DNA from: Pseudomonadota bacterium
GTDB lineage: Bacteria; Myxococcota_A; Polyangia; DRWM01
Reading direction: 5' to 3'
NCBI GenBank assembly: GCA_043813155.1
Contig: JBDRLK010000353.1
Location: forward strand, 1 to 33,377
Length of the DNA stretch: 33,377 bases
Shown: piece after piece, positions 1-33,377 of the stretch
How the letters are laid out: the number at the start of each line of letters is the position of its first letter
How positions within the stretch are numbered: position 1 is the first letter of the stretch
Program-made: the position numbers and the translations under genes
Notes under the pieces: model-generated
Database searches by the model: none
Seen by the model: only the letters and a program-made list of their open reading frames with translations
Told to the model about the DNA's origin: nothing

Positions 1-82
1 TCATTCCCATGTGAAGGGAAAGAAGCAGAAGCAGGATCGCTCCCGTGATCATGAGAAGAAGCCAGCGGTACGAATCTTTCAT
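1..82 (-). CDS. small hydrophobic membrane protein, truncated by the window edge (possible SdhD-like anchor subunit)
   Basis: ATG at 82..80, 8 nt downstream of GGAGG (reverse complement of 91..95). Translation MKDSYRWLLLMITGAILLLLLSLHMG is a TM helix. It lies directly downstream of the cytochrome b subunit gene on the same strand. Confidence 0.4.
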   Translation of the reverse strand, partial: MKDSYRWLLLMITGAILLLLLSLHMGM

Positions 83-94
83 TTCATTGACCTC

Positions 95-553
95 CTAACG
101 AAGGTGGAAAAATTCCACGACGGACAGACCTATCATCATGGCCCCGGCCAGCATGAGAAGATAGAGAAACGGCCGCTGGGCCTTGATCGACGTCTTGTAC
201 GGGTACGTCGGCCGCGTGGGCTTGCCGATGAAAAACCCGAACTCGATGAAGAGCAGGCGAAACCCGTTGACGGCGTGGTAGAGGAAAGCGAGGAGGAGCA
301 GGAACTCGAGCACCTTGGCAAAGGGCGTTGTCATCCTCGCCATGAGGGCGTCCCAGGTCTCCTGTCCCTTGACCCTCTCGCCCACAACGAAGATGTGCAG
401 CGTCAGGTATGCAATGAGAGCCAGCCCGGTGATGCGGTGAAAGAGGTAGGCATAGCGCTCGATCCAGTACCTGCCGCCGTAAATCCAGCCGCCCATGCCG
501 AGCCTGCCCGGCGGCTTCCTGGGCAAAGTTTTTTTGTCGGTTTTCGATGCCAT
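95..553 (-). CDS. sdhC: succinate dehydrogenase/fumarate reductase cytochrome b membrane anchor subunit
   Basis: 152 aa with three hydrophobic helices and His in helix contexts (LFHRITG, LYHAVNG) typical of heme b anchors. It sits downstream of the flavoprotein gene on the same strand. Confidence 0.7.
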   Translation of the reverse strand: MASKTDKKTLPRKPPGRLGMGGWIYGGRYWIERYAYLFHRITGLALIAYLTLHIFVVGERVKGQETWDALMARMTTPFAKVLEFLLLLAFLYHAVNGFRLLFIEFGFFIGKPTRPTYPYKTSIKAQRPFLYLLMLAGAMMIGLSVVEFFHLR

Positions 554-576
554 CGCTTTTCTCCGTTACAAAATCC

Positions 577-636
577 GGGGTAGGGGAGGCTTTAGCCTCC
601 CATCCTGTTTTCGGGCGACTGAAGTCGCCCCTACCC
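577..636. repeat. REP-like compound hairpin element
   Basis: Two hairpins, GGGAGGC-TTTA-GCCTCCC (584..601) and GGGCGAC-TGAA-GTCGCCC, are enclosed by outer arms GGGGTAGGGG / CCCCTACCC. The element fills the sdhA-sdhC gap. Confidence 0.7.
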
Positions 637-659
637 ACATTATGCGACCGGGACGATTA

Positions 660-2408
660 TCAGTATTTGCGCTCCACGGGTTTCCACGTCGTTATGGTGA
701 CGGGCTTGCTGTCAAACCTGATGCCCTTCTCCTCGCGGAAGGCCAGGGTGTGCCTGAGCCACTTCTCGTCGTCCCTTTCCGGAAAATCCCTCCTGGCGTG
801 GCCGCCCCTGCTCTCCTCGCGCAGGATCGCGCCCTTGACCACGATCTCGGCGATCTCGAGCATGAAGTCGATCTCCAGGACATTCATGAGGTTCGTGTTG
901 TACACCCTTGACTTGTCCTTGACCGATATGTTCATGAACCTTCCCTGGAGCGCCTTGATTTTTTCGTCGGCCTGCTTCAGCTCCTCGCCGGTCCTGAACA
1001 CGCCCACGAGGCCGTCCATGGCCTCGCGCATTTCCCTGCGGATCATGTAGGGGTTCTCGTCGCCGTCCCGGCCGAGGATGTCGTCGTAGATCCTCTTTTT
1101 CTCATTCTCGATCATCGCAGCGGGAGCCTCGGGGATTTTCACCGTTTCGAGCGCGTACGTGGCGGTCTCAAGGCCCGTGATCATCCCCCATGCAAGGCAT
1201 TCGGCCGTGGAATTGGACCCCAGCCTGTTCGCGCCGTGCAGGCTCGAACACTGCGCTTCGCCGGCCGCCCAGATGCCCTTGACCGGGGTTTTCCCGTTGA
1301 TGTCCGTTTCGATGCCGCCCATCATGTAATGCTCGACCGGCCGCACGGGAATCGGCTCCTCGATGGGGTCGATGCCGTTGAACTTGATGCACACTTCCCT
1401 GATCAGCGGCAGCCGCTCGTTGATTTTTCCGGCGCCCAGGTGCCGCAGGTCCAGGTGCACGTAGTCCAGGCCCGCCGGCCCCTTGAAGCCGCGGCCCGCC
1501 TCGATCTCGGTCATTTCCGCCCTCGATATGATGTCCCTGGGCGCGAGCTCCATCTTCGAAGAGGCGTAGTTTTCCATGAAACGCTCGCCCTTGCTGTTGA
1601 GCAAGTGGCCGCCCTCGCCCCTGGTCGCTTCCGTGATCAGGATGCCCGACGGCACGAGACCGGTGGGGTGAAACTGGATGAACTCCATGTCCTCCAGCGC
1701 AATGCCGGCCCTGAAGGCCATGCCCAGCCCGTCGCCCGTGACCGAATGCGAGTAGGTCGTGAAACCGTAGATCCTCCCGCCGCCGCCGGTCGCCAGGATC
1801 AGCGCTTTTGCCCGAAACACGCAGAAGCGGCCCGTTGACATCTCGATGGCGCAGAGGCCGCGAAGCTCGCCGTCCTCCACGAGGATGGCCGTGGCGAAAT
1901 ACTCGTCGTAGCGGTGGATGTCCGGGTACTTGAGGATCGTGTCGTACAGGCACGACATCTCGAAAAACCCGGTCTTGTCCGCGGCGAACGTTGCCCTGGG
2001 ATAGGAATGGCCCCCGAAGGGCCGCTGGGCGATCCGGCCGTCCCCGGTCCTGGACCAGGGCAGGCCCCAGTGCTCGAGCTGCATGATTTCCCCGGGCATG
2101 GCCTCGACGAATTTTCTCACCACGTCCTGGTCGGCCAGAAAGTCAGATCCCTTGATCGTGTCCCATGCGTGAAGCTCGAAGGAGTCGCCCTGCTCCGGCC
2201 GCAGCATTGCGGCCGTGCCGCCTTCAGCCGCGACCGAGTGCGAGCGCATGAGCTGAAGCTTGGACACGATCCCGATCGAGAGCTTTCCCTCCGAGGTTTT
2301 CGCGGCCTCGATGCCCGCCCTCAGCCCCGCGAGGCCCGACCCGAGTATCAGGATATCATGCTCAATCGTTTCAACCATATCCTCTCCAAAAGCTTTGTGA
2401 TGTGTCAA
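660..2408 (-). CDS. sdhA: succinate dehydrogenase/fumarate reductase flavoprotein subunit
   Basis: 582 aa. N-terminal dinucleotide fold ILILGSGLAGLRAG, covalent-FAD histidine context RSHSVAAEGG, FHPTG, TEATRGEGG, and LAPRDIISRA catalytic-region motifs. Confidence 0.93.
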   Translation of the reverse strand: MTHHKAFGEDMVETIEHDILILGSGLAGLRAGIEAAKTSEGKLSIGIVSKLQLMRSHSVAAEGGTAAMLRPEQGDSFELHAWDTIKGSDFLADQDVVRKFVEAMPGEIMQLEHWGLPWSRTGDGRIAQRPFGGHSYPRATFAADKTGFFEMSCLYDTILKYPDIHRYDEYFATAILVEDGELRGLCAIEMSTGRFCVFRAKALILATGGGGRIYGFTTYSHSVTGDGLGMAFRAGIALEDMEFIQFHPTGLVPSGILITEATRGEGGHLLNSKGERFMENYASSKMELAPRDIISRAEMTEIEAGRGFKGPAGLDYVHLDLRHLGAGKINERLPLIREVCIKFNGIDPIEEPIPVRPVEHYMMGGIETDINGKTPVKGIWAAGEAQCSSLHGANRLGSNSTAECLAWGMITGLETATYALETVKIPEAPAAMIENEKKRIYDDILGRDGDENPYMIRREMREAMDGLVGVFRTGEELKQADEKIKALQGRFMNISVKDKSRVYNTNLMNVLEIDFMLEIAEIVVKGAILREESRGGHARRDFPERDDEKWLRHTLAFREEKGIRFDSKPVTITTWKPVERKY

Positions 2409-2547
2409 TAAATCTCAGAATGCACGGATGAATTTATATAGCAAGAGAAGTTTTTTTAAAAGCGGAAATATCAACGAACTTGCGATATCAGACAATTTTA
2501 AATTAATTCTTGCATATCGGTGTGATTCAATTTAATAGTGGAGCACT

Positions 2548-3051
2548 ATGGCAAAAAAAGAATTCAAGTTTGAAGAGAAATTCGACGTGCCCAGGGAAAA
2601 GCTCATTGAATTCATACTGGACACGGGGAACGCGGAGGCCCGCGCCGTCGAGTTCGGCAAAGCCCTGGAGGCGAAGGCGACCAGGGAGGATATCGGGGAC
2701 GGGAGGGCCAGGATCGTCGTGAGGTCCAAGGAGTACGGCCGCGGCATGGACGGCAGGAAGGACATGACCAAGACGCAGAGCTCCACGTTCATCGAGGAGT
2801 GGGACCTGGAGCGATACGAGGCAACCTGGTCCTACGCCATGGAGTCGACCTTCGCCGACAAGATCATGGTGGGAGGCAACAAGAAGCTCGTCGCCACGGG
2901 GGACGGCTCGTGCACCTACAAGGATGATGCCACGATAGAGGTCAAGATTCCCGTCATCGGCGGAATGATCGCGGGCAAGGTCGTTTCATCCATGGAGAGA
3001 AGCACGCCGCGCATGATGGAATGGATGAAGAACAAGCTGAATGAGCGCTAG
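2548..3051 (+). CDS. soluble 167-aa protein, possibly SRPBCC/START-like (DUF2505-like)
   Basis: ORF with GGAG 5 nt upstream of the ATG and coding-like composition. The fold assignment is only a loose resemblance to SRPBCC proteins and is not verified. Confidence 0.45.
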   Translation: MAKKEFKFEEKFDVPREKLIEFILDTGNAEARAVEFGKALEAKATREDIGDGRARIVVRSKEYGRGMDGRKDMTKTQSSTFIEEWDLERYEATWSYAMESTFADKIMVGGNKKLVATGDGSCTYKDDATIEVKIPVIGGMIAGKVVSSMERSTPRMMEWMKNKLNER

Positions 3052-3287
3052 CCTGGAGTTTCGCCATTTTTCTACTGCGACCGGCTCAGGCCGGCCGGCA
3101 CTGCGTTGGACGGCCATTTTTTTCCTCGACGTACGCGAGGCGGGGTCCCTGCGGAAGCAAAAAATCGTTCCAGACGATATGGCTTCCGTGGGGTGCGAAA
3201 TACGCCTGCGTCAAAAATGGCCGTCCGCCTTGCGGCGCCTCGGCCTGATCTCGGTCTCGCTACGAAAAAATGACGAAACTCCAGGCT
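3050..3287. mobile_element. 238-bp MITE-like or structured-RNA element with 22-bp terminal inverted repeats
   Basis: 3050..3071 (AGCCTGGAGTTTCGCCATTTTT) pairs with 3266..3287 (AAAAATGACGAAACTCCAGGCT), 21/22. Nested perfect 14-bp IR GGACGGCCATTTTT (3108..3121) / AAAAATGGCCGTCC (3213..3226). Inner hairpins CCGGC-TCAG-GCCGG, CCTCG-N7-CGAGG and ATCGT-TCCAG-ACGAT. The element fills the whole intergenic gap. Confidence 0.55.
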
Positions 3288-3294
3288 TACGACC

Positions 3295-3885
3295 ATGAGC
3301 GCCGGCGATGAGATCACCCATATCCTTTCGACGCCTCCCCCGAGGCCTTTGAAGGCCGTCACAAGGGGCCCGGCCTTCATAAAGGCGGTCGCCTACCTGG
3401 CCGTAGCCGTTGTTTCCATCATCGTCGGGCTCGTTGATCTGTGGTATTACCTGTTCGCCCATTACCGCGAGCCCATTCTGGGCAACGAGATTCTCATGCT
3501 TTCCTATATTGTTTTCATCCTGTCCATCGGCGGGTTTGTTTTCTTCTGGTCCACGAGCTTCATGAACATATACTCGATTTACCTGTTCAGGAAAGGAAAC
3601 CTCAGGCCCGCGCGGGTCGAGAAGGCCACCATGCAGGAAAAGTCCGGGCGGGCAATGTTTGTCGTGAACTGGGCTGTCGAGGAAGAAGGAAAGACAATCA
3701 AGGGCGCCATTTCGACTGCGGTCCCGGACATTGCGAATTTCCGGCAGGACGTGGCCGGGGGGGATACCATGTTCCTGCTCTCGTCGGGCAAAGATCTTGG
3801 AGACGCCATGCCCGTGGGGATGATGGGACTGAAGAGGACTGGCTGCTGTTCCCGTCGCTTGCCGTTCCTTTTCGCTTCAGCGTAA
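3295..3885 (+). CDS. hypothetical membrane protein (2 TM helices plus soluble C-terminal domain)
   Basis: 196 aa. Hydrophobic helices VAYLAVAVVSIIVGLVDLWYYLF and LMLSYIVFILSIGGFVFFW are followed by a charged soluble region. First ATG of the ORF, with a weak SD. Confidence 0.6.
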   Translation: MSAGDEITHILSTPPPRPLKAVTRGPAFIKAVAYLAVAVVSIIVGLVDLWYYLFAHYREPILGNEILMLSYIVFILSIGGFVFFWSTSFMNIYSIYLFRKGNLRPARVEKATMQEKSGRAMFVVNWAVEEEGKTIKGAISTAVPDIANFRQDVAGGDTMFLLSSGKDLGDAMPVGMMGLKRTGCCSRRLPFLFASA

Positions 3886-3935
3886 CGAGGGGGCTATCCA
3901 TTGCCTGGGCCCTGGTCTGCGCCTCCATTGCCGTG

Positions 3936-4382
3936 ATGGGCTTTACGAGCAGCCATTTCATCAATGAAAAGGTGCCCATGAAATTCGTCATTATTTCGTC
4001 CGGGGCGAGCCTGATTGCCGCCCTGGTGTTCTGGCTGGCGAGCAGGCGGGTCATGGCATGGTTCCGGCCCTCGTGGTACATGTGGACGGCGGGAATCTTT
4101 GTTTTCTCCTATTTCATGGTCCTTGGAGGGATCCGGGGACTGAACATGTGGCTGGACAAAGGCAAGCCGCACATTTATAAAACGCAGATCCTTCACCTGG
4201 ACGATTCTATTTTTCCCCAGCTTCAACGTTACGTGTACGTTCGCTCATGGAGGGAGGGCCGGGTAAAGGAAAAGATTCCCATATCCATGAGAACAGGGCA
4301 AGGCATGTCCCCCGGTGACGATGTTACGGTCGAAGTGCAGGACGGCTACTTCGACATGCCCGCAATAACCGGCCTGCGTTGA
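3936..4382 (+). CDS. hypothetical membrane protein (2 TM helices plus soluble C-terminal domain)
   Basis: Only the 3' part of ORF 3441..4382 looks coding (FVIISSGASLIAALVFWLA, WTAGIFVFSYFMVLGG, then a charged domain). ATG 3936 is the first ATG past the stop of the upstream gene. GTG 3933 is possible, so the start is uncertain. Confidence 0.5.
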   Translation: MGFTSSHFINEKVPMKFVIISSGASLIAALVFWLASRRVMAWFRPSWYMWTAGIFVFSYFMVLGGIRGLNMWLDKGKPHIYKTQILHLDDSIFPQLQRYVYVRSWREGRVKEKIPISMRTGQGMSPGDDVTVEVQDGYFDMPAITGLR

Positions 4383-4386
4383 AAAG

Positions 4387-4425
4387 GGCGCATGAAGAAA
4401 ACATGCGCACCGCAGCGCCGTTTTT
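4387..4425 (+). terminator. possible intrinsic terminator or protein-binding inverted repeat
   Basis: GCGCATG-N7-CATGCGC (4388..4394 / 4402..4408) is nested in GGCGC...GCGCC and followed by a T5 run at 4421..4425, just after the stop at 4382. Confidence 0.3.
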
Positions 4426-4517
4426 AGACGACAGGCGAGCCGGGAAGCTCACCCGGGTGCATGAAAACCGTATTCACCTGCTTGACCTGAAGCTGATTTT
4501 CCGGCCTGATTACGGAT

Positions 4518-4533
4518 TGGCATTAATTTTGCT
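4518..4533 (+). promoter_or_regulatory. sigma54-type (-24/-12) promoter
   Basis: TGGCAT-TAATT-TTGCT has GG-N10-GC spacing and matches the TGGCAC-N5-TTGCW consensus. It lies about 40 nt upstream of the ATG at 4572. Confidence 0.6.
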
Positions 4534-4571
4534 TTATCGCGAAGCGGAAAAACAGGGAGGACAGAACATCC

Positions 4572-5342
4572 ATGACCGTAAAAGGAGAAGTCCTTTTAAT
4601 TGACCGCGAGGACAGCGGGATCGAGGCGCATGCCGTTGCGCTGTCCAAAGCGGGGCACAGCGTGTCCTGCACGTTCAACGGCAAAGAGGCCATCAAGAAA
4701 CTATCCGAGCACACCGTCGACCTCGTTGTGTCGGACACCGGTCTGCCCGACACCGACGGCATCCTGCTCTTGAGATCGATCAAGGACATTTCAAAGGATA
4801 TATATGTTGTCCTGATGGGCGAATGGCCGACCATCGAATTCACGAAAACGGCCATGAGCATCGGGGCGTACGACGTGCTCTGCAAGCCCGTGGAGCCGGA
4901 AAAGCTGTGCAGGGTGGTGCAGTCCGTGATTGCCGCGCGCCGGTACCGGCTTTCACAGATTGCCCGGGACCCGGCAACGAGAGGCGAGAAGCCTTCGCCC
5001 GAATGCACCTATGACGACCAGGGGCTGTGGTCCCGCACGCTGCCTAATGGAACCGTTGAGATCGGAATGTCGGCGAGCGGCTGGGTGGCCAGCGGGAAAA
5101 TGGTGTACATCACGCTTCCCGAGGAAGGCGCGGTAGTAAAGGAATGCGATCTTCTTTTCGAGATTGTTTCGAGCTATGGAAAAATCGGACAGGTTCACAG
5201 GGTCCTGTCGCCTTTGAGCGGAACGGTGATCGAGGTGAACGAGAATTTCAATGCCGAGCTCGTCAGGGCTGTCTGCGACCCCTGCGGCGGCCGGTGCTGG
5301 CAGACCCCGATTTTGAAAATAACGGTGGGGGCCGGGCCTTGA
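4572..5342 (+). CDS. response-regulator receiver domain fused to a GcvH-like (lipoyl/hybrid-barrel) domain
   Basis: N-terminus: REC motifs LLIDRED, VVSD(55)TGLPDTDG and LCKP. C-terminus aligns with glycine-cleavage H protein (GTVEIGMS...VYITLPEEGAVV...SPLSGTVIEVNENFN), but the ESVKA lipoyl-lysine context is not conserved. SD GGGAGG lies upstream. Confidence 0.8.
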   Translation: MTVKGEVLLIDREDSGIEAHAVALSKAGHSVSCTFNGKEAIKKLSEHTVDLVVSDTGLPDTDGILLLRSIKDISKDIYVVLMGEWPTIEFTKTAMSIGAYDVLCKPVEPEKLCRVVQSVIAARRYRLSQIARDPATRGEKPSPECTYDDQGLWSRTLPNGTVEIGMSASGWVASGKMVYITLPEEGAVVKECDLLFEIVSSYGKIGQVHRVLSPLSGTVIEVNENFNAELVRAVCDPCGGRCWQTPILKITVGAGP

Positions 5343-5452
5343 ATCTTGAATTTTGACATGGTTTGTTATGAACTTTTTTCATAGCGGACTTTGAGGTATG
5401 AAAATAATTCATAGAAAATACACGGAAAATTCAAGATTCAAGGCCCGGCCCC
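5328..5452. repeat. 125-bp element bounded by a perfect 27-bp inverted repeat
   Basis: GGGGCCGGGCCTTGAATCTTGAATTTT (5328..5354) is the exact reverse complement of 5426..5452. The left arm overlaps the last codons and stop of the upstream CDS. The interior is AT-rich. Confidence 0.75.
5353..5413 (+). promoter_or_regulatory. candidate regulated promoter: TTGACA hexamer plus two TATGAA-N5-TTCATA palindromes
   Basis: TTGACA at 5353..5358. 17-bp palindromes TATGAActtttTTCATA (5367..5383) and TATGAAaataaTTCATA (5397..5413) have centres 30 bp apart. They lie 56-100 nt upstream of the REC-NuoE start. No convincing -10 was identified. Confidence 0.4.
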
Positions 5453-5468
5453 AACAAGGAGGTTTAAA

Positions 5469-6407
5469 ATGCAACCACAGGTACTAATCGTTGATGACCA
5501 GCTGTCAGTCGTCAAATCCTGGGAGGCCATCCTGTCGGAAACGGGCATTTCCGTCACCGGAACGCGGGATGGAAAGGAAGCCTGGCAGCAGTTCCAGAAA
5601 AAGAAGTTCGACGCGGTTATTACCGATATCAGGATGCCGGGCATGGACGGGATCGAGCTTTTGGAAAAGATCAAGAAAGCCGACAGGAAGGTCGAGGTCA
5701 TCGTGCTGACGGGCTACGGCTCAAAGGAGAATGTTACAAGGGCAACGGACCTTGGAGCCTACGATTTCATTTTAAAGCCTGTTTCACCGCGCGACATGGT
5801 CAACACGACCATCGGGGCGCTCGGCCGGAGGGGCTTTGAACGCAGCAGGTTCAAGCCCAGATGGCAGTGGCTCGTGCGGCCGGCCGACGTGGCCGCGAAA
5901 ATGAAGGCGGAGCTGGAGAAGGCCGAAAGCAGGCCCGCGCCTGAAATCCCGAAGGAGCACTTCGAGAAGCTCGATGAGATCATAGCAAAGTGGCGGGGCA
6001 AGCCTGGATGCCTGATCCCTGCGCTCCAGGAAGCCCAGGGCCTCATCGGGTATCTTCCGCCTGAAATCCAGAAGATCATCGCGGCGGGTCTCGATCTGCC
6101 GGCCAGCGAGGTGTTCAGCGTGGTGACCTTCTATGCCTTCTTCACCCTGAAGCCGCGAGGCAAGTTCAACATCAGGGTGTGTCTCGGCACGGCGTGCTAC
6201 GTGAAGGGAGGCAGAGATATCGTGGGCAAGATAAGAGAGGGCATGGGCATCGGCATCGGTGACATTACCGACGACATGAAATTCTCCCTCGAGGCCGTCC
6301 GGTGCCTCGGCGCCTGCGGCCTTGCGCCTACCCTGACCGTGGGCCAGGACGTTCACGGCAGGATCAACCCGGCCAAGACCATGGAGATATTCAAGCAGTA
6401 TGAGTAA
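5469..6407 (+). CDS. response-regulator receiver domain fused to NuoE/HydC-type thioredoxin-like [2Fe-2S] subunit
   Basis: REC: LIVDD(9,10), VITD(53)IRMPGMDG, VLTGYG, ILKP. C-terminal half: NuoE motifs IPALQEAQ, CLGTAC (Cx4C) and CLGACGLAP (Cx3C). SD AAGGAGG lies upstream. Confidence 0.9.
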   Translation: MQPQVLIVDDQLSVVKSWEAILSETGISVTGTRDGKEAWQQFQKKKFDAVITDIRMPGMDGIELLEKIKKADRKVEVIVLTGYGSKENVTRATDLGAYDFILKPVSPRDMVNTTIGALGRRGFERSRFKPRWQWLVRPADVAAKMKAELEKAESRPAPEIPKEHFEKLDEIIAKWRGKPGCLIPALQEAQGLIGYLPPEIQKIIAAGLDLPASEVFSVVTFYAFFTLKPRGKFNIRVCLGTACYVKGGRDIVGKIREGMGIGIGDITDDMKFSLEAVRCLGACGLAPTLTVGQDVHGRINPAKTMEIFKQYE

Positions 6408-6455
6408 CGGCGGCGTGGCAACATTGTCCCCGGGGCCGGCCCCAAAGGAGGCGCA

Positions 6456-6842
6456 ATGAAACTCAAAGACGTGATCGCGGAAATCGAGGGGAAAATGCTG
6501 TGCGGCGAGGAGCTGCTTTCTGCAGACATCGAGACGGTCATGGCATCGGACATGATGAGCGATGTCCTGAGGTACTCGAAACCGGGCTCCATTCTCGTCA
6601 CGGGCAACAAGAACGTCCAGGCCGTGCGAACCGTGCTCATCGCGGAGCTGCGCGGCGCGATCCTGATCAGGAACAAGGCCCCGGCAAGGGAAATCCTGGA
6701 GCTTGCGCAGGAGAACGGGATTTTCATCGCCCTGACCGGGCTGGACATGTTCGAGGTGTGCGGCAGGCTGTACGAGAGAATGAAAGCAGCGCCGCCGCAA
6801 ACAAAAAAGGAGGATCAATCCGGCAGCAGGGCGGAAGTGTAG
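6456..6842 (+). CDS. DRTGG domain protein (copy 1)
   Basis: 128 aa and a clear paralog of 8654..9004 (shared ASDMMSDV, GRLY). This is the architecture of small DRTGG proteins found next to hydrogenase-like sensor genes. SD AGGAGG. Confidence 0.75.
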   Translation: MKLKDVIAEIEGKMLCGEELLSADIETVMASDMMSDVLRYSKPGSILVTGNKNVQAVRTVLIAELRGAILIRNKAPAREILELAQENGIFIALTGLDMFEVCGRLYERMKAAPPQTKKEDQSGSRAEV

Positions 6843-6861
6843 AGGGGGGCCGGGCGCTGCG

Positions 6862-7398
6862 ATGAGGGATATTTACGTATTCGAACAGAAGTTTCCGATA
6901 ACGGGCGGAGATTTTACCAATGCGGGCATGGCGTCCGTGGAGGTGAAATCCATACTGAAAAAAACGGGAATCGATTCGAAGAATGTCAGGAGGATATCCA
7001 TCGCGGTCTATGAAGCGGAGATGAACGTCGTTCTGTACTCACGGCAAGGAGTGCTGACGCTGCTCGTGACGCCGGAGAGCGTTTTCATTGTTTTCCAGGA
7101 CGAGGGGGAGGGCATCGAGGATATCGCCATGGCCATGAGAGAGGGCTTTACCACGTCGGACGAGAAAATACGGGAGCTGGGCTTCGGAAGCGGCATGGGG
7201 CTTCCCAACATCAAGGGGAATGCCGACTACTTGAAAATCACCTCCACCATGAAGAAAGGAACGACGCTGGAGATGGGGTTCGACCTGACGGGGAGGATTT
7301 CGGAGTCCGATAAAGAGGAGACCAGGACGAGGTACGACATGGAAAACGATATCAACATGTATCTTTGGAAAAAGAAGGGGTACGTAGAGAAGACATGA
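6862..7398 (+). CDS. anti-sigma-factor-like Ser/Thr protein kinase (RsbW/SpoIIAB-type GHKL ATPase)
   Basis: 178 aa. Bergerat-fold boxes EAEMNVV (N), DEGEGI (G1) and GFGSGMGL (G2). No DHp/H-box. Confidence 0.75.
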   Translation: MRDIYVFEQKFPITGGDFTNAGMASVEVKSILKKTGIDSKNVRRISIAVYEAEMNVVLYSRQGVLTLLVTPESVFIVFQDEGEGIEDIAMAMREGFTTSDEKIRELGFGSGMGLPNIKGNADYLKITSTMKKGTTLEMGFDLTGRISESDKEETRTRYDMENDINMYLWKKKGYVEKT

Positions 7399-8657
7399 TC
7401 TCATTGCGAATAGACGCTGACAAGTGCAACGGGTGCGTGAAGTGCATGCACGCCTGCCCCACCAGGGCGTTGAGGGTGAGAGATGGAACAGCGGTTATTC
7501 TGGACGATTATTGCATCGACTGCGGCGAGTGCGTCACGGCGTGCGAGAAGAACGCGATCGTTCCCCTCATCGATACGTTCGAGGACTTTTTTCAGAAGTT
7601 CAAGTTCAAGATCGCGCTGCCGTCCCCCGTGCTGTATTCCCAGTTCGGCGGCACTGTTCAGCCCAACGACATTCTCGCGGCCATACGAAGCCTGGGTTTC
7701 GGCTGCGTCGTGGACGAGGCCTACATCTGCGAGATGGTCAGCTCCGTGATCAAGCACTACGCGGACAAGAACAAGTCCGGCTTCCCCTATATTTCGTCGA
7801 TGTGCCCCGTTGTCACGCGGCTGATCCAGATGAGATTTCACGACCTGATCCACGCCATCATCCCGCTCCAGTCCCCGAGGGAGATCACGGCCCAGGAGCT
7901 CAAGCGAAAGTACTCGAAAAAGCTGGGCCTTCCGGAAGAGGACATAGGCGTGCTCTACATAACGCCCTGCTCGGCGAAGATCAACGCGATCAAGGACCCG
8001 CCTGCGAGGAAGAAGTCCACCATCGACGCCGCCATGGCGATCAAGGACATGTACATGCGGATCGCCAACAAGCTGTTCACGATCAGGGACAGTATCACTG
8101 AAGATGACGAGATGTACATGAGGGCGAGCGGGCTCGGCATCAGCTGGGGCATGGTAGGAGGGGAGATAGCCAATTTCGACCACAGCGAGTGCATCGCGGT
8201 TTCCGGCATAAGGGACGTCATCAAGATCCTCGAGGACATAGACAGGGGAAGGTTTTCCAACCTGCGCTACCTGGAATTGAGGGCATGCAGGGAAGGGTGC
8301 CTGGGCGGCAACCTGAACGTGGAGGACCGCTACGTGGCGAGAATGAACCTGATACGGCTGGTGGACATGTTCGGCAGTACTCCCAAGTTCGACAGGGAAA
8401 AGCTGATGCGGACCCACCAGAGCTACTTCTCCTTTGAAAAAGAGCCTTCTCCCATCAGGGAGACCGAGGCTCCCCTCAACCGCAGGAGGGACACGGCCAT
8501 TGAAATGCTCAACAGGGTCATCGAGATCCACGGCAGCCTGAAACAGATCGACTGCGGGGCCTGCGGCTCGCCGGACTGCGCGACATTCGCGGAAGACGTT
8601 GTCCGGGAATACTCCACGCTGGACCAGTGTGTTTTCATCGGGAGGGACAAGAAATGA
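7395..8657 (+). CDS. [FeFe]-hydrogenase-like protein, sensory (HydS-like) type without PAS domain
   Basis: N-terminal 2x[4Fe-4S] ferredoxin motifs CNGCVKCMHACP and CIDCGECVTACE. H-domain motifs SSMCP (for TSCCP), TPCSAK (for MPCxxK) and ELRACREGCLGG (for ExMxCxxGCxxG). C-terminal CGACGSPDC-x16-C. The start was chosen at the ATGA overlap with the upstream stop. ATG 7365 is an alternative. Confidence 0.85.
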   Translation: MISLRIDADKCNGCVKCMHACPTRALRVRDGTAVILDDYCIDCGECVTACEKNAIVPLIDTFEDFFQKFKFKIALPSPVLYSQFGGTVQPNDILAAIRSLGFGCVVDEAYICEMVSSVIKHYADKNKSGFPYISSMCPVVTRLIQMRFHDLIHAIIPLQSPREITAQELKRKYSKKLGLPEEDIGVLYITPCSAKINAIKDPPARKKSTIDAAMAIKDMYMRIANKLFTIRDSITEDDEMYMRASGLGISWGMVGGEIANFDHSECIAVSGIRDVIKILEDIDRGRFSNLRYLELRACREGCLGGNLNVEDRYVARMNLIRLVDMFGSTPKFDREKLMRTHQSYFSFEKEPSPIRETEAPLNRRRDTAIEMLNRVIEIHGSLKQIDCGACGSPDCATFAEDVVREYSTLDQCVFIGRDKK

Positions 8658-9004
8658 AACTTCGTGAAATAATTGAAAAGCTTGATTTCAAGGTGGTCAA
8701 CGAATCCGACAACATGGACGTGAACATCAGGCGCGGGTATGCAAGCGACATGCTCAGCGATGTCATTGCCAACGTCGGGGCCGATGATGTCTGGATCACC
8801 ATCCAGGCCCACCAGAACATCGTGGCCGTGGCCGTGCTCAAGGGAGTCGCGGCGATCATCATAGCGAACAAGAGGAATATCAACCAGGAAACGATCGCAA
8901 AGGCTAAGAGTGAAAACGTGGCCCTCATGCTCAGCGAGTTGCCGGTTTTCGAGATCGCTGGAAGGCTGTACGACATGGGGATCAGGGGGATCACGGAGCA
9001 ATGA
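8654..9004 (+). CDS. DRTGG domain protein (copy 2)
   Basis: 116 aa from ATG 8654 (ATGA overlap with the upstream stop). Paralog of 6456..6842. Confidence 0.75.
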   Translation: MKLREIIEKLDFKVVNESDNMDVNIRRGYASDMLSDVIANVGADDVWITIQAHQNIVAVAVLKGVAAIIIANKRNINQETIAKAKSENVALMLSELPVFEIAGRLYDMGIRGITEQ

Positions 9005-9777
9005 GCGCATTGCGGGAGTTCAGGGCGGACCTGCACGTCCATTCCTGCCTCTCGCCCTGTGCGGACATATTCATGACGCCCGCGAGGATAGCGAAGCGCG
9101 CCCGGGAGGCCGGATTGGACATGGTCGCCATCTGCGACCACAATTCCGCGGAGAACGCTCCCTACGGCGTGAAGGCCTGCGAGAGGTTGGAAGGGCTGAG
9201 CTTCCTGCCCGGCCTGGAAATCACGTCGGTGGAGGAAGTTCACGTCGTGGCGCTTTTCGCAGGCATCGCTGGCGCGCTGAAAATGCAGCGGGTTGTTTAC
9301 GACAAGCTGACGAAGGCGCCCAACGACAGCGACATGTACGGCGACCAGATCATCGTAAACGAGGACGACGAGGTGGAGGGCTTCAACGGCAGGTTGCTGA
9401 TCGGCTCCGTGGACATTGATTTGAAATCCCTGGTGGATCAGATTCACCGGCTGGACGGCATCGCCATTGCCGCGCACATAGACAAGACGTCGTTCGGGGT
9501 CGTGGGCCAGCTCGGGTTTATCCCCGAGGACGTTGACTTCGACGCTGTCGAGCTGTCCAGGTACGTGACGGACCGCAGCGAGGACTGGGAGCGGGAGGCG
9601 CAGAACAATTATTTCATGGGCCGCAGGTTTCCGATCCTGTTTTCCTCGGACGCCCACAGGCTCGAGGAAGTGGGAAAGCGAAGAACGATGTTTTTACTGA
9701 AATCGCCCGGGTTCGAGGAAATCAGGATGGCGCTCAAGGAGGTCGGCGGAAGAAAAGTACAGGCCCGGGAGACCTGA
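9001..9777 (+). CDS. PHP-family phosphoesterase
   Basis: 258 aa. PHP metal-ligand motifs DLHVHS, CDHNS, GLEITS, AAHIDK and SSDAH. ATGA overlap with the upstream gene. Confidence 0.85.
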   Translation: MSALREFRADLHVHSCLSPCADIFMTPARIAKRAREAGLDMVAICDHNSAENAPYGVKACERLEGLSFLPGLEITSVEEVHVVALFAGIAGALKMQRVVYDKLTKAPNDSDMYGDQIIVNEDDEVEGFNGRLLIGSVDIDLKSLVDQIHRLDGIAIAAHIDKTSFGVVGQLGFIPEDVDFDAVELSRYVTDRSEDWEREAQNNYFMGRRFPILFSSDAHRLEEVGKRRTMFLLKSPGFEEIRMALKEVGGRKVQARET

Positions 9778-9791
9778 AGGCTTCCGGCTCA

Positions 9792-9847
9792 GGGGCAGGG
9801 GAGGCTTTAGCCTCCCGGTTCAAGGGTAGGGGAGGCTTTAGCCTCCC
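9792..9847. repeat. two tandem REP-like hairpins
   Basis: GGGGAGGC-TTTA-GCCTCCC at 9798..9816 and again at 9829..9847 (the second preceded by GGGTA). Confidence 0.75.
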
Positions 9848-9864
9848 GTAAACAAAAAAGTCAA

Positions 9865-10416
9865 ATGGAAGATCTGTCGCTGCACATACTCGATATCATG
9901 CAGAATTCCGCGGAGCATGGCGCGGACACAATCGTTCTGCGAATCGAGGAGAACGCGGGCGACGACTTGCTCACGATCTCGATCCTGGACAATGGATCGG
10001 GAATGGACGAGAGCGCGGCGGCCAGGGTGACCGACCCGTTCTACACGTCCAAGGACAAGAGGGTCGGGCTCGGCGTCCCCCTGTTCAAGCAGGCGGCGCT
10101 GGCCGCGGGAGGCAGCTTCTCGATCGACTCGCAGGCCGGGAAGGGAACCGTGATCGAGGCGAGCTTCGACTATTCGAACATAGACCGCCAGCCCCTGGGC
10201 AATGTGGTGGACACGGTGATTTCCATACTCATCGCCTATCCCCATCTGCGGATTGTCTATACCCATGTGAAGGACGGGCAGGAGGCGGCCTTTGATTCCG
10301 AAGATTTCATGGAGCGCGCGGCAACGGCCGAGGGCGGGACCGCGGAGTACGCCGTGCTCTCCCTGATGAAAGGGGAATGGGAAAGCAGGCTCGGCGAAAT
10401 AGGCGCCGGCGAATAA
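9865..10416 (+). CDS. stand-alone GHKL (histidine-kinase-like) ATPase domain protein
   Basis: 183 aa. ILDIMQNSAEHGA (N box), LDNGSGMDE (G1), RVGLGVPLF (G2). No DHp/H-box or sensor domain. This resembles the small ATPase found between nuoE- and nuoF-like genes of bifurcating hydrogenase operons. Confidence 0.75.
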   Translation: MEDLSLHILDIMQNSAEHGADTIVLRIEENAGDDLLTISILDNGSGMDESAAARVTDPFYTSKDKRVGLGVPLFKQAALAAGGSFSIDSQAGKGTVIEASFDYSNIDRQPLGNVVDTVISILIAYPHLRIVYTHVKDGQEAAFDSEDFMERAATAEGGTAEYAVLSLMKGEWESRLGEIGAGE

Positions 10417-10428
10417 TGCCCCGCCGGG

Positions 10429-10480
10429 CAGGGGAGCCTTCAGGCTCCCCTGCTTCGGGAGGCTAAAGCCTCCCCTACCC
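10429..10480. repeat. REP-like hairpin pair
   Basis: CAGGGGAGCC-TTCA-GGCTCCCCTG (10429..10452) and GGGAGG-CTAAAG-CCTCCC (10457..10474, the inverted orientation of the CTTTAG type), followed by CTACCC. Confidence 0.75.
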
Positions 10481-10511
10481 CCAAGGGGCTATAAACCACG
10501 GAGGACCAATA

Positions 10512-10898
10512 ATGGCGAAATTGAAGATTGACGACCTCGACAGGATCAAGAAAAAAATGAAGGGTCAGATCCAGATCAGGGAGGGTGAGCACAGGGTGAA
10601 ATTGACCATCCACATGGGAACCTGCGGCATTGCCGCGGGCGCGCGCCCCCTCATGACGAGGATGCTCAAGGAGCTTTCAGACCGCAACATCACCGATGTT
10701 CGCCTCACGAGCTCGGGGTGCGCGGGGCTGTGCAGCCAGGAGCCCATGGCCACGGTCGAGATCAAGGGAGAGGCGCCGGTGAAGTACATCTCCCTCGACG
10801 AGGATAAAATGGTGGAAATCCTGGAGAAGCATGTTATCGGCGGCCGGATCGTGGAAAAGCACATGCTGGCCATGGGCAGCGAAAAAGTCCACGTGTAA
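10512..10898 (+). CDS. small thioredoxin-like [2Fe-2S] ferredoxin-domain protein
   Basis: 128 aa. HMGTCGIAAGA and SSGCAGLCSQEP motifs typical of the Trx-like ferredoxins encoded in HydABC-type operons. Only three Cys are present (C38, C70, C74). Confidence 0.8.
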   Translation: MAKLKIDDLDRIKKKMKGQIQIREGEHRVKLTIHMGTCGIAAGARPLMTRMLKELSDRNITDVRLTSSGCAGLCSQEPMATVEIKGEAPVKYISLDEDKMVEILEKHVIGGRIVEKHMLAMGSEKVHV

Positions 10899-10915
10899 CT
10901 TATATCTTGAATGGT

Positions 10916-11167
10916 GTGCGGGGCTTTAGCCCCGCCGAAGCGGCCCTGAAGGGCCGCACTGCGGAACGGAATGTTGGTGTGCGGGGCTTTAGCCCCGCCG
11001 AAGCGGCCCAGAAGGGCCGCACTGCGGAACGGAATGTTGTAGTGCGGGGCTTTAGCCCCGCCGAAGCGGCCCAGAAGGGCCGCACTACGGAACGGAATGG
11101 TGTAGTGCGGGGCTTTAGCCCCGCCGAAGCGGCCCTGAAGGGCCGCACTACGGCACCGAATTTAGTG
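10916..11167. repeat. 4 x 63-bp tandem repeat, each unit a double hairpin
   Basis: Units start at 10916, 10979, 11042 and 11105. Each carries GCGGGGC-TTTA-GCCCCGC and GCGGCCC-TGAA-GGGCCGC within GTGCGG...CCGCAC. A few substitutions separate the units. Confidence 0.9.
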
Positions 11168-11197
11168 AAGAGCCAGCATTTCAAGGAGGACCAGAAA

Positions 11198-14100
11198 ATG
11201 CCGGAAGCAAAGTACAGGATAGAATGTCTCGTATGCGCGGGAACCAGCTGCGTCGCCGGGGGCTCGTTCGAGCTGAAAGGGGTGCTCGAAGAGTCGATCA
11301 AAAAATTCGAGCTCCGGGACGAGGTGAGGGTCACCACGACGGGGTGCAACGGGTTCTGCGCCGCGGGCCCGATCATCAGGGTCATGCCCGACGACGTGTT
11401 TTACCAGTTCGTCACCCCCGGGGACGTGGACAAGTTCGTGGAGGAGCATTTCATCAAGGGCAGGGTTTACAAGCCGCTGCTCTACGAGGAGGACGAGACC
11501 AGGCAGAAAGTCCCGATCATGAGCGACATCGGGTTCTTCAAGCACCAGACGCTGATCGTTCTTCGCAACAGGGGGCTGATCGATCCGGAGGTCATCGACG
11601 AATATATCGGCAGGGACGGGTACAGGGCCGTGGCCAAGGCGCTCACGCAGATGACGCCCGAGGACATCAGGGCGGAGATGAAGAAATCCGGCCTCAGGGG
11701 AAGGGGAGGAGCCGGCTTCCCCACGGCGCTGAAGTGGGAGTTCTGCGCCAAGGCGCAGGGCGATATCAAGTACATGCTCTGCAACGCGGACGAGGGAGAC
11801 CCCGGCGCGTTCATGGACCGCAGCGTGCTGGAAAGCGACCCCCACGCCGTTCTCGAGGGAATGACCATCGGCGCAAAGGCCATCGGCTCTTCGGAGGGCT
11901 ACATCTACGTGAGGGCGGAGTACCCGCTCGCGATCAAGAGGCTGCAGATCGCCATCAGGCAGGCGCTGGATTACGGCCTGCTCGGCGACAACATCCTGGA
12001 CACGGGCTTCAACTTCCACCTCGACCTGTACTTCGGCGCCGGCGCTTTTGTCTGCGGCGAGGAGACGGCCCTCATGCGCTCCATCGAGGGCAAGCGGGGA
12101 ACGCCGCGGCCCAGGCCGCCCTTCCCGGCGCACAAGGGGTTGTGGGACAGGCCGTCCGTCCTCAACAACGTGGAAACGCTGGCCAACGTCCCGCAGATCA
12201 TTCAGAACGGCGGTGACTGGTACGCGAGCCTTGGGACCGAGCGAAGCAAGGGCACCAAGGTCTTCGCCCTGTCGGGCGCGGTCCAGAACATCGGCCTGGT
12301 GGAAATCCCCATGGGCGCGTCCATACGCACGCTGGTCTATGACATCGGCGGCGGCGCCAAGGCGGGCAAGCAGGTCAAGGCCATCCAGATGGGCGGGCCG
12401 TCGGGCGGGTGCATTCCCGAGAAAATATTCGACACGCAGATCGACTACGAGGAGATACAGAAGACCGGAGCCATCATGGGCTCGGGCGGCGTGGTGGTCA
12501 TGGACGACACCACCTGCATGGTCGACCTGGCCAGGTTTTTCCTTGACTTCACTTCCGAGGAGTCCTGCGGCAAGTGCGTGCCCTGCAGGATCGGGACCAA
12601 GGTCATGCTCGATGTGCTGGACAAGATCATCGCGGGCAACGGCGAGATGGAAGACCTCGACAAGCTGGAAGACCTTGGCAGGGACATTGCCGCGGCAAGC
12701 CTTTGCGGCCTTGGCCAGACGGCGCCCAATCCCGTCCTTTCCACGCTCAGGTACTACAGGCACGAATACGAGGCCCACGTCAAGGAGCAGTACTGCCCGG
12801 CGGGCAAGTGCAAGCGCCTGTCGCCCACGCCTTGCCAGGCCGCCTGCCCCATCGGGTCGGACATCTCGAGCTACGTGTCGCTCATCGGGCACGGGCGGTA
12901 CAATGACGCGCTGCAGGTCATTCTCGAGGATAACCCGCTGCCCGCGTCCCTGGGCAGGATCTGCGTTCACAAGTGCGAGGAAGGCTGCAGGCGGGCGGAG
13001 GTCGACACGCCCGTCTCCATCTGCGCCCTGAAGAGGGTCGCGGTGGACAAGGTTCCCGGCTACGTGGACGACGTCGAGCCCTGCGCCATAAGGTTCGACG
13101 AGAAAGTCGCCATCGTGGGCGCGGGCCCGGCGGGCGTCGCGGCGGCCTACGACCTGGTCCGCTACGGGTACGGCGTGACGATTTTCGACATGCTGAAGAA
13201 GGGCGGGGGCATGCTCAGGGCCGGGATTCCAGAATACAGGCTTCCGAGAAAGACCCTCGATGCCGAGCTGGGGAGGCTCGTGAAGATGGGCGTAAAATTC
13301 GAGTTCGGTAAAAAACTGGGCAAGGATTTTTCGCTGGGCAGCCTGCGCAAGCAGGGGTTCAAGGCGATCTTCATGGGCATCGGCGCCTACAAGGGAATGA
13401 AACTGCGGCTGGAGGGAGAGGACGAGGCCGGGGGGATTACGGACTGCATCGAGTTTCTCATGGAAAACAATCTCAAGGGCCACAAGAAGGCGGGCGACAA
13501 GGTGCTCGTCATCGGGGGCGGCAACGCGGCCATGGATGCCGCCCGCGTCTCCATACGCGTGGGCAGCGACGTGCGCCTGCTGTACCGCAGGACGCGCAAG
13601 GAGATGCCGGCGAACCCGGCCGAGATCGAGGCCGCCATCGAGGAAGGCGTGAACATGGAGCTGCTGGTGCAGCCCGTGGCGCTGCTCACGTCGAGCGGCA
13701 GGGTAAAGGGCCTCAAGTGCATCCGCAACGAGCTGGGCGAGCCGGACAAGAGCGGCAGGCGCAGGCCCGTGGCCATCGAGGGCAGCGAGTTCGACGTGGA
13801 GGCGGACGCCATCATCACGGCCATCGGGCAGTCTCCCGACCTGAGCTTCATCGGCAGCGGCTCGGGAGAGTTCGAGCTCAGCAGGTGGGGCACGATCAAG
13901 GTCGACCCCGATACCATGCAGACGAGCCAGAAGGACGTGTTCGCGGCCGGTGACGCGGTGACGGGCCCGGCCAGCGCCGTCGAAGCCATGGGAGGGGGAA
14001 GGCAGGCGGCTCACTCCATCCACTGCTTCCTGAGGGGCTTGCCCTTTGGCGTGTACAAGCATGCCAAGCCCATGAAGTTCCCGGAGCGTGTTCCGGTCAG

Positions 14101-14260
14101 GGAGGGAGAGCTCGACGGTCTCGAGAAGCCGAAGATGCCCCACATGTCCGTCGGGAAGAGGTGCAAGTGCTTCGACGAAGTGGAGCTCGGCCTGGATGAG
14201 AAAACCGCGATCATGGAAGCGAAACGGTGTCTTCGGTGCGATCTCCAGGCGGAGGAATAG
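11198..14260 (+). CDS. NuoF/HydB-type flavoprotein (N-terminal Trx-like 2Fe-2S, FMN/NADH site, 4Fe-4S) fused to a GltD-like NAD(P)H-dependent FAD oxidoreductase
   Basis: The start was chosen at an ATG 7 nt after AGGAGGA. Motifs: CLVCAGTSC...GCNGFCAAGP; GRGGAGFPT; CNADEGDPGAFMDR; ESCGKCVPCRIG...SLCGLGQ. Then the GltD part: CPAGKC...CQAACP...ICVHKCEEGC, VAIVGAGPAGVAAAYDL, VLVIGGGNAAMDAAR, LLYRRTRKEMPA. 1020 aa. Confidence 0.9.
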   Translation: MPEAKYRIECLVCAGTSCVAGGSFELKGVLEESIKKFELRDEVRVTTTGCNGFCAAGPIIRVMPDDVFYQFVTPGDVDKFVEEHFIKGRVYKPLLYEEDETRQKVPIMSDIGFFKHQTLIVLRNRGLIDPEVIDEYIGRDGYRAVAKALTQMTPEDIRAEMKKSGLRGRGGAGFPTALKWEFCAKAQGDIKYMLCNADEGDPGAFMDRSVLESDPHAVLEGMTIGAKAIGSSEGYIYVRAEYPLAIKRLQIAIRQALDYGLLGDNILDTGFNFHLDLYFGAGAFVCGEETALMRSIEGKRGTPRPRPPFPAHKGLWDRPSVLNNVETLANVPQIIQNGGDWYASLGTERSKGTKVFALSGAVQNIGLVEIPMGASIRTLVYDIGGGAKAGKQVKAIQMGGPSGGCIPEKIFDTQIDYEEIQKTGAIMGSGGVVVMDDTTCMVDLARFFLDFTSEESCGKCVPCRIGTKVMLDVLDKIIAGNGEMEDLDKLEDLGRDIAAASLCGLGQTAPNPVLSTLRYYRHEYEAHVKEQYCPAGKCKRLSPTPCQAACPIGSDISSYVSLIGHGRYNDALQVILEDNPLPASLGRICVHKCEEGCRRAEVDTPVSICALKRVAVDKVPGYVDDVEPCAIRFDEKVAIVGAGPAGVAAAYDLVRYGYGVTIFDMLKKGGGMLRAGIPEYRLPRKTLDAELGRLVKMGVKFEFGKKLGKDFSLGSLRKQGFKAIFMGIGAYKGMKLRLEGEDEAGGITDCIEFLMENNLKGHKKAGDKVLVIGGGNAAMDAARVSIRVGSDVRLLYRRTRKEMPANPAEIEAAIEEGVNMELLVQPVALLTSSGRVKGLKCIRNELGEPDKSGRRRPVAIEGSEFDVEADAIITAIGQSPDLSFIGSGSGEFELSRWGTIKVDPDTMQTSQKDVFAAGDAVTGPASAVEAMGGGRQAAHSIHCFLRGLPFGVYKHAKPMKFPERVPVREGELDGLEKPKMPHMSVGKRCKCFDEVELGLDEKTAIMEAKRCLRCDLQAEE

Positions 14261-14276
14261 AGGAAGCGTGCGCCTG

Positions 14277-14350
14277 AAAATCGCATGGTGCTGCGGGCCT
14301 TCGGCCCGCCCGACAATCGCATGGTGCTGCGGGCCCTCGGCCCGCCCGAA
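14277..14350. repeat. 2 x 36-bp tandem hairpin repeat
   Basis: AATCGCATGGTGCTGCGGGCC(T/C)TCGGCCCGCCCGA occurs twice (TCGCATGG at 14281 and 14317). Each copy has the hairpin GCGGGCC-(T/C)TC-GGCCCGC. Confidence 0.85.
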
Positions 14351-14364
14351 ACACGAGGTGAGTA

Positions 14365-16959
14365 ATGCAAGACAAGAATGAAAACATGATGACGCTGAAA
14401 ATCGACGGCAAGGAAGTTTCGGTCCCCAGGGGCTCGACCATTCTCGACGCGGCGATCAAGGCGGGCGTCTTTATCCCCACGCTATGTCATGACCCGAGGC
14501 TCAAGCCGTTCGGCGCGTGCAGGATGTGCGTGGTGCAGGTCGAGGGGCGGGGGCCCAGGTTCGTCACGGCCTGCAGCACGCCGGCCGATCCCGACACCAA
14601 CGTGATCACGACGAACGAAAGGATAGACAAGGCGCGAAGGACCGTCCTCGAGCTCCTGGCCGTGCACCACCCCGTTGACTGCCCTGTCTGCGACGCGGCC
14701 GGGGAATGCGAGTTCCAGAACCTCACGGCCTCCCTGAGGGGCACGGACCGCAGGAGGTTTGGCGGCGAGGAAAAGAGGTACGTGATCGACCGGCGCAATC
14801 CTCTCGTGGAAAGAAACCTCGCGCGCTGCATTGGATGCGGAAAATGCGTAAGGGTCTGCACGGAAGTGCAGGGAACGGCGGCCATCGATTTTCAGCACCG
14901 CGGTTTCGAGACGGGCATCGGCCCGGCCTTCCAGGAGCCGCTGGACTGCGATTTCTGCGGCCAGTGCGTGGACATCTGTCCCGTGGGCGCGCTCCAGAAC
15001 AGGCAGTACAAGTACACCACGCGCTCGTGGCTGCTCAACAAGGTGCCCGCGGTCTGCTGCTTCTGCGGCGACGGGTGCTCCCTCGAGGTCGGCGTGGGGC
15101 AGAGAGGCGAGATCGTGCGCGCAAAGAGCCGCGCCGCCCTGGGGTTCAACGAGGGGAACCTGTGCCAGCGGGGCAGGTTCGGGCACGATGTCCTGACCAG
15201 CCCGGCCAGGATAAACGAGCCCATGATCAGGAAGGACGGCAGCCTCATGGCCGTGGGGTGGAAGGATGCGCAGGCCAAAGCGGCCTCGGAGCTGGACAGG
15301 ATAAAGTCGAAGCACGGCGAGGGGTCCGTCGGTTTCATGGTGGGCGGACGGGTGGACAACGAGTCGCTGCTGGTGCTTTCGCGGTTTGCGGGCGAGGTCA
15401 TGAAGTCCGGAAACATCGCGAGCACGACGATGCGCCGCTACCGGGACTGGATCGACACGGCCCGCGAGGTCTGGGGCGTCGCGCCGCCCGCCATGGCCCC
15501 GGCCCGGGCCCTCGAGTCCGACCTGATCCTGGTCCTGGAATCGGAGATCAACGCCACGAACCCGCTCACGTGGATCAATATCCGCAAGGCGCAGATGCAG
15601 AGGGAGGCGGCGCTGGTCGTGGCGGACAGCAGGCGGACCAAGACGGGCTGGCGCGCGGGGAAATTTTTCGCCGTCGCGCCGGGAGGCTCGACCGAGCTTC
15701 TGCTGCGGGTTGTCGCGTCCATGGTGATCAAGGGTCTCGTGGACAGGGGCAAGCTGGGAGCCGTCGAGGGGTTTGACAAGTTCACGCGCGAGGCATCGGC
15801 GGCAAAGTCGGCATTGACCGAGGGCATCGAGCACACCGACGTCGGCTGGCTCGCCAACGCGCTGGCCGGGGCCGAGAACCCGCTCATCGTCCTCACGCTC
15901 GACTCGATGGAGAACATGAAGTCGAAGCCTCTCGTCAGGGCGGCGGCCGACCTCATGGTGCTCCTGGGCAAGGGCCCGGAGAACATCATGGTGCCCATGC
16001 CCGAGGCGAACATGCGGGGGCTCGTGGACAGCGGCCTTGCGGCCGGCGAGGGCGCCCGGGACGCGGCGCTTTTCATGAAGGATATTTCGGACGGAAAAAT
16101 CAAGGCGCTTTACGTGATCGGCGACGATCCGCTCTCGCGGCTGCCGGACCCGGCGGCCGTGGAAAAGGCTTTGGCGAGCCTCGAGCTCCTCGTGGTCCAG
16201 GACATCGTGCTGGGCCCCACGGCCAACATGGCCGACATTATCCTTCCGTCGGCGGGCTGGAGCGAGCACGAGGGGAGCTTCACCTGCTCGAGCGGCGTGA
16301 TCCAGGCTTTTGACAGGGCCGTCAATCCCGTGGGCGAGGCTGAAGCGGACTGGAAGATAATCAGCGGGATCAGCGCCAGGATGGGCTTTGATTTCGGTTA
16401 TAAAACAGTTGAGTCGATACGCAAGGATTACCTGGAGAAGTGGTACCCGGGTAAAAAGATCCTCAAGCCCGGCCTCTTCTCGTACGCGGAGCCGGGGCCT
16501 GCCGGGGAAGCCAAAGAGCCGGCAACGGGCAAGTTCATCGAGACGGGGTTCAAGGCAGCGCAGGCCACGCTCATCGCAAAGGAGCTGCAGCTCCAGACCG
16601 GGCCCATGCGCGGCCACAGCGGCGTCCTGTCCACCTACTCCGCGGCCATCACCTCGGTGTTCGGGGAGCCGAGGGCGCTCATCAACCCCGCCGACGCAAA
16701 AGCCCTTGGCGTGGAGGACGGCGGCAGCGTCAACGTCAAGTCCACGGCCGGCGACATCAGCGTGCGCGTGAAGGTGGACCACGAGATCCGCAAGGGCGTT
16801 ATTTTCATCCCCGCGCATTTCAGCGAGCCGCCCGTTCTGAGCCTGGTTCCGCCCGACGCCTACGCCGGCGGCGCGCCGGTCAAGGTCACGGTCACGCCCT
16901 TCAAGCTGCCGGCCAGGGCCTGCGAGGCCGCCGCCGCGTCCGCCGTATCCTCGAGCTGA
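14365..16959 (+). CDS. NuoG/formate-dehydrogenase-alpha-like Fe-S/molybdopterin-fold subunit lacking the Cys/Sec-His catalytic motif (SfrA-like)
   Basis: 864 aa. N-terminal 2Fe-2S (CHDPRLKPFGACRMC...C), His-ligated cluster HHPVDCPVCDAAGEC, 2x4Fe-4S (CIGCGKCVRVC, CDFCGQCVDICP) and a Mo-domain 4Fe-4S (CCFCGDGCS...C). Where Fdh has ...CCARV(U/C)HGPS..., this protein reads NIASTTMRRYRDW. There is no in-frame TGA. Confidence 0.85.
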   Translation: MQDKNENMMTLKIDGKEVSVPRGSTILDAAIKAGVFIPTLCHDPRLKPFGACRMCVVQVEGRGPRFVTACSTPADPDTNVITTNERIDKARRTVLELLAVHHPVDCPVCDAAGECEFQNLTASLRGTDRRRFGGEEKRYVIDRRNPLVERNLARCIGCGKCVRVCTEVQGTAAIDFQHRGFETGIGPAFQEPLDCDFCGQCVDICPVGALQNRQYKYTTRSWLLNKVPAVCCFCGDGCSLEVGVGQRGEIVRAKSRAALGFNEGNLCQRGRFGHDVLTSPARINEPMIRKDGSLMAVGWKDAQAKAASELDRIKSKHGEGSVGFMVGGRVDNESLLVLSRFAGEVMKSGNIASTTMRRYRDWIDTAREVWGVAPPAMAPARALESDLILVLESEINATNPLTWINIRKAQMQREAALVVADSRRTKTGWRAGKFFAVAPGGSTELLLRVVASMVIKGLVDRGKLGAVEGFDKFTREASAAKSALTEGIEHTDVGWLANALAGAENPLIVLTLDSMENMKSKPLVRAAADLMVLLGKGPENIMVPMPEANMRGLVDSGLAAGEGARDAALFMKDISDGKIKALYVIGDDPLSRLPDPAAVEKALASLELLVVQDIVLGPTANMADIILPSAGWSEHEGSFTCSSGVIQAFDRAVNPVGEAEADWKIISGISARMGFDFGYKTVESIRKDYLEKWYPGKKILKPGLFSYAEPGPAGEAKEPATGKFIETGFKAAQATLIAKELQLQTGPMRGHSGVLSTYSAAITSVFGEPRALINPADAKALGVEDGGSVNVKSTAGDISVRVKVDHEIRKGVIFIPAHFSEPPVLSLVPPDAYAGGAPVKVTVTPFKLPARACEAAAASAVSSS

Positions 16960-17153
16960 CGGCCCTGCCGGTCACGAAAATGCATCCGGGTACATTCAGG
17001 AGTGCAGGAAGTCCAATGACTTTCAGAACATGGATGGCATCGTACAGGGATGGCATGGCTATTTCTGTCCACGACAGGAATGAATGGACCGGGAGCCTGA
17101 GGGCTCGCGGCCGCACGGGATATCGACCGGCACCGGCAATTGGAAAATCCAGG

Positions 17154-17182
17154 TTGATTAAATTCCTTTTCGACTTCATAAT
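17154..17182 (+). promoter_or_regulatory. candidate sigma70 promoter
   Basis: TTGATT (17154..17159), a 17-nt spacer, then CATAAT (17177..17182). The -10 ends 8 nt before the ATG at 17191 and there is no SD. Confidence 0.35.
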
Positions 17183-17190
17183 CATTGTTG

Positions 17191-18426
17191 ATGAATAGGT
17201 ACACCGCTGTCTGCCTGATTGCTCTGTTTTTTCCGGCCGTCTCGTCCTGCGCCTTGGGCTGGGAGGAGGGAGGAGACGCCCAGGACGCCCCGGTCGAGCC
17301 AGGCGACCCCGATTCGCTGGATTTCACCTACGACTGGCTGCCGGACGCGCCGGCCGATATGCCGGCGGACGCGCCTTTCGACATGCCGGCGGACGCGCCG
17401 GTCGACACTCCCGCCTCCGACTGCCCGGCGGGGCAGACCTGGTGCGCCGGCGCGTGCGTGAGCACGGCGTCGGACAGGAACAACTGCGGGACCTGCGGGA
17501 ACGTGTGCCTCGGGGCGCTGCACGCCGACCCGGTTTGCGAGGACGGGGAATGCGGCACCACGTGCCAGGCGGGGTGGGCGGACCTTGACGGCGACGGCGC
17601 GTGCGAGTCGGACTGCGTTCCGGCCGACGAGATATGCAACGGGATCGATGACGACTGCGACACCCTGTGCGACGACGGTTTTGAATGCTGCCTGGGCGAC
17701 GGGCGCGGCTGCACCACGTCCTGCAGCACGGCGGGCACGCAGTCCTGCCTGGCGGGCTGCGCCTGGACCGCCTGCGAGCCGCCGGACGAGACGTGCAACG
17801 GCATGGACGATGACTGCGACACGCTCTGCGACGAAGGGTCCGACTGCTGCCAGGGCCTGGTGGGCGCATCGTGCACGAACCCCGCGGGCGTGTCCGGCAC
17901 GCGAAACTGCGGAGCAGGCTGCGCGTGGTCGGCATGCTGCGCGGCCGCCGAGACCTGCGGGAACAGCTACGATGACGACTGCGACACTGTTGCCGACGAC
18001 GGCTGCTCCACGGGAGGCGACTGCGAGGAAGTGGTCGACTCCGACTGGGGCGCGGGGCCGTCGGGGTGCTCCGCAGGGAACCAGAGGTGCTCGGGCGGGA
18101 GCTGCATTACCTGCGAGTCGGCGGGCGGCTACTTCAGCACGTACTGCTGGTTCGAGGGCGGCTGGGGAGAGACGTGCACGCAGGTGTGCTCCGCAAAGAG
18201 CGGGGTCGTCCACCCCCAGTGCACATGGGGCGCGGACTATGACTTCTGCGACGTGTGCCAGCATTTCACGGGCACATCCGAATCCTGCACGGCGGCCGAC
18301 CCCTCGGGACCGGTCTACGCGGCCTATCTGTGGAACGAGTGCTGGGCCTTTTTCCGCGTTGACGGCACGGGCGACTGCAACAAGATATTCGACTGGATGA
18401 AGCGTTACTGCGCCTGCAGGCGCTGA
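17191..18426 (+). CDS. Cys-rich secreted lipoprotein with MopE-like CNGxDDDCD repeats
   Basis: Signal peptide plus lipobox MNRYTAVCLIALFFPAVSSC. Acidic PADAP tandem linker. Three CNG(I/M)DDDCDTLCD / CGNSYDDDCDTVAD motifs. Cys-rich C-terminal domain of about 120 aa with no recognisable family. TTG 17185 is an alternative start. Confidence 0.7.
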   Translation: MNRYTAVCLIALFFPAVSSCALGWEEGGDAQDAPVEPGDPDSLDFTYDWLPDAPADMPADAPFDMPADAPVDTPASDCPAGQTWCAGACVSTASDRNNCGTCGNVCLGALHADPVCEDGECGTTCQAGWADLDGDGACESDCVPADEICNGIDDDCDTLCDDGFECCLGDGRGCTTSCSTAGTQSCLAGCAWTACEPPDETCNGMDDDCDTLCDEGSDCCQGLVGASCTNPAGVSGTRNCGAGCAWSACCAAAETCGNSYDDDCDTVADDGCSTGGDCEEVVDSDWGAGPSGCSAGNQRCSGGSCITCESAGGYFSTYCWFEGGWGETCTQVCSAKSGVVHPQCTWGADYDFCDVCQHFTGTSESCTAADPSGPVYAAYLWNECWAFFRVDGTGDCNKIFDWMKRYCACRR

Positions 18427-18572
18427 CAATTTCAATGACAAGCACACCTGTCCCGGGTCCGGGGGACACGCTTTCTGCAGGAACCCCATTAAAGAGCCGA
18501 ACCTTTTTCCTGTTGTCAGCGATAGGCTTGATGCTGTATGGTATTAGAAGGCAATGTAAAAGGGGAGAGCCC

Positions 18573-20153
18573 ATGAGCAGTGATGACGGGAATCGCGGGT
18601 CGGCGGGCGAAAGCGCCGCGCGGCTGCAGGACTTTCTGGCGAAGTGTCCCGACGGCATGATCGTCGCGGACAAAGAAAGGAAGGTTCGTTTCATCAATCC
18701 GGCGGCCCTGTCCATCCTGGGCTATGAAAGGGAAGACCTGGAGGGCATGCCGCTGCCTTACCCCGTCGAGCCGGGCCGCACGAGCGAGATTTCCATAGAG
18801 CGCTGGCACGGCGTCATGGCCACGGTGAGAATGCGCGTGGTGAATGTTGAATGGGAAGGCGAGCAGGCGTATCTCGTTCTCATCCACGACATTACCGATC
18901 GCAAGCGTGAGGAGCAGGACCTGCGCGAAGAGCGGGATTTCAGCGCCAGCCTGGTGCAGAATTCTCCGGCCTTTTTCGCCGCCATTTCCCCCGAAGGCAG
19001 GATCCTGATGATGAACGACGCCATGGTCCAGGGGCTGGGATACACGCTGGACGAGGTCCTGGGCGAGGACTACCCTGAAATGTTTCTTTCAGGCGACGAG
19101 CGTGAGAGGATGAGCGCGGTTTTCGAGAGCCTGGGAAGGCTGAACAAACCGTCCGTTTCGATCAATCGCGTGACGGCGAAAGACGGGCGGGACCTTCTCG
19201 TGGAGTGGCACATCAAGCCCGTGCTGCGCAGCAGCGGGGACATCCATTATTTCCTGAACATGGGAATCGACATCACGGAGCGCCGGCGGGCCGAGGCTCG
19301 GCTCAAGGAGAGCGAAGCGCGCTATCGAAGCCTGCTGGAAGCGACCTTCGAGGGCGTCGCGGTTCATGAAAAGGGCACGGTCCTGGACGTCAACAGGGCA
19401 TTTGAGGACATGTTCGGATACGCTCACGCGCAGGCCGGGGGAATGGCGGTCATGGATTTAATCGCGCAGGAGTCCAGGGAGCGCGTTGTGGGCTGCATGC
19501 GGGAGAAAGGGGACGAGCCTTTTGAGGCAATTTGCAGGAAAAGGGACGGCAGCCTGTTTCATGCCGAGATCAGGGAGAAATCGCACACCTACAAGGGCCG
19601 GCCCGTGCGCGTGATCATTCTGCGGGACATCACGGAGCTCGTAAGGCTGCGCGAGAGGCTGCTCGCGCTTTCTCACGTGGACGAGCTGACGAGCCTTTCC
19701 AACCGGCGCGGGTTTCAGCTTCTTGCACAGCAGCAGATCAGGATGGCCAAACGCACGAAAAAAGGCCTGGTCCTTCTTTTCATCGACCTGGACGGGCTCA
19801 AGGCCATCAACGATACGCTGGGCCACGGAGAGGGTGACCTTGCCCTTGTGGACACGGCCAATATCCTGAGAACGACCATGCGCGGGTCGGACATCATTGC
19901 CAGGCTGGGCGGGGATGAATTCGTGATCCTGGCCATCGAGGCCGTGGAAAACAGCGTGGAGATCATTACGCAGCGACTGGAAAGCAATCTTATCAGCCAT
20001 AACGCGAAGGGGGAGCGCCGTTTTACGCTGTCGCTGAGCATGGGATCCTCGTATTACGATCCTGAAAAATCCGGCTCGATCGAAGATCTGCTCCACGAGG
20101 CGGACAGGATGATGTACGAGCACAAGCGGCATAAAAAAGCAGGGAGCGCCTGA
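18573..20153 (+). CDS. PAS-PAS-PAS-GGDEF diguanylate cyclase
   Basis: The start was chosen at an ATG after GGGGAGAG. Three PAS-like segments. Intact GGDEF (RLGGDEFVIL) with an RxxD I-site (RGSD) 5 residues upstream. No TM or EAL domain. Confidence 0.9.
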   Translation: MSSDDGNRGSAGESAARLQDFLAKCPDGMIVADKERKVRFINPAALSILGYEREDLEGMPLPYPVEPGRTSEISIERWHGVMATVRMRVVNVEWEGEQAYLVLIHDITDRKREEQDLREERDFSASLVQNSPAFFAAISPEGRILMMNDAMVQGLGYTLDEVLGEDYPEMFLSGDERERMSAVFESLGRLNKPSVSINRVTAKDGRDLLVEWHIKPVLRSSGDIHYFLNMGIDITERRRAEARLKESEARYRSLLEATFEGVAVHEKGTVLDVNRAFEDMFGYAHAQAGGMAVMDLIAQESRERVVGCMREKGDEPFEAICRKRDGSLFHAEIREKSHTYKGRPVRVIILRDITELVRLRERLLALSHVDELTSLSNRRGFQLLAQQQIRMAKRTKKGLVLLFIDLDGLKAINDTLGHGEGDLALVDTANILRTTMRGSDIIARLGGDEFVILAIEAVENSVEIITQRLESNLISHNAKGERRFTLSLSMGSSYYDPEKSGSIEDLLHEADRMMYEHKRHKKAGSA

Positions 20154-20227
20154 TTTTCTGTTGCAAAGATAGTGCAAAGCACTTAGCATATGAGTGCAGG
20201 CGGAAAAAATCAGCTCGAGGAATAATA

Positions 20228-21229
20228 ATGGGAAAAATTTTATTGCTCACGATCTGTTCTTTCATAGCCGTGATGGCGATCGGCTGTAACTGGGGTCTTC
20301 AGACATCGGGAGGGGACGCGTCGGATGACACGGAGTCCGACGTGACGGCCGACGGCGTTGATGGTGTAACGGATGCTCCCGATGACGGCGACGCGGCGGA
20401 TGACGGCGCTCCGGGAGACCCTGATGCCGCAGACCCGGATATTTCCGATGAAGGGGTCGAAGACCCGGTCGAGGATTCCGTCGAGGATTCCGTCGAGGAC
20501 CCGGTCGAGGACCCGGTCGAGGATTCCGTCGAAGACCCTGTGGAGGACACGCTGGAAGACCCTGTCGAGGATCCCATCGAAGAGGACCCTGTCGAAGAGG
20601 ACCCGGTCGAGGACCCGGTCGAAGAGGACCCGGGCATGGAGCCGGATGGAGGAACGGATTGCGGTAATGGTGAGGTGGAGCCCGGCGAAGAGTGCGACGA
20701 CGGATCGGGCTTCTGCGTGGACTGCGTGCTGACCGCGCCCGAGGGCTGGGTCGCGTGCACGGATTCCGAGGGCAACAAGGCATTTCTCCTGATCGAGGAC
20801 TGGGCCGGCAATCACAGCGCCAATGCCTACGGCGACCACTGCCGTACGATTATCGAAGGCTATTCGCCCGAAGGCTTTGCCTATTACGGCCTTGCCGTGC
20901 TGTCCGACGAGCAGATCTGGGACTGCATCCGCCCCCATCTGAGCCCCAGCCAGTCCTACTTTATCGGCCTGCGCCAGGACAGGGGCGCGGGCGATTACGG
21001 CGAGCCGGCCGGCGGCTGGTACTGGGTGGGCTACGACGGCGAGGGCTGGAACAATGTCTCGGGCTTCGATCACGACAACACGTTTCTTGCCGGCAGCTTT
21101 GACAACGGCGGGGGATCGGGCGAGGCGGATTGCGGCAGGATCAGCCGCAGCGGCGCCTCCTGGGTGTTCATGGACTATACCTGCGGCGACGCAACGGCCT
21201 GGCCCGGCATCTGCATGATCCAATACTAG
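20228..21229 (+). CDS. secreted lipoprotein: acidic VEDP repeat linker, Cys-rich CGNG...EECDDG repeat, C-type-lectin-like domain
   Basis: Lipobox MGKILLLTICSFIAVMAIGC. CGNGEVEPGEECDDG motif. CTLD hallmarks YFIGL, GGWYWVGYDGEGW, and DCGRIS...WVFMDYTC...PGICM. Confidence 0.7.
   Translation: MGKILLLTICSFIAVMAIGCNWGLQTSGGDASDDTESDVTADGVDGVTDAPDDGDAADDGAPGDPDAADPDISDEGVEDPVEDSVEDSVEDPVEDPVEDSVEDPVEDTLEDPVEDPIEEDPVEEDPVEDPVEEDPGMEPDGGTDCGNGEVEPGEECDDGSGFCVDCVLTAPEGWVACTDSEGNKAFLLIEDWAGNHSANAYGDHCRTIIEGYSPEGFAYYGLAVLSDEQIWDCIRPHLSPSQSYFIGLRQDRGAGDYGEPAGGWYWVGYDGEGWNNVSGFDHDNTFLAGSFDNGGGSGEADCGRISRSGASWVFMDYTCGDATAWPGICMIQY
20456..20632 (+). repeat. in-frame 12-bp (occasionally 15-bp) tandem repeat encoding (V/L/I)E(E)D(P/S/T)
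   Basis: 14 consecutive units GTCGA(G/A)GA(C/T)(C/T)C(G/C/T), read directly from the sequence inside the lipoprotein CDS. Confidence 0.85.
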
Positions 21230-21248
21230 ACGAAGCCTTTCTCCTCCA

Positions 21249-21332
21249 GGCCGCTGCGAGCTGCTCCCTATGGCCTGTAGTGCGGCCCTTCATGGGCCGC
21301 TGCGAGCTGCGGCGGGGCTGCGAGCCCCGCAC
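21249..21332. repeat. REP-like double hairpin, inverted copy of the 63-bp unit family
   Basis: GTGCGGCCC-TTCAT-GGGCCGC ... GCGGGGC-TGCGA-GCCCCGCAC (21280..21332) matches the reverse complement of the 10916-type unit. The direct repeat GGCCGCTGCGAGCTGC occurs at 21249 and 21295. Confidence 0.7.
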
Positions 21333-21409
21333 CACTGCCCCTTCTTGGCGGACGTCTGGACGATTTTCAGCAAAGAATGTATCCTGTTATGAAAATCAGG
21401 AGGGTTTTT

Positions 21410-23005
21410 ATGCTCCACAACCTCAGCAGGGACAGGGAGGCGATCGTCACGGAGGTGAAATCCAGGATCGTCGAGGAGATAAGGGAAAAAGATTCCGACA
21501 GGCTCCTGGAGGTCATCAACGACACGCTGTACCAGGAACGCGAAAGGCTGCGCAGGCACTCCCACCTCTACACCAATCCGGGAAAAGACAGGAGTTTTTA
21601 CAAGAGGCTTTCAAAGGGCCTGGGCAACCTGTCGGACAAGCAGCTCATGAACGTGCTCGGCGACCTCGTGCACAATTACATCGATGAAATCGTCGGCAAT
21701 TTCAACCGGCTCATGTACGGGATCGCAACCCACGCCATACCGGGCGGCCTCACCTTCATGCTCAACACCATGTCCCCGTTTCGCATCTTCAAGAACTTTC
21801 CCGCCATCCCCTCGGTTGACGGCACGCTGCTCGTCAGCGGCCGCCTGGACAAGCTCCGGAGGCTTAAGGAAAAGGGAGGCGTTCTCGTCCATGTTCCCGA
21901 GCACCAGAGCAACCTGGACTCCCCGGTCCTGGGGTATTCGATCTACAAGGCTGCGCTGCCGCCCGTGATGTACGGGGCGGGCTACAACCTGTTCCAGATG
22001 CCCCTGTTCCCGTTTTTCATGGGCAAGCTGGGCGCCTACAGGGTCGACAGGCTGAAGACATCGTCCCTCTACAAGCGGATCCTGAAGGAATACGCCACCG
22101 TGACCCTGGAGTTCGGCTACGATCACCTGTTTTTTCCCGGCGGGACGCGAAGCCGGTCCGGCGGCATAGAGACCAGGCTGAAGAAGGGGCTTCTCGGCAC
22201 GGCCCTGAAAGCCTATGTCTCGTGCAGGAAGCAGAACAAGGGCAAGAGGTTTTACATCGTCCCCATCACGGTATCGTACCACCTGACCCTCGAGGCGTCC
22301 ACGCTGATAGAGGACTACCTGAAGGAGAAGGGCAAGAGCAGGTACATCATCATCGACGACGAATCCTCGAAACCCGCCGTGATTCTGAATTTCATGAGCC
22401 GCCTCATTTCGCTCGAGGGCAGGATACACGTGCACTTCTGCGATCCCCTCGATCCATTCGGAAACAGCGTGGACGACGACGGCAACTCGCTCGACGGGAG
22501 GGGCAGGGTGGTGGACATCGACGGCTACATCACGAGGGACGGCAGGGTCGTGCACGACGGCCAGCGGGACACGGTCTACACGAACGAGCTCGAAAAGAGG
22601 ATTGTCGCATCCTACTTTGACAATACGATCCTTCTCGTGACGCACGTGGCGGCCCACGTCATGCTGCGGCTCCTGAGGAAAAAGTCCCAGTCCGGCGACC
22701 TGTTCAAGTTTCTTCGGGAAGAGTCCACCACCGGCTCGGTCCCGTCCGACGAGATGGAGGCCGGCCTGGGAAGCGTTCTCGATCAGCTCCGGCGCATGGA
22801 GCGGGAGGGCAGGGTGAAGCTCGAGCCGGCGCTGATGCAGGACGGCGCTTTCGACGTCCTGATGAGCGCGCTGAAGTATTTCGGGGTGTATCACCGCGAC
22901 CCGGTCATCCAGAGGAAAGGGAACCGGCTGTTCACGCGGGACCCCAACCTGCTTTACTACTATCACAACAGGTTAACAGGATACGATCTGGAGGTGGCAT
23001 CGTGA
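21410..23005 (+). CDS. PlsB-type glycerol-3-phosphate acyltransferase (GPAT family)
   Basis: Acyltransferase blocks VPEHQSNLDS (HxxxxD), KLGAYRVDR, FFPGGTRSRSGG and FYIVPITVSYH. The start was chosen at the ATG 6 nt after AGGAGG. 531 aa. Confidence 0.85.
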   Translation: MLHNLSRDREAIVTEVKSRIVEEIREKDSDRLLEVINDTLYQERERLRRHSHLYTNPGKDRSFYKRLSKGLGNLSDKQLMNVLGDLVHNYIDEIVGNFNRLMYGIATHAIPGGLTFMLNTMSPFRIFKNFPAIPSVDGTLLVSGRLDKLRRLKEKGGVLVHVPEHQSNLDSPVLGYSIYKAALPPVMYGAGYNLFQMPLFPFFMGKLGAYRVDRLKTSSLYKRILKEYATVTLEFGYDHLFFPGGTRSRSGGIETRLKKGLLGTALKAYVSCRKQNKGKRFYIVPITVSYHLTLEASTLIEDYLKEKGKSRYIIIDDESSKPAVILNFMSRLISLEGRIHVHFCDPLDPFGNSVDDDGNSLDGRGRVVDIDGYITRDGRVVHDGQRDTVYTNELEKRIVASYFDNTILLVTHVAAHVMLRLLRKKSQSGDLFKFLREESTTGSVPSDEMEAGLGSVLDQLRRMEREGRVKLEPALMQDGAFDVLMSALKYFGVYHRDPVIQRKGNRLFTRDPNLLYYYHNRLTGYDLEVAS

Positions 23006-24015
23006 CGCACGCCAAGCCAATCGGTGTTCTCGGTACCGGGATGTTCGGCACGGTCATCAGCGGTCTTCTTCTGAAGAACGGAAACCGCGTGCTCATGTGG
23101 GGGCCCGACAGGGACGTGCTGGACGAGCTGTCGACCGAGGGGAAAAACACAAGGTATCTTCCCGACTACAAGCTGGATTCCAGGCCTTCCGTGACCATGT
23201 CCCTGGGCGAGGTCTGCGCCGGGTGCGACATCATGTTTTCGGTCCTGCCCGCCGGGGCGGTGCGGGGCGTGATGGCCGAGCTGGGAAGCTTCGCCAAAAC
23301 CCATCAGATCATGGTGAGCTGCACCAAGGGGCTGGAGTACGAGACGCTCAGCAGGATGACCCAGGTCATCAGGGAGGAGACGCCCCTGAGAAAGGTGGGC
23401 GCCCTGTCCGGGCCCAACCTGGCCGGGGAGATCGCGGCCGGCGCTCCCACCTCCACGGTCATCGCTTCCGAGCTCGACGAGGTGATCGAGGAAGTGCACG
23501 CCGTCCTGAACAGCAAATACTTCAGGGTGTTCGGGAGCCACGACCCGGTGGGCGTCGAGTTCTGCGGTTCCCTCAAGAACATCTACGCCATCGCGTCGGG
23601 CGCTGCGAGCGGCCTCGGCTACGGGCTCAACACGCGCTCATTCCTGCTCACCAAGGCCCTGAAGGAGATGCAGTTCTTTTCCCTGAAGTTCGATGCCCAC
23701 AAGGAAACGTTCCTGGGCATTGCCGGCGTGGGCGACCTCATCGCCACGGCCCTGAGCGGGCTTTCGCGAAATTTCCGCTTCGGCGTGCTCGTGGCCGAGG
23801 GGAAGACGGGGGAGGAGGCGCTTGCCGCCGTCGGGGACACGGTCGAAGGGTATCACACGGTCAAGGCGCTTTATCATTTCGTGCGCGAGCGCGGGTTCAG
23901 GATGCCCATTGCCGAGACCGTGTACAACGTTGTCTACAAGGGCCGGGACACGTCCGTGGCCGTGGAGAAGCTGCTGCGCATCAACGTGATGTACGAGACC
24001 GAGCTGTATGTATAA
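23002..24015 (+). CDS. gpsA: NAD(P)H-dependent glycerol-3-phosphate dehydrogenase
   Basis: 337 aa. N-terminal dinucleotide fold IGVLGTGMFGT. GpsA motifs SCTKGLE, ALSGPNLAGEIA, SLKNIYAIASG and GVGDLIAT. GTGA overlap with the upstream gene. Confidence 0.9.
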   Translation: MTHAKPIGVLGTGMFGTVISGLLLKNGNRVLMWGPDRDVLDELSTEGKNTRYLPDYKLDSRPSVTMSLGEVCAGCDIMFSVLPAGAVRGVMAELGSFAKTHQIMVSCTKGLEYETLSRMTQVIREETPLRKVGALSGPNLAGEIAAGAPTSTVIASELDEVIEEVHAVLNSKYFRVFGSHDPVGVEFCGSLKNIYAIASGAASGLGYGLNTRSFLLTKALKEMQFFSLKFDAHKETFLGIAGVGDLIATALSGLSRNFRFGVLVAEGKTGEEALAAVGDTVEGYHTVKALYHFVRERGFRMPIAETVYNVVYKGRDTSVAVEKLLRINVMYETELYV

Positions 24016-24790
24016 ATTTTTTCTACAGGACGACTTTGACTATTCCCTGCTGGGCAAGCCTCCCGTCATCTTCATCTCCGACATCGACGAGACCTATCTG
24101 CAGACGGACTTCAAGAGCCTCAAGGGGCTTTGCACGGCGGCGGTGCAGTTCGCCGTGGACAAGATCACCTACCCCGACATGTCGCTTTTTTACAGGACGG
24201 TCCGCAGGGCACGCGCCAGCGCGCTGTACTTCATCTCGTCCAGCCCCGTGCAGCTGCGGGGCATCATGCTCAAAAAGTTTCTTCTCGAGGAGGTTCCGTG
24301 CGACGGCATCGTCCTGAGGGACACCGTCCGCCTTGTCCTGGCCGGCCACGGCGACGAGGTGCGCAACCCTTTCGGGTACAAGCTGCTGGCCGTCCTGACG
24401 CTCATGAAATCGTTTCCACGCGCCTCGCGCCTCGTCTTTCTCGGCGATGACACGGAATCGGACAGCGCGGTGTACGAGAGCATCAAGGCGCTTGCCGACG
24501 GCTCGCTCGGCCTCGGGGGGCTGCGGGGCCGGCTGGAGGAGAGGCAAATCCACCCGGATCACGTGGCCCAGGTGCTGGGAGAGCTCGACGACCTGCCGGT
24601 CAGGGGGTTCGACGTGGCGGGGATATTCATACGCAGGACGGGCCACGGCACGGCGGACAGCAATCCGCCGCAGATGGGCCTCAGCTCGATTGTCTTCGAG
24701 CACCCGCGCGCGATCATCGAGGTGCTGCTGTCGCGCGGCGTCATCACCGGAGAGCAGGCCGCCTGGTTCGAGCGCCGCGCCGTGGCCTGA
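24008..24790 (+). CDS. HAD-type phosphatase of the App1/DUF2183 (phosphatidate phosphatase-like) family
   Basis: DxDxT motif FISDIDETY, YFISSSPVQL, and the late acidic motif VFLGDDTESD, matching the App1 catalytic-domain pattern. 8-nt overlap with gpsA. Confidence 0.6.
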   Translation: MYKFFLQDDFDYSLLGKPPVIFISDIDETYLQTDFKSLKGLCTAAVQFAVDKITYPDMSLFYRTVRRARASALYFISSSPVQLRGIMLKKFLLEEVPCDGIVLRDTVRLVLAGHGDEVRNPFGYKLLAVLTLMKSFPRASRLVFLGDDTESDSAVYESIKALADGSLGLGGLRGRLEERQIHPDHVAQVLGELDDLPVRGFDVAGIFIRRTGHGTADSNPPQMGLSSIVFEHPRAIIEVLLSRGVITGEQAAWFERRAVA

Positions 24791-24806
24791 CATAAAGGGG
24801 AAAGCC

Positions 24807-25085
24807 ATGCCGGGATACACGGTCACGTACAAGAATAAAAAGTTCAGAAAAGAGAAGGTCGAGCTCGACGGGAAGGTGTTTGTCGGCTGCGAGTTCGACG
24901 AGTGCATCATCATCCTGGAAACAGGCGAGACCGATCTTCGAAACTGCCGCATTAATAAATGCCGGCTCATGCTCAAGGGCGCCGCCTACACGGTCGCAAA
25001 AATCATCAAGCTGTTTTCCGGCCAGGCCCCCCTGAAAGTCCTGGACCTGGACGAGCCGCTCTTCGAGAAAAAACCGGACGAATAG
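24807..25085 (+). CDS. hypothetical 92-aa protein
   Basis: ATG preceded by AAGGGGA. Coding-like composition (MPGYTVTYKNKKFRKEKVELDGKVFVGCEFDEC...). Last gene of the lipid operon. No family recognised. Confidence 0.5.
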   Translation: MPGYTVTYKNKKFRKEKVELDGKVFVGCEFDECIIILETGETDLRNCRINKCRLMLKGAAYTVAKIIKLFSGQAPLKVLDLDEPLFEKKPDE

Positions 25086-25094
25086 CGTTCTTCT

Positions 25095-25197
25095 CCCCCG
25101 ACGGGTAGGGGCGGCTTTAGCCGCCCGTTTCCCCCGACGGGTAGGGGCGGCTTTAGCCGCCCGTTTCCCGGGAGCCTAAAGGCTCCCCTACCCGGGG
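25095..25197. repeat. 2 x 36-bp tandem REP-like hairpins plus a third inverted hairpin
   Basis: CCCCCGACGGGTAGGGGCGGCTTTAGCCGCCCGTTT at 25095 and 25131, then CCCGGGAGCCTAAAGGCTCCCCTACCCGGGG. Confidence 0.85.
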
Positions 25198-25300
25198 TAT
25201 TTATACGATGGCTTCCATCGCCCGGCTCCAGGCGACGGTTCCTTCATGAAATATTTATTTGGCCCGCGGATTATATCCAGTGGAGGCCCGCGAATCGGCA

Positions 25301-25570
25301 ATGAGAGTAAAAAAAACACTGGCCGTCATGGCATCGGCCTGCGGCGGTCTCCTGGGATTGCTGACGATTATTTTCCTGATCGTGTTTGTCTTCGTGTCCC
25401 CCTATCGACTGGCGCGCCTTCGCTTTCTCCTTGCCAATCCCGAGCATATCCTTTCGATAAGCCCCCTGTTGCTGGCCGCGGCCATCCTGGGCGCGGGGCT
25501 GATTCTTTTCAGCGCGGGTTTCCTGACAAAGGAGATTTACAGCCACATCCATGATGGAGCGGAAAAATGA
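25301..25570 (+). CDS. small 2-TM membrane protein
   Basis: MRVKKTLAVMASACGGLLGLLTIIFLIVFVFV... plus a second helix PLLLAAAILGAGLILFSAGF. ATG 25301 was preferred over the TTG at 25259. Confidence 0.5.
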   Translation: MRVKKTLAVMASACGGLLGLLTIIFLIVFVFVSPYRLARLRFLLANPEHILSISPLLLAAAILGAGLILFSAGFLTKEIYSHIHDGAEK

Positions 25571-25974
25571 AACACCTGATTCTCATGGCCGCGCTCTTTT
25601 CCCTCGGCGCGTGCAAAGCCGGAAAAAACAGCGAGGCGCCCGCCTCTCCTGTCTGGATCGGCACGCCGGCGGAAGAAAGCGACTGGCGCTATCGCTACAT
25701 TATCGAGGCAAACGGGGAGTGGAAATCCGGGACGGTGGAGTACGAGAAGGACGGCGCATGGCAGGAAATCGGCGCTCTTTCGGACATGGTCCGCGAGGGC
25801 GACACGATCACCTGCAGGGGGCCGCTGGGCGAGCCGGGCAAGTCATTCGACATGAACTACTATTTCGACATCCTGGAAAAGACCGACACCTCCATGAAGG
25901 TGCGCATGACCTGCGACGCTTTCGACAGCCGTTCCGAAATCCTGCTCTTTGAAAAGACCGCGCATCATCCCTGA
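25567..25974 (+). CDS. hypothetical lipoprotein
   Basis: MKHLILMAALFSLGAC lipobox. ATGA overlap with the upstream gene. 135 aa. Confidence 0.6.
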   Translation: MKHLILMAALFSLGACKAGKNSEAPASPVWIGTPAEESDWRYRYIIEANGEWKSGTVEYEKDGAWQEIGALSDMVREGDTITCRGPLGEPGKSFDMNYYFDILEKTDTSMKVRMTCDAFDSRSEILLFEKTAHHP

Positions 25975-26074
25975 TCGGCCGATTCATCCGTTTCAAAGTT
26001 TTTTTTGCATTGCGTGGCCTTATCCGGCACTGTAAAATGAAAGCAACGGACACGGCACAGGTTGGGAGGCAGCA

Positions 26075-27964
26075 ATGAAGGCAAGCGCCAAAATCAGCGT
26101 CATGGCGGCGGGATTCTTCCTGCTCATGCCCATGGATGCGCCGGCGGCGTCGGCCGGCGCTGAAACAGCCATGGTAAAAGTGAGGCCCGGCGACGCGGCG
26201 CCGGAAGCCTTCTCCATTGCCATCGAGGCTGCAAAAAACGAGTTCGAGCCTTTCCAGGTCATTGTGGACGGCGGCGAAGGCGGCGTCCTGGGCGTGACCG
26301 CGGAAGCATCCGATCTCGTGGGGCCGGGCGGGGCGATTATTCCCGCGGGCGAGGTCATGCTGTACCGCGAGGGGCTTTACGCGGTCGTCGTCCCATCGAA
26401 CATCGAGGGGGCCGTTGGGCCATGGCCCGATCCTCTCATACCCGGGGTCGACGCCTACTTCGATGAGACGCGAAACGCCTTTCCCTTTGACGTGCCGGCA
26501 CGCGAGCTGCGCGGGATATGGGTTGAAGTATTCGTGCCGCCCGGCGCAACGGCCGGCGCGTACACCGGGACCGTCAGCGTGAGCGGCACCGGCCTGCCTG
26601 AAACGTCCATTGCCGTCAATCTTCTCGTGCGCGGCTTCGAGATTCCCTCCACGGCCACGCTCAAGTCGGCATTCGGCGTGCGCTGGAACGTGTGCGCGTC
26701 CCACCTGGGCTCGTACGAGGCGTGCGGCGACGCCGGCATCGAGCAGTACCAGGTGATGTACGGGCAGGCCGCGCTGGACCATCGCGTGACCCTGGAGTCC
26801 GTGGTCTACTACGGGCCGGACGGGACCGACTGGACGAGGTTCGATGCAACCTACGGCCCCATGCTCGACGGCACGGCCGGCACGCGCCTGGGCGGGGCGC
26901 GGCTGACGACACTTCGCGTCATGACGGGGGACACGGAAGAGATGGCCCTGTGGCACGATCATTTCGAGGAAAAGGGCTGGCTCGATCGGCTTTTCGACTA
27001 TACCTGCGACGAGCCGCCCGCGGGCTGCGGGTGGGACGAGATCCCGGCAAGGGCGGCCGCAGCCCACGGCGCGGGCATCCGCACGCTCGTGACCACGGAT
27101 ATCGACGAGGTCAACGACCGCGGCCTGCACGACGACATAGACATTCTCGTGCCCGTCGTCAATTATATGCACCCGAGGGACGAATCGAGCCGCCGGCCCG
27201 GCTATGACGATTTTATTGCCGCGAGCGAGGACAAAGAGCTGTGGATGTACCAGTCCTGCATGTCGCACGGCTGCGGAGACGGCTGCGTGGAGACGGCCGG
27301 CGACTGGTACACGGGCTGGCCCTCGTACATGATCGACACCTCGGCCCTGCAGAACAGGGCCATGCAGTGGATCGCGTTCATCTACGACGTTGGGGGCGAG
27401 CTCTACTTTGCGACCACCCATGATCTTCCCACGGCCTGGGACGACCAGTGCGATTTTTCCGGGAACGGCGACGGCACGCTTTTTTATCCAGGCACGCCGG
27501 ATCGCATCGGCGGCTCCAGCCACATCCCCGTGGAGTCGATCCGGCTCAAGCTCATTCGCGAAGGAATGGAGGACTTCGAGTACCTGGGCCTCCTGTGCTC
27601 CCTCGGTGACTGCGAGTCCGCCAGGGAGGAGGCGGGCGGGCTGTTCCCCGCGCCCTACCGGGTTACGTCAGCCTCGCCCGACGACCTCTATGCGGCAAGG
27701 ACTCGGATTGCCGACCGCATCGAGGCAATCCTGTCCACCGGTCCAACGGAAGAAGAGCCGGACGCGGCAGAAGGCGCGCCCGACGCCGTGGAAGCAGTGG
27801 ACATTGTCGAAACCGTGGAAGGAGAGGAGCCGCCCGATGCGGCCGAGGCAATGGACGGCGAAACTTCTGCCGACGTTGCGCAGGACGCGGCTGTCGATGA
27901 TGCAGGCGATGACGGCCCCGGCGATTCTGACGGGGGAGGCTGCGGGTGCAGGGTGGTCCCGTAA
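26075..27964 (+). CDS. secreted DUF4091-like (GH123-related) protein with acidic C-terminal tail
   Basis: Signal peptide MKASAKISVMAAGFFLLMPMDAPAASA. Late motifs WMYQSC, GNGDGTLFYPG and PVESIRLKLIREGMEDFEYL resemble the DUF4091 domain. The tail is Asp/Glu/Ala/Pro-rich and ends GGGCGCRVVP. Confidence 0.65.
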   Translation: MKASAKISVMAAGFFLLMPMDAPAASAGAETAMVKVRPGDAAPEAFSIAIEAAKNEFEPFQVIVDGGEGGVLGVTAEASDLVGPGGAIIPAGEVMLYREGLYAVVVPSNIEGAVGPWPDPLIPGVDAYFDETRNAFPFDVPARELRGIWVEVFVPPGATAGAYTGTVSVSGTGLPETSIAVNLLVRGFEIPSTATLKSAFGVRWNVCASHLGSYEACGDAGIEQYQVMYGQAALDHRVTLESVVYYGPDGTDWTRFDATYGPMLDGTAGTRLGGARLTTLRVMTGDTEEMALWHDHFEEKGWLDRLFDYTCDEPPAGCGWDEIPARAAAAHGAGIRTLVTTDIDEVNDRGLHDDIDILVPVVNYMHPRDESSRRPGYDDFIAASEDKELWMYQSCMSHGCGDGCVETAGDWYTGWPSYMIDTSALQNRAMQWIAFIYDVGGELYFATTHDLPTAWDDQCDFSGNGDGTLFYPGTPDRIGGSSHIPVESIRLKLIREGMEDFEYLGLLCSLGDCESAREEAGGLFPAPYRVTSASPDDLYAARTRIADRIEAILSTGPTEEEPDAAEGAPDAVEAVDIVETVEGEEPPDAAEAMDGETSADVAQDAAVDDAGDDGPGDSDGGGCGCRVVP

Positions 27965-28035
27965 CGGCACATCAGGGCTTGATCGAACCGGAATGAAGCT
28001 ATAGAGTGAGGAAAACCAAAGAGGAGGACTAACCC

Positions 28036-29028
28036 ATGAGCCGGACACCCTTTCAGGAATTCGCGGGCAGGATGATGCACCCTGACTCCGAGTTCATCCC
28101 GAAGATCCTCGAGAGCATGATCAGCGAGGACCAGATGAAGCTGCTGCTCGCGCTTCCCGGGAGCGCCGGGGCCATGGCGGAAAAAACGGGCAGGCCGGCG
28201 CAGGAGGTGCAGGCCGAGCTCGACGACATGTTCCGCAAGGGCCTGGCCTTCAAGAAGAAGAAGGAAGGCGTGGTCAGCTGGCGCGGCCCTATGCACATTG
28301 CGCAGTTTCACGACGCGTCCATCCTGTGGCCCGGGGCGCCGCCCGGGTTTTACGACCTGTGGCAGCAGTACATGGACAGGGAATGGCCGAACCTGGCGCC
28401 CATGATCGGCGGTTTTCTTCCGCGGCCCATCACGCGGGTCGTCCCGGTCGGCCGGAGCATCGAAACCGGAAAGGCGCAGGTGCTGGCGCCCGAGAGTATC
28501 AGGGAGCTCATCGATAGCGCAATGCGCATCGCCGTGACAAAGTGCACGTGCCGCCTGACCATGAGAAAATGCGACGCGCCGGTCGAGGTCTGCCTGCAGA
28601 TCAACAAGGGCGCAGACTACACGGTGGAGCGCGGTTCGGGCCGCGAGATAACGAAAGAGGAAGCGCACGCCGTCGTGAAACAGGTTCAGGAGGCCGGCCT
28701 GGTCCACGTGACCATGAACAACACGCGCGCCGGGCATTTTATCTGCAACTGCTGCTCCTGCTGCTGCCAGGCGTTCTCGCAGCTGATCGCGCAGGACGTC
28801 AAGCTTTGCGACCCCAGCCGCTACAGGCCCGAGACCAGCGCGGACCTGTGCAAGGGCTGCGCCGCGTGCGAGGAGCGGTGTCTTTTCGGCGCCATCAAGG
28901 TGGGGGACAACGAGATATCGGCCGTGAGCGCCGGGAAATGCCTGGGATGCGGCCAGTGCTCGGTCGGCTGCCCGGAAAGCGCCCTTACCATGATCGAGGT
29001 TCGCAAGCCCGATTTCATCCCGGCCTAG
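28036..29028 (+). CDS. Cys-rich iron-sulfur protein with C-terminal 2x[4Fe-4S] ferredoxin domain
   Basis: CKGCAACEERC and CLGCGQCSVGCP dicluster motifs. Additional Cys clusters CTCRLTMRKCDAPVEVC and CNCCSCCC. SD AGAGGAGGA. Confidence 0.75.
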   Translation: MSRTPFQEFAGRMMHPDSEFIPKILESMISEDQMKLLLALPGSAGAMAEKTGRPAQEVQAELDDMFRKGLAFKKKKEGVVSWRGPMHIAQFHDASILWPGAPPGFYDLWQQYMDREWPNLAPMIGGFLPRPITRVVPVGRSIETGKAQVLAPESIRELIDSAMRIAVTKCTCRLTMRKCDAPVEVCLQINKGADYTVERGSGREITKEEAHAVVKQVQEAGLVHVTMNNTRAGHFICNCCSCCCQAFSQLIAQDVKLCDPSRYRPETSADLCKGCAACEERCLFGAIKVGDNEISAVSAGKCLGCGQCSVGCPESALTMIEVRKPDFIPA

Positions 29029-29305
29029 CTTTCTTATTCAGGGCAAATATATTCGAAAACAGCCCCCAGTCGCCGCCGAAAAAGCGTTGAGGGGTTTTTG
29101 CTCCCAGGACCGTGAAATCGCCGCTCGTGCTTTCGATGATCGACACGGGCAGGCCGTAGTCGTCGCCGGTCAGGATCTGTATCCATGTTTCCCGGCCGGA
29201 TATGGCGGGAGGATCCTGGTGTGTGTCGAATTCCATTCTGCTGCTCGCGTAGCATCCTGCAAGGACGCATGCGAACGGGATCGCGATATGTAAGGGGGAT
29301 TTCAT
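29015..29305 (-). CDS. small hypothetical lipoprotein
   Basis: ATG 29305 preceded by GGAGG. MKSPLHIAIPFACVLAGC lipobox. 96 aa. Convergent 14-nt overlap with the Fe-S protein gene. Confidence 0.5.
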   Translation of the reverse strand: MKSPLHIAIPFACVLAGCYASSRMEFDTHQDPPAISGRETWIQILTGDDYGLPVSIIESTSGDFTVLGAKTPQRFFGGDWGLFSNIFALNKKARPG

Positions 29306-29423
29306 GTTCCTCCGCCATTCAACCATTCGTTGAGTTTCATTATGAAACCTGGAAAAGGAAAAAACAAAAACAATCGGCTGGATCGCTCATGTATTGACGA
29401 GGCACGGAATTTGGAAAACGCGC

Positions 29424-29609
29424 TCAGATCTCGGCTTTCCTGAATTTTTCCTGGAGCTCGATGATTTCCGGGGGGTAGTGCATGCGGAAGAGGTTTCCCT
29501 GGTAGAGCCATTCGAGGCGCTTCCTGTATGATTTGCGCTGATAGGCTTTGAGCGTTTCGCGGCTCAGGTGGTAGCTGAAACCGCGGAGCTCAGGTTTTCT
29601 TTTTTTCAT
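29424..29609 (-). CDS. hypothetical small basic protein (61 aa)
   Basis: ATG preceded by AGGGGGG, 8 nt downstream of the mutase large-subunit stop. Lys/Arg-rich. No family recognised. Confidence 0.35.
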   Translation of the reverse strand: MKKRKPELRGFSYHLSRETLKAYQRKSYRKRLEWLYQGNLFRMHYPPEIIELQEKFRKAEI

Positions 29610-29617
29610 TTTCCCCC

Positions 29618-31234
29618 CTAAAGCTTAGGCTCCCTGAACTCGCCGTACACGTCCTTGAGCACGCTCGTGATCTCGCCCACCGTGGCATAGGCGCGGACCG
29701 CGTCCTTGATAAAGGGCATGAGGTTCTCGCTGCCCCCGGCCTTTTCCCGGATAACGGCAAGGCACTTTCCGACGTCGCCGGCATTCCTTTGGCTTTTCAC
29801 CTTTGAGAGTGTCTCGATCTGCCTTTTGCGCATGCTTTCGTCGTGCCTGTAGATTTCAACGGGCATGGCTTCCTCTCCGGACACGTACTTGTTCACGCCC
29901 ACGCGCACGACGTCGCCTCTCTTGATCGCGAGCTCTTCTTCATAGGCCTGGCGCGCTATTTTGCTCTGGATGTACCCGCTGCTCACGGCCTTGACGATGC
30001 CGCCGGCCCGTTCGATCTCTTCCATGGCGGCCAGGATCTTCTTCTCCATTTCCGAGGTCAGGCTCTCCACGTACCAGGAGCCGGCCAGCGGGTCGACCGT
30101 GTCCGAGGCCCCGCTTTCCTCGGCCACGATCTGCATGGTCCGCAGGCCGATGACGGAGGCCTGCTCGCTGGGTATGGTGAAAGCCTCGTCATAGCAGCAC
30201 AGCGCCATGGTCTGGGTCCCGCTGAGCGCGCTGGCGAGCGCGTAGATGGTCGAGCGTATGATATTGTTGAGCGGCTGCTGCCGGGTCAGGCCGCCGCCGC
30301 CGCCGCCCGCGATCATCCTGATCTGCATGCTCCGGGGGTTTTTGGCCCCCAGGTCTTCTTTCATCACGCGGGCAAAAACCCTGCGGCCGGCGCGGAACTT
30401 GGCCACCTGCTCGAACAGGCCGCCGTGGATGTCGAAGTTGAAGCTGAGGCGCGGGGCAAAGGTGTCCACGTCCATGCCCCGGCCCATCACGTGCCGCGCG
30501 TAGGCTTTGGCGATGAGCACGCCGCAGGCCATCTCCTGGGCCGGCGTCGCCCCTGATTCGCGGATGTGGTACCCGCACACGCTGACCGGGCTGTAGAGCG
30601 GCAGGTTTTTCGCACAGTACTCGATCGTGTCGCCGATGAGCTTGATGGACGGCTCGACCGGGAAGATCCACGCGCCCCTTCCGATGTATTCCTTGAGAAT
30701 GTCGTTCTGCGTGGTGCCGCGGATGTTTTCCGGCGGCACGGACTGCTTTTCCGCCGTGATCTCGTGCATGGCGATCATGATCGAGGCAACGGCGTTGATG
30801 GTGAGCGCGGTGGAGACCCTGCCCAGGTCGATGCCCTTGAAAGCCTGCTCGAAATCCGCGAGCGTGTCCACGGCCATGCCCACCCTGCCGACCTCGCCCT
30901 CGGCCCTCGGGTCGTCGCTGTCCAGGCCGTTCTGCGTGGGAAGGTCGAAGGCCACGTTCAGGGCGGTCTGGCCCTGGTTGATCAACGTGTGGAACCTTGC
31001 GTTCGTTTCCCGGGGCGTGCCGAACCCCGCGTACTGGCGCATGGTGAAGGGATGGGCCCTGTACATGTACTTGTGGATGCCGCGCGTAAAGGGGTAGCTG
31101 CCCGGCGCCCCGATGTCCTGCTCCACGTTCAGGTCCGCGATGTCCTCGGGAGTGTACACGGGCTTGATCGCGATGCCGGATTCGTTGACTACATCCTTAA
31201 TTTTAATATCCTTACTTTTGCCTTTCTTATCCAC
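29618..31234 (-). CDS. B12-dependent acyl-CoA mutase, large (substrate-binding TIM-barrel) subunit
   Basis: Methylmalonyl-CoA-mutase family motifs: [68 protein letters not shown]. The start was chosen at GTG 31234 (GTGGATAA overlap with the small-subunit stop, GGGAGA SD). 538 aa. Confidence 0.9.
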
Positions 31235-31625
31235 CGATTTTCTCCCTAATAAAATCAACGATATCTTCAATCGAGCTTCCCACCGGGAAAATGCCTTCAA
31301 TGCCCGTTTCCCTGAGCTTCTCGATGTCCTCCTGCGGAATCACGCCGCCGACCAGCAGGGACGCGGAGTCGAGCTTCCTTTTCTTCATCTCATCCCTGAC
31401 CTTTTTCGACAGCGTGAGGTGGGCCCCGCTCATGATGCTCAAACCCACGATGTCAACGCCTTCCTGCATGGCGGTTTCGGCTATTTCTTCCGGCGTCCGG
31501 TGCAGGCCCGTGTAAATAACCTCCATGCCCGCGTCCCTGAGCGCCAGGCACAGGACTTTCGCGCCCCTGTCATGGCCGTCGAGGCCCGGCTTGGCGATCA
31601 GGACTCTTATCTTTTTTTCATTCAT
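31227..31625 (-). CDS. acyl-CoA mutase small subunit, cobalamin-binding domain
   Basis: 132 aa. B12-binding DxHxxG motif ([11 protein letters not shown]), SIMSG and [18 protein letters not shown]. Confidence 0.92.
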
Positions 31626-31684
31626 GGTTTCCCTCGAAACATGCTGCGGAGGTGAATGTCCGACCCAATGGAATGGAAAATATG

Positions 31685-33377
31685 CTACTCTAAAGACACG
31701 GAAGGTTCAAGGACAAAAGACGGTGAATCGCTGAAGGTCTCGCTGCCCCAGTTGATCAGGGTCCATTCGCCTGAAGCTGATTTTCCCTCCAGCGGCATGC
31801 CGTCTTCCTGGAGGAAGTCGGCGGCGCCGGAAAATTCCAGGAAGGGGAGGCTGGTATCGATGCCCTCTGCGTTCTGCTCTATTTCCTGGACGATTTCGGT
31901 TATGATGTCGCTGCACAGTGCCCTGTACCATTCGGTTGGGTCGTCGGGTGGGGCCAGTGCCTCCAAGGCTCCATGACCGGCCAGCACAGCGGCTATCTCA
32001 TCACACTTGATCTTTTCCAGGAGCCAGACGCTGAACGGGACCGAGCCGGCATCAATATCCGTAATTTCGGGTAGCCCGACACGCCCGGATATGGCAAGCA
32101 GAAGGCTGCCCCCGCCAATGGGCAGCGTAATGGGACCATCAGCAGACCCCAGCACGGCGATATCGCGGTCATAGGAAACTGCAATGAGCGACTCCCTGTT
32201 CTCGCTGTCCACGCCCAACTCCTCCATGAGCGTTTTTTCGCCTACCACCACGGATTCCAGGATGTGCTTGGCCGTGAACGAGTCGTCGGGGTCTTCGGGC
32301 CAGAAGTCTTTCTCGAGCCTGCCCGCGAGCGTTACCGAACCGATGGACGTGCCGAGCAGGGTTTTGAGCTCACTGATTTCTTCCGCCAGGCTGTCGGCTC
32401 CCCAATCCGACAGAATATCGATAACAGCCTCGTAGATGTCAGGCCGCGCATTGTAGAAAATATCCTGCTGGGCTTCATCCAGCCTGTTTTGAATCTCATC
32501 GAGCAGAAAATCCGCAATAGAAGCGACAGGAACCGCGAGGGGTTCGAGCGGCGCAAGAAGGGGATCAACGCTGCCCGCGAGCAGCTCCCGTGCGTTGAAG
32601 TCCGTGCCGGTCGTGAAGGCTTCGCGGGGAAAAATAGTCGATATCGTCAGCGACGGCAATGGTGACAGTGTCGGGCGAGGTCAGCTGGGTGACCAGGTTT
32701 TCCCTGCATCCCGCGACCCATGGGACACACTCCCCATCCGGCTCGTCTTCCGGAACGCAGGGAAAGCCGCGCAGGACAACGGTGAACGTCATGCTTTCCG
32801 GGAGGTGGGAGAACATGACCGGCGATTCCTCCGGCGTTGTATTCATCAGGTAACCCGGCTCTTCCCCCTCTGCCGGGCAGCTTGCGTGCTCGTGGAGATG
32901 AATTTCATAATGATCGATGTGCCTTCTGCCCCCGTAGAAAGGCTCGATCTTCAGTATTCCGTTATCCGATGAAATTATCCTGATGCCTATCTCGCTCTGC
33001 GCGCCGTCCCGTGCAACCGCCCTGAGCGAGAACTCCGTGTTTATGCTGCCGGCAATGATGCCGGCCGTAAAATGCCCGTCTTCTCCTGTCTCGACAGTCG
33101 TTTCCTCGAGCGAGGCGTCAAAGGCATTGCCGAGCAGGGAAAGGGTAATGGTTGTCTGTGATGGAACCCCAAGAGGATCGAGGTAGTGGCCTGAAACAGA
33201 TTCCCGCTGCCTGGGGCTCAGGTCGACATTGCCTTCATGGTCGAACTCCAGCGATCCGGTGGGCGCCTCTTCATCCTCCCAGTCTGTTTGCGCGTCCGTA
33301 TCCGGCTGGCTCACATCCGTTGCCCCGCAGCCTGCGGAAAGCAGGGCGGCCGCAAGCATCACGGGCCACGCGCATAT
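31685..33377 (-). pseudogene. large acidic lipoprotein gene interrupted by a 1-nt frameshift (5' end beyond the window)
   Basis: ORFs 32565..33362 and 31685..32659 overlap by 95 nt in different frames. The protein-like reading switches frame at the T5C4 run (G4A5 at 32626..32634 on the + strand). The upstream frame stays open to the window edge (...ICAWPVMLAAALLSAGC lipobox). Confidence 0.5.

Follow-up and report, generated by a model that had tools for sequence, protein, structure and literature searches.

At positions 4572..5342 on the plus strand of the window, which is the whole 33,377-nt stretch of DNA that was analysed, lies a real gene under constraint whose product joins a receiver (REC) domain to a domain resembling the glycine-cleavage H protein (GcvH). 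We give about an even chance to the reading that this protein, REC-GcvH, is a regulatory or adaptor subunit of the REC-NuoE/NuoF-GltD/NuoG-like complex encoded downstream, in an operon that a kinase and an activator switch on.

The gene starts with ATG and encodes 256 amino acids plus a stop codon. It is preceded by a ribosome-binding site, AGGGAGGA (4554..4561, +), a purine-rich block that is conserved in an alignment of five loci. The dN/dS ratio is 0.14-0.33 in the five comparisons with estimable dS, well below 1, and the idea of a decaying gene was rejected on that ground. In the two closest comparisons, constraint is strongest on the GcvH-like domain, with a dN/dS of 0.12-0.18. The clade used throughout consists of 16 distinct sequences, the window protein and 15 others at 50-86% identity.

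A preliminary description, made from the letters alone, had seen a 256-aa protein with an N-terminal receiver and a GcvH-like C-terminus, and Pfam finds both domains above their gathering cutoffs. Response_reg (PF00072, cutoff 30.2 bits) matches residues 7-116 with 69.9 bits (E = 2.5e-19), and GCV_H (PF01597, cutoff 22.2 bits) matches residues 147-228 with 38.1 bits (E = 1.7e-9), covering profile positions 3-80 of 122. The C-terminus also scores against GcvH in PDB profile searches and fold comparison. From Pfam, AlphaFold secondary structure and matches in fold and sequence, the receiver domain is set at residues 5-131 (4584..4964, +), while Pfam, PDB profiles and Foldseek place the GcvH-like barrel-sandwich domain at residues 145-251 (5004..5324, +). 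The AlphaFold model has a pLDDT of 88 and was built from a 111-sequence alignment that is rich in canonical GcvH; it superseded a model made with only 7 close homologues, which was unusable (pLDDT 42).

The modelled receiver is made of five beta-alpha units and ends in a long alpha-5 linker helix (residues 109-131). Foldseek gives target-normalised TM-scores of 0.86-0.95 against isolated receivers, and the closest matches in both fold and sequence are the A. aeolicus NtrC1 structures 4l4u, 1zy2 and 1ny5. Compared with the NtrC1/DctD-type receivers of sigma-54 activators, the domain has 31-33% identity, and the rmsd to NtrC1 is 1.2-1.3 Å for the isolated receiver 1zy2 and 4.4-4.7 Å for longer constructs. 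The likeness extends to the long alpha-5 helix that forms the dimerising linker. However, REC-GcvH has no AAA+ or DNA-binding domain, and it is the GcvH-like barrel that comes after the linker.

The phospho-site of this receiver is altered. The phospho-acceptor D55 (CheY D57) and the lysine K105 (CheY K109), both picked out in the preliminary description, are invariant in all 16 clade sequences. The non-canonical acidic pocket that had been noted there is equally constant: in the window protein it reads D11-R12-E13, and the acidic pair (CheY D12/D13) is broken throughout the clade, with D11 kept and R or K at the next position in 16/16. The conserved Thr/Ser position (CheY T87) is G83 and the aromatic switch position (CheY Y106) is V102, again in every clade sequence. 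Thus, relative to NtrC1, R/K12 has taken the place of the second Mg-binding Asp, G83 that of the Thr and V102 that of the aromatic switch. The initial assignment of Met to the Thr/Ser position was off by one residue, since alignment to NtrC1 and to canonical REC-GcvH relatives puts that position at G83 and makes M82 the preceding hydrophobic beta-4 residue, but there is no hydroxyl residue under either alignment.

Having lost the second Mg-binding Asp together with the Thr and the aromatic switch residue, the clade receiver is probably not an ordinary phospho-switch. Some phosphorylation may persist, since D55 and K105 are retained. A CheY variant known to be constitutively active includes the substitution D13K (bioRxiv 10.1101/781468). 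The basic residue at the second acidic position and the lost Thr/aromatic pair liken REC-GcvH to CheY D13K(-Y106W) and to atypical (pseudo-)receivers, an analogy that suggests signalling by the receiver without normal phosphorylation. The difference is that the altered site in REC-GcvH is natural, conserved and part of a two-domain protein. Distant REC-GcvH members retain the canonical phospho-site.

The C-terminal domain has the same barrel-sandwich hybrid fold as GcvH (PF01597; 3a8i/3a8k, 3hgb, 2ka7) and shares the motifs (V/I)Y(I/V)xLP, SPxSGxVxEVN and GW with it. Its PDB profile matches are 2ka7 and 1zko, at E values of about 1e-7 (1.5e-7), and Foldseek matches it to the E. coli and M. tuberculosis GcvH structures 3a8k_E, 3a8i_E and 3hgb with target-normalised TM-scores of 0.66-0.70. 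However, the ESVKA lipoylation motif is missing. In its place is an extended hairpin loop, S201-Y-G-K204-I-G206 (5172..5189, +; K204 codon 5181-5183), which follows the pattern VSS(Y/E)GK(I/T/L/A)G in the clade and makes the hairpin 4 residues longer than in canonical GcvH. This agrees with the earlier impression of a lipoyl-lysine context lost to an insertion of roughly four residues. The question raised at that time, whether a lysine occupies the tip of the hairpin, is answered by the AlphaFold model, in which strands 194-200 and 207-212 enclose loop 201-206 with K204 at the tip, at a moderate loop confidence (pLDDT about 73). K204 is found in 15 of the 16 distinct clade sequences, with Arg in the remaining one (P0006), and a Lys at the tip or close to it is missing from the wider REC-GcvH family.

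REC-GcvH further differs from GcvH in its fused receiver, in an added CxPC loop and in the lack of gcvT or gcvP neighbours; the scanned ORFs of the window include no gcvP or gcvT-like gene. Since the lysine motif and the partner genes are both missing, the idea of a genuine H protein of glycine cleavage was rejected. Judged from its sequence, the GcvH-like domain is probably not lipoylated, although some covalent modification is conceivable at K204, nearly invariant as it is and at the tip in the model. Outside the clade, the nearest GcvH-like domains are those of other REC fusions and of a protein in which three GcvH-like repeats are joined to GlcD-like and CCG domains, and canonical GcvH is more distant.

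Upstream of the gene is a sigma-54 type -24/-12 promoter, TGGCATTAATTTTGCT (TGGCAT-TAATT-TTGCT; 4518..4533, +), located 39 nt before the ATG, with GG at 4519-4520, GC at 4531-4532 and a predicted transcription start near 4543. It has one mismatch to TGGCAC-N5-TTGCW, and the motif is not significant alone: scanning the window with up to one mismatch yields 2 matches against 0.87 expected. The other match (20162-20177, -) is without GG, lies at a gene end and is probably due to chance. What makes the element convincing is that TGGCA[CT]-N5-TTG[CA] is kept 30-61 nt upstream of the start codon in 11/11 related loci while the intergenic DNA around it has diverged (mean column identity 54%). The TGGCA and TTTGC columns are invariant in the five-locus promoter alignment; locus L105, which is outside this alignment, has TTGAA rather than TTGC as its -12 element. 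A sigma-70 promoter was rejected, as no sigma-70-like site was found in 4200-5700.

Two conserved palindromic boxes (TGCAT-N9-ATGCA-like) are found about 60 and 130 nt upstream of the promoter. The distal box, GCGCATG-N7-CATGCGC (a GCAT-N9-ATGC palindrome; 4388..4408, +), is a putative sigma-54 activator site in which the GCATG and ATGC columns are invariant in the five-locus alignment, and equivalent palindromes are present in L010, L102, L105, L011, L012, L014 and L106. The proximal box, TGCATGAAAACCGTATTCA (TGCAT-N9-ATTCA; 4458..4476, +), is 60 nt upstream of the -24 element and has GGTG.AT and AT.C as conserved columns in the same alignment. Of the seven loci where the scan found this box, six have it 57-60 nt upstream of the -24 element, and L010 has it at 82 nt.

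L011, L103 and L104 each have an NtrC-type activator gene directly upstream, and L011 additionally has a Cache-HAMP kinase upstream. In the window itself, Pfam scans of large ORFs and tblastn with a related activator found no AAA+ activator gene, just as the preliminary description had reported no enhancer-binding protein gene there. Its sigma-54 promoter has gained considerably from the footprint in all 11 loci, the paired boxes and the neighbouring activators. Together, these sequence features support a sigma-54-dependent promoter with two candidate activator boxes as the driver of the REC-GcvH gene.

REC-GcvH is the first gene of a long plus-strand cluster in the window that continues with REC-NuoE, sensor/kinase-like genes, a NuoF-GltD fusion and a NuoG/FdhA-like subunit. 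The next gene, REC-NuoE (5469..6407, +), encodes a HydC/StnA-like [2Fe-2S] subunit with a canonical receiver and probably belongs to the same operon, consistent with the earlier placement of REC-GcvH directly upstream of a REC-NuoE operon. REC-NuoE also directly follows REC-GcvH in L010, L011, L012 and L105, with gaps down to 1 nt, and L013 has an end-truncated ORF at this position. In L105, the operon consists only of REC-GcvH, REC-NuoE, NuoF-GltD and the NuoG-like gene. For the window, we infer the extent of the operon from gene spacing and the absence of convincing terminators. Searches with REC-NuoE as the query were dominated by receiver matches.

Against HydB, NfnB and StnB, the B subunit gives E values of 1e-195 to 1e-230, and for its C-terminal half the match is the GltD part of StnC and NfnA. 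By sequence, the cluster products resemble a Bfu-family (HydABC/NfnABC/StnABC-like) NAD(P)H-linked oxidoreductase. They share NuoE/HydC-like, HydB/StnB-like, GltD-like NADPH and NuoG/FdhF-like modules with the electron-bifurcating enzymes HydABC, NfnABC and StnABC (PMC10482914). However, in the window it is the B subunit, not the NuoG-like one, to which the GltD module is fused; a receiver domain is attached to the NuoE-like subunit; and the operon is preceded by a REC-GcvH gene. None of these three features is described in the StnABC structural paper (PMC10482914).

Between the REC-GcvH and REC-NuoE genes is a palindromic insertion of about 125 bp (5328..5452) with perfect 27-nt arms, which encodes the last REC-GcvH codons (VGAGP-stop). 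Its RNA folds at -76 kcal/mol (z -9.5). The insertion is present in L106 and absent from the same junction in L010. It was rejected as a structured RNA family, since the Rfam matches are generic, sub-threshold plant microRNA hairpins, and an intrinsic terminator after it was rejected because it lacks a T-run and the terminator scan does no better than chance.

REC-GcvH is a small, widely scattered family that is not unique to this locus. It occurs in at least 13 further 50%-identity clusters and in nine loci from species-representative genomes, spread over several phyla, although the representatives of the distant clusters are on contigs too short for gene context. The preliminary description had taken the architecture to be undescribed. 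That part stands insofar as a literature search found no paper describing it and the sole name given to the family by the sources is an automatic one, but the fusion is no singularity. With the window protein or the clade alignment as the query, no orthologue was found in species-representative genomes, only unrelated receivers. A profile search with a diverse REC-GcvH alignment returned mostly NtrC-type receivers. As for the taxonomic setting of the DNA, the best named relatives of the methylmalonyl-CoA mutase, in metagenome-assembled genomes of Deltaproteobacteria, Myxococcota and Planctomycetota, reach only 65-69% identity.

Typical neighbours of the relatives are genes for a histidine kinase, for a sigma-54 activator and for Hdr-like or Bfu-like flavoenzymes, on whose subunits REC domains occur again. 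L113 and L109 have a kinase, a sigma-54 activator, one or two REC-GcvH genes and a REC-GcvH-HdrC-like fusion, along with an HdrB-like gene and a giant GltD-HdrA-like protein. In L111, REC-GcvH adjoins a REC-Pyr_redox_2/Pyr_redox_dim protein and a REC-Fer4_22 protein. Consensus -24/-12 motifs precede the REC-GcvH genes of the distant loci L109, L110 and L113, and an activator gene is beside REC-GcvH in L113, L109 and L114, the last of which has it between the kinase gene and the activator gene. REC-GcvH genes in L108, L021 and L114 are beside multiheme cytochromes or only signalling genes, contexts more in keeping with a broad signalling function than with a fixed subunit of an enzyme.

Among the closest known systems is LbpA, a group of stand-alone proteins that keep the lipoyl-lysine. 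They are described as GcvH-like lipoate-binding proteins and essential partners of Hdr-like sulfur-oxidation complexes (PMC6067878). They thus serve Hdr-like redox complexes rather than glycine cleavage, and distant REC-GcvH genes are likewise found in Hdr-like operons, some of them fused to HdrC-like domains. However, while LbpA is reported to bind lipoate, REC-GcvH has no lipoyl-lysine context, carries a receiver and, in the window, accompanies a Bfu-type rather than an Hdr-type complex. The window ORFs scanned include neither hdr genes nor genes for a lipoate ligase or synthase.

In the mechanism that we infer, with a docking partner suggested by gene neighbourhood, the sensor kinase and the NtrC-type activator, whose genes are adjacent in related loci and lie outside the window, would switch the operon on. 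The REC-GcvH product would then serve not as a glycine-cleavage carrier but as a regulatory or adaptor subunit of the enzyme. The receiver would pair constitutively through its alpha4-beta5-alpha5 face and linker helix, either with itself or with the canonical receiver of REC-NuoE, and the GcvH-like domain would bind to a flavoprotein module, for example the GltD-like domain, much as GcvH does to its own partner enzymes. A thiol redox input may come in addition from the conserved CxPC loop. Against GltD as a fixed docking partner is the fact that Pyr_redox_2 flavoproteins are common in redox operons anyway.

The protein might instead act on the regulators and not on the enzyme. In such a feedback scheme, the receiver, once its gene has been induced from the sigma-54 promoter, would drain phosphoryl groups from the kinase or form inactive heterodimers with the receiver of the activator, thereby damping expression of its own gene, with the GcvH-like domain reduced to a scaffold or an appendage that senses a ligand. 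The resemblance to NtrC-family activator receivers, linker helix included, would be explained in this way, as would the position of the gene between or beside kinase and activator genes in L011, L103, L104, L113, L109 and L114 and the canonical phospho-site of the distant family members. However, a receiver in which the second acidic residue, the Thr and the aromatic switch have all been replaced should make a poor phosphate sink, and the two closest comparisons show stronger constraint on the GcvH-like domain than on the other half. That the gene stays so closely linked to REC-NuoE, and that the same domain pair is fused to HdrC-like proteins, also favours the enzyme over the transcription factor. 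We regard this sink or decoy function as unlikely.

A second possibility starts from the clade-specific Cys-rich loop, C235-D-P-C238-G-G-R-C242-W243 (5274..5300, +), identified in a residue table of the 16 clade sequences. C235 is present in 16/16, C238 in 15/16 and C242 in 12/16, and every member has at least two of these cysteines. The CxPC(xxxC) loop might form a reversible disulfide or bind a metal or Fe-S centre and, with no need for GcvH-type docking, inform the receiver network or the enzyme of the cellular redox state, and the operon context of a low-potential redox enzyme would suit such a sensor. However, the loop is poorly modelled (pLDDT about 61), and it is missing from all distant REC-GcvH proteins with the same genomic logic, so it is not the core function of the family. 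As the main role of the protein, thiol sensing appears quite improbable.

Least probable is a swinging-arm carrier analogous to LbpA, in which a lipoylated or otherwise acylated K204 would carry reducing equivalents, a sulfur group or an acyl group to the flavoprotein, GltD-like or NuoF-like, while the receiver gates access: the near-constant lysine at the modelled tip, the essential role of LbpA reported in PMC6067878 and the relatives fused or adjacent to HdrC-, HdrB- and CCG-type modules speak for it, but the missing E-S-V-K-A recognition context, the longer hairpin, the Arg in one member, the absence of a tip lysine from the wider family and of lipoate ligase or synthase genes from the window ORFs scanned, and the middling loop confidence of a model whose alignment is rich in canonical GcvH all speak against it.

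The regulatory or adaptor role can be extended, speculatively and with little expectation that the whole is correct, to an unrecognised two-component layer made up of REC-GcvH together with REC-NuoE, REC-GcvH-HdrC, REC-Pyr_redox_2 and REC-Fer4_22 proteins. A single kinase would induce the operon through the sigma-54 activator and would also switch the assembly or electron routing of Bfu- and Hdr-type complexes post-translationally through REC-REC pairing. On the GltD-like NAD(P)H flavoprotein, the GcvH-like barrel without its lysine would provide docking or a thiol relay.

Syntrophs, acetogens, sulfate reducers and other anaerobes owe their redox balance to electron-bifurcating enzymes of the Bfu and Hdr types. 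To our knowledge, almost nothing is known about how the activity of these enzymes is controlled. This locus and its relatives present a repeated genetic design of a sensor kinase, a sigma-54 activator and a response regulator with a lysine-less GcvH output domain, in which the first enzyme subunit itself carries a receiver domain. Time and again, a REC-GcvH gene comes first in an operon for redox enzymes of the electron-bifurcation type, a hint that two-component signalling may control such enzymes directly. The family would be the second non-glycine-cleavage use of the GcvH fold after LbpA, apparently without lipoate. If the proposed link is true, it would add a new output domain to the response-regulator repertoire and provide a testable entry to signal-dependent post-translational control of bifurcating enzymes.

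The gene for the receiver–GcvH-like fusion protein (REC-GcvH) lies at 4572–5342 on the forward strand, where no other long frame has a good start. It begins with ATG at 4572 and is preceded by a ribosome-binding-like stretch, AGGGAGGA, at 4554–4561 (+). The 256-residue product was initially read as a receiver N-terminus joined to a GcvH-like C-terminus, and an HMM search agrees: Pfam places both domains above their cutoffs, Response_reg at residues 7–116 (E 2.5e-19, 69.9 bits, cutoff 30.2) and GCV_H at residues 147–228 (E 1.7e-9, 38.1 bits, cutoff 22.2, profile positions 3–80 of 122). A profile of the C-terminal half, made from seven homologues, matches the GcvH structures 2ka7, 1zko, 3a7a, 3a8i, 3ift and 3hgb (E 1e-7 to 1e-6). 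An AlphaFold model based on a 111-row alignment of receiver-GcvH relatives, trimmed NtrC-type receivers and stand-alone GcvH-like proteins (mean pLDDT 88.4, pTM 0.67; a seven-sequence input gave an unusable pLDDT of 42) consists of a (beta/alpha)5 receiver (residues 5–104), a 23-residue alpha-5 helix (109–131) followed by a low-confidence linker, and a beta-barrel (145–251). The top Foldseek matches to the model are receiver constructs of Aquifex aeolicus NtrC1 (4l4u, 1zy2 and 1ny5; 31–33% identity), and the C-terminal domain finds the GcvH proteins of E. coli and M. tuberculosis (3a8k_E, 3a8i_E and 3hgb) with a target-normalised TM-score of 0.66–0.70 and an rmsd of about 3 Å over 111 columns.

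Close relatives come from metagenomes and one metagenome-assembled genome in NCBI and, with the window protein, make up a clade of 16 distinct sequences with 50–86% identity. Pairwise dN/dS against the window gene is 0.14–0.33 in the five comparisons with estimable dS, and in the two closest, the GcvH-like half (0.12–0.18) is more constrained than the receiver (0.38–0.47). REC-GcvH is a real, constrained gene.

When 1.84 billion cluster representatives were searched exhaustively with the C-terminal profile as an HMM, just 108 proteins reached E ≤ 1e-3. The best non-self matches are not canonical GcvH but other proteins of ~250 aa that carry the domain at the C-terminus. Twelve of these representatives are Response_reg + GCV_H by Pfam, one being a REC-GcvH-[4Fe-4S]-dicluster fusion, and a thirteenth is truncated, with a merely weak receiver match. 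It follows that the fusion defines a coherent family, which is rare but not confined to one protein. Another top match, the 1391-aa protein P0010, is among the closest relatives of the window GcvH-like domain and combines three tandem GcvH-like domains with a GlcD-like FAD-oxidase, a 4Fe-4S dicluster and two CCG domains. The preliminary description had considered the union of a receiver with a lipoyl-carrier-like fold to be undescribed; full-text literature searching found no paper on the fusion, whose sole source-given name is an automatic one from JGI, but the architecture is also present in other clusters (12–13 representatives). It is well known that a response regulator can have an output that does not bind DNA, and that GcvH-like proteins exist apart from glycine cleavage, LbpA among them (PMC6067878). 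A lysine-less GcvH-like output behind a receiver is undescribed in the searchable literature.

Receiver residues were equated with those of CheY through alignments to NtrC1 and to canonical REC-GcvH relatives. The first acidic pocket residue (CheY D12) is D11 in the clade, the second, Mg-binding one (D13) is R12 or, in other members, Lys, the phospho-acceptor (D57) is D55, the conserved Thr/Ser (T87) is G83, the aromatic switch (Y106) is V102 and the conserved Lys (K109) is K105; all six states are fixed in 16/16 sequences. The phospho-acceptor, the conserved Lys and the non-canonical acidic pocket had been correctly recognized beforehand, and so had the loss of the hydroxyl, although the residue responsible is Gly83 and not the Met named, which is the preceding beta-4 residue (Met82). 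A well-known CheY variant with constitutive activity includes a Lys in place of D13 (bioRxiv 10.1101/781468). The receiver of the adjacent REC-NuoE protein is canonical (VDDQ, TD, LTG and F-I-L-K-P), as are those of distant REC-GcvH proteins. From its residues, the clade receiver appears not to be an ordinary phospho-switch. A less likely alternative, in which REC-GcvH would be a phosphate-sink or decoy feedback element, has the replacements at positions 12, 83 and 102 against it.

The GcvH-like domain has a clade-specific loop, C235-x-P-C238-xxx-C242-W, with at least two Cys in every member. A second alternative, that REC-GcvH is a thiol sensor, would draw on this loop, which distant relatives lack and for which model confidence is low. 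The canonical GcvH hairpin reads (V/I)ES(V/T)K(A/S)xxD(V/I)Y(A/S)PxSG, and that of the clade EIVSS(Y/E)GK(I/T/L/A)Gx(V/I/T)(H/D)(R/K)xxSPxxG. It is four residues longer and the ESVKA motif is replaced, as had been proposed from the sequence. In the AlphaFold model, the hairpin strands are residues 194–200 and 207–212, and a lysine, K204, does occupy the six-residue tip loop (loop pLDDT about 73); it is kept in 15 of the 16 clade sequences and is Arg in the remaining one. The hairpin of the distant REC-GcvH proteins has one residue more than canonical GcvH and a tip without Lys, and for this reason lipoylation of the clade domain is rated as quite unlikely. A modified swinging-arm carrier, the third alternative, has K204 on its side and the lost ESVKA context and the longer hairpin against it.

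The predicted sigma-54 promoter of REC-GcvH consists of a -24/-12 element, TGGCATTAATTTTGCT, at 4518–4533 (+), with one mismatch to TGGCAC-N5-TTGCW. A single match of this kind proves nothing alone, since two were observed in the window against 0.87 expected. Decisive support for the putative promoter comes instead from comparative conservation: TGGCA[CT]-N5-TTG[CA] occurs 30–61 nt upstream of the start codon in 11/11 related loci fetched (the window, L106, L010, L012, L013, L014, L011, L102, L103, L104 and L105), ten of them distinct because L012 and L013 share an identical gene and upstream region. In a five-locus intergenic alignment, mean column identity is 54%, yet TGGCA and TTTGC are invariant. 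The sole weak point is the -12 element of L105, TTGAA. The other near-match, TTGCACTATCTTTGCA at 20162–20177 on the minus strand, lacks the GG dinucleotide and sits just beyond the 3' end of a PAS-GGDEF gene (18435–20153); it is probably a chance match.

Two further elements are conserved among the related loci, a proximal box, TGCAT-N9-AT(T/G)C(A/G), at 4458–4476 and a distal palindrome, GCGCATG-N7-CATGCGC, at 4388–4408. The proximal box is 57–60 nt upstream of the -24 element in 6/7 loci where the scan found it and 82 nt upstream in L010. Both are as would be expected for candidate NtrC-family activator sites. A REC-AAA+(Sigma54_activat)-HTH_8 activator gene lies directly upstream of REC-GcvH in L011, L103 and L104, preceded in L011 by a Cache-HAMP-HisKA-HATPase kinase gene. 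The window has no activator gene, as originally noted: among the large ORFs annotated with Pfam, and in a tblastn comparison with the activator of L011, only receiver similarity turned up. No sigma-70-like promoter was detected at 4200–5700.

Downstream on the same strand follow REC-NuoE (5469–6407), its receiver joined to a NuoE/HydC-like [2Fe-2S] subunit, and genes for a DRTGG protein (6456–6842), a SpoIIAB-like HATPase (6862–7398), an [FeFe]-hydrogenase-like sensory protein with Fe_hyd_lg_C, Fer4 and a C-terminal FeS (7365–8657), a PHP protein (9001–9777), a HATPase_c protein (9865–10416), a small 2Fe-2S-like protein (10512–10898), a NuoF-GltD fusion (10907–14260) and a NuoG/FdhA-like molybdopterin protein (14365–16959). 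Within the fusion, the NuoF part resembles HydB, NfnB and StnB, the B subunits of bifurcating enzymes (E 1e-195 to 1e-230), and the C-terminal half resembles StnC and NfnA in their GltD-like part. The NuoG/FdhA-like protein is closest to FdsA, StnC and NuoG, and NuoG models outscore formate dehydrogenase models (NCBIfam). The Bfu-type module of HydABC/NfnABC/StnABC-like enzymes is described in PMC10482914. The window enzyme, which may be a transhydrogenase or a formate dehydrogenase, has an unusual fusion topology: its GltD-like NADPH module is attached C-terminally to the HydB/StnB-like subunit, but StnC has this module on the NuoG-like subunit.

The placement of REC-GcvH directly upstream of REC-NuoE, pointed out in the preliminary description, is kept in L010 (1-nt gap), L011, L012 and L105, and L013 has an end-truncated ORF at this position. 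The L105 operon (50% identity, 229-kb contig) contains only REC-GcvH, REC-NuoE, NuoF-GltD and the NuoG-like gene; the 6456–10898 block is wholly absent from this otherwise syntenic operon. This makes the sensor and kinase genes of the window an optional insert and the four genes the core, a conserved linkage of REC-GcvH to a Bfu-type enzyme. No locus spanning both halves of REC-NuoE was obtained when species-representative genomes were searched, so this fusion looks as rare as REC-GcvH and looks always to accompany it.

Between the two genes is a ~125-bp palindromic element (5328–5452, extended arms 5310–5354 and 5426–5470) with perfect 27-nt terminal inverted repeats and a very stable RNA hairpin of -76 kcal/mol (z -9.5). 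It encodes the last five REC-GcvH codons (VGAGP) and the stop. L106 has the element too but the corresponding junction of L010 does not, which suggests that a sequence like a miniature inverted-repeat mobile element (MITE) was inserted recently; the window has no second copy. On the other side, a conserved gene for a 362-aa membrane protein precedes REC-GcvH in L010, L012, L105 and L106. The window copy (3295–4382) is split near 3816–3837 between tblastn frames 1 and 3, which makes it a pseudogene unless the assembly is wrong there; its DUF2505 partner (2548–3051) is intact. A fumarate reductase/succinate dehydrogenase flavoprotein gene (660–2408, minus) is divergent from the operon, with synteny kept in L010 and L105. 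Together with a methylmalonyl-CoA mutase gene (29618–31300, minus), whose nearest named relatives are only 65–69% identical, it suggests a host with methylmalonyl-CoA pathway (propionate) metabolism.

One REC-GcvH subfamily was used for a pattern search of species-representative genomes, and nine loci in several phyla were found. In L113, the order is a Cache-HAMP kinase, a sigma-54 activator, REC-GcvH (TGGCAC-N5-TTGCT 39 nt before its start codon), and then REC-GcvH-HdrC-like, HdrB-like (CCG) and 1499-aa GltD-HdrA-like genes (7126–15187). L109, on a "Deltaproteobacteria" chromosome, has a HAMP kinase, an activator, REC-GcvH, REC-STAS and another REC-GcvH, with consensus sigma-54 motifs before both stand-alone REC-GcvH genes, followed by REC-GcvH-HdrC-like, HdrB-like and giant GltD-HdrA-like genes (8001–17252). 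It thus holds three REC-GcvH paralogues and a REC-STAS protein. The HdrC-like fusions in these two loci have 442–450 aa; the GltD-HdrA-like fusions have at least 1276 aa and reach 1499 aa. In L111, from a Planctomycetota metagenome-assembled genome (7851–13904), REC-GcvH is followed by REC-Pyr_redox_2/Pyr_redox_dim, a class-I pyridine-nucleotide-disulfide oxidoreductase of the lipoamide-dehydrogenase type, then by REC-Fer4_22 and by FAD/NAD-binding and hydrogenase small-subunit-like proteins. In L114, a Cache kinase gene and an activator gene flank REC-GcvH, and in L108 and L021 it adjoins a kinase or further receiver, plus multiheme cytochromes. The common elements are a kinase with a sigma-54 activator, REC-GcvH as the first operon gene and receivers fused to the first redox subunit, and a Pyr_redox_2/GltD-type flavoprotein is present in 4/6 context types. 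The distant loci follow the same logic with different enzymes.

The systematic pairing of REC-GcvH with receiver-tagged bifurcating-type subunits is likewise undescribed in the searchable literature. GcvH itself is known to dock on the P, T and L proteins, the last of which is a Pyr_redox_2 flavoprotein; it is on this ground that docking is proposed for the GcvH-like barrel. REC-GcvH would be a regulatory or adaptor subunit of the Bfu-type enzyme, and it may attach through receiver–receiver pairing, through docking of its GcvH-like barrel on the flavoprotein module, or both.

Follow-up and report, generated by a model that had tools for sequence, protein, structure and literature searches.

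The locus analyzed here raises the question of what a [FeFe]-hydrogenase-like protein does inside the operon of an enzyme that has no hydrogenase subunit. The operon consists of 11 co-directional genes (4572-16959, plus strand) and lies in a stretch of 33,377 nucleotides, hereafter the window, from an uncultured anaerobe. Pfam annotation bore out the eleven genes and the domains listed in the initial annotation, and the features are as follows:

4572-5342, plus strand: REC and GcvH-like protein, 256 aa (Pfam Response_reg 2.5e-19, GCV_H 1.7e-09)
5469-6407, plus strand: REC-NuoE, that is, BfuC with an N-terminal receiver domain, 312 aa (2Fe-2S_thioredx 7.8e-45, Response_reg 6.5e-32)
6456-6842, plus strand: DRTGG-domain protein 1, 128 aa (DRTGG 6.6e-10)
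6862-7398, plus strand: RsbW/SpoIIAB-like GHKL ATPase, serine-kinase-like, 178 aa (HATPase_c_2 4.9e-07)
7395-8657, plus strand: HydS, group D (M2e, TamHydS-type) [FeFe]-hydrogenase-like protein, 420 aa (Fe_hyd_lg_C 3.8e-29, Fer4 (2x[4Fe-4S]), PF04060)
8654-9004, plus strand: DRTGG-like protein 2, 116 aa (DRTGG 1.4e-4, sub-threshold at 22.1 bits against the Pfam cut-off of 25.2 bits)
9001-9777, plus strand: PHP-family metal-dependent phosphoesterase, 258 aa (PHP 5.8e-07, PHP_C 4.8e-07)
9865-10416, plus strand: stand-alone histidine-kinase-type ATP-binding (CA) domain, 183 aa (HATPase_c 2.7e-14)
10512-10898, plus strand: HydD-like small thioredoxin-fold protein, 128 aa (weak 2Fe-2S_thioredx match, 2.5e-3)
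10912-11161, unstranded: non-coding tandem repeat with paired GC hairpins, 4 x 63 bp (TRF)
11198-14260, plus strand: BfuB, NuoF plus GltD/NfnL-type module, 1020 aa (Pfam and PDB matches)
14271-14351, unstranded: tandem hairpin repeat between BfuB and BfuA, 2.2 x 36 bp (TRF)
14365-16959, plus strand: BfuA, NuoG N-terminus plus Fdh-like molybdopterin domain, 864 aa (Fer2_4, NADH-G_4Fe-4S_3, Fer4_Nqo3, Molybdop_Fe4S4, Molybdopterin, Molydop_binding)

The close coupling claimed for the central five genes is seen at their junctions, with a 19-nt gap between DRTGG 1 and the HATPase_c_2 gene and ATGA overlaps at the next three, beginning with that between the HATPase_c_2 and HydS genes. The repeat between the HydD-like gene and NuoF-GltD has a period of 63, 4.0 copies and 95% matches by TRF, and its hairpin core is over-represented, with 14 matches in the window against 0.28 expected. 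A mechanically called ORF at 10907-14260 was rejected as too long, the true BfuB start being the ATG at 11198, which is preceded by AAGGAGG.

The nature of the enzyme was approached through its subunits. BfuB combines NuoF (N-terminal 2Fe-2S fold, FMN/NADH site, 4Fe-4S) with a GltD/NfnL module (2x[4Fe-4S], FAD, NADP(H) site), in such a way that the C-terminal (B3/B4) ferredoxin domain is swapped for the FAD-NADP(H) module. Residues 4-541 match the bifurcating BfuB 7t2r_B with E 5e-230, showing near full length the architecture of the solved BfuB, and for residues 544-1015 the match is with residues 102-567 of NfnA 9bov_A, its NfnL-like portion, with E 4.5e-115. A motif of NADP(H) type, GGGNAAMD...YRR, can be read directly from the sequence. 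NuoF-GltD fusions are widespread. In the Stn transhydrogenase, to which one was attributed earlier, GltD is fused to the NuoG-like StnC and not to NuoF (PMC7483475).

The best solved match of BfuA was FdsA (6tg9_A, E 2e-86), from the NAD-dependent formate dehydrogenase FdsABG of R. capsulatus, with which it shares the order of FeS and pterin domains but not the catalytic Cys-His pair. The FdsA segment CARVCHSP, in which we take this pair to sit, aligned with TTMRRYRD of BfuA, placing Arg at the Cys and Tyr at the His, and both residues are likewise gone in five aligned relatives, as the annotation of a NuoG/Fdh-like subunit without catalytic site had it. Formate chemistry is therefore not expected. 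According to the initial annotation, Geobacter SfrA is also without the catalytic Cys. This NuoG-like protein is paired with the GltD-like NADPH subunit SfrB (PMC7483475), and the SfrB-like proteins of related loci have an RnfB-like FeS domain and GltD, with no NuoF part. SfrB-like genes stand beside NuoF-GltD in loci L003 and L090 and are absent from the window. NfnA too has an Fdh-like domain that lacks a pterin, described as an evolutionary remnant, so the absence of a catalytic site is by itself not unusual. A canonical HydA or Fdh encoded in the same transcript had been considered as the possible true partner; neither HydA nor a catalytic Fdh turned up in Pfam annotation and the FdsA alignment, whether in the operon or in the rest of the 33-kb window. 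Homology places the enzyme in the Bfu (HydABC/NfnABC) family, as one of NAD(P)H/ferredoxin oxidoreductase type, in agreement with its earlier description as an oxidoreductase rather than a hydrogenase. Its probable role is electron transfer among NADH, NADPH and ferredoxin.

The NfnABC/Stn enzymes of S. ovata, C. saccharolyticus and T. sibiricus have in common with it the NuoE-, NuoF- and NuoG-like subunits, the GltD/NfnL FAD-NADP(H) module and the pterin-less Fdh-like remnant, with E-values of 3e-200 for the BfuB core and 4.5e-115 for the GltD module. The NADP(H) module of Nfn-Bfu is an insertion in BfuA; that of the window forms the C-terminus of BfuB in place of B3/B4. Ferredoxin binds at or next to the B3/B4 domain in NfnABC, and the loss of this place leaves it uncertain what the third partner is and which way electrons flow. 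The window further differs in the receiver domain on BfuC and in the HydS cassette nested in the operon. The same replacement of B3/B4 by a NuoF, DPD_II (2x[4Fe-4S]) and FAD/NAD(P) fusion is found in the "sub-type I BfuB" of Hydrogenedentota hydrogenases, a NuoF-GltD fusion described in 2024 (PMC11406978), and in the HydB with glutamate-synthase domain of archaeal hybrid hydrogenases (PMC11216029). In those complexes there is either a BfuA with an H-cluster or a set of hydrogenase subunits, whereas the BfuA of the window lacks an H-cluster and its pterin site is dead.

The receiver domains were analyzed in relatives of both REC proteins. In REC-NuoE, residues D9, D10, D53, T81 and K103 are invariant across 22 relatives, giving an intact and canonical phospho-acceptor site, and so are the cluster ligands C238, C243, C279 and C283. 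The acceptor residues of the NuoE receiver domain are thus all present, and the direct phospho-control suggested in the initial annotation is a prediction that they allow. An assembly artefact is ruled out as the source of the fusion, as the independent contig L004 shows about 94% DNA identity to the window over the cassette and both domains are present in 120 of 120 REC-NuoE relatives among the matches listed; REC-NuoE is a widespread family. The REC-GcvH-like gene is paired with it in all five operons inspected, lying upstream of it in L001, L004, L005 and L006 as in the window; in L006, genes for a histidine kinase and a REC protein adjoin the pair. The GcvH-like protein has no conserved lipoyl-Lys, and the Met that replaces the conserved Thr of its REC in the clade of the window counts against the two-layer proposal made below. 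In NfnABC, the N-terminal domain of BfuC is placed in the A/B cleft and bifurcation is gated by movement of its C-terminal domain.

The protein at the center of the cassette is, judged by its sequence, a HydS of the putative-sensor kind anticipated in the initial annotation, showing every feature that defines group D (M2e, TamHydS-type) [FeFe] hydrogenases (PMC8163306). The H-cluster residues C137, C192, C298 and C302 are invariant among aligned relatives together with K195; the motifs SSMCP, ITPC and a C-terminal Cx2Cx4Cx16C are present, and a PAS domain is absent. TamHydS of Thermoanaerobacter mathranii, a group D enzyme that turns over slowly, has a high affinity for H2 and has been put forward as a sensor (PMC8163306), has the same N-terminal 2x[4Fe-4S], H-domain with four Cys and C-terminus, equally lacks PAS and the proton-relay Cys, has a hydroxyl residue (Thr) for Met353 as well, and also has a histidine-kinase-like ATPase nearby. 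The proton-relay position holds Met in the window, Thr in most aligned relatives and Leu or Phe in the remainder, and the Met497 position is Arg in the window versus Leu in TamHydS. The TamHydS gene lies upstream of a genuine HydABC and is flanked by an AraC-type regulator (PMC8163306).

Around HydS, the HATPase_c_2 protein has the SpoIIAB anti-sigma F factor (1til, E 3e-4) as best solved relative. Of the surveyed loci that extend to the 5' side of its gene, most have DRTGG 1 immediately before it, and in six (L018, L021, L079, L082, L085 and L087) the two are fused. DRTGG-like 2 keeps its position 3' of HydS in most of the loci surveyed. The PHP protein found generic PDB relatives only. The CA-domain protein, best related to the CA domains of YycG, ZraS and KinB (3sl2, E 5.6e-07), has no DHp/HisKA domain detected by Pfam and resembles, in position and domain, what Bfu operons carry under the label "hisK". 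The HydD-like protein has three Cys and a motif, HMGTCGIAAGAR, that are invariant or nearly so across 48 homologues; with only three invariant Cys and an invariant His, the earlier label of "small ferredoxin" was abandoned. Its gene stands without the cassette in L005. RsbW/SpoIIAB partner switching and REC proteins with enzymatic outputs resemble this set in HATPase_c_2, phosphoesterase, small adaptors and a REC fused to the controlled protein, but the cassette has no STAS substrate, PP2C phosphatase, sigma factor or DHp, with DRTGG and PHP in their places. The lack of a STAS-type substrate, and of a DHp/His domain for the two ATPases, counts against a partner-switching reading, and the likeness indicates a possible way of working, not family membership.

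A survey of 86 loci with a group-D-like HydS, a sample biased to relatives of that in the window, revealed the company kept by the cassette. Where the upstream side was captured, HydS almost always follows an RsbW-like gene. The supposed tie to HydABC hydrogenases was not found in this sample: prototypical HydA was absent from all 86, of which 49 captured BfuB and BfuA on the same strand, the remainder being too incomplete to judge. The partner Bfu enzymes, each with its own third-substrate module, comprise 28 HdrA-like, 5 with separate GltD, 4 Stn/NfnA-like and several glutamate-synthase-linked ones. The cassette is a separable, portable module, regulatory in make-up: the syntenic L001/L002 have SdhA, DUF2505, a hypothetical gene, REC-GcvH-like, REC-NuoE, NuoF-GltD and NuoG-MopB without it, and L004, about 94% identical, has it. 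As L001/L002 keep the REC genes and the enzyme, and the REC pair is accompanied in Nitrospirota by a plain NuoF, the receiver domains on the one hand and the HydS cassette on the other make up two layers that can come apart.

From the gene content, the cofactor ligands, the loss of the Fdh site, the presence or absence of the module among relatives and its neighbors elsewhere, all of them directly observed, we infer complex formation, substrates, H2 sensing and phospho-control. The resulting proposal, an Nfn-like redox-balancing Bfu enzyme under two layers of post-translational control, has in our estimate about an even chance of being right. REC-NuoE, NuoF-GltD and NuoG with its dead pterin domain would assemble as a soluble three-subunit flavin/iron-sulfur enzyme that works as an Nfn-like redox valve, converting NADH, NADPH and ferredoxin into one another. 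In one layer, a two-component input would phosphorylate the REC-GcvH-like partner and the receiver domain of BfuC, a subunit that in NfnABC gates bifurcation by its movement. In the other, the inserted module, centered on a low-turnover HydS, would report H2 or redox state, signaling through the RsbW-like and histidine-kinase-type ATPases, the PHP phosphoesterase and the two DRTGG proteins in a partner-switching-like circuit.

The absence of HydA beside 86 HydS genes would also fit a catalytic role of HydS, the sole H-cluster protein in those loci, as the hydrogenase that these complexes use. On this view the operon would specify a bifurcating hydrogenase split over several subunits. Electrons from HydS, perhaps via the HydD-like protein, would enter the H-cluster-less BfuA and H2 would be coupled to NAD(H), NADP(H) and/or ferredoxin, with only a tuning role left to the ATPase, PHP and DRTGG proteins. 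The full conservation of H-cluster ligands, the H2 turnover of TamHydS (PMC8163306), the existence of Bfu enzymes with a separate catalytic subunit (Type 2/3, as HytA of C. autoethanogenum and NiFe-HydABCSL), the HdrA-like nature of the commonest partner BfuA, with no obvious third substrate, and the nesting of HydS genes between bfuC and bfuB in the window and WOR-3 all argue for it. We nevertheless hold it to be unlikely and less economical than a sensor: the enzyme does not need HydS, given that L001/L002 keep its genes; the cassette also adjoins Stn/NfnA-like enzymes, whose characterized homologues are complete with three substrates; the proton-relay Cys is gone and group D rates are low; HydS sits amid kinase- and phosphatase-like genes and not beside BfuA; and TamHydS itself accompanies a genuine HydABC.

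Cassette and enzyme might instead be mere neighbors, the HydS set controlling transcription or a distant hydrogenase and leaving the Bfu enzyme unregulated by it. NtrC-type regulators and histidine kinases do adjoin many cassettes, as the AraC-type regulator does TamHydS, but the window has the cassette inside the enzyme operon with overlapping stop and start codons, the association with same-strand BfuB and BfuA in 49 of the 86 loci (the others too incomplete to judge) survives reshuffled gene order, as in the split arrangement around NuoF-GltD of L090, and Pfam finds no DNA-binding domain in any cassette gene, making this account decidedly improbable. Very improbable, finally, is a GltD module equivalent to the small subunit of glutamate synthase, passing electrons from NADH and ferredoxin to a GltB-type synthase elsewhere rather than acting in transhydrogenation. 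The Glu_synthase (PF01645) gene that follows NuoE, cassette and the NuoF-GltD block in WOR-3 and related loci, and the glutamate dehydrogenase 5' of the block in L008-L010, those inspected upstream, point that way; against it, no Glu_synthase gene is present in the 33-kb window, L001/L002 or L090, the BfuA of the window is the long NuoG-MopB type, unlike the short form accompanying Glu_synthase, and the GltD part matches most closely the NADPH-binding module of NfnA.

Single parts of the two-layer arrangement are known, and no description of its wiring, with a HydS module, REC proteins and a Bfu enzyme, was found in the literature. This wiring recurs in many phyla, and hints at a role for the unexplained "group D" hydrogenases.

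The initial annotation had named a set of domains for the operon, and the products of all eleven plus-strand genes matched it when analysed with Pfam and in translation. The features of the window, with L-numbers for the compared loci from other genomes, are the following:

660-2408, minus strand: succinate dehydrogenase/fumarate reductase flavoprotein
3295-4382: 362-aa membrane protein gene, whose orthologue is kept 5' of the operon in L004 and L001
4572-16959, plus strand: operon, in the order REC plus GcvH-like; REC plus NuoE (BfuC); DRTGG; HATPase_c_2 (RsbW-like); HydS; a second, weaker DRTGG; PHP; HATPase_c; small thioredoxin-fold protein; NuoF plus GltD (BfuB); NuoG plus molybdopterin-oxidoreductase (NuoG-MopB, BfuA)
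5310-5470: palindromic element of about 115 nt, between REC-GcvH-like and REC-NuoE
9784-9848, 10912-11161, 14271-14351 and 25094-25169, and also 586-599 and 10459-10472: intergenic hairpin tandem repeats
10512-10898: HydD-like protein
17185-18426, directly 3' of the operon: 413-aa Cys-rich protein with a hydrophobic N-terminus and a repeated CNG(I/M)DDDCDTLCD(D/E)G
20228-21229: 333-aa ORF with an array of 12-bp period at 20455-20645
29618-31300, minus strand: methylmalonyl-CoA mutase

The gene coupling claimed earlier was also found, with a 19-nt gap after the first DRTGG gene and ATGA overlaps at the next three junctions, up to the PHP gene. The true start of NuoF-GltD is the ATG at 11198, preceded by AAGGAGG. 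The mechanical ORF start at 10907 was rejected, because 10912-11161 consists of GC hairpins repeated in tandem (4 x 63 bp); this array, the largest of its kind, produces a false N-terminal extension of 97 codons. The core motif of the hairpins occurs 14 times in the window against 0.28 expected. The loop is always TTTA, whereas the stems covary (GAGGC/GCCTC, GGGGC/GCCCC, GCGGC/GCCGC), and the repeats may be REP-like elements, or else elements that process or stabilise the mRNA between operon segments. The palindromic element has 45-nt arms that are 82% complementary (RNA fold of -76 kcal/mol, z = -9.5), and its 3' arm overlies the ribosome binding site and start codon of REC-NuoE. It is missing from L004, about 94% identical in DNA, where the genes are spaced by 11 nt, which suggests that a MITE-like element was inserted here, with a possible effect on how REC-NuoE is translated.

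The window copy of the 362-aa membrane protein gene is frameshifted into two frames at about 3816-3837, from either pseudogenisation or a sequencing error. Neither the 413-aa Cys-rich protein nor the 333-aa ORF was matched by Pfam, and no Rfam family was found in the window at the gathering threshold. A promoter and terminator scan of 4300-17400 gave counts no higher than those of shuffled sequences and was uninformative. The flanking SdhA-type flavoprotein and methylmalonyl-CoA mutase suggest the methylmalonyl-CoA pathway of a syntrophic propionate degrader.

The identity of the enzyme was approached through its three subunits. The closest solved match of BfuA was FdsA of R. capsulatus (E 2e-86). 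The FdsA segment CARVCHSP, which holds the catalytic Cys-His pair, lies opposite TTMRRYRD of the window protein, in such a way that the pair becomes Arg-Tyr, and the same loss was detected in five BfuA relatives. The pterin site is thus dead, and a formate dehydrogenase identity was rejected because the catalytic Cys/Sec-His pair is missing. Nfn-Bfu/Stn enzymes likewise carry an Fdh/NuoG-like domain without pterin chemistry, and in NfnA of C. saccharolyticus the equivalent domain is viewed as an evolutionary remnant. BfuA also lacks an Fe_hyd_lg_C domain, unlike the BfuA of a prototypical HydABC, which carries the H-cluster motifs. In agreement with what the initial annotation had said of the operon, neither HydA nor a catalytic formate dehydrogenase is encoded in the 33-kb window, and hydrogenase maturase genes (hydE/F/G) are absent from it as well.

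BfuB has the FMN/NADH site and the B1 [4Fe-4S] cluster (Complex1_51K 5.5e-45, NADH_4Fe-4S 4.7e-34, Pfam) and the N-terminal thioredoxin-like domain of the B2 site (PF01257 match; CAGTSC and CNGFC in the translation), and its residues 4-541 are matched from end to end by BfuB proteins of solved bifurcating enzymes (7t2r_B, E 5e-230; NfnB 9bov_B, E 3e-200). In ordinary BfuB the B3/B4 clusters occupy the last 60 residues or so and ferredoxin binds beside them. This C-terminal domain is missing here, as the alignment to the structures ends around residue 541, and from residue 544 it is replaced by Fer4_20 (two-cluster DPD_II) and Pyr_redox_2, FAD/NADP(H) domains. The counterpart of residues 544-1015 is the NfnL/GltD-like FAD-NADP(H) module of NfnA/StnC, at residues 102-567 (E 4.5e-115), and GGGNAAMD...YRR, a motif typical of NADPH-binding GltD-type proteins, was read directly in the sequence.

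The same B3/B4 replacement is found in the 'sub-type I BfuB' of Hydrogenedentota hydrogenases, in which the NuoF-GltD fusion was pointed out in 2024 (PMC11406978), and archaeal hybrid hydrogenases have a HydB with a glutamate-synthase domain (PMC11216029). The fusion is common: at least 8000 candidate relatives were found, all with E <= 1e-20, and the best 120 listed share 52-75% identity with the query across at least 90% of its length. Nearly all of these measure about 1000-1080 aa, and their sources include Thermodesulfobacteriota, Aminicenantes and KSB1. No biochemical characterisation of such fusion proteins was found in the literature. In two Thermodesulfobacteriota-type loci (L090, 1-15335; L003, 4824-13039) NuoF-GltD adjoins an SfrB-like RnfB-GltD fusion and a NuoG-MopB-NuoE triple fusion.

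BfuC has the C1 [2Fe-2S] cluster (2Fe-2S_thioredx 7.8e-45), with C238, C243, C279 and C283 invariant. Of the features that Schut 2022 sets out for the Bfu (HydABC-type) electron-bifurcating family, the subunits therefore show those of BfuC and of the B1 and B2 parts of BfuB, but not the B3/B4 domain. The three subunits share every kind of domain with the NfnABC/Stn transhydrogenase, but the connectivity is different and a receiver domain is added. A NuoF-GltD fusion had been attributed to Stn itself, which is wrong: the GltD/NfnL-like FAD-NADP(H) module sits in the NuoG-like StnC/NfnA (BfuA) of those enzymes, whereas it sits in BfuB here. Judged by these domains, the three subunits would assemble into a complex of the Nfn kind and keep NADH, NADPH and ferredoxin in balance.

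The HydS protein shows, by Pfam and alignment, all the sequence features that PMC8163306 gives for group D (M2e) enzymes. Two ferredoxin-type [4Fe-4S] motifs at the N-terminus are followed by the H-domain of [FeFe] hydrogenases, and the C-terminus has a PF04060 cluster motif and an exact Cx2Cx4Cx16C (CGACGSPDC...16...C), with no PAS domain in the protein. The H-cluster cysteines C137, C192, C298 and C302 and the conserved K195 are invariant in 16 relatives, the proton-relay Cys is replaced (SSMCP), and a Thr is found at the Met353 position (ITPC). The best match in a genome set of 185,579 species is only 46% identical. A 2024 paper lists group D as functionally undefined, and a 2026 study of TamHydS, the group D type of Thermoanaerobacter mathranii, concludes that understanding how it signals requires its partners to be identified first.

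Among the proteins encoded with HydS, the 178-aa ATPase is a relative of the anti-sigma serine kinase SpoIIAB, the 183-aa ATPase has its relatives among catalytic ATP-binding domains from sensor histidine kinases and has no DHp domain, and the PHP protein has generic relatives only. RsbW/SpoIIAB partner-switching needs a STAS substrate and a PP2C phosphatase, whereas the cassette holds just HATPase_c_2, DRTGG and PHP. The Bfu operon of A. mobile has genes labelled hisK and hydD whose products are absent from the purified holoenzyme, and accessory, non-structural roles would fit, by analogy, the genes that resemble them here in position and domain. The HydD-like protein, called a small ferredoxin initially, keeps three Cys in 48 homologues, with HMGTCGIAAGAR nearly invariant, plus TSGCAGLC; if a cluster is bound, its coordination is unusual, with just three invariant Cys.

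A separate layer concerns the receiver domains. The initial annotation had considered that the REC-NuoE fusion could be an assembly artefact. Because both domains are present in all 120 relatives listed (mostly from Nitrospirota/Thermodesulfovibrionales and deltaproteobacterial lineages), and because the phosphorylation site is invariant in 22 aligned members (acidic pair D9/D10, phospho-acceptor D53, T81 and K103, together with the four cluster Cys), this conservation indicates that the fusion is real, and REC-NuoE is probably phosphorylatable. The REC-GcvH-like gene precedes REC-NuoE in 5 of 5 operons inspected (window, L001/L002, L004, L005, L006), and in L006 the pair is directly preceded by genes for a HAMP histidine kinase and a single REC. 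In Nitrospirota, REC-NuoE is followed by a plain bifurcating-type NuoF and then a Cys-less NuoG-MopB, and in L053 (Zhuqueibacterota) REC-NuoE is found together with the cassette.

The receiver of the REC-GcvH-like protein has the Asp and Lys, with the conserved Thr changed to Met in the window's clade. Its GcvH-like domain is very divergent, and at the hairpin position of the lipoyl-lysine of glycine-cleavage H proteins a Lys is found in the window's clade (YGKIG) and absent in Nitrospirota and other members. A lipoylated GcvH as third substrate was set aside because this Lys is not conserved. A phmmer search with the domain against 1.84 billion representatives, too insensitive to size the family, gave 25 matches at E <= 1e-3, about five of them of REC-fusion length, and a single-sequence AlphaFold2 model of the protein (mean pLDDT 34) was unusable.

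The comparison of related operons showed that the cassette is separable from the enzyme genes, with a presence/absence polymorphism among relatives. L001 and L002, with a NuoF-GltD 65% identical to that of the window, are syntenic for SdhA, DUF2505, a hypothetical gene, REC-GcvH-like, REC-NuoE, NuoF-GltD and NuoG-MopB, and have no gene between NuoE and NuoF. The same cassette as in the window is present in L004, and also in L007 and L091 (NuoF-GltD 75% and 73% identical) as far as those short contigs extend. In L090, from another Thermodesulfobacteriota-type lineage, it is split in two around NuoF-GltD, with DRTGG, PHP, ATPase and HydD-like genes upstream and DRTGG, RsbW-like and HydS genes downstream; its neighbours are Rnf genes, a NuoG-MopB-NuoE fusion and an SfrB-like protein, and the gene group with NuoF-GltD begins directly after the Rnf genes. 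WOR-3 and a related genome show the order NuoE, cassette, HydD-like and NuoF-GltD, with glutamate dehydrogenase ahead of it and a short NuoG N-terminal protein and Glu_synthase behind. Glu_synthase (PF01645) after such a block of NuoE, cassette, NuoF(-GltD) and short NuoG was seen in L008, L009, L010 and L081 (also L043 and L060), from WOR-3, Aminicenantes and related genomes, and in L008-L010 a glutamate dehydrogenase and an NtrC-type two-component pair precede the block, which may be a Bfu-type glutamate synthase.

The association was then counted in a survey in which one genome per species was scanned with an alignment of HydS relatives, the loci of the best 80 of 577 relatives were taken, and six-frame ORFs of all loci were searched with domain queries cut from the window. 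The sample is biased because it is made up of the closest relatives of the window's HydS; the TamHydS gene itself, according to PMC8163306, lies upstream of a true HydABC. BfuB and BfuA were both captured on the same strand in 49 of the 86 loci with a group-D-like HydS.

BfuA-type partners of HydS cassettes in the survey
NuoG N-terminus plus HdrA-like part (8rvu_a, E 1.7e-119): 28 loci, with NuoF-GltD in five
Short or mid-length NuoG N-terminal proteins: 10 loci, with Glu_synthase next in five and a separate GltD in one
NuoG-MopB plus separate GltD: 5 loci
Stn/NfnA-like BfuA: 4 loci
The window's own combination: 2 loci (window, L090)

Neither the window nor any of 89 loci contained an ORF with at least two of the prototypical HydA motifs (TSCxP, MPCxxK, MxCxxGCxxG), and a search with the H-domain only gave HydS-like ORFs and one 687-aa fusion of H-domain and HATPase (L011), and no NuoG-like ORF. 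The commonest partner is a BfuA of about 590 aa made of a NuoG N-terminus and the C-terminal two thirds of HdrA. Its identification as HydA was rejected, since these proteins have no H-cluster motifs and match HdrA residues ~245-650 (E 1.7e-119). This apparently undescribed BfuA, which has no obvious third substrate, is accompanied by NuoE, by a HydD-like protein and by NuoF, either plain or fused to GltD. The loci are the following:

L013, L015, L016, L027, L029-L033, L040, L041, L046, L048, L049, L051, L056-L058, L062, L063, L067, L070-L073, L080, L083, L084

The main rival to a regulatory role has HydS converting H2 as a subunit of split hydrogenases, and it gains weight from the lack of a HydA anywhere in the survey. 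On comparative sequence evidence, on which the case as a whole rests, we favour the regulatory reading, because a close relative has the enzyme genes without HydS, and because the cassette accompanies enzymes with third-substrate modules of their own, including Stn/NfnA-like ones, whose characterised homologues are complete. The favoured reading is also preferred because HydS follows the RsbW-like gene, and does not adjoin BfuA, in nearly every locus with its upstream side captured, and because group D enzymes, such as TamHydS, are slow, high-affinity catalysts (PMC8163306).

In this regulatory model, HydS would report H2 or redox state and would signal through the two ATPases, the PHP phosphoesterase and the DRTGG proteins, a partner-switching-like circuit that would modulate the enzyme. 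As an independent layer, the phosphorylated receiver on BfuC might alter the gating movement of this subunit or its docking in the cleft between BfuA and BfuB. We propose, tentatively and with less than even confidence, that group D HydS with DRTGG, RsbW-like, PHP and kinase-ATPase proteins could be a portable H2- or redox-responsive post-translational switch for Bfu enzymes generally (Nfn-like, HdrA-like and glutamate-synthase-linked, not hydrogenases alone), combined here with a receiver on the gating BfuC.

The Bfu family, the 'sub-type I' NuoF-GltD BfuB, the pterin-less Fdh-like remnant and group D as a putative sensor were already known. No description was found in the literature searched of group D cassettes tied systematically to non-hydrogenase Bfu enzymes, of the REC-NuoE/REC-GcvH-like pair, or of the two combined in one operon. 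This literature contained nothing relevant on NuoE with a receiver domain or response regulator, or on HydS with Nfn or a serine kinase, no paper with both DRTGG and hydrogenase, and, for Syntrophobacter with NuoEF or glutamate synthase, no operon of this kind.

The neighbourhood pattern names candidate partners for group D, namely the RsbW-like ATPase, the DRTGG proteins, the PHP enzyme and non-hydrogenase Bfu enzymes, and makes the operon a compact test case for the open role of this group, relevant to the electron-bifurcation and hydrogenase fields. BfuC gates bifurcation by its movement, and a receiver attached to it would be a first case of direct phospho-control of an electron-bifurcating enzyme; if the proposed switch is true, one redox valve would combine a kinase signal with the level of H2 directly on the protein. 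For syntrophic propionate degraders H2 sensing would be physiologically meaningful, and tying the level of H2 to the balance of NADH, NADPH and ferredoxin is central to their survival close to the thermodynamic limit.

Follow-up and report, generated by a model that had tools for sequence, protein, structure and literature searches.

Response regulators with outputs other than DNA binding, such as CheB, PleD, RssB, CpdR, and PorX, are built from an N-terminal canonical receiver, a linker, and an effector domain that serves as a signalling enzyme or adaptor. A receiver within a redox enzyme has its closest precedent in the orphan response regulator MSMEG_2064/Rv3143, a subunit of mycobacterial complex I (PMC10068793, PMC9274095), whose receiver is likened here to ours by description. 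It is a separate protein that sits mainly on NuoB and contacts NuoA, NuoC, and NuoI near the membrane arm. Its phospho-acceptor Asp is buried at the interface, and regulation of activity or assembly through phosphorylation has been proposed (PMC10068793, PMC9274095).

Enzymes of the Bfu/HydABC type set the balance of NADH, NADPH, ferredoxin, and H2 in anaerobes, and their regulation has so far been discussed only as transcriptional or as mediated by poorly understood HydS modules. The Bfu C subunits that have been solved or characterised (HydC, NiFe-HydABCSL C, NfnC, StnA) comprise 150–190 residues and lack a receiver. In NfnC, the N-terminal domain occupies a cleft that the Fdh-like domain forms with the Rossmann fold of NfnB, and the C-terminal domain, which bears the C1 cluster, is mobile (PMC11829005); according to the published Bfu structures, delivery of the low-potential electron requires this cluster-bearing domain to move. 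The cluster of StnA is needed for bifurcation (PMC10482914), and C1 of HydC has been implicated in it (PMC9499530). All characterised bifurcating members share the C-terminal ferredoxin domain of BfuB (B3/B4) (PMC9499530). The StnABC/NfnABC transhydrogenases (PMC10482914, PMC11829005, PMC12018979) consist of NuoE-like, HydB-like, GltD/NfnB-like FAD-NADPH, and dead FdhF-like NuoG-like modules, with the GltD module inserted in the A/C (NuoG-like) subunit and with a BfuB that retains its C-terminal 2x[4Fe-4S] ferredoxin domain.

Here we analysed a stretch of 33,377 nucleotides (33 kb; hereafter referred to as the window) that encodes a receiver (REC) joined to a NuoE-type subunit, REC-NuoE. As in the mycobacterial case, the receiver would be physically part of an NADH-oxidising Nuo-type complex; unlike MSMEG_2064/Rv3143, it shares one polypeptide with NuoE, within the NADH-input module of a soluble-type complex. 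The succession of canonical receiver, linker, and effector domain is that of the response regulators listed above, from which REC-NuoE differs in that its output is a cluster-carrying subunit of a redox enzyme. Compared with the known Bfu C subunits, it carries about 165 additional N-terminal residues (receiver and linker). No description of a receiver-NuoE/HydC fusion was found in the literature searched, Bfu-family papers included.

Results

The REC-NuoE gene is a single unbroken open reading frame (Table 1). Its N-terminal part matched Response_reg at 110 bits (cutoff, 30). The active-site quintet is complete, with two acidic residues after beta-1 (D9/D10), the phospho-acceptor Asp after beta-3 (D53), Thr after beta-4 (T81), and Lys after beta-5 (K103); F100 is present as well. 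In an alignment of 120 homologues, D9, D10, D53, T81, and K103-P104 are invariant. Among 14 divergent representatives at the 50%-identity level, 12 also retain the phospho-site residues. The AlphaFold2 (AF2) model of the receiver displays the (beta-alpha)5 fold, with most 10-residue blocks at pLDDT >90, and superimposes on the CheY-like structure 3crn_B with a TM score of 0.94 (Foldseek). The receivers of PorX and NtrC1 were among the database matches.

The C-terminal part covers positions 2–144 of the 145 of the 2Fe-2S_thioredx profile (153 bits against a cutoff of 25). Its [2Fe-2S] ligands, C238-x4-C243 and C279-x3-C283, are invariant in the 120 homologues, and all four Cys residues occur in 14/14 of the divergent representatives at the 50%-identity level. 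This part of the AF2 model mostly has a pLDDT of 80–95 and consists of helices (162–222) and a beta-alpha-beta domain (233–309). The closest PDB sequence matches were C subunits of bifurcating enzymes, namely 7t2r_C (2.7e-46), 8a6t_C, 7q4v_C, 7p5h_C, 9n5u_C, and 8oh5_A. REC-NuoE thus resembles the Bfu C subunits in having a full NuoE-type fold with the four [2Fe-2S] ligands and an identity of up to ~50% over residues 165–311, and also in its HydB-type NuoF and NuoG-like partners (see below).

The two parts are connected by an Arg/Lys/Glu-rich linker of ~45 residues (about 121–165). About 27 of these represent an insertion peculiar to the clade of the window, as a gap occurs at this position in the aligned Nitrospirota homologues, and the distance between the positions equivalent to K103 and P179 ranges from 40 to 115 residues depending on the lineage. 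A confident contact between receiver and NuoE was not predicted; the whole-protein pTM of 0.52, taken together with the low pLDDT of the linker, indicates no fixed inter-domain pose. An earlier note, made from the letters of this DNA, had read from them the canonical receiver residues, a complete NuoE-type module with Cx4C and Cx3C motifs, and a charged linker of this length. Profile matches and the alignment of 120 homologues bore out the first two, and the linker was seen as described.

Table 1. Coordinates of REC-NuoE, its domains, and the neighbouring genes in the window
Feature	Coordinates	Strand	Evidence and remarks
REC + GcvH-like protein, 256 aa	4572..5342	+	Pfam Response_reg 7-116 (2.5e-19), GCV_H 147-228 (1.7e-9)
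REC-NuoE fusion gene, 312 aa	5469..6407	+	ATG start, AAGGAGG ribosome-binding site upstream
Receiver (REC) domain, residues 5-112	5481..5804	+	Pfam PF00072 Response_reg, E 6.5e-32
Flexible linker, ~residues 121-161	5829..5951	+	One short helix 139-152; AF2 pLDDT 52-60
NuoE/HydC/BfuC-type thioredoxin-like [2Fe-2S] module, residues 169-311	5973..6401	+	Pfam PF01257, E 7.8e-45
DRTGG-domain protein, 128 aa	6456..6842	+	First gene of inserted block; Pfam PF07085, 6.6e-10
SpoIIAB/RsbW-like Ser-kinase-type ATPase (HATPase_c_2), 178 aa	6862..7398	+	Pfam PF13581
HydS-like putative sensory [FeFe]-hydrogenase	7395..8657	+	Pfam Fer4 families, Fe_hyd_lg_C 4e-29, FeS PF04060
Second DRTGG-domain protein, 125 aa	8627..9004	+	Pfam PF07085, 1.8e-4, just below cutoff
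PHP-family phosphoesterase, 258 aa	9001..9777	+	Pfam PHP, PHP_C
Stand-alone histidine-kinase-type ATP-binding (CA) protein, 183 aa	9865..10416	+	HATPase_c residues 7-102, 2.7e-14
HydD-like small thioredoxin-like [2Fe-2S] ferredoxin, 128 aa	10512..10898	+	Weak PF01257; NCBIfam 2Fe-2S ferredoxin 2.8e-8
BfuB/HydB-type NuoF + GltD/NfnB-type module (BfuB-GltD), 1020 aa	11198..14260	+	Pfam Complex1_51K, NADH_4Fe-4S, Fer4_20, Pyr_redox_2
BfuA, NuoG-like Fe-S subunit with degenerate molybdopterin/FdhF-like domain, 864 aa	14365..16959	+	Pfam

The fused reading frame was found repeatedly in independent data. An ENA contig (L086) carries a version with 92% identity, and the sample it comes from includes a further contig (L093) with another 312-aa REC+NuoE frame. 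Versions from two Logan runs (L087, L088) are 73% identical, and those on JGI and ENA contigs of up to 229 kb (L081, L082) share 57% identity. Both Pfam domains were identified in 119 of the 120 best 90%-identity clusters; hence, the fusion is present in at least 119 protein clusters, chiefly from Nitrospirota/Thermodesulfovibrionales. It was also found in 13 of the 150 best-scoring 50%-identity representatives. Two adjacent genes merged by assembly or gene calling might be suspected from the mobile-element-like insertion directly upstream and from at least one frameshifted gene in the window. However, the frame is continuous in many independent assemblies with 43–92% identity, with length and linker conserved, and the fusion recurs among the 50%-identity representatives, so that we assign a negligible probability to this explanation. 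An assembly chimera, for which the earlier note had called for a check, is excluded because the same fused frame recurs in independent data. The note had also named a frameshift between the halves, or a fusion present in no other genome, as evidence against its reading, and clearly neither applies. These results confirmed that receiver and NuoE-type subunit form a real, recurrent gene fusion.

REC-NuoE is the sole NuoE-type gene within the 33-kb window. In most loci for which downstream sequence was available, HydB/NuoF-type (five loci and L092) and NuoG-like genes are located downstream, where they either adjoin REC-NuoE or come after a small ferredoxin gene. A NuoF-type gene belongs to the REC-NuoE operon in the window and in L001–L003, L081–L085, and L092; the exception is L090, which has NuoG-like and DHODB-type genes without NuoF. 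The core operon is common to relatives from independent sources at 43–92% identity. That the output domain is an electron-transfer subunit, as claimed earlier, is supported by REC-NuoE being the only NuoE of the window and by its NuoF/NuoG-type operon partners.

The HydD-like ferredoxin is 51% identical to a 127-aa product of the gene at the same position in the Nitrospirota locus L001, and in L081 it is fused onto the N-terminus of BfuB. For the BfuB-GltD gene, a mechanically called reading frame (10907–14260, 1117 aa) was rejected, as its first 97 codons correspond to an intergenic 63-bp tandem repeat (x4); the true start at 11198 is preceded by an AAGGAGG site. The NuoF part is predicted to contain a thioredoxin-like 2Fe-2S domain, an FMN/NADH site, and a [4Fe-4S] cluster, and the GltD part 2x[4Fe-4S], FAD, and an NADPH site. 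A PF01257 match at the N-terminus corresponds to the thioredoxin-like [2Fe-2S] domain beyond the NuoF core. ORF residues 101–638 matched 7t2r_B (residues 2 to 539 of 597) with 769 bits, and the GltD part matched 9bov_A, 8oh5_C (residues 102–566), and 9n5u_A. No CxxCxxCxxxC motif occurs in the BfuB-GltD of the window, and the BfuB of L001 has two. The C-terminal 2x[4Fe-4S] ferredoxin domain (B3/B4) is accordingly absent from the BfuB of the window, which has the GltD Fer4_20 domain instead, and is present in the Nitrospirota relatives.

BfuA comprises the Pfam domains Fer2_4, NADH-G_4Fe-4S_3, Fer4_Nqo3, Molybdop_Fe4S4, Molybdopterin, and Molydop_binding. Among the NCBIfam models, NuoG (TIGR01973) was best with 395 bits, which is below its cutoff, followed by Fdh-alpha with 267 bits against a cutoff of 666. 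At the position of Cys386-His387 of R. capsulatus FdsA, Arg-Tyr is found in the BfuA of the window and Gly-Tyr in the Nitrospirota homologues. The molybdopterin domains and FdsA as the best PDB match would suggest a formate dehydrogenase. We rejected this assignment since the Cys/Sec-His pair that provides the Mo ligand is absent and since the NuoG model outscores Fdh-alpha. Nor is the partner enzyme a respiratory complex I or a hydrogenase; it corresponds to a soluble Bfu-type (HydABC/Stn/NfnABC-like) complex with a NuoF-GltD fusion and a catalytically dead NuoG/FdhF-like subunit.

The predicted complex of the window thus consists of REC-NuoE, the HydD-like ferredoxin, NuoF-GltD, and a NuoG-like subunit without catalytic metal site. 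On account of this module set, it resembles Stn/NfnABC rather than a hydrogenase or a formate dehydrogenase, and it is probably an NAD(H)/NADP(H)-linked enzyme akin to these transhydrogenases with a different domain arrangement. Unlike in Stn/NfnABC, the GltD module is located at the C-terminus of BfuB, in place of the ferredoxin domain, so that a transhydrogenase-type reaction would be a prediction from homology, as is the substrate specificity of the complex. A mere shift of a gene boundary relative to StnB/StnC does not account for this arrangement, since the GltD module of StnC is an insertion behind the 2Fe-2S domain (PMC10482914) and the one in the window takes the place of the ferredoxin domain in BfuB. 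As its BfuB lacks B3/B4, the window enzyme is best described as resembling a canonical bifurcating Bfu enzyme, with bifurcation as a potential activity.

According to Pfam, no HisKA-type kinase is encoded anywhere in the 33-kb window. The genes immediately upstream in L001 code for a histidine kinase, a lone receiver, and an NtrC-like regulator. The operon kinase of L001 and L084 is of the HAMP-HisKA-HATPase type, L084 also has a lone receiver, and L002 and L003 contain open reading frames that match the kinase/receiver/NtrC-like set in size. The four receivers of the L001 operon are paralogues with 38–72% identity and similar alpha-1 sequences. In the stand-alone CA protein of the window, N, G1, F, and G2 boxes can be read from the translation and a HisKA/DHp domain is lacking; a CA-type gene is also located directly upstream of REC-NuoE in L091. 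Two lineages have degenerate receivers, P0126 (N10/Y53/A103) and P0128 (E53), and the receiver can therefore persist without His-Asp chemistry.

Directly upstream of REC-NuoE, a gene for a second receiver protein, REC-GcvH-like, occurs in nine of ten loci showing the upstream gene; in the remaining one, L090, its place is taken by a CBS-domain gene. The pair was identified in L081–L087 and L093, and L001–L003 have upstream frames of the same size. The homologue search for REC-GcvH-like (word index) yielded seven close relatives and did not reach the Nitrospirota homologues. In the clade of the window its receiver is degenerate, with D-R for D-D and Met for the conserved Thr. Lipoylated GcvH as a redox substrate of the complex was considered and rejected, as the canonical lipoyl-lysine position of the GcvH-like domain is occupied by Gly in all five homologues aligned. 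The Nitrospirota set of kinase, lone receiver, and NtrC-like regulator is the strongest circumstantial evidence for a real two-component input. Neither this set nor the conserved REC-GcvH-like protein had been noticed in the earlier note.

Between REC-NuoE and the remaining operon, the window contains an inserted block that starts with a DRTGG-domain gene (Table 1). It also occurs in L086 and L087 and is absent from L081. The product of the SpoIIAB/RsbW-like gene matched the NCBIfam anti-sigma F factor model TIGR01925 (1.4e-14, below cutoff). The HydS-like gene probably starts with the ATG at 7395, and its product combines 2x[4Fe-4S] and H-cluster domains with a Cys-rich Fe-S motif at the C-terminus, with the motifs SSMCP, TPCSAK, ELRACREGCLGG, and CGACGSPDC in the translation. 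It thus displays the features by which sensory [FeFe]-hydrogenases (HydS, group C) are recognised, namely the H-cluster Cys motifs P1–P3, the Fe-S motif, and HATPase_c_2/PHP neighbours. HydS/HfsB modules (PMC5707799; group C3, PMC11406978) share with the block the H-cluster Cys motifs and the C-terminal Fe-S motif, along with SpoIIAB-like kinase, DRTGG, and PHP phosphatase genes as neighbours inside a Bfu operon. Unlike HydS/HfsB (PMC5707799), the HydS-like protein of the window has no PAS domain, and no described system ties a HydS module to a receiver-bearing HydC. Scans of the window for tRNA genes and Rfam families gave no matches.

Discussion

The domain architecture and gene neighbourhood of REC-NuoE suggest, as the best reading, that the direct target of a phosphorylation signal is the enzyme itself and not its genes. 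We lean towards the view that REC-NuoE is the C subunit of a soluble Bfu-family oxidoreductase and that phosphorylation of the receiver switches activity, coupling, or assembly. As a NuoE/HydC/BfuC-type subunit, REC-NuoE would carry the C1 [2Fe-2S] cluster of this NuoEFG-like enzyme, with a phosphorylatable receiver at its N-terminus on a flexible tether of ~45 residues. Since the N-terminal domain of the C subunit lies near the NAD(H) Rossmann fold and its C-terminal domain is mobile, we infer that the phosphorylation state of D53 may alter docking or dimerisation of the receiver. Such a change could then switch activity, coupling, or assembly of the enzyme at the protein level. In this sense, the post-translational gating of electron entry or complex assembly that the earlier note had deduced would be a reasonable suggestion. 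The HAMP-HisKA-HATPase kinase encoded in the Nitrospirota operon is the likely phosphodonor there, and it probably also serves the lone receiver, the NtrC-like factor, and the REC-GcvH-like protein in a branched pathway. For the organism of the window, acetyl phosphate and an unlinked kinase are candidate donors, with the HydS-like module as a possible further input of hydrogen or redox signals. A more specific version, in which a two-component system throttles the Bfu-type enzyme through the tethered receiver close to the FMN/NAD(H) site and the kinase branches to the NtrC-like and REC-GcvH-like proteins, is put forward tentatively, as we consider it possible but short of an even chance. Several observations speak against this overall explanation, namely the window free of HisKA-type kinases, the degenerate receiver of REC-GcvH-like, the receivers of P0126 and P0128, the lack of a confident AF2 contact, and the missing B3/B4 ferredoxin domain of the window BfuB.

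Information might also flow in the opposite direction. The NuoE module would then inform the receiver of the redox state (NADH/NAD+ or cluster reduction), and the receiver would act as a redox-tuned phosphate sink or competitor within a branched two-component pathway and tune the NtrC-like output and thus transcription instead of enzyme activity. Such receivers are exemplified by the phosphate sink CheY1 in Sinorhizobium. The Nitrospirota operon, in which one kinase is combined with four paralogous receivers including an NtrC-like transcription factor, has the one-kinase/many-receiver layout typical for sink or competitor receivers, and the long flexible tether in the AF2 model would suit this role. 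However, the receiver active site is still perfect in the clade of the window, where no kinase or NtrC-like gene is found nearby, and a pure sink would have no need of fusion to an essential enzyme subunit; we regard this direction of flow as unlikely. Less probable still is that the receiver serves as an oligomerisation module independent of phosphorylation, for example as a stabiliser of dimers or tetramers or as a constitutive binder of REC-GcvH-like. The characterised Bfu enzymes are indeed oligomeric (PMC10482914, PMC11829005, PMC9499530), and the persistence of P0126, whose phospho-site is destroyed, and of P0128, in which the acceptor is Glu, the degenerate REC-GcvH-like partner in the clade of the window, and the absence of a kinase from the window would all be in line with such a role. 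The quintet, however, is invariant in the 120 closest homologues and kept in 12 of the 14 divergent ones, which is hard to explain without phospho-chemistry, and the Nitrospirota operon has a dedicated kinase.

The input to REC-NuoE may finally be unrelated to His-Asp phosphotransfer. In the organism of the window, the HydS-like/SpoIIAB-like/PHP/DRTGG module could act on REC-NuoE or on the complex, with hydrogen or redox sensing leading to Ser/Thr phosphorylation or partner switching. This would be consistent with the position of the block, which separates REC-NuoE from the remaining operon genes in the window, L086, and L087, and with a similar block (HATPase_c_2, DRTGG, PHP, HATPase_c) directly upstream of REC-NuoE in the unrelated L091. 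Hydrogen sensing is the regulatory role ascribed to HydS/Hfs modules (PMC5707799), and Bfu gene clusters commonly include group C3 sensory hydrogenases (PMC11406978). On the other hand, such modules also accompany Bfu operons with an ordinary, receiver-less HydC (PMC11406978), the block is absent from the L081 sister lineage and from all five Nitrospirota loci examined with full flanks, and a known mechanism joining the block proteins to receivers is lacking. We judge an input of this kind to have roughly one chance in ten, the lowest among these readings of receiver function.

A receiver attached covalently to the very subunit in which the gating C1 cluster resides provides a testable handle on switching of activity or coupling at the protein level. 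If phospho-control by way of the tethered receiver holds true, it would represent the first described post-translational His-Asp-based switch on a Bfu-type enzyme and the first class of response regulators with a redox-cluster subunit as output domain. The catalogue of response-regulator outputs would be widened to a subunit of a redox enzyme, and the mycobacterial case of a response regulator inside an NADH dehydrogenase would be generalised. As the kinase is encoded in the same operon, the Nitrospirota systems are tractable for reconstitution.

With regard to the distribution of the fusion, a pattern scan of contigs that was built on the NuoE half recovered at least three full-length fusions, a figure that is distinct from a census of taxa. 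In a neighbour-joining tree of NuoE domains, calculated without support values, the fusions fell into several groups, which hints at more than one origin.

REC-NuoE as an authentic receiver-NuoE fusion

REC-NuoE, the fusion of a receiver to a NuoE/HydC-type [2Fe-2S] module, is preceded by an AAGGAGG ribosome-binding site (Table). Pfam assigned residues 5-112 to the receiver (E = 6.5e-32) and residues 169-311 to a full-length NuoE module of the thioredoxin-like [2Fe-2S] type (profile positions 2-144 of 145, E = 7.8e-45). All receiver residues and cysteine motifs named in an earlier note are present in alignments of 21 and 120 homologues, in which D9, D10, D53, T81, and K103-P104 as well as C238-x4-C243 and C279-x3-C283 are invariant. 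Of 14 representatives, nearly all have Phe or Tyr at the aromatic switch site, three positions ahead of the Lys, and two have His or Ile. By its sequence, REC-NuoE belongs to two families, the receivers and NuoE/HydC/BfuC; all defining features at the sequence level were tested for both and are present.

The AlphaFold2 model, calculated from the 120-sequence alignment, gave pLDDT values >90 in most 10-residue blocks of the receiver and mostly of 80-95 in the NuoE part. As the linker (about residues 121-161) reached only 52-60 and the whole protein a pTM of 0.52, the model is read as two folded domains on a flexible tether; no receiver-NuoE docking pose was predicted for REC-NuoE modelled alone. 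In Foldseek searches, CheY-like proteins matched one half and NuoE/HydC/FdsG subunits the other, and no solved structure with both domains was among the matches.

Independent data sets exclude a chimeric assembly, which the earlier note had asked to be checked, since several of them contain the same fused ORF. An ENA contig (L086) carries it with 92% identity, and a second contig of that sample (L093) has a further REC+NuoE ORF of 312 aa. Two Logan runs (L087, L088) each contain the fused ORF at 73% identity, and contigs of up to 229 kb from a sister lineage, taken from JGI and ENA (L081, L082), contain it at 57%. Both Pfam domains occur in 119 of the best 120 90%-identity clusters (282-316 aa), whose named sources are usually Thermodesulfovibrionales, Dissulfurispiraceae, Nitrospirae, and Candidatus Sulfobium. 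In an exhaustive search, 13 of the best 150 50%-identity representatives were fusions, always with an N-terminal receiver and with 40 to 115 residues, linker included, between the equivalents of K103 and P179. When the NuoE halves were placed in a rough NJ tree without support values, the fusions fell into several groups, a hint of more than one origin. Among divergent representatives, P0128 carries Glu at the phospho-acceptor position, a natural 'phosphomimetic', and P0126 has N10, Y53, and A103; both retain the four Cys ligands despite their degenerate receivers. Such natural variants argue that the receiver may also have a phosphorylation-independent structural component.

A predicted Stn/NfnABC-like complex encoded by the operon

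From 4572 to 16959, all genes are closely spaced on the + strand. Since a six-frame scan of the whole 33-kb window revealed two receivers but only a single NuoE module, the C subunit of the complex must be REC-NuoE. The proposal that the output domain is an electron-transfer subunit was thus borne out, the sole NuoE module lying within an operon of the Bfu type (HydABC/Stn/NfnABC-like enzymes). Among PDB sequences, the top matches of the NuoE half are C subunits of electron-bifurcating enzymes, namely NiFe-HydABCSL 7t2r_C (2.7e-46), HydABC 8a6t_C, 7q4v_C, and 7p5h_C, NfnC 9n5u_C, and StnA 8oh5_A; NuoE of complex I ranks far below them. The NuoF-type flavoprotein is of the HydB/BfuB type (769 bits against 7t2r_B, N-terminal thioredoxin-like 2Fe-2S domain included), and in its C-terminal half it aligns with StnC and NfnA over their GltD-like FAD/NADPH module. 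A mechanically called ORF for this gene (10907-14260) was rejected, its first 97 codons being intergenic repeat.

The 864-aa NuoG-like protein resembles a formate dehydrogenase alpha subunit in Pfam, an assignment that was discarded since the Mo-ligand pair is lacking and the NuoG model outscores the Fdh-alpha model. At the site of Cys386-His387 in R. capsulatus FdsA it has Arg-Tyr, and its Nitrospirota homologues have Gly-Tyr. It thereby matches the 'catalytically inactive FdhF-like domain' of StnC (PMC10482914).

By sequence, the module inventory equals that of the Stn/NfnABC transhydrogenases, and the partner enzyme first guessed was wrong. In Stn/NfnABC, however, the GltD module resides in the NuoG-like subunit, whereas in the window it is fused to NuoF/HydB, where the B3/B4 domain would be, and a C-terminal 2x[4Fe-4S] domain is missing. 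Unlike Nitrospirota BfuB, the window's BfuB-GltD contains no CxxCxxCxxxC ferredoxin motif. Every characterised bifurcating Bfu enzyme is reported to conserve a ferredoxin domain at the BfuB C-terminus. Because this domain is absent here, we do not file the complex, which resembles Stn/NfnABC, as a canonical bifurcating enzyme.

Features of the window and of related loci
Feature	Position	Strand	Remark
REC-GcvH-like gene	4572-5342	+	1st gene
REC-NuoE	5469-6407	+	2nd gene; single unbroken ORF, 312 codons, ATG
DRTGG protein, SpoIIAB-like HATPase_c_2 kinase, HydS-like [FeFe]-hydrogenase homologue		+	3rd-5th genes
Second DRTGG protein, PHP phosphoesterase, stand-alone histidine-kinase-type ATP-binding domain		+	6th-8th genes
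HydS block	6456-10416		six genes, 3rd-8th
HydD-like 2Fe-2S ferredoxin		+	9th gene
NuoF-type/GltD-type fusion	11198-14260	+	10th gene; true start 11198
NuoG-like protein, 864 aa		+	11th gene, last of run
Intergenic tandem repeat	10912-11161		63 bp x4
Intergenic tandem repeats	9784-9848, 25094-25169		31 bp x2, 36 bp x2
45-nt inverted repeat	5310-5470		between REC-GcvH-like stop and REC-NuoE start
Split 362-365-aa gene	3295-4382		break near 3816-3837
333-aa ORF	20228-21229		12/27/36/48-bp repeats at 20455-20645
REC-GcvH-like, L081	9213-9980
REC-GcvH-like, L083	9224-9988
REC-GcvH-like, L084	9209-9976
REC-GcvH-like, L085	9164-9931
HydD-BfuB-GltD, L081	11005-14172		1055 aa
nuoA homologue and NuoE-NuoF-NuoG set, L084	36-7079	-
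ORFs of similar sizes, L002	about 3860-7074	-	sizes only
ORFs of similar sizes, L003	about 3657-6988	-	sizes only
L090 locus	4034-9062
Mo-cofactor genes, L083	6211-7194, 17587-18345
Mo-cofactor genes, L085	299-1773
Mo-cofactor genes, L084	17994-18749

Gene organization in related loci

REC-GcvH-like, a receiver with a GCV_H domain (~255 aa), is encoded directly upstream of REC-NuoE in nine of the ten loci showing an upstream gene, the exception being the CBS-domain gene of L090. Gly stands at the lipoyl-lysine position, which makes lipoylation of this protein improbable. Within the window's clade, the receiver of REC-GcvH-like no longer has the second acidic residue or the conserved Thr.

The sister lineage L081/L082 shares the upstream genes of the window (SdhA, DUF2505, a 362-365-aa gene) and has REC-GcvH, REC-NuoE, HydD-BfuB-GltD, and BfuA directly adjacent; in L081 the HydD-like ferredoxin is also fused at the N-terminus, yielding a triple fusion. 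The HydS block, present also in L086 and L087, is missing there, and is thus regarded as an insertion in the window's sub-lineage. In L091, from an unrelated lineage, a similar block (HATPase_c_2, DRTGG, PHP, HATPase_c) lies directly upstream of REC-NuoE. The window's HydS-like protein has no PAS domain, and Met replaces the proton-relay Cys of motif P1 (SSMCP). HydS/Hfs modules, which are common in Bfu gene clusters (PMC11406978), are considered to be hydrogen-sensing regulators (PMC5707799).

The Nitrospirota core (L001-L003, L083-L085) consists of REC-GcvH-like, REC-NuoE, a 127-aa HydD-like protein with 51% identity to its counterpart in the window, a BfuB of 620-632 aa that includes the ferredoxin domain, and a NuoG-like BfuA of 817-821 aa. 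L092 has REC-NuoE followed by BfuB. At L090, the gene for a divergent REC-NuoE (335 aa) follows that of the CBS-domain protein and precedes those of a short NuoG-like protein of 553 aa and of a DHODB-type Fe-S flavoprotein subunit; no NuoF was found at this locus, giving the same fusion a different partner set. In L084, the operon's divergent neighbours are a nuoA homologue and a NuoE (154 aa)-NuoF-NuoG set of the usual kind; minus-strand ORFs of comparable size occur at that place in L002 and L003. From this arrangement comes the idea that the REC-NuoE operon might be an alternative, regulated NADH-input module.

MoaA, MoaC, FdhD, and MoCF_biosynth genes lie near Nitrospirota operons, though the NuoG-like subunit has no Cys/Sec Mo ligand; either this is coincidence or the degenerate domain still binds a pterin cofactor.

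Possible role of the receiver

Sequence comparison reveals a conserved arrangement: the one subunit of a Bfu-type complex that carries the C1 cluster has a canonical receiver attached to it by a covalent tether. In Stn, bifurcation needs the C-subunit [2Fe-2S] cluster, deletion of which abolishes the physiological reactions and leaves NADPH:viologen activity (PMC10482914). The N-terminal domain of NfnC occupies a cleft bordered by the Fdh-like domain and by the Rossmann fold of NfnB, whereas its cluster-bearing C-terminal domain and the BfuB C-terminal domain move, carrying the low-potential electron (PMC11829005); C1 of HydC is likewise implicated in HydABC (PMC9499530). We infer that the receiver gates the enzyme: on the C-subunit N-terminus it would be placed to hinder NAD(H) access or domain movements, depending on the phosphorylation state of D53. 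Alternatively, the receiver might dimerise and alter the oligomeric state, again as a function of D53 phosphorylation. Since GltD stands in the window where the mobile B3/B4 domain would adjoin C1, the REC-NuoE cluster may, speculatively, lie on the path between the two nucleotide sites.

The gene sets of relatives strongly suggest a two-component input to REC-NuoE. In L001, the core genes are directly preceded by three more, which encode a HAMP-HisKA-HATPase kinase, a receiver of 126 aa, and an NtrC-like sigma-54 activator; L084 has a kinase and a lone receiver, and L002 and L003 have ORFs matching these two in size. The four L001 operon receivers are 38-72% identical to one another and share an 'xxSCxRxL' alpha-1 helix, a likeness compatible with one kinase serving several of them. 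In Nitrospirota the operon kinase is plausibly the phosphodonor. The 33-kb window encodes no HisKA kinase, so the donor in this organism is assumed to be an unlinked kinase or acetyl phosphate.

Functionally, the nearest precedent is MSMEG_2064/Rv3143, an orphan response regulator that forms a subunit of its own in mycobacterial complex I; its acceptor Asp is buried at the interface, and its phosphorylation is proposed to block association with the complex (PMC10068793, PMC9274095). Full-text literature searches and targeted reading of a Bfu-family survey and related papers revealed no account of a receiver-NuoE/HydC fusion; such fusions carry the automatic labels 'NAD(P)H-dependent oxidoreductase subunit E' and 'NuoE / CheY-like'. 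The fusion recurs in databases, and its precedent is partial. To specialists in flavin-based bifurcation or two-component signalling it would be noteworthy and open to direct test.

Repeats and other features of the window

The inverted repeat upstream of REC-NuoE has a perfect 25-nt core, GGCCGGGCCTTGAATCTTGAATTTT, and a 71-nt AT-rich spacer between its arms, the 3' arm extending to the ribosome-binding site; as RNA it folds with -74.6 kcal/mol (z = -9.6). The 92%-identical L086 has a gap of only 11 nt between the two genes, indicating a MITE-like insertion of ~100 nt in the GGCCCGGCC palindrome of the window. This insertion, of which the window holds one copy, supplies the stop codon of the REC-GcvH-like gene. 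Each intergenic tandem repeat includes a short GC hairpin with a CTTTAG loop, e.g. GGGGCTTTAGCCCC, and they look like a REP-like family.

The 362-365-aa gene, without Pfam match, is conserved between DUF2505 and REC-GcvH in L081, L086, L087, and L093. The window's copy is split between two frames, through either a frameshift (pseudogene) or a sequencing error. The 333-aa ORF, for which no Pfam match was obtained, contains degenerate GGTCGAGGACCC-like tandem repeats that would encode a low-complexity acidic/proline repeat protein.

Follow-up and report, generated by a model that had tools for sequence, protein, structure and literature searches.

A group D (M2e) [FeFe]-hydrogenase homologue in a conserved gene module beside a Bfu-type enzyme cluster that lacks a catalytic hydrogenase

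The window, a stretch of 33,377 nucleotides, encodes a HydS homologue that by its sequence belongs to the already described M2e/group D class of [FeFe]-hydrogenases, of which it is an ordinary if divergent member rather than the first of a new class. The new part is its genomic context, a conserved HydS module that lies beside a Bfu-type enzyme with no catalytic hydrogenase in the cluster. We consider it probable that this HydS is a group D [FeFe] hydrogenase that is slow on H2 and serves as an H2 or redox sensor controlling the co-encoded Bfu-type enzyme, not as a metabolic enzyme. The gene and its motifs are as follows.

7395..8657, plus strand: HydS homologue, group D (M2e) [FeFe]-hydrogenase by Pfam, BLAST to TamHydS and AF2 fold match, 420 aa
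7404..7559, plus strand: N-terminal 2x[4Fe-4S] ferredoxin-like domain, C11, C14, C17, C21 and C40, C43, C46, C50 (Pfam Fer4 families)
7794..7808, plus strand: P1 motif SSMCP, M136 in place of the proton-relay Cys, C137 the [4Fe-4S]H ligand
7962..7979, plus strand: P2 motif TPCSAK, T190 in place of M353, C192 and K195 retained
8163..8165, plus strand: E257, equivalent by BLAST to TamHydS E252, the group D proton relay beside the ADT amine (PMC10407848)
8274..8300, plus strand: P3 motif ELRACREGC, E294 equivalent to TamHydS E289, R296 in place of M497, ligands C298 and C302
8553..8630, plus strand: C-terminal accessory [4Fe-4S] motif Cx2Cx4Cx16C, C387, C390, C395 and C412 (Pfam PF04060, E 1e-9)

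The protein is divided by Pfam into Fer4 dicluster motifs (residues 4-55), Fe_hyd_lg_C (PF02906, 73-305, E 3.8e-29) and PF04060 "FeS" (384-414), and its AF2 model (pLDDT 78.7) matches DdH, CpI and CbA5H in Foldseek with a TM of ~0.63; the H-domain fold and the four ligand cysteines together place it in the [FeFe] hydrogenase superfamily. In HMMER alignments to solved [FeFe] hydrogenases S134-S135-M136-C137-P138 aligns with TSCCP of DdH, T190-P191-C192-S193-A194-K195 with MPCIAK, and E294-L295-R296-A297-C298-R299-E300-G301-C302 with EVMTCPEGC of HDCR HydA2. The initial annotation, made from the letters alone, had read these motifs in the same way: all four H-cluster cysteines are retained (C137, C192, C298 and C302, aligned to the ligands of the solved enzymes), the proton-relay Cys of TSCCP has become Met next to the ligand that is kept, and both framing Met residues are lost, one to Thr in MPCxxK with the Lys kept and the other to Arg in ExMxCxxGC with both Cys kept. 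It had also pointed to an extra cysteine motif at the C-terminus and to a missing PAS domain, and both observations stand, the former with its PF04060 match and the latter with no Pfam match to PAS in the 420 aa protein, which stops 8 residues past C412.

The M2e/group D class has been defined by the lack of a PAS domain, the Cx2Cx4Cx16C motif, the loss of C299, the replacement of M353 by Ser/Thr and a variable M497, with TamHydS as the model enzyme (PMC8163306). The same architecture of 2x[4Fe-4S], H-domain and C-terminal Cx2Cx4Cx16C without PAS is present in the window protein, where the position of C299 (CpI) is occupied by M136 and that of M353 by a hydroxyl residue, T190. The proton pathway of group D (TamHydS E252, E289, S249 and D265) is present in part, with E257 and E294 in place, S249 replaced by Val254 and D265 by Ser270; the relay residues that have been mutagenised in group D are the inner two, E252 and E289, both of which are kept. 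For these comparisons the sequence of TamHydS was rebuilt from the supplementary information of PMC13104023, and all residue numbers quoted there agree with it. Identity to TamHydS is 38% at full length over 420 aa (BLAST, E 2e-97), as against ~20-25% in local alignments only to group A enzymes, with a best PDB match (group A/HDCR) at E 8e-17. In a neighbour-joining tree with references from groups A and D, HydS clusters with TamHydS and apart from a group A3 HydA. The motifs of group A (TSCCP, MPCxxK, ExMxCxxGC) and its E279/S319/E282/R286 relay are not found in HydS, and the NCBIfam models for group A and B hydrogenases score 88-97 bits against cut-offs of 406-450; NCBIfam holds no model specific to group D, and every hydrogenase model in it falls far under its cut-off. 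Searched by sequence, the PDB gave matches only to catalytic group A-type enzymes, CbA5H and HDCR, and none from group C or D.

Since the feature set of this protein is the published definition of M2e/group D, the initial reading of it as a HydS-like, sensor-type [FeFe]-hydrogenase homologue fits the evidence, whilst the likening of its accessory motif to that of group C needs amending: the spacing is as described, but group C proteins have a PAS domain after the accessory cluster, which this protein does not, and it is group D that is the proper comparison, for which the absence of PAS is unsurprising. Group D genes are said in the literature to share an operon "often", rather than as a strict criterion, with a group A HydABC, an association that is not seen at this locus. 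Automated classifiers probably assign the HydS family to the HydDB category "[FeFe] group C1, histidine-kinase-linked", the two being equated here from published descriptions; papers on metagenome-assembled genomes (MAGs) describe a monomeric C1 hydrogenase directly downstream of a gene with a histidine kinase domain, sometimes with bifurcation-type subunits (PMC8542988; PMC11406978).

Residue conservation was counted over 86 relatives. Of the accessory motif C387, C390 and C395 are invariant and C412 is present in 85; C137 and P138 are likewise invariant, the four H-cluster cysteines and the equivalents of P301 and E289 are kept in 84-86, K358 (the Lys of P2) in 81, and Thr or Ser stands at the M353 position in 79. 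The relay-Cys position, M136 in the window, is variable (F in 30, A in 17, T in 14, M in 4, and others). The extreme E-values of the family matches, and cysteines that are invariant in 85-86 of the 86 relatives, argue that the observation is not due to chance. The same survey disposes of the idea of a group C HydS that has decayed or been truncated with the loss of its PAS domain, as a pseudogene or through an assembly artefact, an idea suggested only by the superficial group C likeness of the C-terminal cluster motif: the gene has an unbroken reading frame whose stop overlaps the start of the next gene, the 86 relatives share one architecture and one end point without exception, and the family counts over 1,800 clusters in the databases and no fewer than 569 species in GTDB. 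This family-wide architecture already refutes such an origin, to which we would give next to no probability.

The position of E257, beside the ADT amine, is Glu in only 27 of the 86 relatives and Gln or a hydrophobic residue in the other 59, so H2 chemistry may not be universal in the family. A non-protonatable residue here in most relatives would suit a Nar1/NARFL-like redox or iron-sulfur sensor without a [2Fe] subcluster, in which the H-domain would bind only [4Fe-4S] and would inform the kinase, DRTGG and PHP proteins of the redox state of ferredoxin or NAD(P)H instead of H2. Nar1-type proteins keep the four cysteines as well, and no HydE, HydF or HydG maturase gene is found in the 33-kb window. 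Furthermore the partner enzymes of the family, described below, are overwhelmingly non-hydrogenases (one HydA in 60 clusters), and a study of Hydrogenedentota hardly found H-cluster motifs in HydDB group C1 homologues (PMC11406978). It would nevertheless seem rather unlikely that HydS is a protein of this kind, given that one member of the family, TamHydS, does incorporate [2Fe]adt and catalyses the interconversion of H+ and H2 (PMC8163306; PMC10407848), that K358, P301 and the Ser/Thr at M353, which line the [2Fe] site, are nearly invariant, and that both proton-relay glutamates are kept in the window protein. Most likely HydS carries a complete H-cluster, as predicted from its residues, with no group A proton relay, and from the lack of that relay slow turnover of H2 and a sensor rather than a metabolic enzyme would be expected.

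The initial annotation had named kinase, DRTGG and PHP genes as the neighbours of HydS, and Pfam and NCBIfam confirm that they are real.

6456..6842, plus strand: DRTGG-domain protein 1 (Pfam DRTGG, E 6.6e-10)
6862..7398, plus strand: SpoIIAB-like GHKL ATPase/kinase (Pfam HATPase_c_2) without a His-phosphotransfer domain, its stop overlapping the HydS start
8654..9004, plus strand: DRTGG-domain protein 2, a weak match (Pfam DRTGG, E 1.8e-4, 21.7 bits against a cut-off of 25.2)
9001..9777, plus strand: PHP-family phosphoesterase (Pfam PHP and PHP_C)

The product of 6862..7398 also matches the NCBIfam anti-sigma F factor at E 1.4e-14, under the curated cut-off, and anti-sigma F factor structures in the PDB (1til/1l0o). 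The ATG of HydS at 7395 overlaps the stop codon of this gene (ATGA), with an alternative TTG start 30 nt upstream, and DRTGG-domain protein 2 probably starts at ATG 8654, overlapping the HydS stop codon. From these ATGA overlaps HydS is predicted to be translationally coupled to a signalling set, with a DRTGG protein and the SpoIIAB-like kinase upstream and a DRTGG protein and the PHP protein downstream. The arrangement is conserved in a survey of the window and 84 related loci (85 clusters), as the pair of DRTGG and HATPase_c_2 genes is found in 83 of the 85 and a PHP gene lies within 2 kb 3' of HydS in 48 of 72 evaluable family genes. Such conserved synteny lends strong support to the suggestion that HydS would signal by way of the kinase-like, DRTGG and PHP proteins.

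The signalling set is embedded in a NuoEF (Bfu-type) cluster, whose remaining features are listed here.

4518..4533, plus strand: sigma-54-type promoter consensus TGGCATTAATTTTGCT, 39 nt 5' of the first gene of the cluster
4572..5342, plus strand: receiver domain (REC) fused to a GcvH-like domain (Pfam Response_reg E 2.5e-19, GCV_H E 1.7e-9)
5469..6407, plus strand: REC fused to a NuoE/HoxE-type [2Fe-2S] subunit, BfuC-like (Pfam Response_reg E 6.5e-32, 2Fe-2S_thioredx E 7.8e-45)
9865..10416, plus strand: small HATPase_c protein, the "hisK" of Bfu/HydABC operons (Pfam HATPase_c E 2.7e-14)
10512..10898, plus strand: small [2Fe-2S] ferredoxin-like protein (NCBIfam 2Fe-2S ferredoxin E 2.8e-8, under the curated cut-off)
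10912..11161, plus strand: intergenic tandem repeat, 63 bp in 4 copies (TRF, 95% matches), two GC-rich hairpins per unit
11198..14260, plus strand: NuoF (BfuB-like) fused to a GltD/NfnB-like NAD(P)H-FAD module, ~1020 aa (Pfam Complex1_51K, NADH_4Fe-4S, Fer4_20, Pyr_redox_2)
14365..16959, plus strand: BfuA/NuoG-like subunit with a formate-dehydrogenase-like molybdopterin domain, 864 aa (Pfam; best NCBIfam match NuoG, under cut-off)

The sigma-54 consensus occurs once in the window, against a chance expectation of 0.01 matches, and it is also found 5' of the homologous operons in three other loci (L002, L003 and L004), there directly after a gene for a REC-sigma54 activator. Scans of the window for sigma-70 promoters and terminators gave background level only, and no Rfam family was found between 4000 and 18000; the tandem repeat, which has no Rfam match, has an RNA fold z-score of -7.8. 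An ORF of 1117 aa that starts at TTG 10907 is over-extended through this repeat, and the true start of the NuoF::GltD gene is ATG 11198, which is preceded by an AAGGAGG ribosome-binding site and gives a length in keeping with homologues of 1022-1029 aa. Both halves of this fusion match NCBIfam under curated cut-offs (nuoF_fam E 3e-149, GltD-type E 1e-138). The REC::NuoE protein matches the NCBIfam HoxE/NuoE model, also under curated cut-offs, and its translation shows the acceptor Asp53 together with Thr81 and Lys103; among the 84 related loci only L041 has such a fusion. A direct link between the kinase-like proteins and the REC domains is speculative, because the former have no His-phosphotransfer domain. 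For the taxonomic position of the cluster, a search with the methylmalonyl-CoA mutase gave as its nearest named MAGs members of Deltaproteobacteria, Myxococcota and Planctomycetota, with identities of 69% at the most.

The 864 aa BfuA was considered as a formate dehydrogenase and rejected as one, as Arg-Tyr stands at the site of the catalytic Sec/Cys-His (C-H in R. capsulatus FdsA, U-H in the Sec-containing formate dehydrogenase of L081). Made up of REC::NuoE, NuoF::GltD and an FDH-like BfuA whose catalytic site is degenerate, the window complex is not a hydrogenase and comes closest to an NAD(P)H/ferredoxin enzyme of the Nfn type.

In 60 of the 85 clusters NuoF is found no more than 10 kb from HydS, and a true HydA occurs in only one of these 60, the rest having partners of the HdrA, GltD, molybdopterin or glutamate synthase type. 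There is no second H-domain in the window, nor in 59 of the 60 NuoF-containing clusters. The NuoG-N proteins of ~590 aa at many loci were considered as candidate HydA, none of them was matched by a search with the genuine HydA H-domain, and a PDB search identifies them as fusions to the C-terminal two thirds of HdrA. In a neighbour-joining tree the sensors group by partner type, with TamHydS and the one HydA-linked locus in a single subclade. In the literature searched for DRTGG or PHP with hydrogenases, and for group D or C1 with HdrA or NuoF, the association with non-hydrogenases is not described.

A gene that keeps such tight and conserved synteny with NuoE, NuoF and BfuA, and whose phylogeny follows the partner, might itself encode the catalytic, H2-activating subunit of the NuoEF complex, a group D protein in place of HydA in a new bifurcating hydrogenase (e.g. 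H2 : NADP+/ferredoxin). Such a subunit would be in keeping with the lack of a catalytic site in the window BfuA itself, with the real if slow hydrogenase activity of TamHydS and with the metabolic role that has been raised for homologues in Cloacimonadota (PMC8542988). We regard it as distinctly unlikely all the same: the HydS gene is always bracketed by GHKL ATPase, DRTGG and PHP genes and not by redox subunits, the protein is without the NuoG-like domain through which the N-terminus of HydA docks onto HydBC, its turnover falls short of that of group A by orders of magnitude, the third substrate site, for NAD(P)H, is already given by GltD, and in Firmicutes and in L080 a true HydA coexists in the same cluster (PMC8163306).

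For HydS as a sensor of the co-encoded enzyme the following mechanism may be proposed. The state of the H-cluster would be set by H2, or by the redox state of ferredoxin via the N-terminal clusters; the bound kinase-like, DRTGG and PHP partners would read the resulting conformational change, through partner-switching or a cycle of phosphorylation; and the output would tune the activity of the co-encoded bifurcating enzyme, possibly via the receiver domain on NuoE. Assembly of the H-cluster in vivo, H2 as the signal and each of these signalling steps are what we infer, with TamHydS as the nearest precedent, which binds [2Fe]adt, has low activity and high affinity for H2 and is flanked by a kinase-like ATPase (PMC8163306). 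The sensory role of group D is still termed putative (PMC11216029; PMC13104023). Counting against H2 as the signal, the adjacent enzyme neither produces nor consumes H2, and the reason for its control by H2 is not obvious.

A wider reading can be offered only tentatively, as a possibility somewhat short of likely: that the module of DRTGG, SpoIIAB-like kinase, HydS, DRTGG and PHP is a widespread device for the post-translational control, in response to H2 or redox state, of NuoEF/Bfu-type bifurcating enzymes in general, whether linked to HdrA, GltD/Nfn, FDH or glutamate synthase, and not primarily a regulator of hydrogenases. Here it would act on an Nfn-like complex with a receiver-bearing NuoE, and the HydABC case in Firmicutes would be a minor branch. 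In recent papers the function of group D is termed undefined, and the critical next step is said to be finding the proteins with which it interacts; the window and the 84 loci offer a candidate set in the two DRTGG proteins, the SpoIIAB-like kinase and the PHP phosphoesterase. Outside Firmicutes the module is mostly attached to bifurcating enzymes that are not hydrogenases, and if this pattern holds, H2 or the redox state of ferredoxin would be a signal that tunes enzymes balancing NAD(P)H and ferredoxin, and counts of "[FeFe] hydrogenases" in MAGs would overstate the capacity for H2 metabolism in phyla including WOR-3, Aminicenantes, Zixibacteria and Ignavibacteria.

Among known systems the closest is TamHydS of Thermoanaerobacter mathranii, which shares with the window protein the three-domain architecture without PAS, the four H-cluster cysteines and the Lys, the loss of C299, the hydroxyl at M353, the relay glutamates E252 and E289, the Cx2Cx4Cx16C motif with an adjacent Asp, a Glu-Asp pair and a gene for a kinase-like ATPase directly upstream. 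The window HydS differs from it in having Met rather than Ala at C299, Thr rather than Ser at M353 and Arg rather than Leu at M497, and in the replacement of S249 by Val and D265 by Ser in the outer relay, of D403 by Gln and of K35 by Thr; furthermore TamHydS lies upstream of a group A3 HydABC, whereas the window gene is clustered with REC::NuoE, NuoF::GltD and a dead FDH-like subunit. The group C (M2f) proteins TmHydS and RaHydS have in common with it the N-terminal 2x[4Fe-4S], an H-domain without relay Cys and framing Met, the Cx2Cx4Cx16C motif and a proposed role as H2 sensors, but they carry a C-terminal PAS domain, have Ser/Thr kinase and PP2C-type partners and lack the group D Glu relay, and TmHydS has Gly at M353.

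The neighbouring genes supply what is known from the Bfu family (HydABC, NfnABC and Fdh-Bfu; Schut et al. 2022), namely BfuC (NuoE), BfuB (NuoF), BfuA (NuoG-like N-terminus) and an Nfn-like GltD, together with small HATPase_c and ferredoxin genes, which are the usual non-holoenzyme passengers of Bfu operons. They depart from it in that GltD is fused to NuoF and not to BfuA, NuoE bears a receiver and the FDH-like BfuA is without its catalytic Sec/Cys-His; a link between a group D hydrogenase-like module and non-hydrogenase Bfu complexes is not discussed in the literature examined. Finally, the regulatory [NiFe] hydrogenase HoxBC with HoxJ offers an analogy of function only, in that a slow hydrogenase serves there as an H2 sensor and signals via an associated kinase, although it belongs to an unrelated family of metalloenzymes and governs the transcription of hydrogenase genes through a classical His kinase and response regulator.

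The group D (M2e) [FeFe]-hydrogenase homologue of the window, here called HydS, sits in a conserved, translationally coupled, signalling-type gene set inside the operon of a non-hydrogenase NuoEF flavoenzyme. Translation of the ORF at 7395-8657 (+) gives 420 aa, in which Pfam identifies two 4Fe-4S ferredoxin motifs (residues 4-55), an H-domain (PF02906, residues 73-305, E 3.8e-29) and a small "FeS" domain (PF04060, residues 384-414), with no PAS or any other output domain found. In HMMER alignments with solved hydrogenases SSMCP (134-138) falls on TSCCP, TPCSAK (190-195) on MPCIAK and ELRACREGC (294-302) on EVMTCPEGC, therefore all four H-cluster cysteines (C137, C192, C298 and C302) and the lysine are kept; Met136 stands at the proton-relay Cys position, and Thr190 and Arg296 at the framing Met positions. 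The Cx2Cx4Cx16C motif consists of C387, C390, C395 and C412, and the protein ends eight residues further on. The initial annotation had described these same retentions and replacements in the three motifs, together with the C-terminal cysteines and the lack of a PAS domain, and its description holds throughout. By its motifs HydS keeps the H-cluster site intact and has three further sites for accessory clusters, and an AlphaFold2 model (24-sequence alignment, mean pLDDT 78.7) matches the hydrogenases DdH, CpI, CbA5H and the HydA of HydABC at a TM of about 0.6-0.66.

This feature set is that of the published M2e or group D definition, namely no PAS domain, a C-terminal four-Cys motif and loss of C299 and both Met, with a hydroxyl residue "well conserved" at M353 and little conservation at M497 (Land et al. 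2020, PMC8163306). For comparison the sequence of TamHydS, the group D model enzyme from Thermoanaerobacter mathranii, was reconstructed from the OCR-damaged gene sequence given in the supporting information of PMC13104023; all 11 residue numbers quoted in that paper (C20, R30, R32, K35, K58, D378, C379, E392, D393, D403 and C404) are correct in it, and the reconstruction is therefore sound. HydS aligns with TamHydS from end to end (38% identity, E 2e-97), whereas group A enzymes give local matches only (best E 8e-17), and it scores far below the cut-offs of the group A and group B NCBIfam models. The group-D-specific proton relay found by mutagenesis in TamHydS, E252 and E289 (PMC10407848), is kept as E257 and E294, although the outer relay residues differ, S249 being Val and D265 Ser in HydS. 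On sequence grounds HydS is a clear though divergent group D member, and its family probably corresponds to the label "group C1, histidine-kinase-linked" of HydDB-based surveys. The class is already known, and HydS is a new divergent member of it.

A database search at E <= 1e-10 returned 1,851 protein clusters related to HydS, the best 120 of which are uniform in length and domain set; among these 120 the closest non-self matches have 65% and 62% identity and the others at most 47%. A truncated group C gene is excluded by this uniform architecture across the family. At least 569 carriers were found when one genome per GTDB species was scanned, and the best 80 of these are MAGs of WOR-3, Ignavibacteria, Zixibacteria, Aminicenantes, Acidobacteriota, Desulfobacterota, Sumerlaeota, Bacteroidota and Clostridia-like lineages. 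Conservation was counted over 86 family members (CpI or TamHydS numbering, window residue second). The four H-cluster cysteines and the four C-terminal cysteines are each present in 85-86, P301 (P138) in 86, the E289 equivalent (E294) in 84, K358 (K195) in 81 and Thr or Ser at M353 (T190) in 79, and the E252 equivalent (E257) is Glu in only 27. The C299 position (M136) is free (F 30, A 17, T 14, M 4, others), as is that of M497 (R296; H 22, Y 19, L 11, R 10, others); many residues are therefore tolerated at both positions, and Met136 and Arg296 are no special signature.

The operon around HydS has the following features.

4518-4533, + strand, near-perfect sigma-54-type promoter consensus (TGGCAT-N5-TTGCT), 39 nt 5' of the first cluster gene
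4572-5342, + strand, REC::GcvH-like protein
5469-6407, + strand, REC::NuoE
6456-6842, + strand, DRTGG protein 1
6862-7398, + strand, SpoIIAB-like HATPase_c_2 protein
7395-8657, + strand, group D hydrogenase homologue (HydS)
8654-9004, + strand, DRTGG protein 2
9001-9777, + strand, PHP phosphoesterase
9865-10416, + strand, small HATPase_c protein
10512-10898, + strand, [2Fe-2S] ferredoxin-like protein
11198-14260, + strand, NuoF::GltD fusion
14365-16959, + strand, 864-aa NuoG/FDH-like protein

The promoter consensus is matched once in the window against 0.01 expected by chance, and in L002, L003 and L004 the operons homologous to this one are likewise preceded by it, right after a REC-sigma54-activator gene. 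The ATPase, HydS, DRTGG and PHP genes are joined by overlapping ATGA start/stop junctions, which suggests translational coupling. The NuoE-type [2Fe-2S] subunit bears an N-terminal canonical receiver domain with Asp53, Thr81 and Lys103; among the 84 related loci this fusion recurs in L041 only, and it suggests direct phosphorylation control of the flavoenzyme. The pairing of a receiver domain with a GcvH-like (lipoyl-carrier-fold) domain in the first gene is unusual. Between the ferredoxin gene and the start of nuoF::gltD lies a tandem repeat (10912-11161, +; four copies of 63 bp, 95% identical), each unit with two GC-rich hairpins (RNA fold z-score -7.8), that has no Rfam family and no other occurrence within the window, and because of it an ORF finder over-extends the NuoF gene to 1117 aa. 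Downstream of the cluster come 1.3 kb (17182-18489) in which both strands have long ORFs that match no family, and then a triple-PAS GGDEF diguanylate cyclase (18435-20153, +).

No second H-domain, [NiFe] subunit or HydE, HydF or HydG gene was found within the 33-kb window, thus the co-encoded enzyme is a NuoE/NuoF/BfuA complex of the Bfu type (the NuoEF-type electron-bifurcating family), in which the GltD/NfnB-like NAD(P)H-FAD domain is the sole evident third-substrate module. The 864-aa protein was rejected as a formate dehydrogenase despite its likeness, having Arg-Tyr at the catalytic position in place of the U-H seen in selenocysteine-containing enzymes of related loci and the C-H of R. 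capsulatus FdsA; it is a NuoG-like relic. Formate dehydrogenases with an in-frame TGA (selenocysteine) do adjoin the same sensor module elsewhere (L027 6664-8733, L069 5741-8629, L081 15668-18400). The non-hydrogenase partners and the want of maturase genes in the window, along with poor conservation of the Glu next to the ADT amine, are what could be expected if HydS were a Nar1-like iron-sulfur or redox sensor that has no [2Fe] subcluster. We regard this as unlikely, as the residues lining the [2Fe] site are near-invariant and the biochemistry of TamHydS, which takes up [2Fe]adt and is a slow hydrogenase of high H2 affinity (PMC8163306), speaks against it.

The survey of the neighbourhood covered every stop-to-stop ORF in the window and in the 84 related loci, using as queries the window's own domains, the genuine HydA H-domain of L080 and an HdrA-like domain. 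Of the 85 clusters, 83 have a DRTGG and HATPase_c_2 pair. Among the cases that could be evaluated, the ATPase gene immediately precedes HydS in at least 69 of 81, and a PHP gene follows at no more than 2 kb in 48 of 72. Gene maps show the order DRTGG-PHP-HATPase_c, and most of the remainder have a second architecture, DRTGG2, a fused DRTGG1::ATPase, HydS and then NuoE. NuoF is found within 10 kb in 60 of the 85 clusters, with varied partners.

NuoEF partners beside the group D module, as clusters out of the 60 with NuoF
NuoG-N::HdrA-C fusion, no GltD-type module: 19
NuoG-N::HdrA-C fusion plus GltD-type module: 7
Molybdopterin protein plus GltD: 13
GltD alone: 4
Molybdopterin protein alone: 3
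Glutamate-synthase-domain protein: 4
Nothing recognisable: 9
True group A HydA: 1 (L080, Bacillota MAG)

The HydA/NuoG-HdrA fusions are the commonest partner; in those of ~590 aa a HydA/NuoG-type N-terminus is followed by the last two thirds of HdrA (L009 15717-17492 and about 25 other loci), longer ones reach about 1,090 aa (L059, L060, L079), and comparison with the PDB confirmed the HdrA part (E 7e-112 to HdrA entry 8rvv, 8rvv_A). Some of the molybdopterin proteins are genuine selenocysteine-containing formate dehydrogenases. The WOR-3-type operons L002 (7076-19276) and L003 (7203-19161) begin with glutamate dehydrogenase and end with NuoF::GltD, a short BfuA and a Glu_synthase-domain protein, an arrangement that may point to a glutamate synthase linked to NuoEF and possibly bifurcating. 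The HydA of L080 (8849-10705), the sole genuine group A3 enzyme beside a group D module, has the P1 motif TSCSPGW, with Ser at the usual second Cys of TSCCP. In a neighbour-joining tree rooted on this HydA, a distance tree without support values of which the broad pattern only is reliable, the sensors cluster by partner type; TamHydS and L080 share one small subclade, and the window and L001 form a separate branch of the NuoF::GltD type. L010 carries two tandem group D paralogues (7358-8632 and 9962-11260), each with its own DRTGG and ATPase genes, which fall in clades of different partner type.

Synteny with NuoEF genes and a catalytically empty BfuA might also mean that HydS is itself the catalytic subunit, making the complex a new hydrogenase. 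This is quite improbable given that HydS is bracketed by signalling genes, has no NuoG-like docking domain and belongs to a class of low turnover, and that a true HydA coexists with group D proteins in Firmicutes. We favour instead a sensor in which H2, or the redox state of ferredoxin via the N-terminal clusters, would set the state of the H-cluster and with it the conformation of HydS; H2-induced secondary-structure changes are reported for TamHydS in work cited in PMC13104023. The SpoIIAB-like kinase, the DRTGG proteins and the PHP phosphoesterase would read this change, much as in partner switching or a phosphorylation cycle, and the output may modulate the co-encoded bifurcating enzyme. 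Post-translational control is more attractive than transcriptional control because the module has no DNA-binding domain, transcription seems to be separately assigned to sigma-54 (a REC-sigma54 activator adjoins in the WOR-3 relatives) and NuoE carries a canonical receiver domain. Since a His-phosphotransfer domain is missing from both ATPases, signalling to that receiver is speculative.

M2e genes were described as "often" sharing operons with group A hydrogenases (PMC8163306), group D has been called "functionally undefined" (PMC11216029) and its interaction partners are given as unidentified in PMC13104023; no description of the module beside non-hydrogenase NuoEF enzymes was found in the searchable literature. 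What is new is therefore the context: a cluster with no hydrogenase, an Nfn-like Bfu partner, the REC::NuoE fusion and the family-wide survey, in which synteny suggests that the module may serve bifurcating enzymes in general, a reading that would bear on the open question of group D function. The window complex is most like an Nfn-Bfu transhydrogenase (PMC9304861), from which it differs in domain arrangement.

What the first reader, a model, noticed from the sequence alone, without database searches (positions are those of the whole stretch)
11198..14260. NuoF/HydB-type subunit fused to a complete GltD-like NAD(P)H:FAD module
One 1020-aa polypeptide combines several modules. It has an N-terminal Trx-like 2Fe-2S domain, the FMN/NADH-binding 51-kDa core with its CxxCxxC...C cluster, and the two-cluster Cys-rich adaptor typical of glutamate synthase small subunits. 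It also has FAD and NAD(P)H Rossmann motifs, with YRRTRK after the second GxGxxA suggesting NADPH. Two nucleotide sites and two flavins in one chain are the layout of the StnB subunit of the Sporomusa-type Nfn transhydrogenase. Here it is combined with different partner subunits.
Basis: partly seen in the sequence, partly recalled or inferred. Interest (0 to 1): 0.6.

Follow-up and report, generated by a model that had tools for sequence, protein, structure and literature searches.

The report
NuoF subunit carrying an NADPH module
A real 1020-residue protein joins the NADH/FMN core of an electron-bifurcating HydB/NfnB-type enzyme to an NADPH/FAD module that sits exactly where such enzymes normally carry their ferredoxin-type domain, a widespread but biochemically untested layout that probably links the NADH, NADPH and ferredoxin pools.

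Summary
ORF 11198-14260 (+) encodes one 1020-aa chain. It has a Trx-like [2Fe-2S] domain, a NuoF FMN/NADH core with its [4Fe-4S] cluster, a GltD-type dicluster domain, and FAD and NADPH Rossmann folds.

The module set matches the Stn/NfnABC transhydrogenase. But StnB is a plain NuoF, and in Stn the GltD module sits in StnC. Here the GltD cassette follows the Zn hinge of the B subunit and replaces the two-cluster ferredoxin-like (B3/B4) domain.

Partners in the operon are a receiver-fused NuoE, an HndB-like protein, and a NuoG/Fdh-like subunit that lacks the catalytic Cys/Sec-His and Arg. So this locus encodes neither a formate dehydrogenase nor a hydrogenase.

The fusion is common:
- at least 117 clusters (90% identity) share it at full length;
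- it occurs in many phyla, including an Asgard archaeon;
- it is usually annotated only as "NuoF".

Elsewhere it pairs with [FeFe] or [NiFe] hydrogenases, Sec/Cys formate dehydrogenases, or glutamate-synthase-domain proteins. The NuoF halves are not one clade. The window's nearest relatives include unfused genes in the same operon type.

Most likely function: an NADH/NADPH oxidoreductase, probably ferredoxin-coupled (Nfn-type). The wiring is inferred, not shown. I class it as a new variant of a known kind, of moderate interest.

The parts
11198..14260 (+). NuoF-GltD fusion protein (P0001, 1020 aa), the B subunit of a Bfu-like complex
   Evidence: Open frame. Pfam and NCBIfam domains. AF2 model with pLDDT 89.1 and pTM 0.78. 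Foldseek matches the N half to BfuB chains and the C half to the GltD module of NfnA/StnC.
11216..11446 (+). N-terminal thioredoxin-like [2Fe-2S] domain (B5 site): C13, C18, C50, C54
   Evidence: PF01257, residues 7-83. The Cys are invariant or nearly invariant in 73 homologues.
11678..12193 (+). FMN/NADH-binding 51-kDa core with the Bfu hallmark residues (NADEGD, AFM 204-206, F284, E288/E289)
   Evidence: PF01512. Alignment to Tsi NfnB, A. woodii HydB and A. mobile HydB. Residue roles come from PMC12018979. Invariance.
12524..12778 (+). Four-helix-bundle domain with the [4Fe-4S] cluster B1 (C457, C460, C463, C503). GGPSG lies just upstream, at residues 399-403.
   Evidence: PF10589, residues 443-527. 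Invariant Cys.
12776..12811 (+). Zn/B2 hinge ligands H527, C533 and C538 (with C440). This is the junction to the GltD cassette. The last hinge Cys and the first GltD Cys are always 7 residues apart.
   Evidence: Aligns to H524/C529/C534 of Tsi NfnB. Spacing is 7 in all 117 full-length homologues.
12791..13051 (+). GltD/DPD-type dicluster domain (C546, C550, C589, C593, C597). It replaces the ferredoxin-like B3/B4 domain.
   Evidence: PF14691, residues 532-618. No CxxCxxCxxxC motif after residue 480 in any of 117 homologues. Unfused relatives carry two such motifs at this place.
13103..13999 (+). FAD (GxGxxG, 641-646) and NADPH (GxGxxA, 773-778; R797, R798, R800) Rossmann folds
   Evidence: PF07992, residues 636-934. 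Best PDB sequence matches are 9bov_A, 9n5u_A and 8oh5_C, then NfnL 4ylf_B and 5jca_L.
14216..14239 (+). C-terminal tail EAKRCLRC, which supplies the first two Cys of the distal [4Fe-4S] cluster (permuted GltD motif)
   Evidence: R1010, C1011, R1013 and C1014 are invariant. The tail aligns to the end of the GltD insert of Csac NfnA, residues about 560-567.
5469..6407 (+). Receiver domain fused to NuoE/HydC-type [2Fe-2S] subunit (C subunit)
   Evidence: PF00072 at residues 5-112 plus PF01257 at 169-311. NCBIfam HoxE/NuoE. The full-length fusion is conserved in L032 and L033.
6456..10416 (+). Sensor/signalling cassette: DRTGG, GHKL ATPase, HydS-like [FeFe]-hydrogenase homologue, DRTGG, PHP, GHKL ATPase
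   Evidence: Pfam. The same cassette lies next to relatives L017, L018, L024, L032, L033, L040 and L079.
10512..10898 (+). HndB-like small thioredoxin-fold protein (128 aa, only three Cys)
   Evidence: NCBIfam 2Fe-2S ferredoxin, E 3e-8. Sequence read. Conserved next to many relatives.
14365..16959 (+). NuoG/Fdh-like A subunit (P0121, 864 aa). It has a [2Fe-2S] cluster, four [4Fe-4S] motifs, and a molybdopterin fold without the catalytic residues.
   Evidence: Pfam. NuoG is the best NCBIfam hit, at 395 bits, against 267 bits for Fdh-alpha. Cys386-His387 of R. capsulatus FdsA aligns to Arg-Tyr here, and the RGQNNVQG Arg is absent. The same holds in the close family P0122-P0128.

Best explanation
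P0001 is the B (NuoF/HydB-type) subunit of a soluble Bfu-like iron-sulfur flavoprotein complex. The complex is built from receiver-NuoE (C), an HndB-like protein, P0001 (B), and a catalytically dead NuoG/Fdh-like subunit (A).

The N-terminal 540 residues keep everything that defines the bifurcating BfuB core: the FMN/NADH pocket, cluster B1, the Zn hinge and the N-terminal 2Fe-2S site. Straight after the hinge, the usual ferredoxin-like domain (clusters B3 and B4) is replaced by the same GltD/NfnL-type cassette that Stn/NfnABC carries in its A subunit. That cassette holds two [4Fe-4S] clusters, FAD and an NADPH site.

The complex therefore has an NADH site and an NADPH site joined by Fe-S clusters, and no third catalytic centre. 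It most likely moves electrons between the NADH and NADPH pools. This is probably coupled to ferredoxin, as in the Nfn/Stn reaction (NADH + reduced ferredoxin + 2 NADP+ giving 2 NADPH).

What is shown: domain composition, conserved ligands, operon partners, and absence of a formate dehydrogenase or hydrogenase site.

What is inferred: NADPH specificity; the route FAD, proximal cluster, distal cluster, then B1 or C1, then FMN; the involvement of ferredoxin and where it docks; and control by the neighbouring sensor cassette through the receiver domain on NuoE.
For: 1. Domains and motifs are present.

2. The NuoF half scores 620-770 bits against solved bifurcating B subunits (7t2r_B, 7q4v_B, 9bov_B, 9n5u_B, 8oh5_B). 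The match runs up to the hinge and stops there.

3. The residues that PMC12018979 names as Bfu hallmarks are all present and invariant in 73 homologues. They are D195, AFM, F281, E286, GGPSG and H524/C529/C534.

4. The GltD half is closest to the GltD insert of NfnA/StnC: 391, 347 and 344 bits, against about 292 for NfnL. The match includes the permuted RCLxC tail.

5. The fold search agrees for both halves.

6. The A subunit lacks the Cys/Sec-His and the Arg, as in StnC and NfnA.

7. NuoE lies directly upstream of the fused gene in nearly all relatives.

8. Shorter proteins of about 650 aa hold only the NuoF cluster domain plus GltD, next to HydA or a NuoG-like gene. They suggest that the cassette can pass electrons to the A subunit by way of the B1 domain.
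Against: - There are no biochemical data for any member of this architecture.
- The ferredoxin-like B3/B4 domain is missing. In NfnABC that domain forms part of the ferredoxin site and of the low-potential path. A Stn-like three-substrate reaction therefore needs another ferredoxin site.
- I could not measure cluster-to-cluster distances, because model coordinates are not returned. Wiring to B1 versus C1 is open.
- The closest unfused relatives (L032, L033) have the same dead A subunit and no GltD. The A subunit may therefore serve an unknown third partner.
- No ortholog of P0121 was found in the 30 nearest genomes, so physiology cannot be read from relatives.
Confidence: 0.5

Rival explanations
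1. NADP(H) takes the place of ferredoxin. The GltD cassette is wired to NuoE's C1 cluster as the low-potential arm of the Bfu flavobicluster. The enzyme then splits or merges electrons between NAD(H) (about -280 mV in vivo) and NADP(H) (about -380 mV). The mid-potential partner enters through the A subunit. That partner would be H2 or formate in relatives, and an unknown protein carrier in this window.
For: - The cassette sits exactly where B3/B4 sit, behind an invariant hinge.
- In NfnABC the path C1-B3-B4 is the low-potential branch.
- The swap recurs with every kind of A partner: [FeFe], [NiFe], Sec/Cys FdhA and dead NuoG-like.
- The Bfu hallmark residues stay invariant.
- The potentials listed in PMC9304861, Table 1, place H2 and formate near or below NADPH.
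Against: - There are no distances and no assays.
- At standard potentials, H2 and formate are lower than both nicotinamides, so no coupling would be needed.
- The SfrB-like short forms suggest wiring to B1 rather than C1.
- This window has no mid-potential catalytic site.
Confidence: 0.2
2. A plain, non-bifurcating dual-input NAD(P)H dehydrogenase module. NADH (through FMN) and NADPH (through FAD) both feed cluster B1 and the A-subunit wire. The wire hands electrons to an external acceptor. That acceptor could be ferredoxin or another protein, as proposed for SfrAB-type NADPH oxidoreductases. It could also be the membrane arm of the genome's complex I, which lacks nuoE and nuoF.
For: - Short forms of about 650 aa (NADH_4Fe-4S + Fer4_20 + Pyr_redox_2) sit next to HydA or NuoG-like genes.
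- A Pelobacter SfrB-like protein next to a hydrogenase is read as an NADPH-oxidising partner in PMC3543383.
- The Stn authors relate StnC to SfrB plus SfrA.
- The genome's only nuoH lies in a cluster ordered nuoB-C-D-(short NuoG-like)-H-I, with no nuoE or nuoF in it.
Against: - The bifurcation-type residues and NuoE are strictly kept.
- The nuo cluster has its own NuoG-like gene, so P0121 is not needed there.
- No membrane-subunit genes lie in the window.
Confidence: 0.2
3. The GltD half works as a true glutamate-synthase small subunit. It would feed a Glu_synthase-domain protein encoded elsewhere in the genome.
For: In L010, L012, L022 (an Asgard archaeon) and L026, the fused gene is followed by a HoxU-like gene and a PF01645 Glu_synthase-domain gene of about 525 aa. 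In L022 two glutamate dehydrogenase genes come next.
Against: - No such gene lies in this window.
- The window's NuoF and GltD halves group with L009 and not with that clade.
- The operon has its own full-length A subunit.
Confidence: 0.05
4. Diaphorase subunit of a formate dehydrogenase or a hydrogenase at this locus.
For: The fused subunit has exactly this context in other lineages. It sits with FdhA carrying CARL(U/C)H and RGQNNVQG in L017, L018, L027, L060 and L104. It sits with HydA carrying H-cluster motifs in L011, L015, L016, L020, L021, L025, L101 and L131.
Against: - P0121 has Arg-Tyr in place of Cys/Sec-His, and no catalytic Arg.
- The only hydrogenase-like gene nearby is a HydS-like sensory type inside a signalling cassette.
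Confidence: 0.03

Closest known systems
StnABC / NfnABC (Nfn-Bfu) electron-bifurcating transhydrogenase (Sporomusa ovata 8oh5, Caldicellulosiruptor saccharolyticus 9bov, Thermococcus sibiricus 9n5u)
   Same: - Same set of modules: NuoE-type C subunit, BfuB-type NuoF core, GltD/NfnL cassette with the permuted RCLxC tail, and an Fdh/NuoG-like domain without an active site.
- The NuoF half scores 655-673 bits against these B chains.
- The GltD half has its best matches here.
   Different: - The GltD cassette is fused behind the Zn hinge of the B subunit. In Stn/NfnABC it is inserted after the N-terminal 2Fe-2S domain of the A subunit.
- The B3/B4 ferredoxin-like domain is absent.
- NuoE carries a receiver domain.
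- There is an extra HndB-like protein.
- There are no activity data.
HydABC / NiFe-HydABCSL bifurcating hydrogenases (BfuB subunits 7q4v_B, 7t2r_B, 7p5h_B)
   Same: - Highest sequence similarity for residues 4-541 (up to 772 bits).
- All cofactor ligands and hallmark motifs of the B core are shared.
- The operon style matches: NuoE, GHKL ATPase, HndB-like, NuoF, then the A subunit.
   Different: - No hydrogenase subunit is present.
- The C-terminal two-cluster domain is replaced by the NADPH/FAD cassette.
SfrAB-type NADPH oxidoreductase of Geobacteraceae and SfrB-like partners of [FeFe] hydrogenases
   Same: - A GltD-type NADPH subunit is paired with a NuoG/Fdh-like subunit.
- The Stn paper gives 39.9% identity between StnC and SfrB.
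- Proteins of about 650 aa with the NuoF cluster domain plus GltD share the same junction region.
   Different: - Those proteins lack the FMN/NADH domain, the N-terminal 2Fe-2S domain and NuoE.
- I could not fetch the Geobacter SfrB sequence itself. Its domain make-up is inferred from a Pelobacter relative (L102) and from PMC3543383.
NfnSL (NfnAB) and the NADPH-glutamate synthase small subunit GltD
   Same: The dicluster domain plus FAD and NADPH folds are shared (4ylf_B and 5jca_L at about 292 bits, 2vdc_G at 218 bits).
   Different: - There is no NfnS/PyrK-type partner.
- The first two cluster Cys come from the C-terminal tail.
- Whether the FAD bifurcates cannot be told from sequence.
HydB with a glutamate-synthase domain in archaeal group F hybrid hydrogenases (Cell 2024, PMC11216029)
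   Same: This is the only mention I found of a NuoF-like diaphorase with a fused glutamate-synthase small-subunit-like domain. That paper modelled it on 7E5Z_B plus 7MFM_I, and guessed that ferredoxin acts at that domain.
   Different: - It is a different complex, with [FeFe] and [NiFe] subunits.
- It was not characterised at the level of this domain.
- I did not compare the sequences.

Membership tests
Bfu family, B subunit (BfuB/HydB/NfnB) | NuoF core with FMN/NADH pocket and [4Fe-4S] cluster B1 | tested here: met
   PF01512 and PF10589. C457, C460, C463 and C503 are invariant. 620-770 bits to solved BfuB chains.
Bfu family, B subunit (BfuB/HydB/NfnB) | Residues reported as specific to bifurcating members: AFM motif, Phe in GAGAFVCGEE, GGPSG loop, and hinge His with three Cys (PMC12018979) | tested here: met
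   A204-F205-M206, F284, G399-G403, and C440/H527/C533/C538 are all invariant, or at least 90% conserved, in 73 fused homologues.
Bfu family, B subunit (BfuB/HydB/NfnB) | C-terminal ferredoxin-like domain with clusters B3 and B4 (two CX2CX2CX3CP motifs; IPR017896 in the definition of PMC9304861) | tested here: not met
   Pfam finds no Fer4-type domain, only Fer4_20. None of 117 homologues has a CxxCxxCxxxC motif after residue 480. Unfused relatives have two. InterPro itself was not run.
Bfu family, B subunit (BfuB/HydB/NfnB) | Encoded with a NuoE-type C subunit and a BfuA-type subunit (2Fe-2S plus 4Fe-4S domains) | tested here: met
   REC-NuoE at 5469-6407 and P0121 at 14365-16959. NuoE is adjacent in nearly all relatives.
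Stn / Nfn-Bfu transhydrogenase | GltD/NfnL-like NADPH-FAD module present, with a GxGxxA NADPH motif | tested here: met
   PF14691 and PF07992. Best PDB matches are 9bov_A, 9n5u_A and 8oh5_C. GGGNAA plus YRRTRK read directly.
Stn / Nfn-Bfu transhydrogenase | The GltD module is part of the A subunit (StnC/NfnA), inserted after its N-terminal 2Fe-2S domain | tested here: not met
   Here it is the C-terminal half of the B subunit. P0121 has no GltD part.
Stn / Nfn-Bfu transhydrogenase | Fdh/NuoG-like domain without a functional pterin site | tested here: met
   Arg-Tyr replaces Cys/Sec-His, and the Arg motif is absent. Pterin binding itself was not tested.
Stn / Nfn-Bfu transhydrogenase | NADPH-dependent, NAD+-requiring ferredoxin reduction | not testable with these tools
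   This needs an enzyme assay.
GltD / NfnL (glutamate synthase small-subunit-like) family | Two [4Fe-4S] clusters in a DPD-type domain, plus an FAD GxGxxG fold and an NAD(P)H fold | tested here: met
   C546, C550, C589, C593, C597, C1011 and C1014 are invariant. So are G641/G643/G646 and G773/A778 (G775 is at least 90% conserved), and R797. The eighth ligand was not identified.
Metal-dependent formate dehydrogenase (for the partner P0121) | Catalytic Sec/Cys-His pair and the Arg of RGQNNVQG | tested here: not met
   Alignment to 6tg9_A. Family alignment. True FdhA partners of other fused genes show both motifs.

The most novel reading that the evidence does not exclude
The NuoF-GltD subunit may define a ferredoxin-independent branch of the Bfu enzymes. 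In this branch NADP(H), bound at the grafted FAD module, replaces ferredoxin as the low-potential leg of the FMN/B1/C1 bifurcation site. The resulting hydrogenases, formate dehydrogenases, Hox-type [NiFe] enzymes, glutamate-synthase-like enzymes and this 'orphan' complex would then split or merge electrons between NAD(H) and NADP(H).
Probability: 0.2. Interest if true: 0.8.

Novelty: new variant of a known kind. Interest (0 to 1): 0.55.

Why it matters
Bfu-type enzymes (HydABC, NfnABC and relatives) are central to anaerobic energy metabolism. How their low-potential branch works is still debated.

This architecture is a natural experiment. It keeps the whole bifurcating core, but exchanges the ferredoxin-type exit domain for an NADPH/FAD module, at an invariant junction. 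It does this with many different catalytic partners and in many phyla.

If the module is wired to the low-potential arm, these enzymes would couple NADH and NADPH directly to H2, formate or other couples, without ferredoxin. That would change how redox balancing is modelled in syntrophs, sulfate reducers and Asgard archaea.

If it is wired to cluster B1, the architecture is a compact form of the Stn/Nfn transhydrogenase.

Either way, thousands of genes now labelled 'NADH-quinone oxidoreductase subunit NuoF' are mis-described. The specific locus here adds a receiver domain on NuoE and an H2-sensor-like cassette. Together these hint at post-translational control of such an enzyme.

Tried and rejected
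The contexts of the closest metagenomic homologues (P0002-P0004, 65-75% identity) therefore could not be read. I used the search for related loci and the genome search instead.
- **Formate dehydrogenase reading of the operon:** rejected, because the catalytic residues are absent.
- **Hydrogenase reading:** rejected. The only hydrogenase-like gene, at 7365-8657, shows no proton-relay Cys in my reading of its sequence. It also lies inside a signalling cassette.
- **Single origin of the fused NuoF cores:** rejected by an AU test (delta lnL 460, p 5e-81). The group was defined by architecture, and I had already seen a first tree. The invariant 7-residue junction argues that the junction itself arose once. 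Recombination or repeated reversion is needed to reconcile the two results, and I could not resolve this.
- **Expression:** no RNA holder was listed, and no reads were laid.
- **Cluster-to-cluster distances from the AF2 model:** coordinates are not returned, so B1 versus C1 wiring could not be measured.
- **Literature**: I found no paper that characterises a NuoF-GltD fusion. There is only the passing mention in PMC11216029. The library does not hold most subscription journals, so this is not proof of absence.
- **Identity of Geobacter SfrB** with the 650-aa short form: not verified, because no Geobacter record was among the 80 loci returned.
- **Complex I N-module idea:** kept only as part of a rival, because the nuo cluster has its own NuoG-like gene.

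Full report
**Observation.** The frame 11198-14260 (+) is open and gives 1020 residues. It begins at an ATG 8 nt behind AAGGAGG. A longer TTG-started frame from 10907 runs through four 63-bp repeats. Homologues start at the ATG position.

Pfam finds these domains:
- thioredoxin-like 2Fe-2S, residues 7-83
- Complex1_51K, 161-332
- a weak SLBB match, 355-404
- NADH_4Fe-4S, 443-527
- Fer4_20, 532-618
- Pyr_redox_2, 636-934

NCBIfam gives NuoF at 497 bits for residues 131-528, and GltD-type families at about 460 bits for 502-1018.

**Anatomy of the N-terminal half.** Residues 4-541 align without large gaps to the B subunits of solved electron-bifurcating enzymes:
- A. mobile NiFe-HydB, 772 bits
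- HydB 7q4v_B, 746 bits
- Csac NfnB, 673 bits
- Tsi NfnB, 672 bits
- Sov StnB, 657 bits

The residues that PMC12018979 singles out for the bifurcating flavobicluster site are all present: Asp195, Ala-Phe-Met, Phe281, Glu286, GGPSG, and the hinge ligands C437/H524/C529/C534. They are invariant or nearly so in 73 fused homologues.

The similarity ends at the hinge, at CPAGKCKRL. In ordinary B subunits the ferredoxin-like domain with clusters B3 and B4 follows at that point. The nearest unfused relatives show it as two CxxCxxCxxxC motifs.

**Anatomy of the C-terminal half.** Seven residues after the last hinge Cys, the GltD-type dicluster domain starts (PCQAACP). This spacing is 7 in all 117 full-length homologues examined, and none of them has a ferredoxin-type motif after residue 480.

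Residues 544-1015 match best the GltD/NfnL-like insert of the A subunits of Csac NfnA (9bov_A, residues 102-567), Tsi NfnA and Sov StnC. They match NfnL and GltD proper less well. The cassette boundaries are the same as in those inserts. It begins with PC-x3-CP and ends with the RCLxC tail, which supplies the first two Cys of the canonical GltD motif.

An AF2 model built on 73 sequences is confident (pLDDT 89.1, pTM 0.78), and the junction is well ordered. Foldseek matches the two halves to BfuB chains and to the NfnA/StnC GltD module respectively. No solved chain covers both halves; the best TM-score normalised to the query is 0.52.

**Operon.** On the + strand lie, in order:
- receiver+GcvH-like gene, 4572-5342
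- receiver-NuoE, 5469-6407
- DRTGG, GHKL ATPase, HydS-like [FeFe]-hydrogenase homologue, DRTGG, PHP, GHKL ATPase, together 6456-10416
- an HndB-like protein, 10512-10898
- four 63-bp repeats
- P0001
- P0121, a NuoG/Fdh-like protein of 864 aa

P0121 keeps the N-terminal 2Fe-2S motif, the His-ligated cluster motif, two ferredoxin-type cluster motifs and the molybdopterin-domain 4Fe-4S motif. At the position of Cys386-His387 of R. capsulatus FdsA it reads Arg-Tyr, and the RGQNNVQG arginine is missing.

Its close family (P0122-P0128, 52-89% identity) shares this state. So do the more distant NuoG-like proteins retrieved. NuoG is its best NCBIfam hit. The locus therefore encodes no formate dehydrogenase and no hydrogenase. 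In this it resembles StnC and NfnA, whose Fdh-like domains are inactive.

**Distribution and partners.** The fusion is common.
- The best 120 clusters at 90% identity are all of roughly 920-1250 residues and cover 90-100% of the query.
- About two dozen representatives at 50% identity span the junction.
- Species-representative genomes with it come from Thermodesulfobacteriota, Bacillota, Chloroflexota, Acidobacteriota, Planctomycetota, Bacteroidota, Verrucomicrobiota, Omnitrophota, Armatimonadota, Actinomycetota and a Promethearchaeota MAG.
- Where named, it is called only 'NuoF'.

A NuoE gene lies directly upstream almost everywhere. The A-side partner differs:
- [FeFe] HydA with H-cluster motifs: L011, L015, L016, L020, L021, L025, L101, L131
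- FdhA with Sec (L017, L018, L104) or Cys (L027, L060)
- HoxU-like plus a [NiFe] large subunit: L023, L030, L054
- HoxU-like plus a Glu_synthase-domain protein: L010, L012, L022, L026
- dead NuoG-like subunits: the window, L009, L014, L028, L031

The window's own genome has two further fused paralogues and about eight plain HydB-like genes. 12 of 30 related genomes have a fused gene at 47-58% identity. None has an ortholog of P0121.

**Phylogeny.** On a tree of the NuoF cores (92 rows), fused and unfused genes are intermixed, with at least 10 changes of state. A single clade of the 30 fused rows is rejected (p-AU 5e-81).

The window groups, at 97-98% support, with L009 and with L032 and L033. 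L009 is fused and has a dead NuoG-like partner. L032 (Thermodesulfovibrionales) and L033 (Deferribacteres) are unfused, yet carry the same operon. That operon holds receiver-GcvH, full-length receiver-NuoE, HndB-like, NuoF with B3/B4, a dead NuoG-like gene, and parts of the same DRTGG/ATPase/PHP signalling cassette.

The GltD halves recover several of the same clades, including window plus L009 at 99%. They also show exchanges. An A-fused cassette (L079) and a separately encoded one (L034) nest among the B-fused ones. So the cassette moves between attachment points. In the window's lineage, a B3/B4 domain and a GltD cassette are alternatives on an otherwise equal complex.

A third attachment form exists. 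Proteins of about 650 aa hold only the NuoF cluster domain plus the cassette, next to HydA or NuoG-like genes. They are like the 'SfrB-like' NADPH partner described for Pelobacter.

**Comparison with what is known.** In Stn/NfnABC the order of electron carriers is NADPH, FAD, the A-subunit clusters, B1, FMN. NAD+ is reduced at FMN, and ferredoxin is reduced through C1, B3 and B4.

By the published InterPro definition, BfuB needs a 4Fe-4S ferredoxin-type domain. This protein lacks it, and was probably outside that survey.

The only mention of such a fusion that I found is the 'glutamate synthase domain of HydB' in archaeal hybrid hydrogenases, where ferredoxin was guessed as its partner. I found no biochemical study.

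**Mechanism.**
- Shown: one chain with ligands for FMN/NADH, B1, the Zn hinge, B5, two GltD clusters, FAD and an NADPH-type fold. Its partners are NuoE, an HndB-like protein and a wire-only A subunit.
- Inferred, most likely (0.5): electrons pass between NADPH/FAD and NADH/FMN through the two GltD clusters and the core. The passage is coupled to ferredoxin, as in the Nfn reaction, with ferredoxin docking at NuoE's C-terminal domain, the distal GltD cluster or the A subunit.
- Open: whether the distal GltD cluster talks to B1 or to C1. The short SfrB-like forms favour B1. The topological replacement of B3/B4 favours C1. The second case gives the most novel reading, a ferredoxin-independent NAD(H)/NADP(H) bifurcation (0.2). 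A plain dual-input dehydrogenase for an external acceptor, or for the complex I membrane arm that lacks nuoEF, is also possible (0.2).

**Verdict.**
- The architecture is widespread but uncharacterised.
- It is a new variant of the Bfu/Nfn kind rather than a new kind of system.
- The earlier notes of this scan on the receiver-NuoE, the HydS-like gene, the repeats and the dead A subunit agree with what I found independently.

Noticed in passing
window 10912-11161, 14271-14351, 9784-9848, 25094-25169: GC-rich hairpin-forming tandem repeats lie in the intergenic spacers of the operon and elsewhere. They are 63 bp x4, 36 bp x2.2, 31 bp x2.1 and 36 bp x2.1. Three of the four share a 'GGCTTTAGCC'-type core. 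The 63-bp array is in frame with P0001 from a TTG at 10907.
   Followed up: partly
window 5469-6407; L032 6375-7229; L033 2505-3353: A receiver domain is fused to the NuoE-type subunit. The fusion is conserved at full length in the two unfused relatives from Thermodesulfovibrionales and Deferribacteres. Each of these also has a receiver-GcvH-like gene upstream.
   Followed up: partly
window 7365-8657: A HydS-like [FeFe]-hydrogenase homologue. It reads SSMCP where catalytic enzymes have TSCCP, keeps TPCSAK and ACREGC, and ends with an extra C-terminal Fe-S motif. It is flanked by DRTGG, GHKL ATPase and PHP genes. L079 and L052 carry a homologue next to Bfu genes.
   Followed up: partly
L010 4050-6424; L012 11060-13398; L022 11036-16091; L026 11018-13381: In four phyla, including an Asgard archaeon, NuoE and NuoF-GltD are followed by a HoxU-like gene and a Glu_synthase-domain (PF01645) gene of about 525 aa. 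In L022 two glutamate dehydrogenase genes come next. This may be an NuoEF-linked glutamate synthase.
   Followed up: partly
L023, L030, L054: NuoF-GltD is followed by a HoxU-like gene and a [NiFe]-hydrogenase large subunit (PF00374). This looks like a Hox-type hydrogenase whose diaphorase carries the NADPH module.
   Followed up: partly
P0301, P0308, P0345; L102 4959-6836; L118 3500-5422; L126; L132: Proteins of about 650 aa hold only the NuoF [4Fe-4S] four-helix domain plus the GltD cassette, with no FMN domain. They lie next to HydA (Pelobacter sp., Acutalibacteraceae) or NuoG-like genes (Campylobacterota). They are probably the SfrB-like type.
   Followed up: partly
L024 8553-14586: One operon holds a fused NuoF-GltD, directly followed by a second NuoE, an unfused NuoF and a HydA-like gene. 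That makes two B-type subunits for one hydrogenase cluster.
   Followed up: no
G000 contig C460 (L090) 929-6520: The genome's only nuoH lies in a cluster ordered nuoB-C-D-(short NuoG-like, 517 aa)-H-I, with no nuoE or nuoF in it. The contig is only 7 kb long.
   Followed up: partly
G000, whole genome: The genome has about eleven NuoF-type paralogues, three of them fused to GltD. It also has many separate GltD-like genes. This is an unusually rich set of Bfu-type modules.
   Followed up: no
window 17182-18489 and 20228-21229: Long ORFs without any Pfam match lie downstream of the operon. A triple-PAS GGDEF diguanylate cyclase lies at 18435-20153. The 20228-21229 ORF contains 12- to 48-bp tandem repeats.
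   Followed up: no
G001:C462:646-3306: A fused homologue in a same-family genome has one in-frame TGA. I did not examine whether this is selenocysteine, a sequencing error or a broken gene.
   Followed up: no
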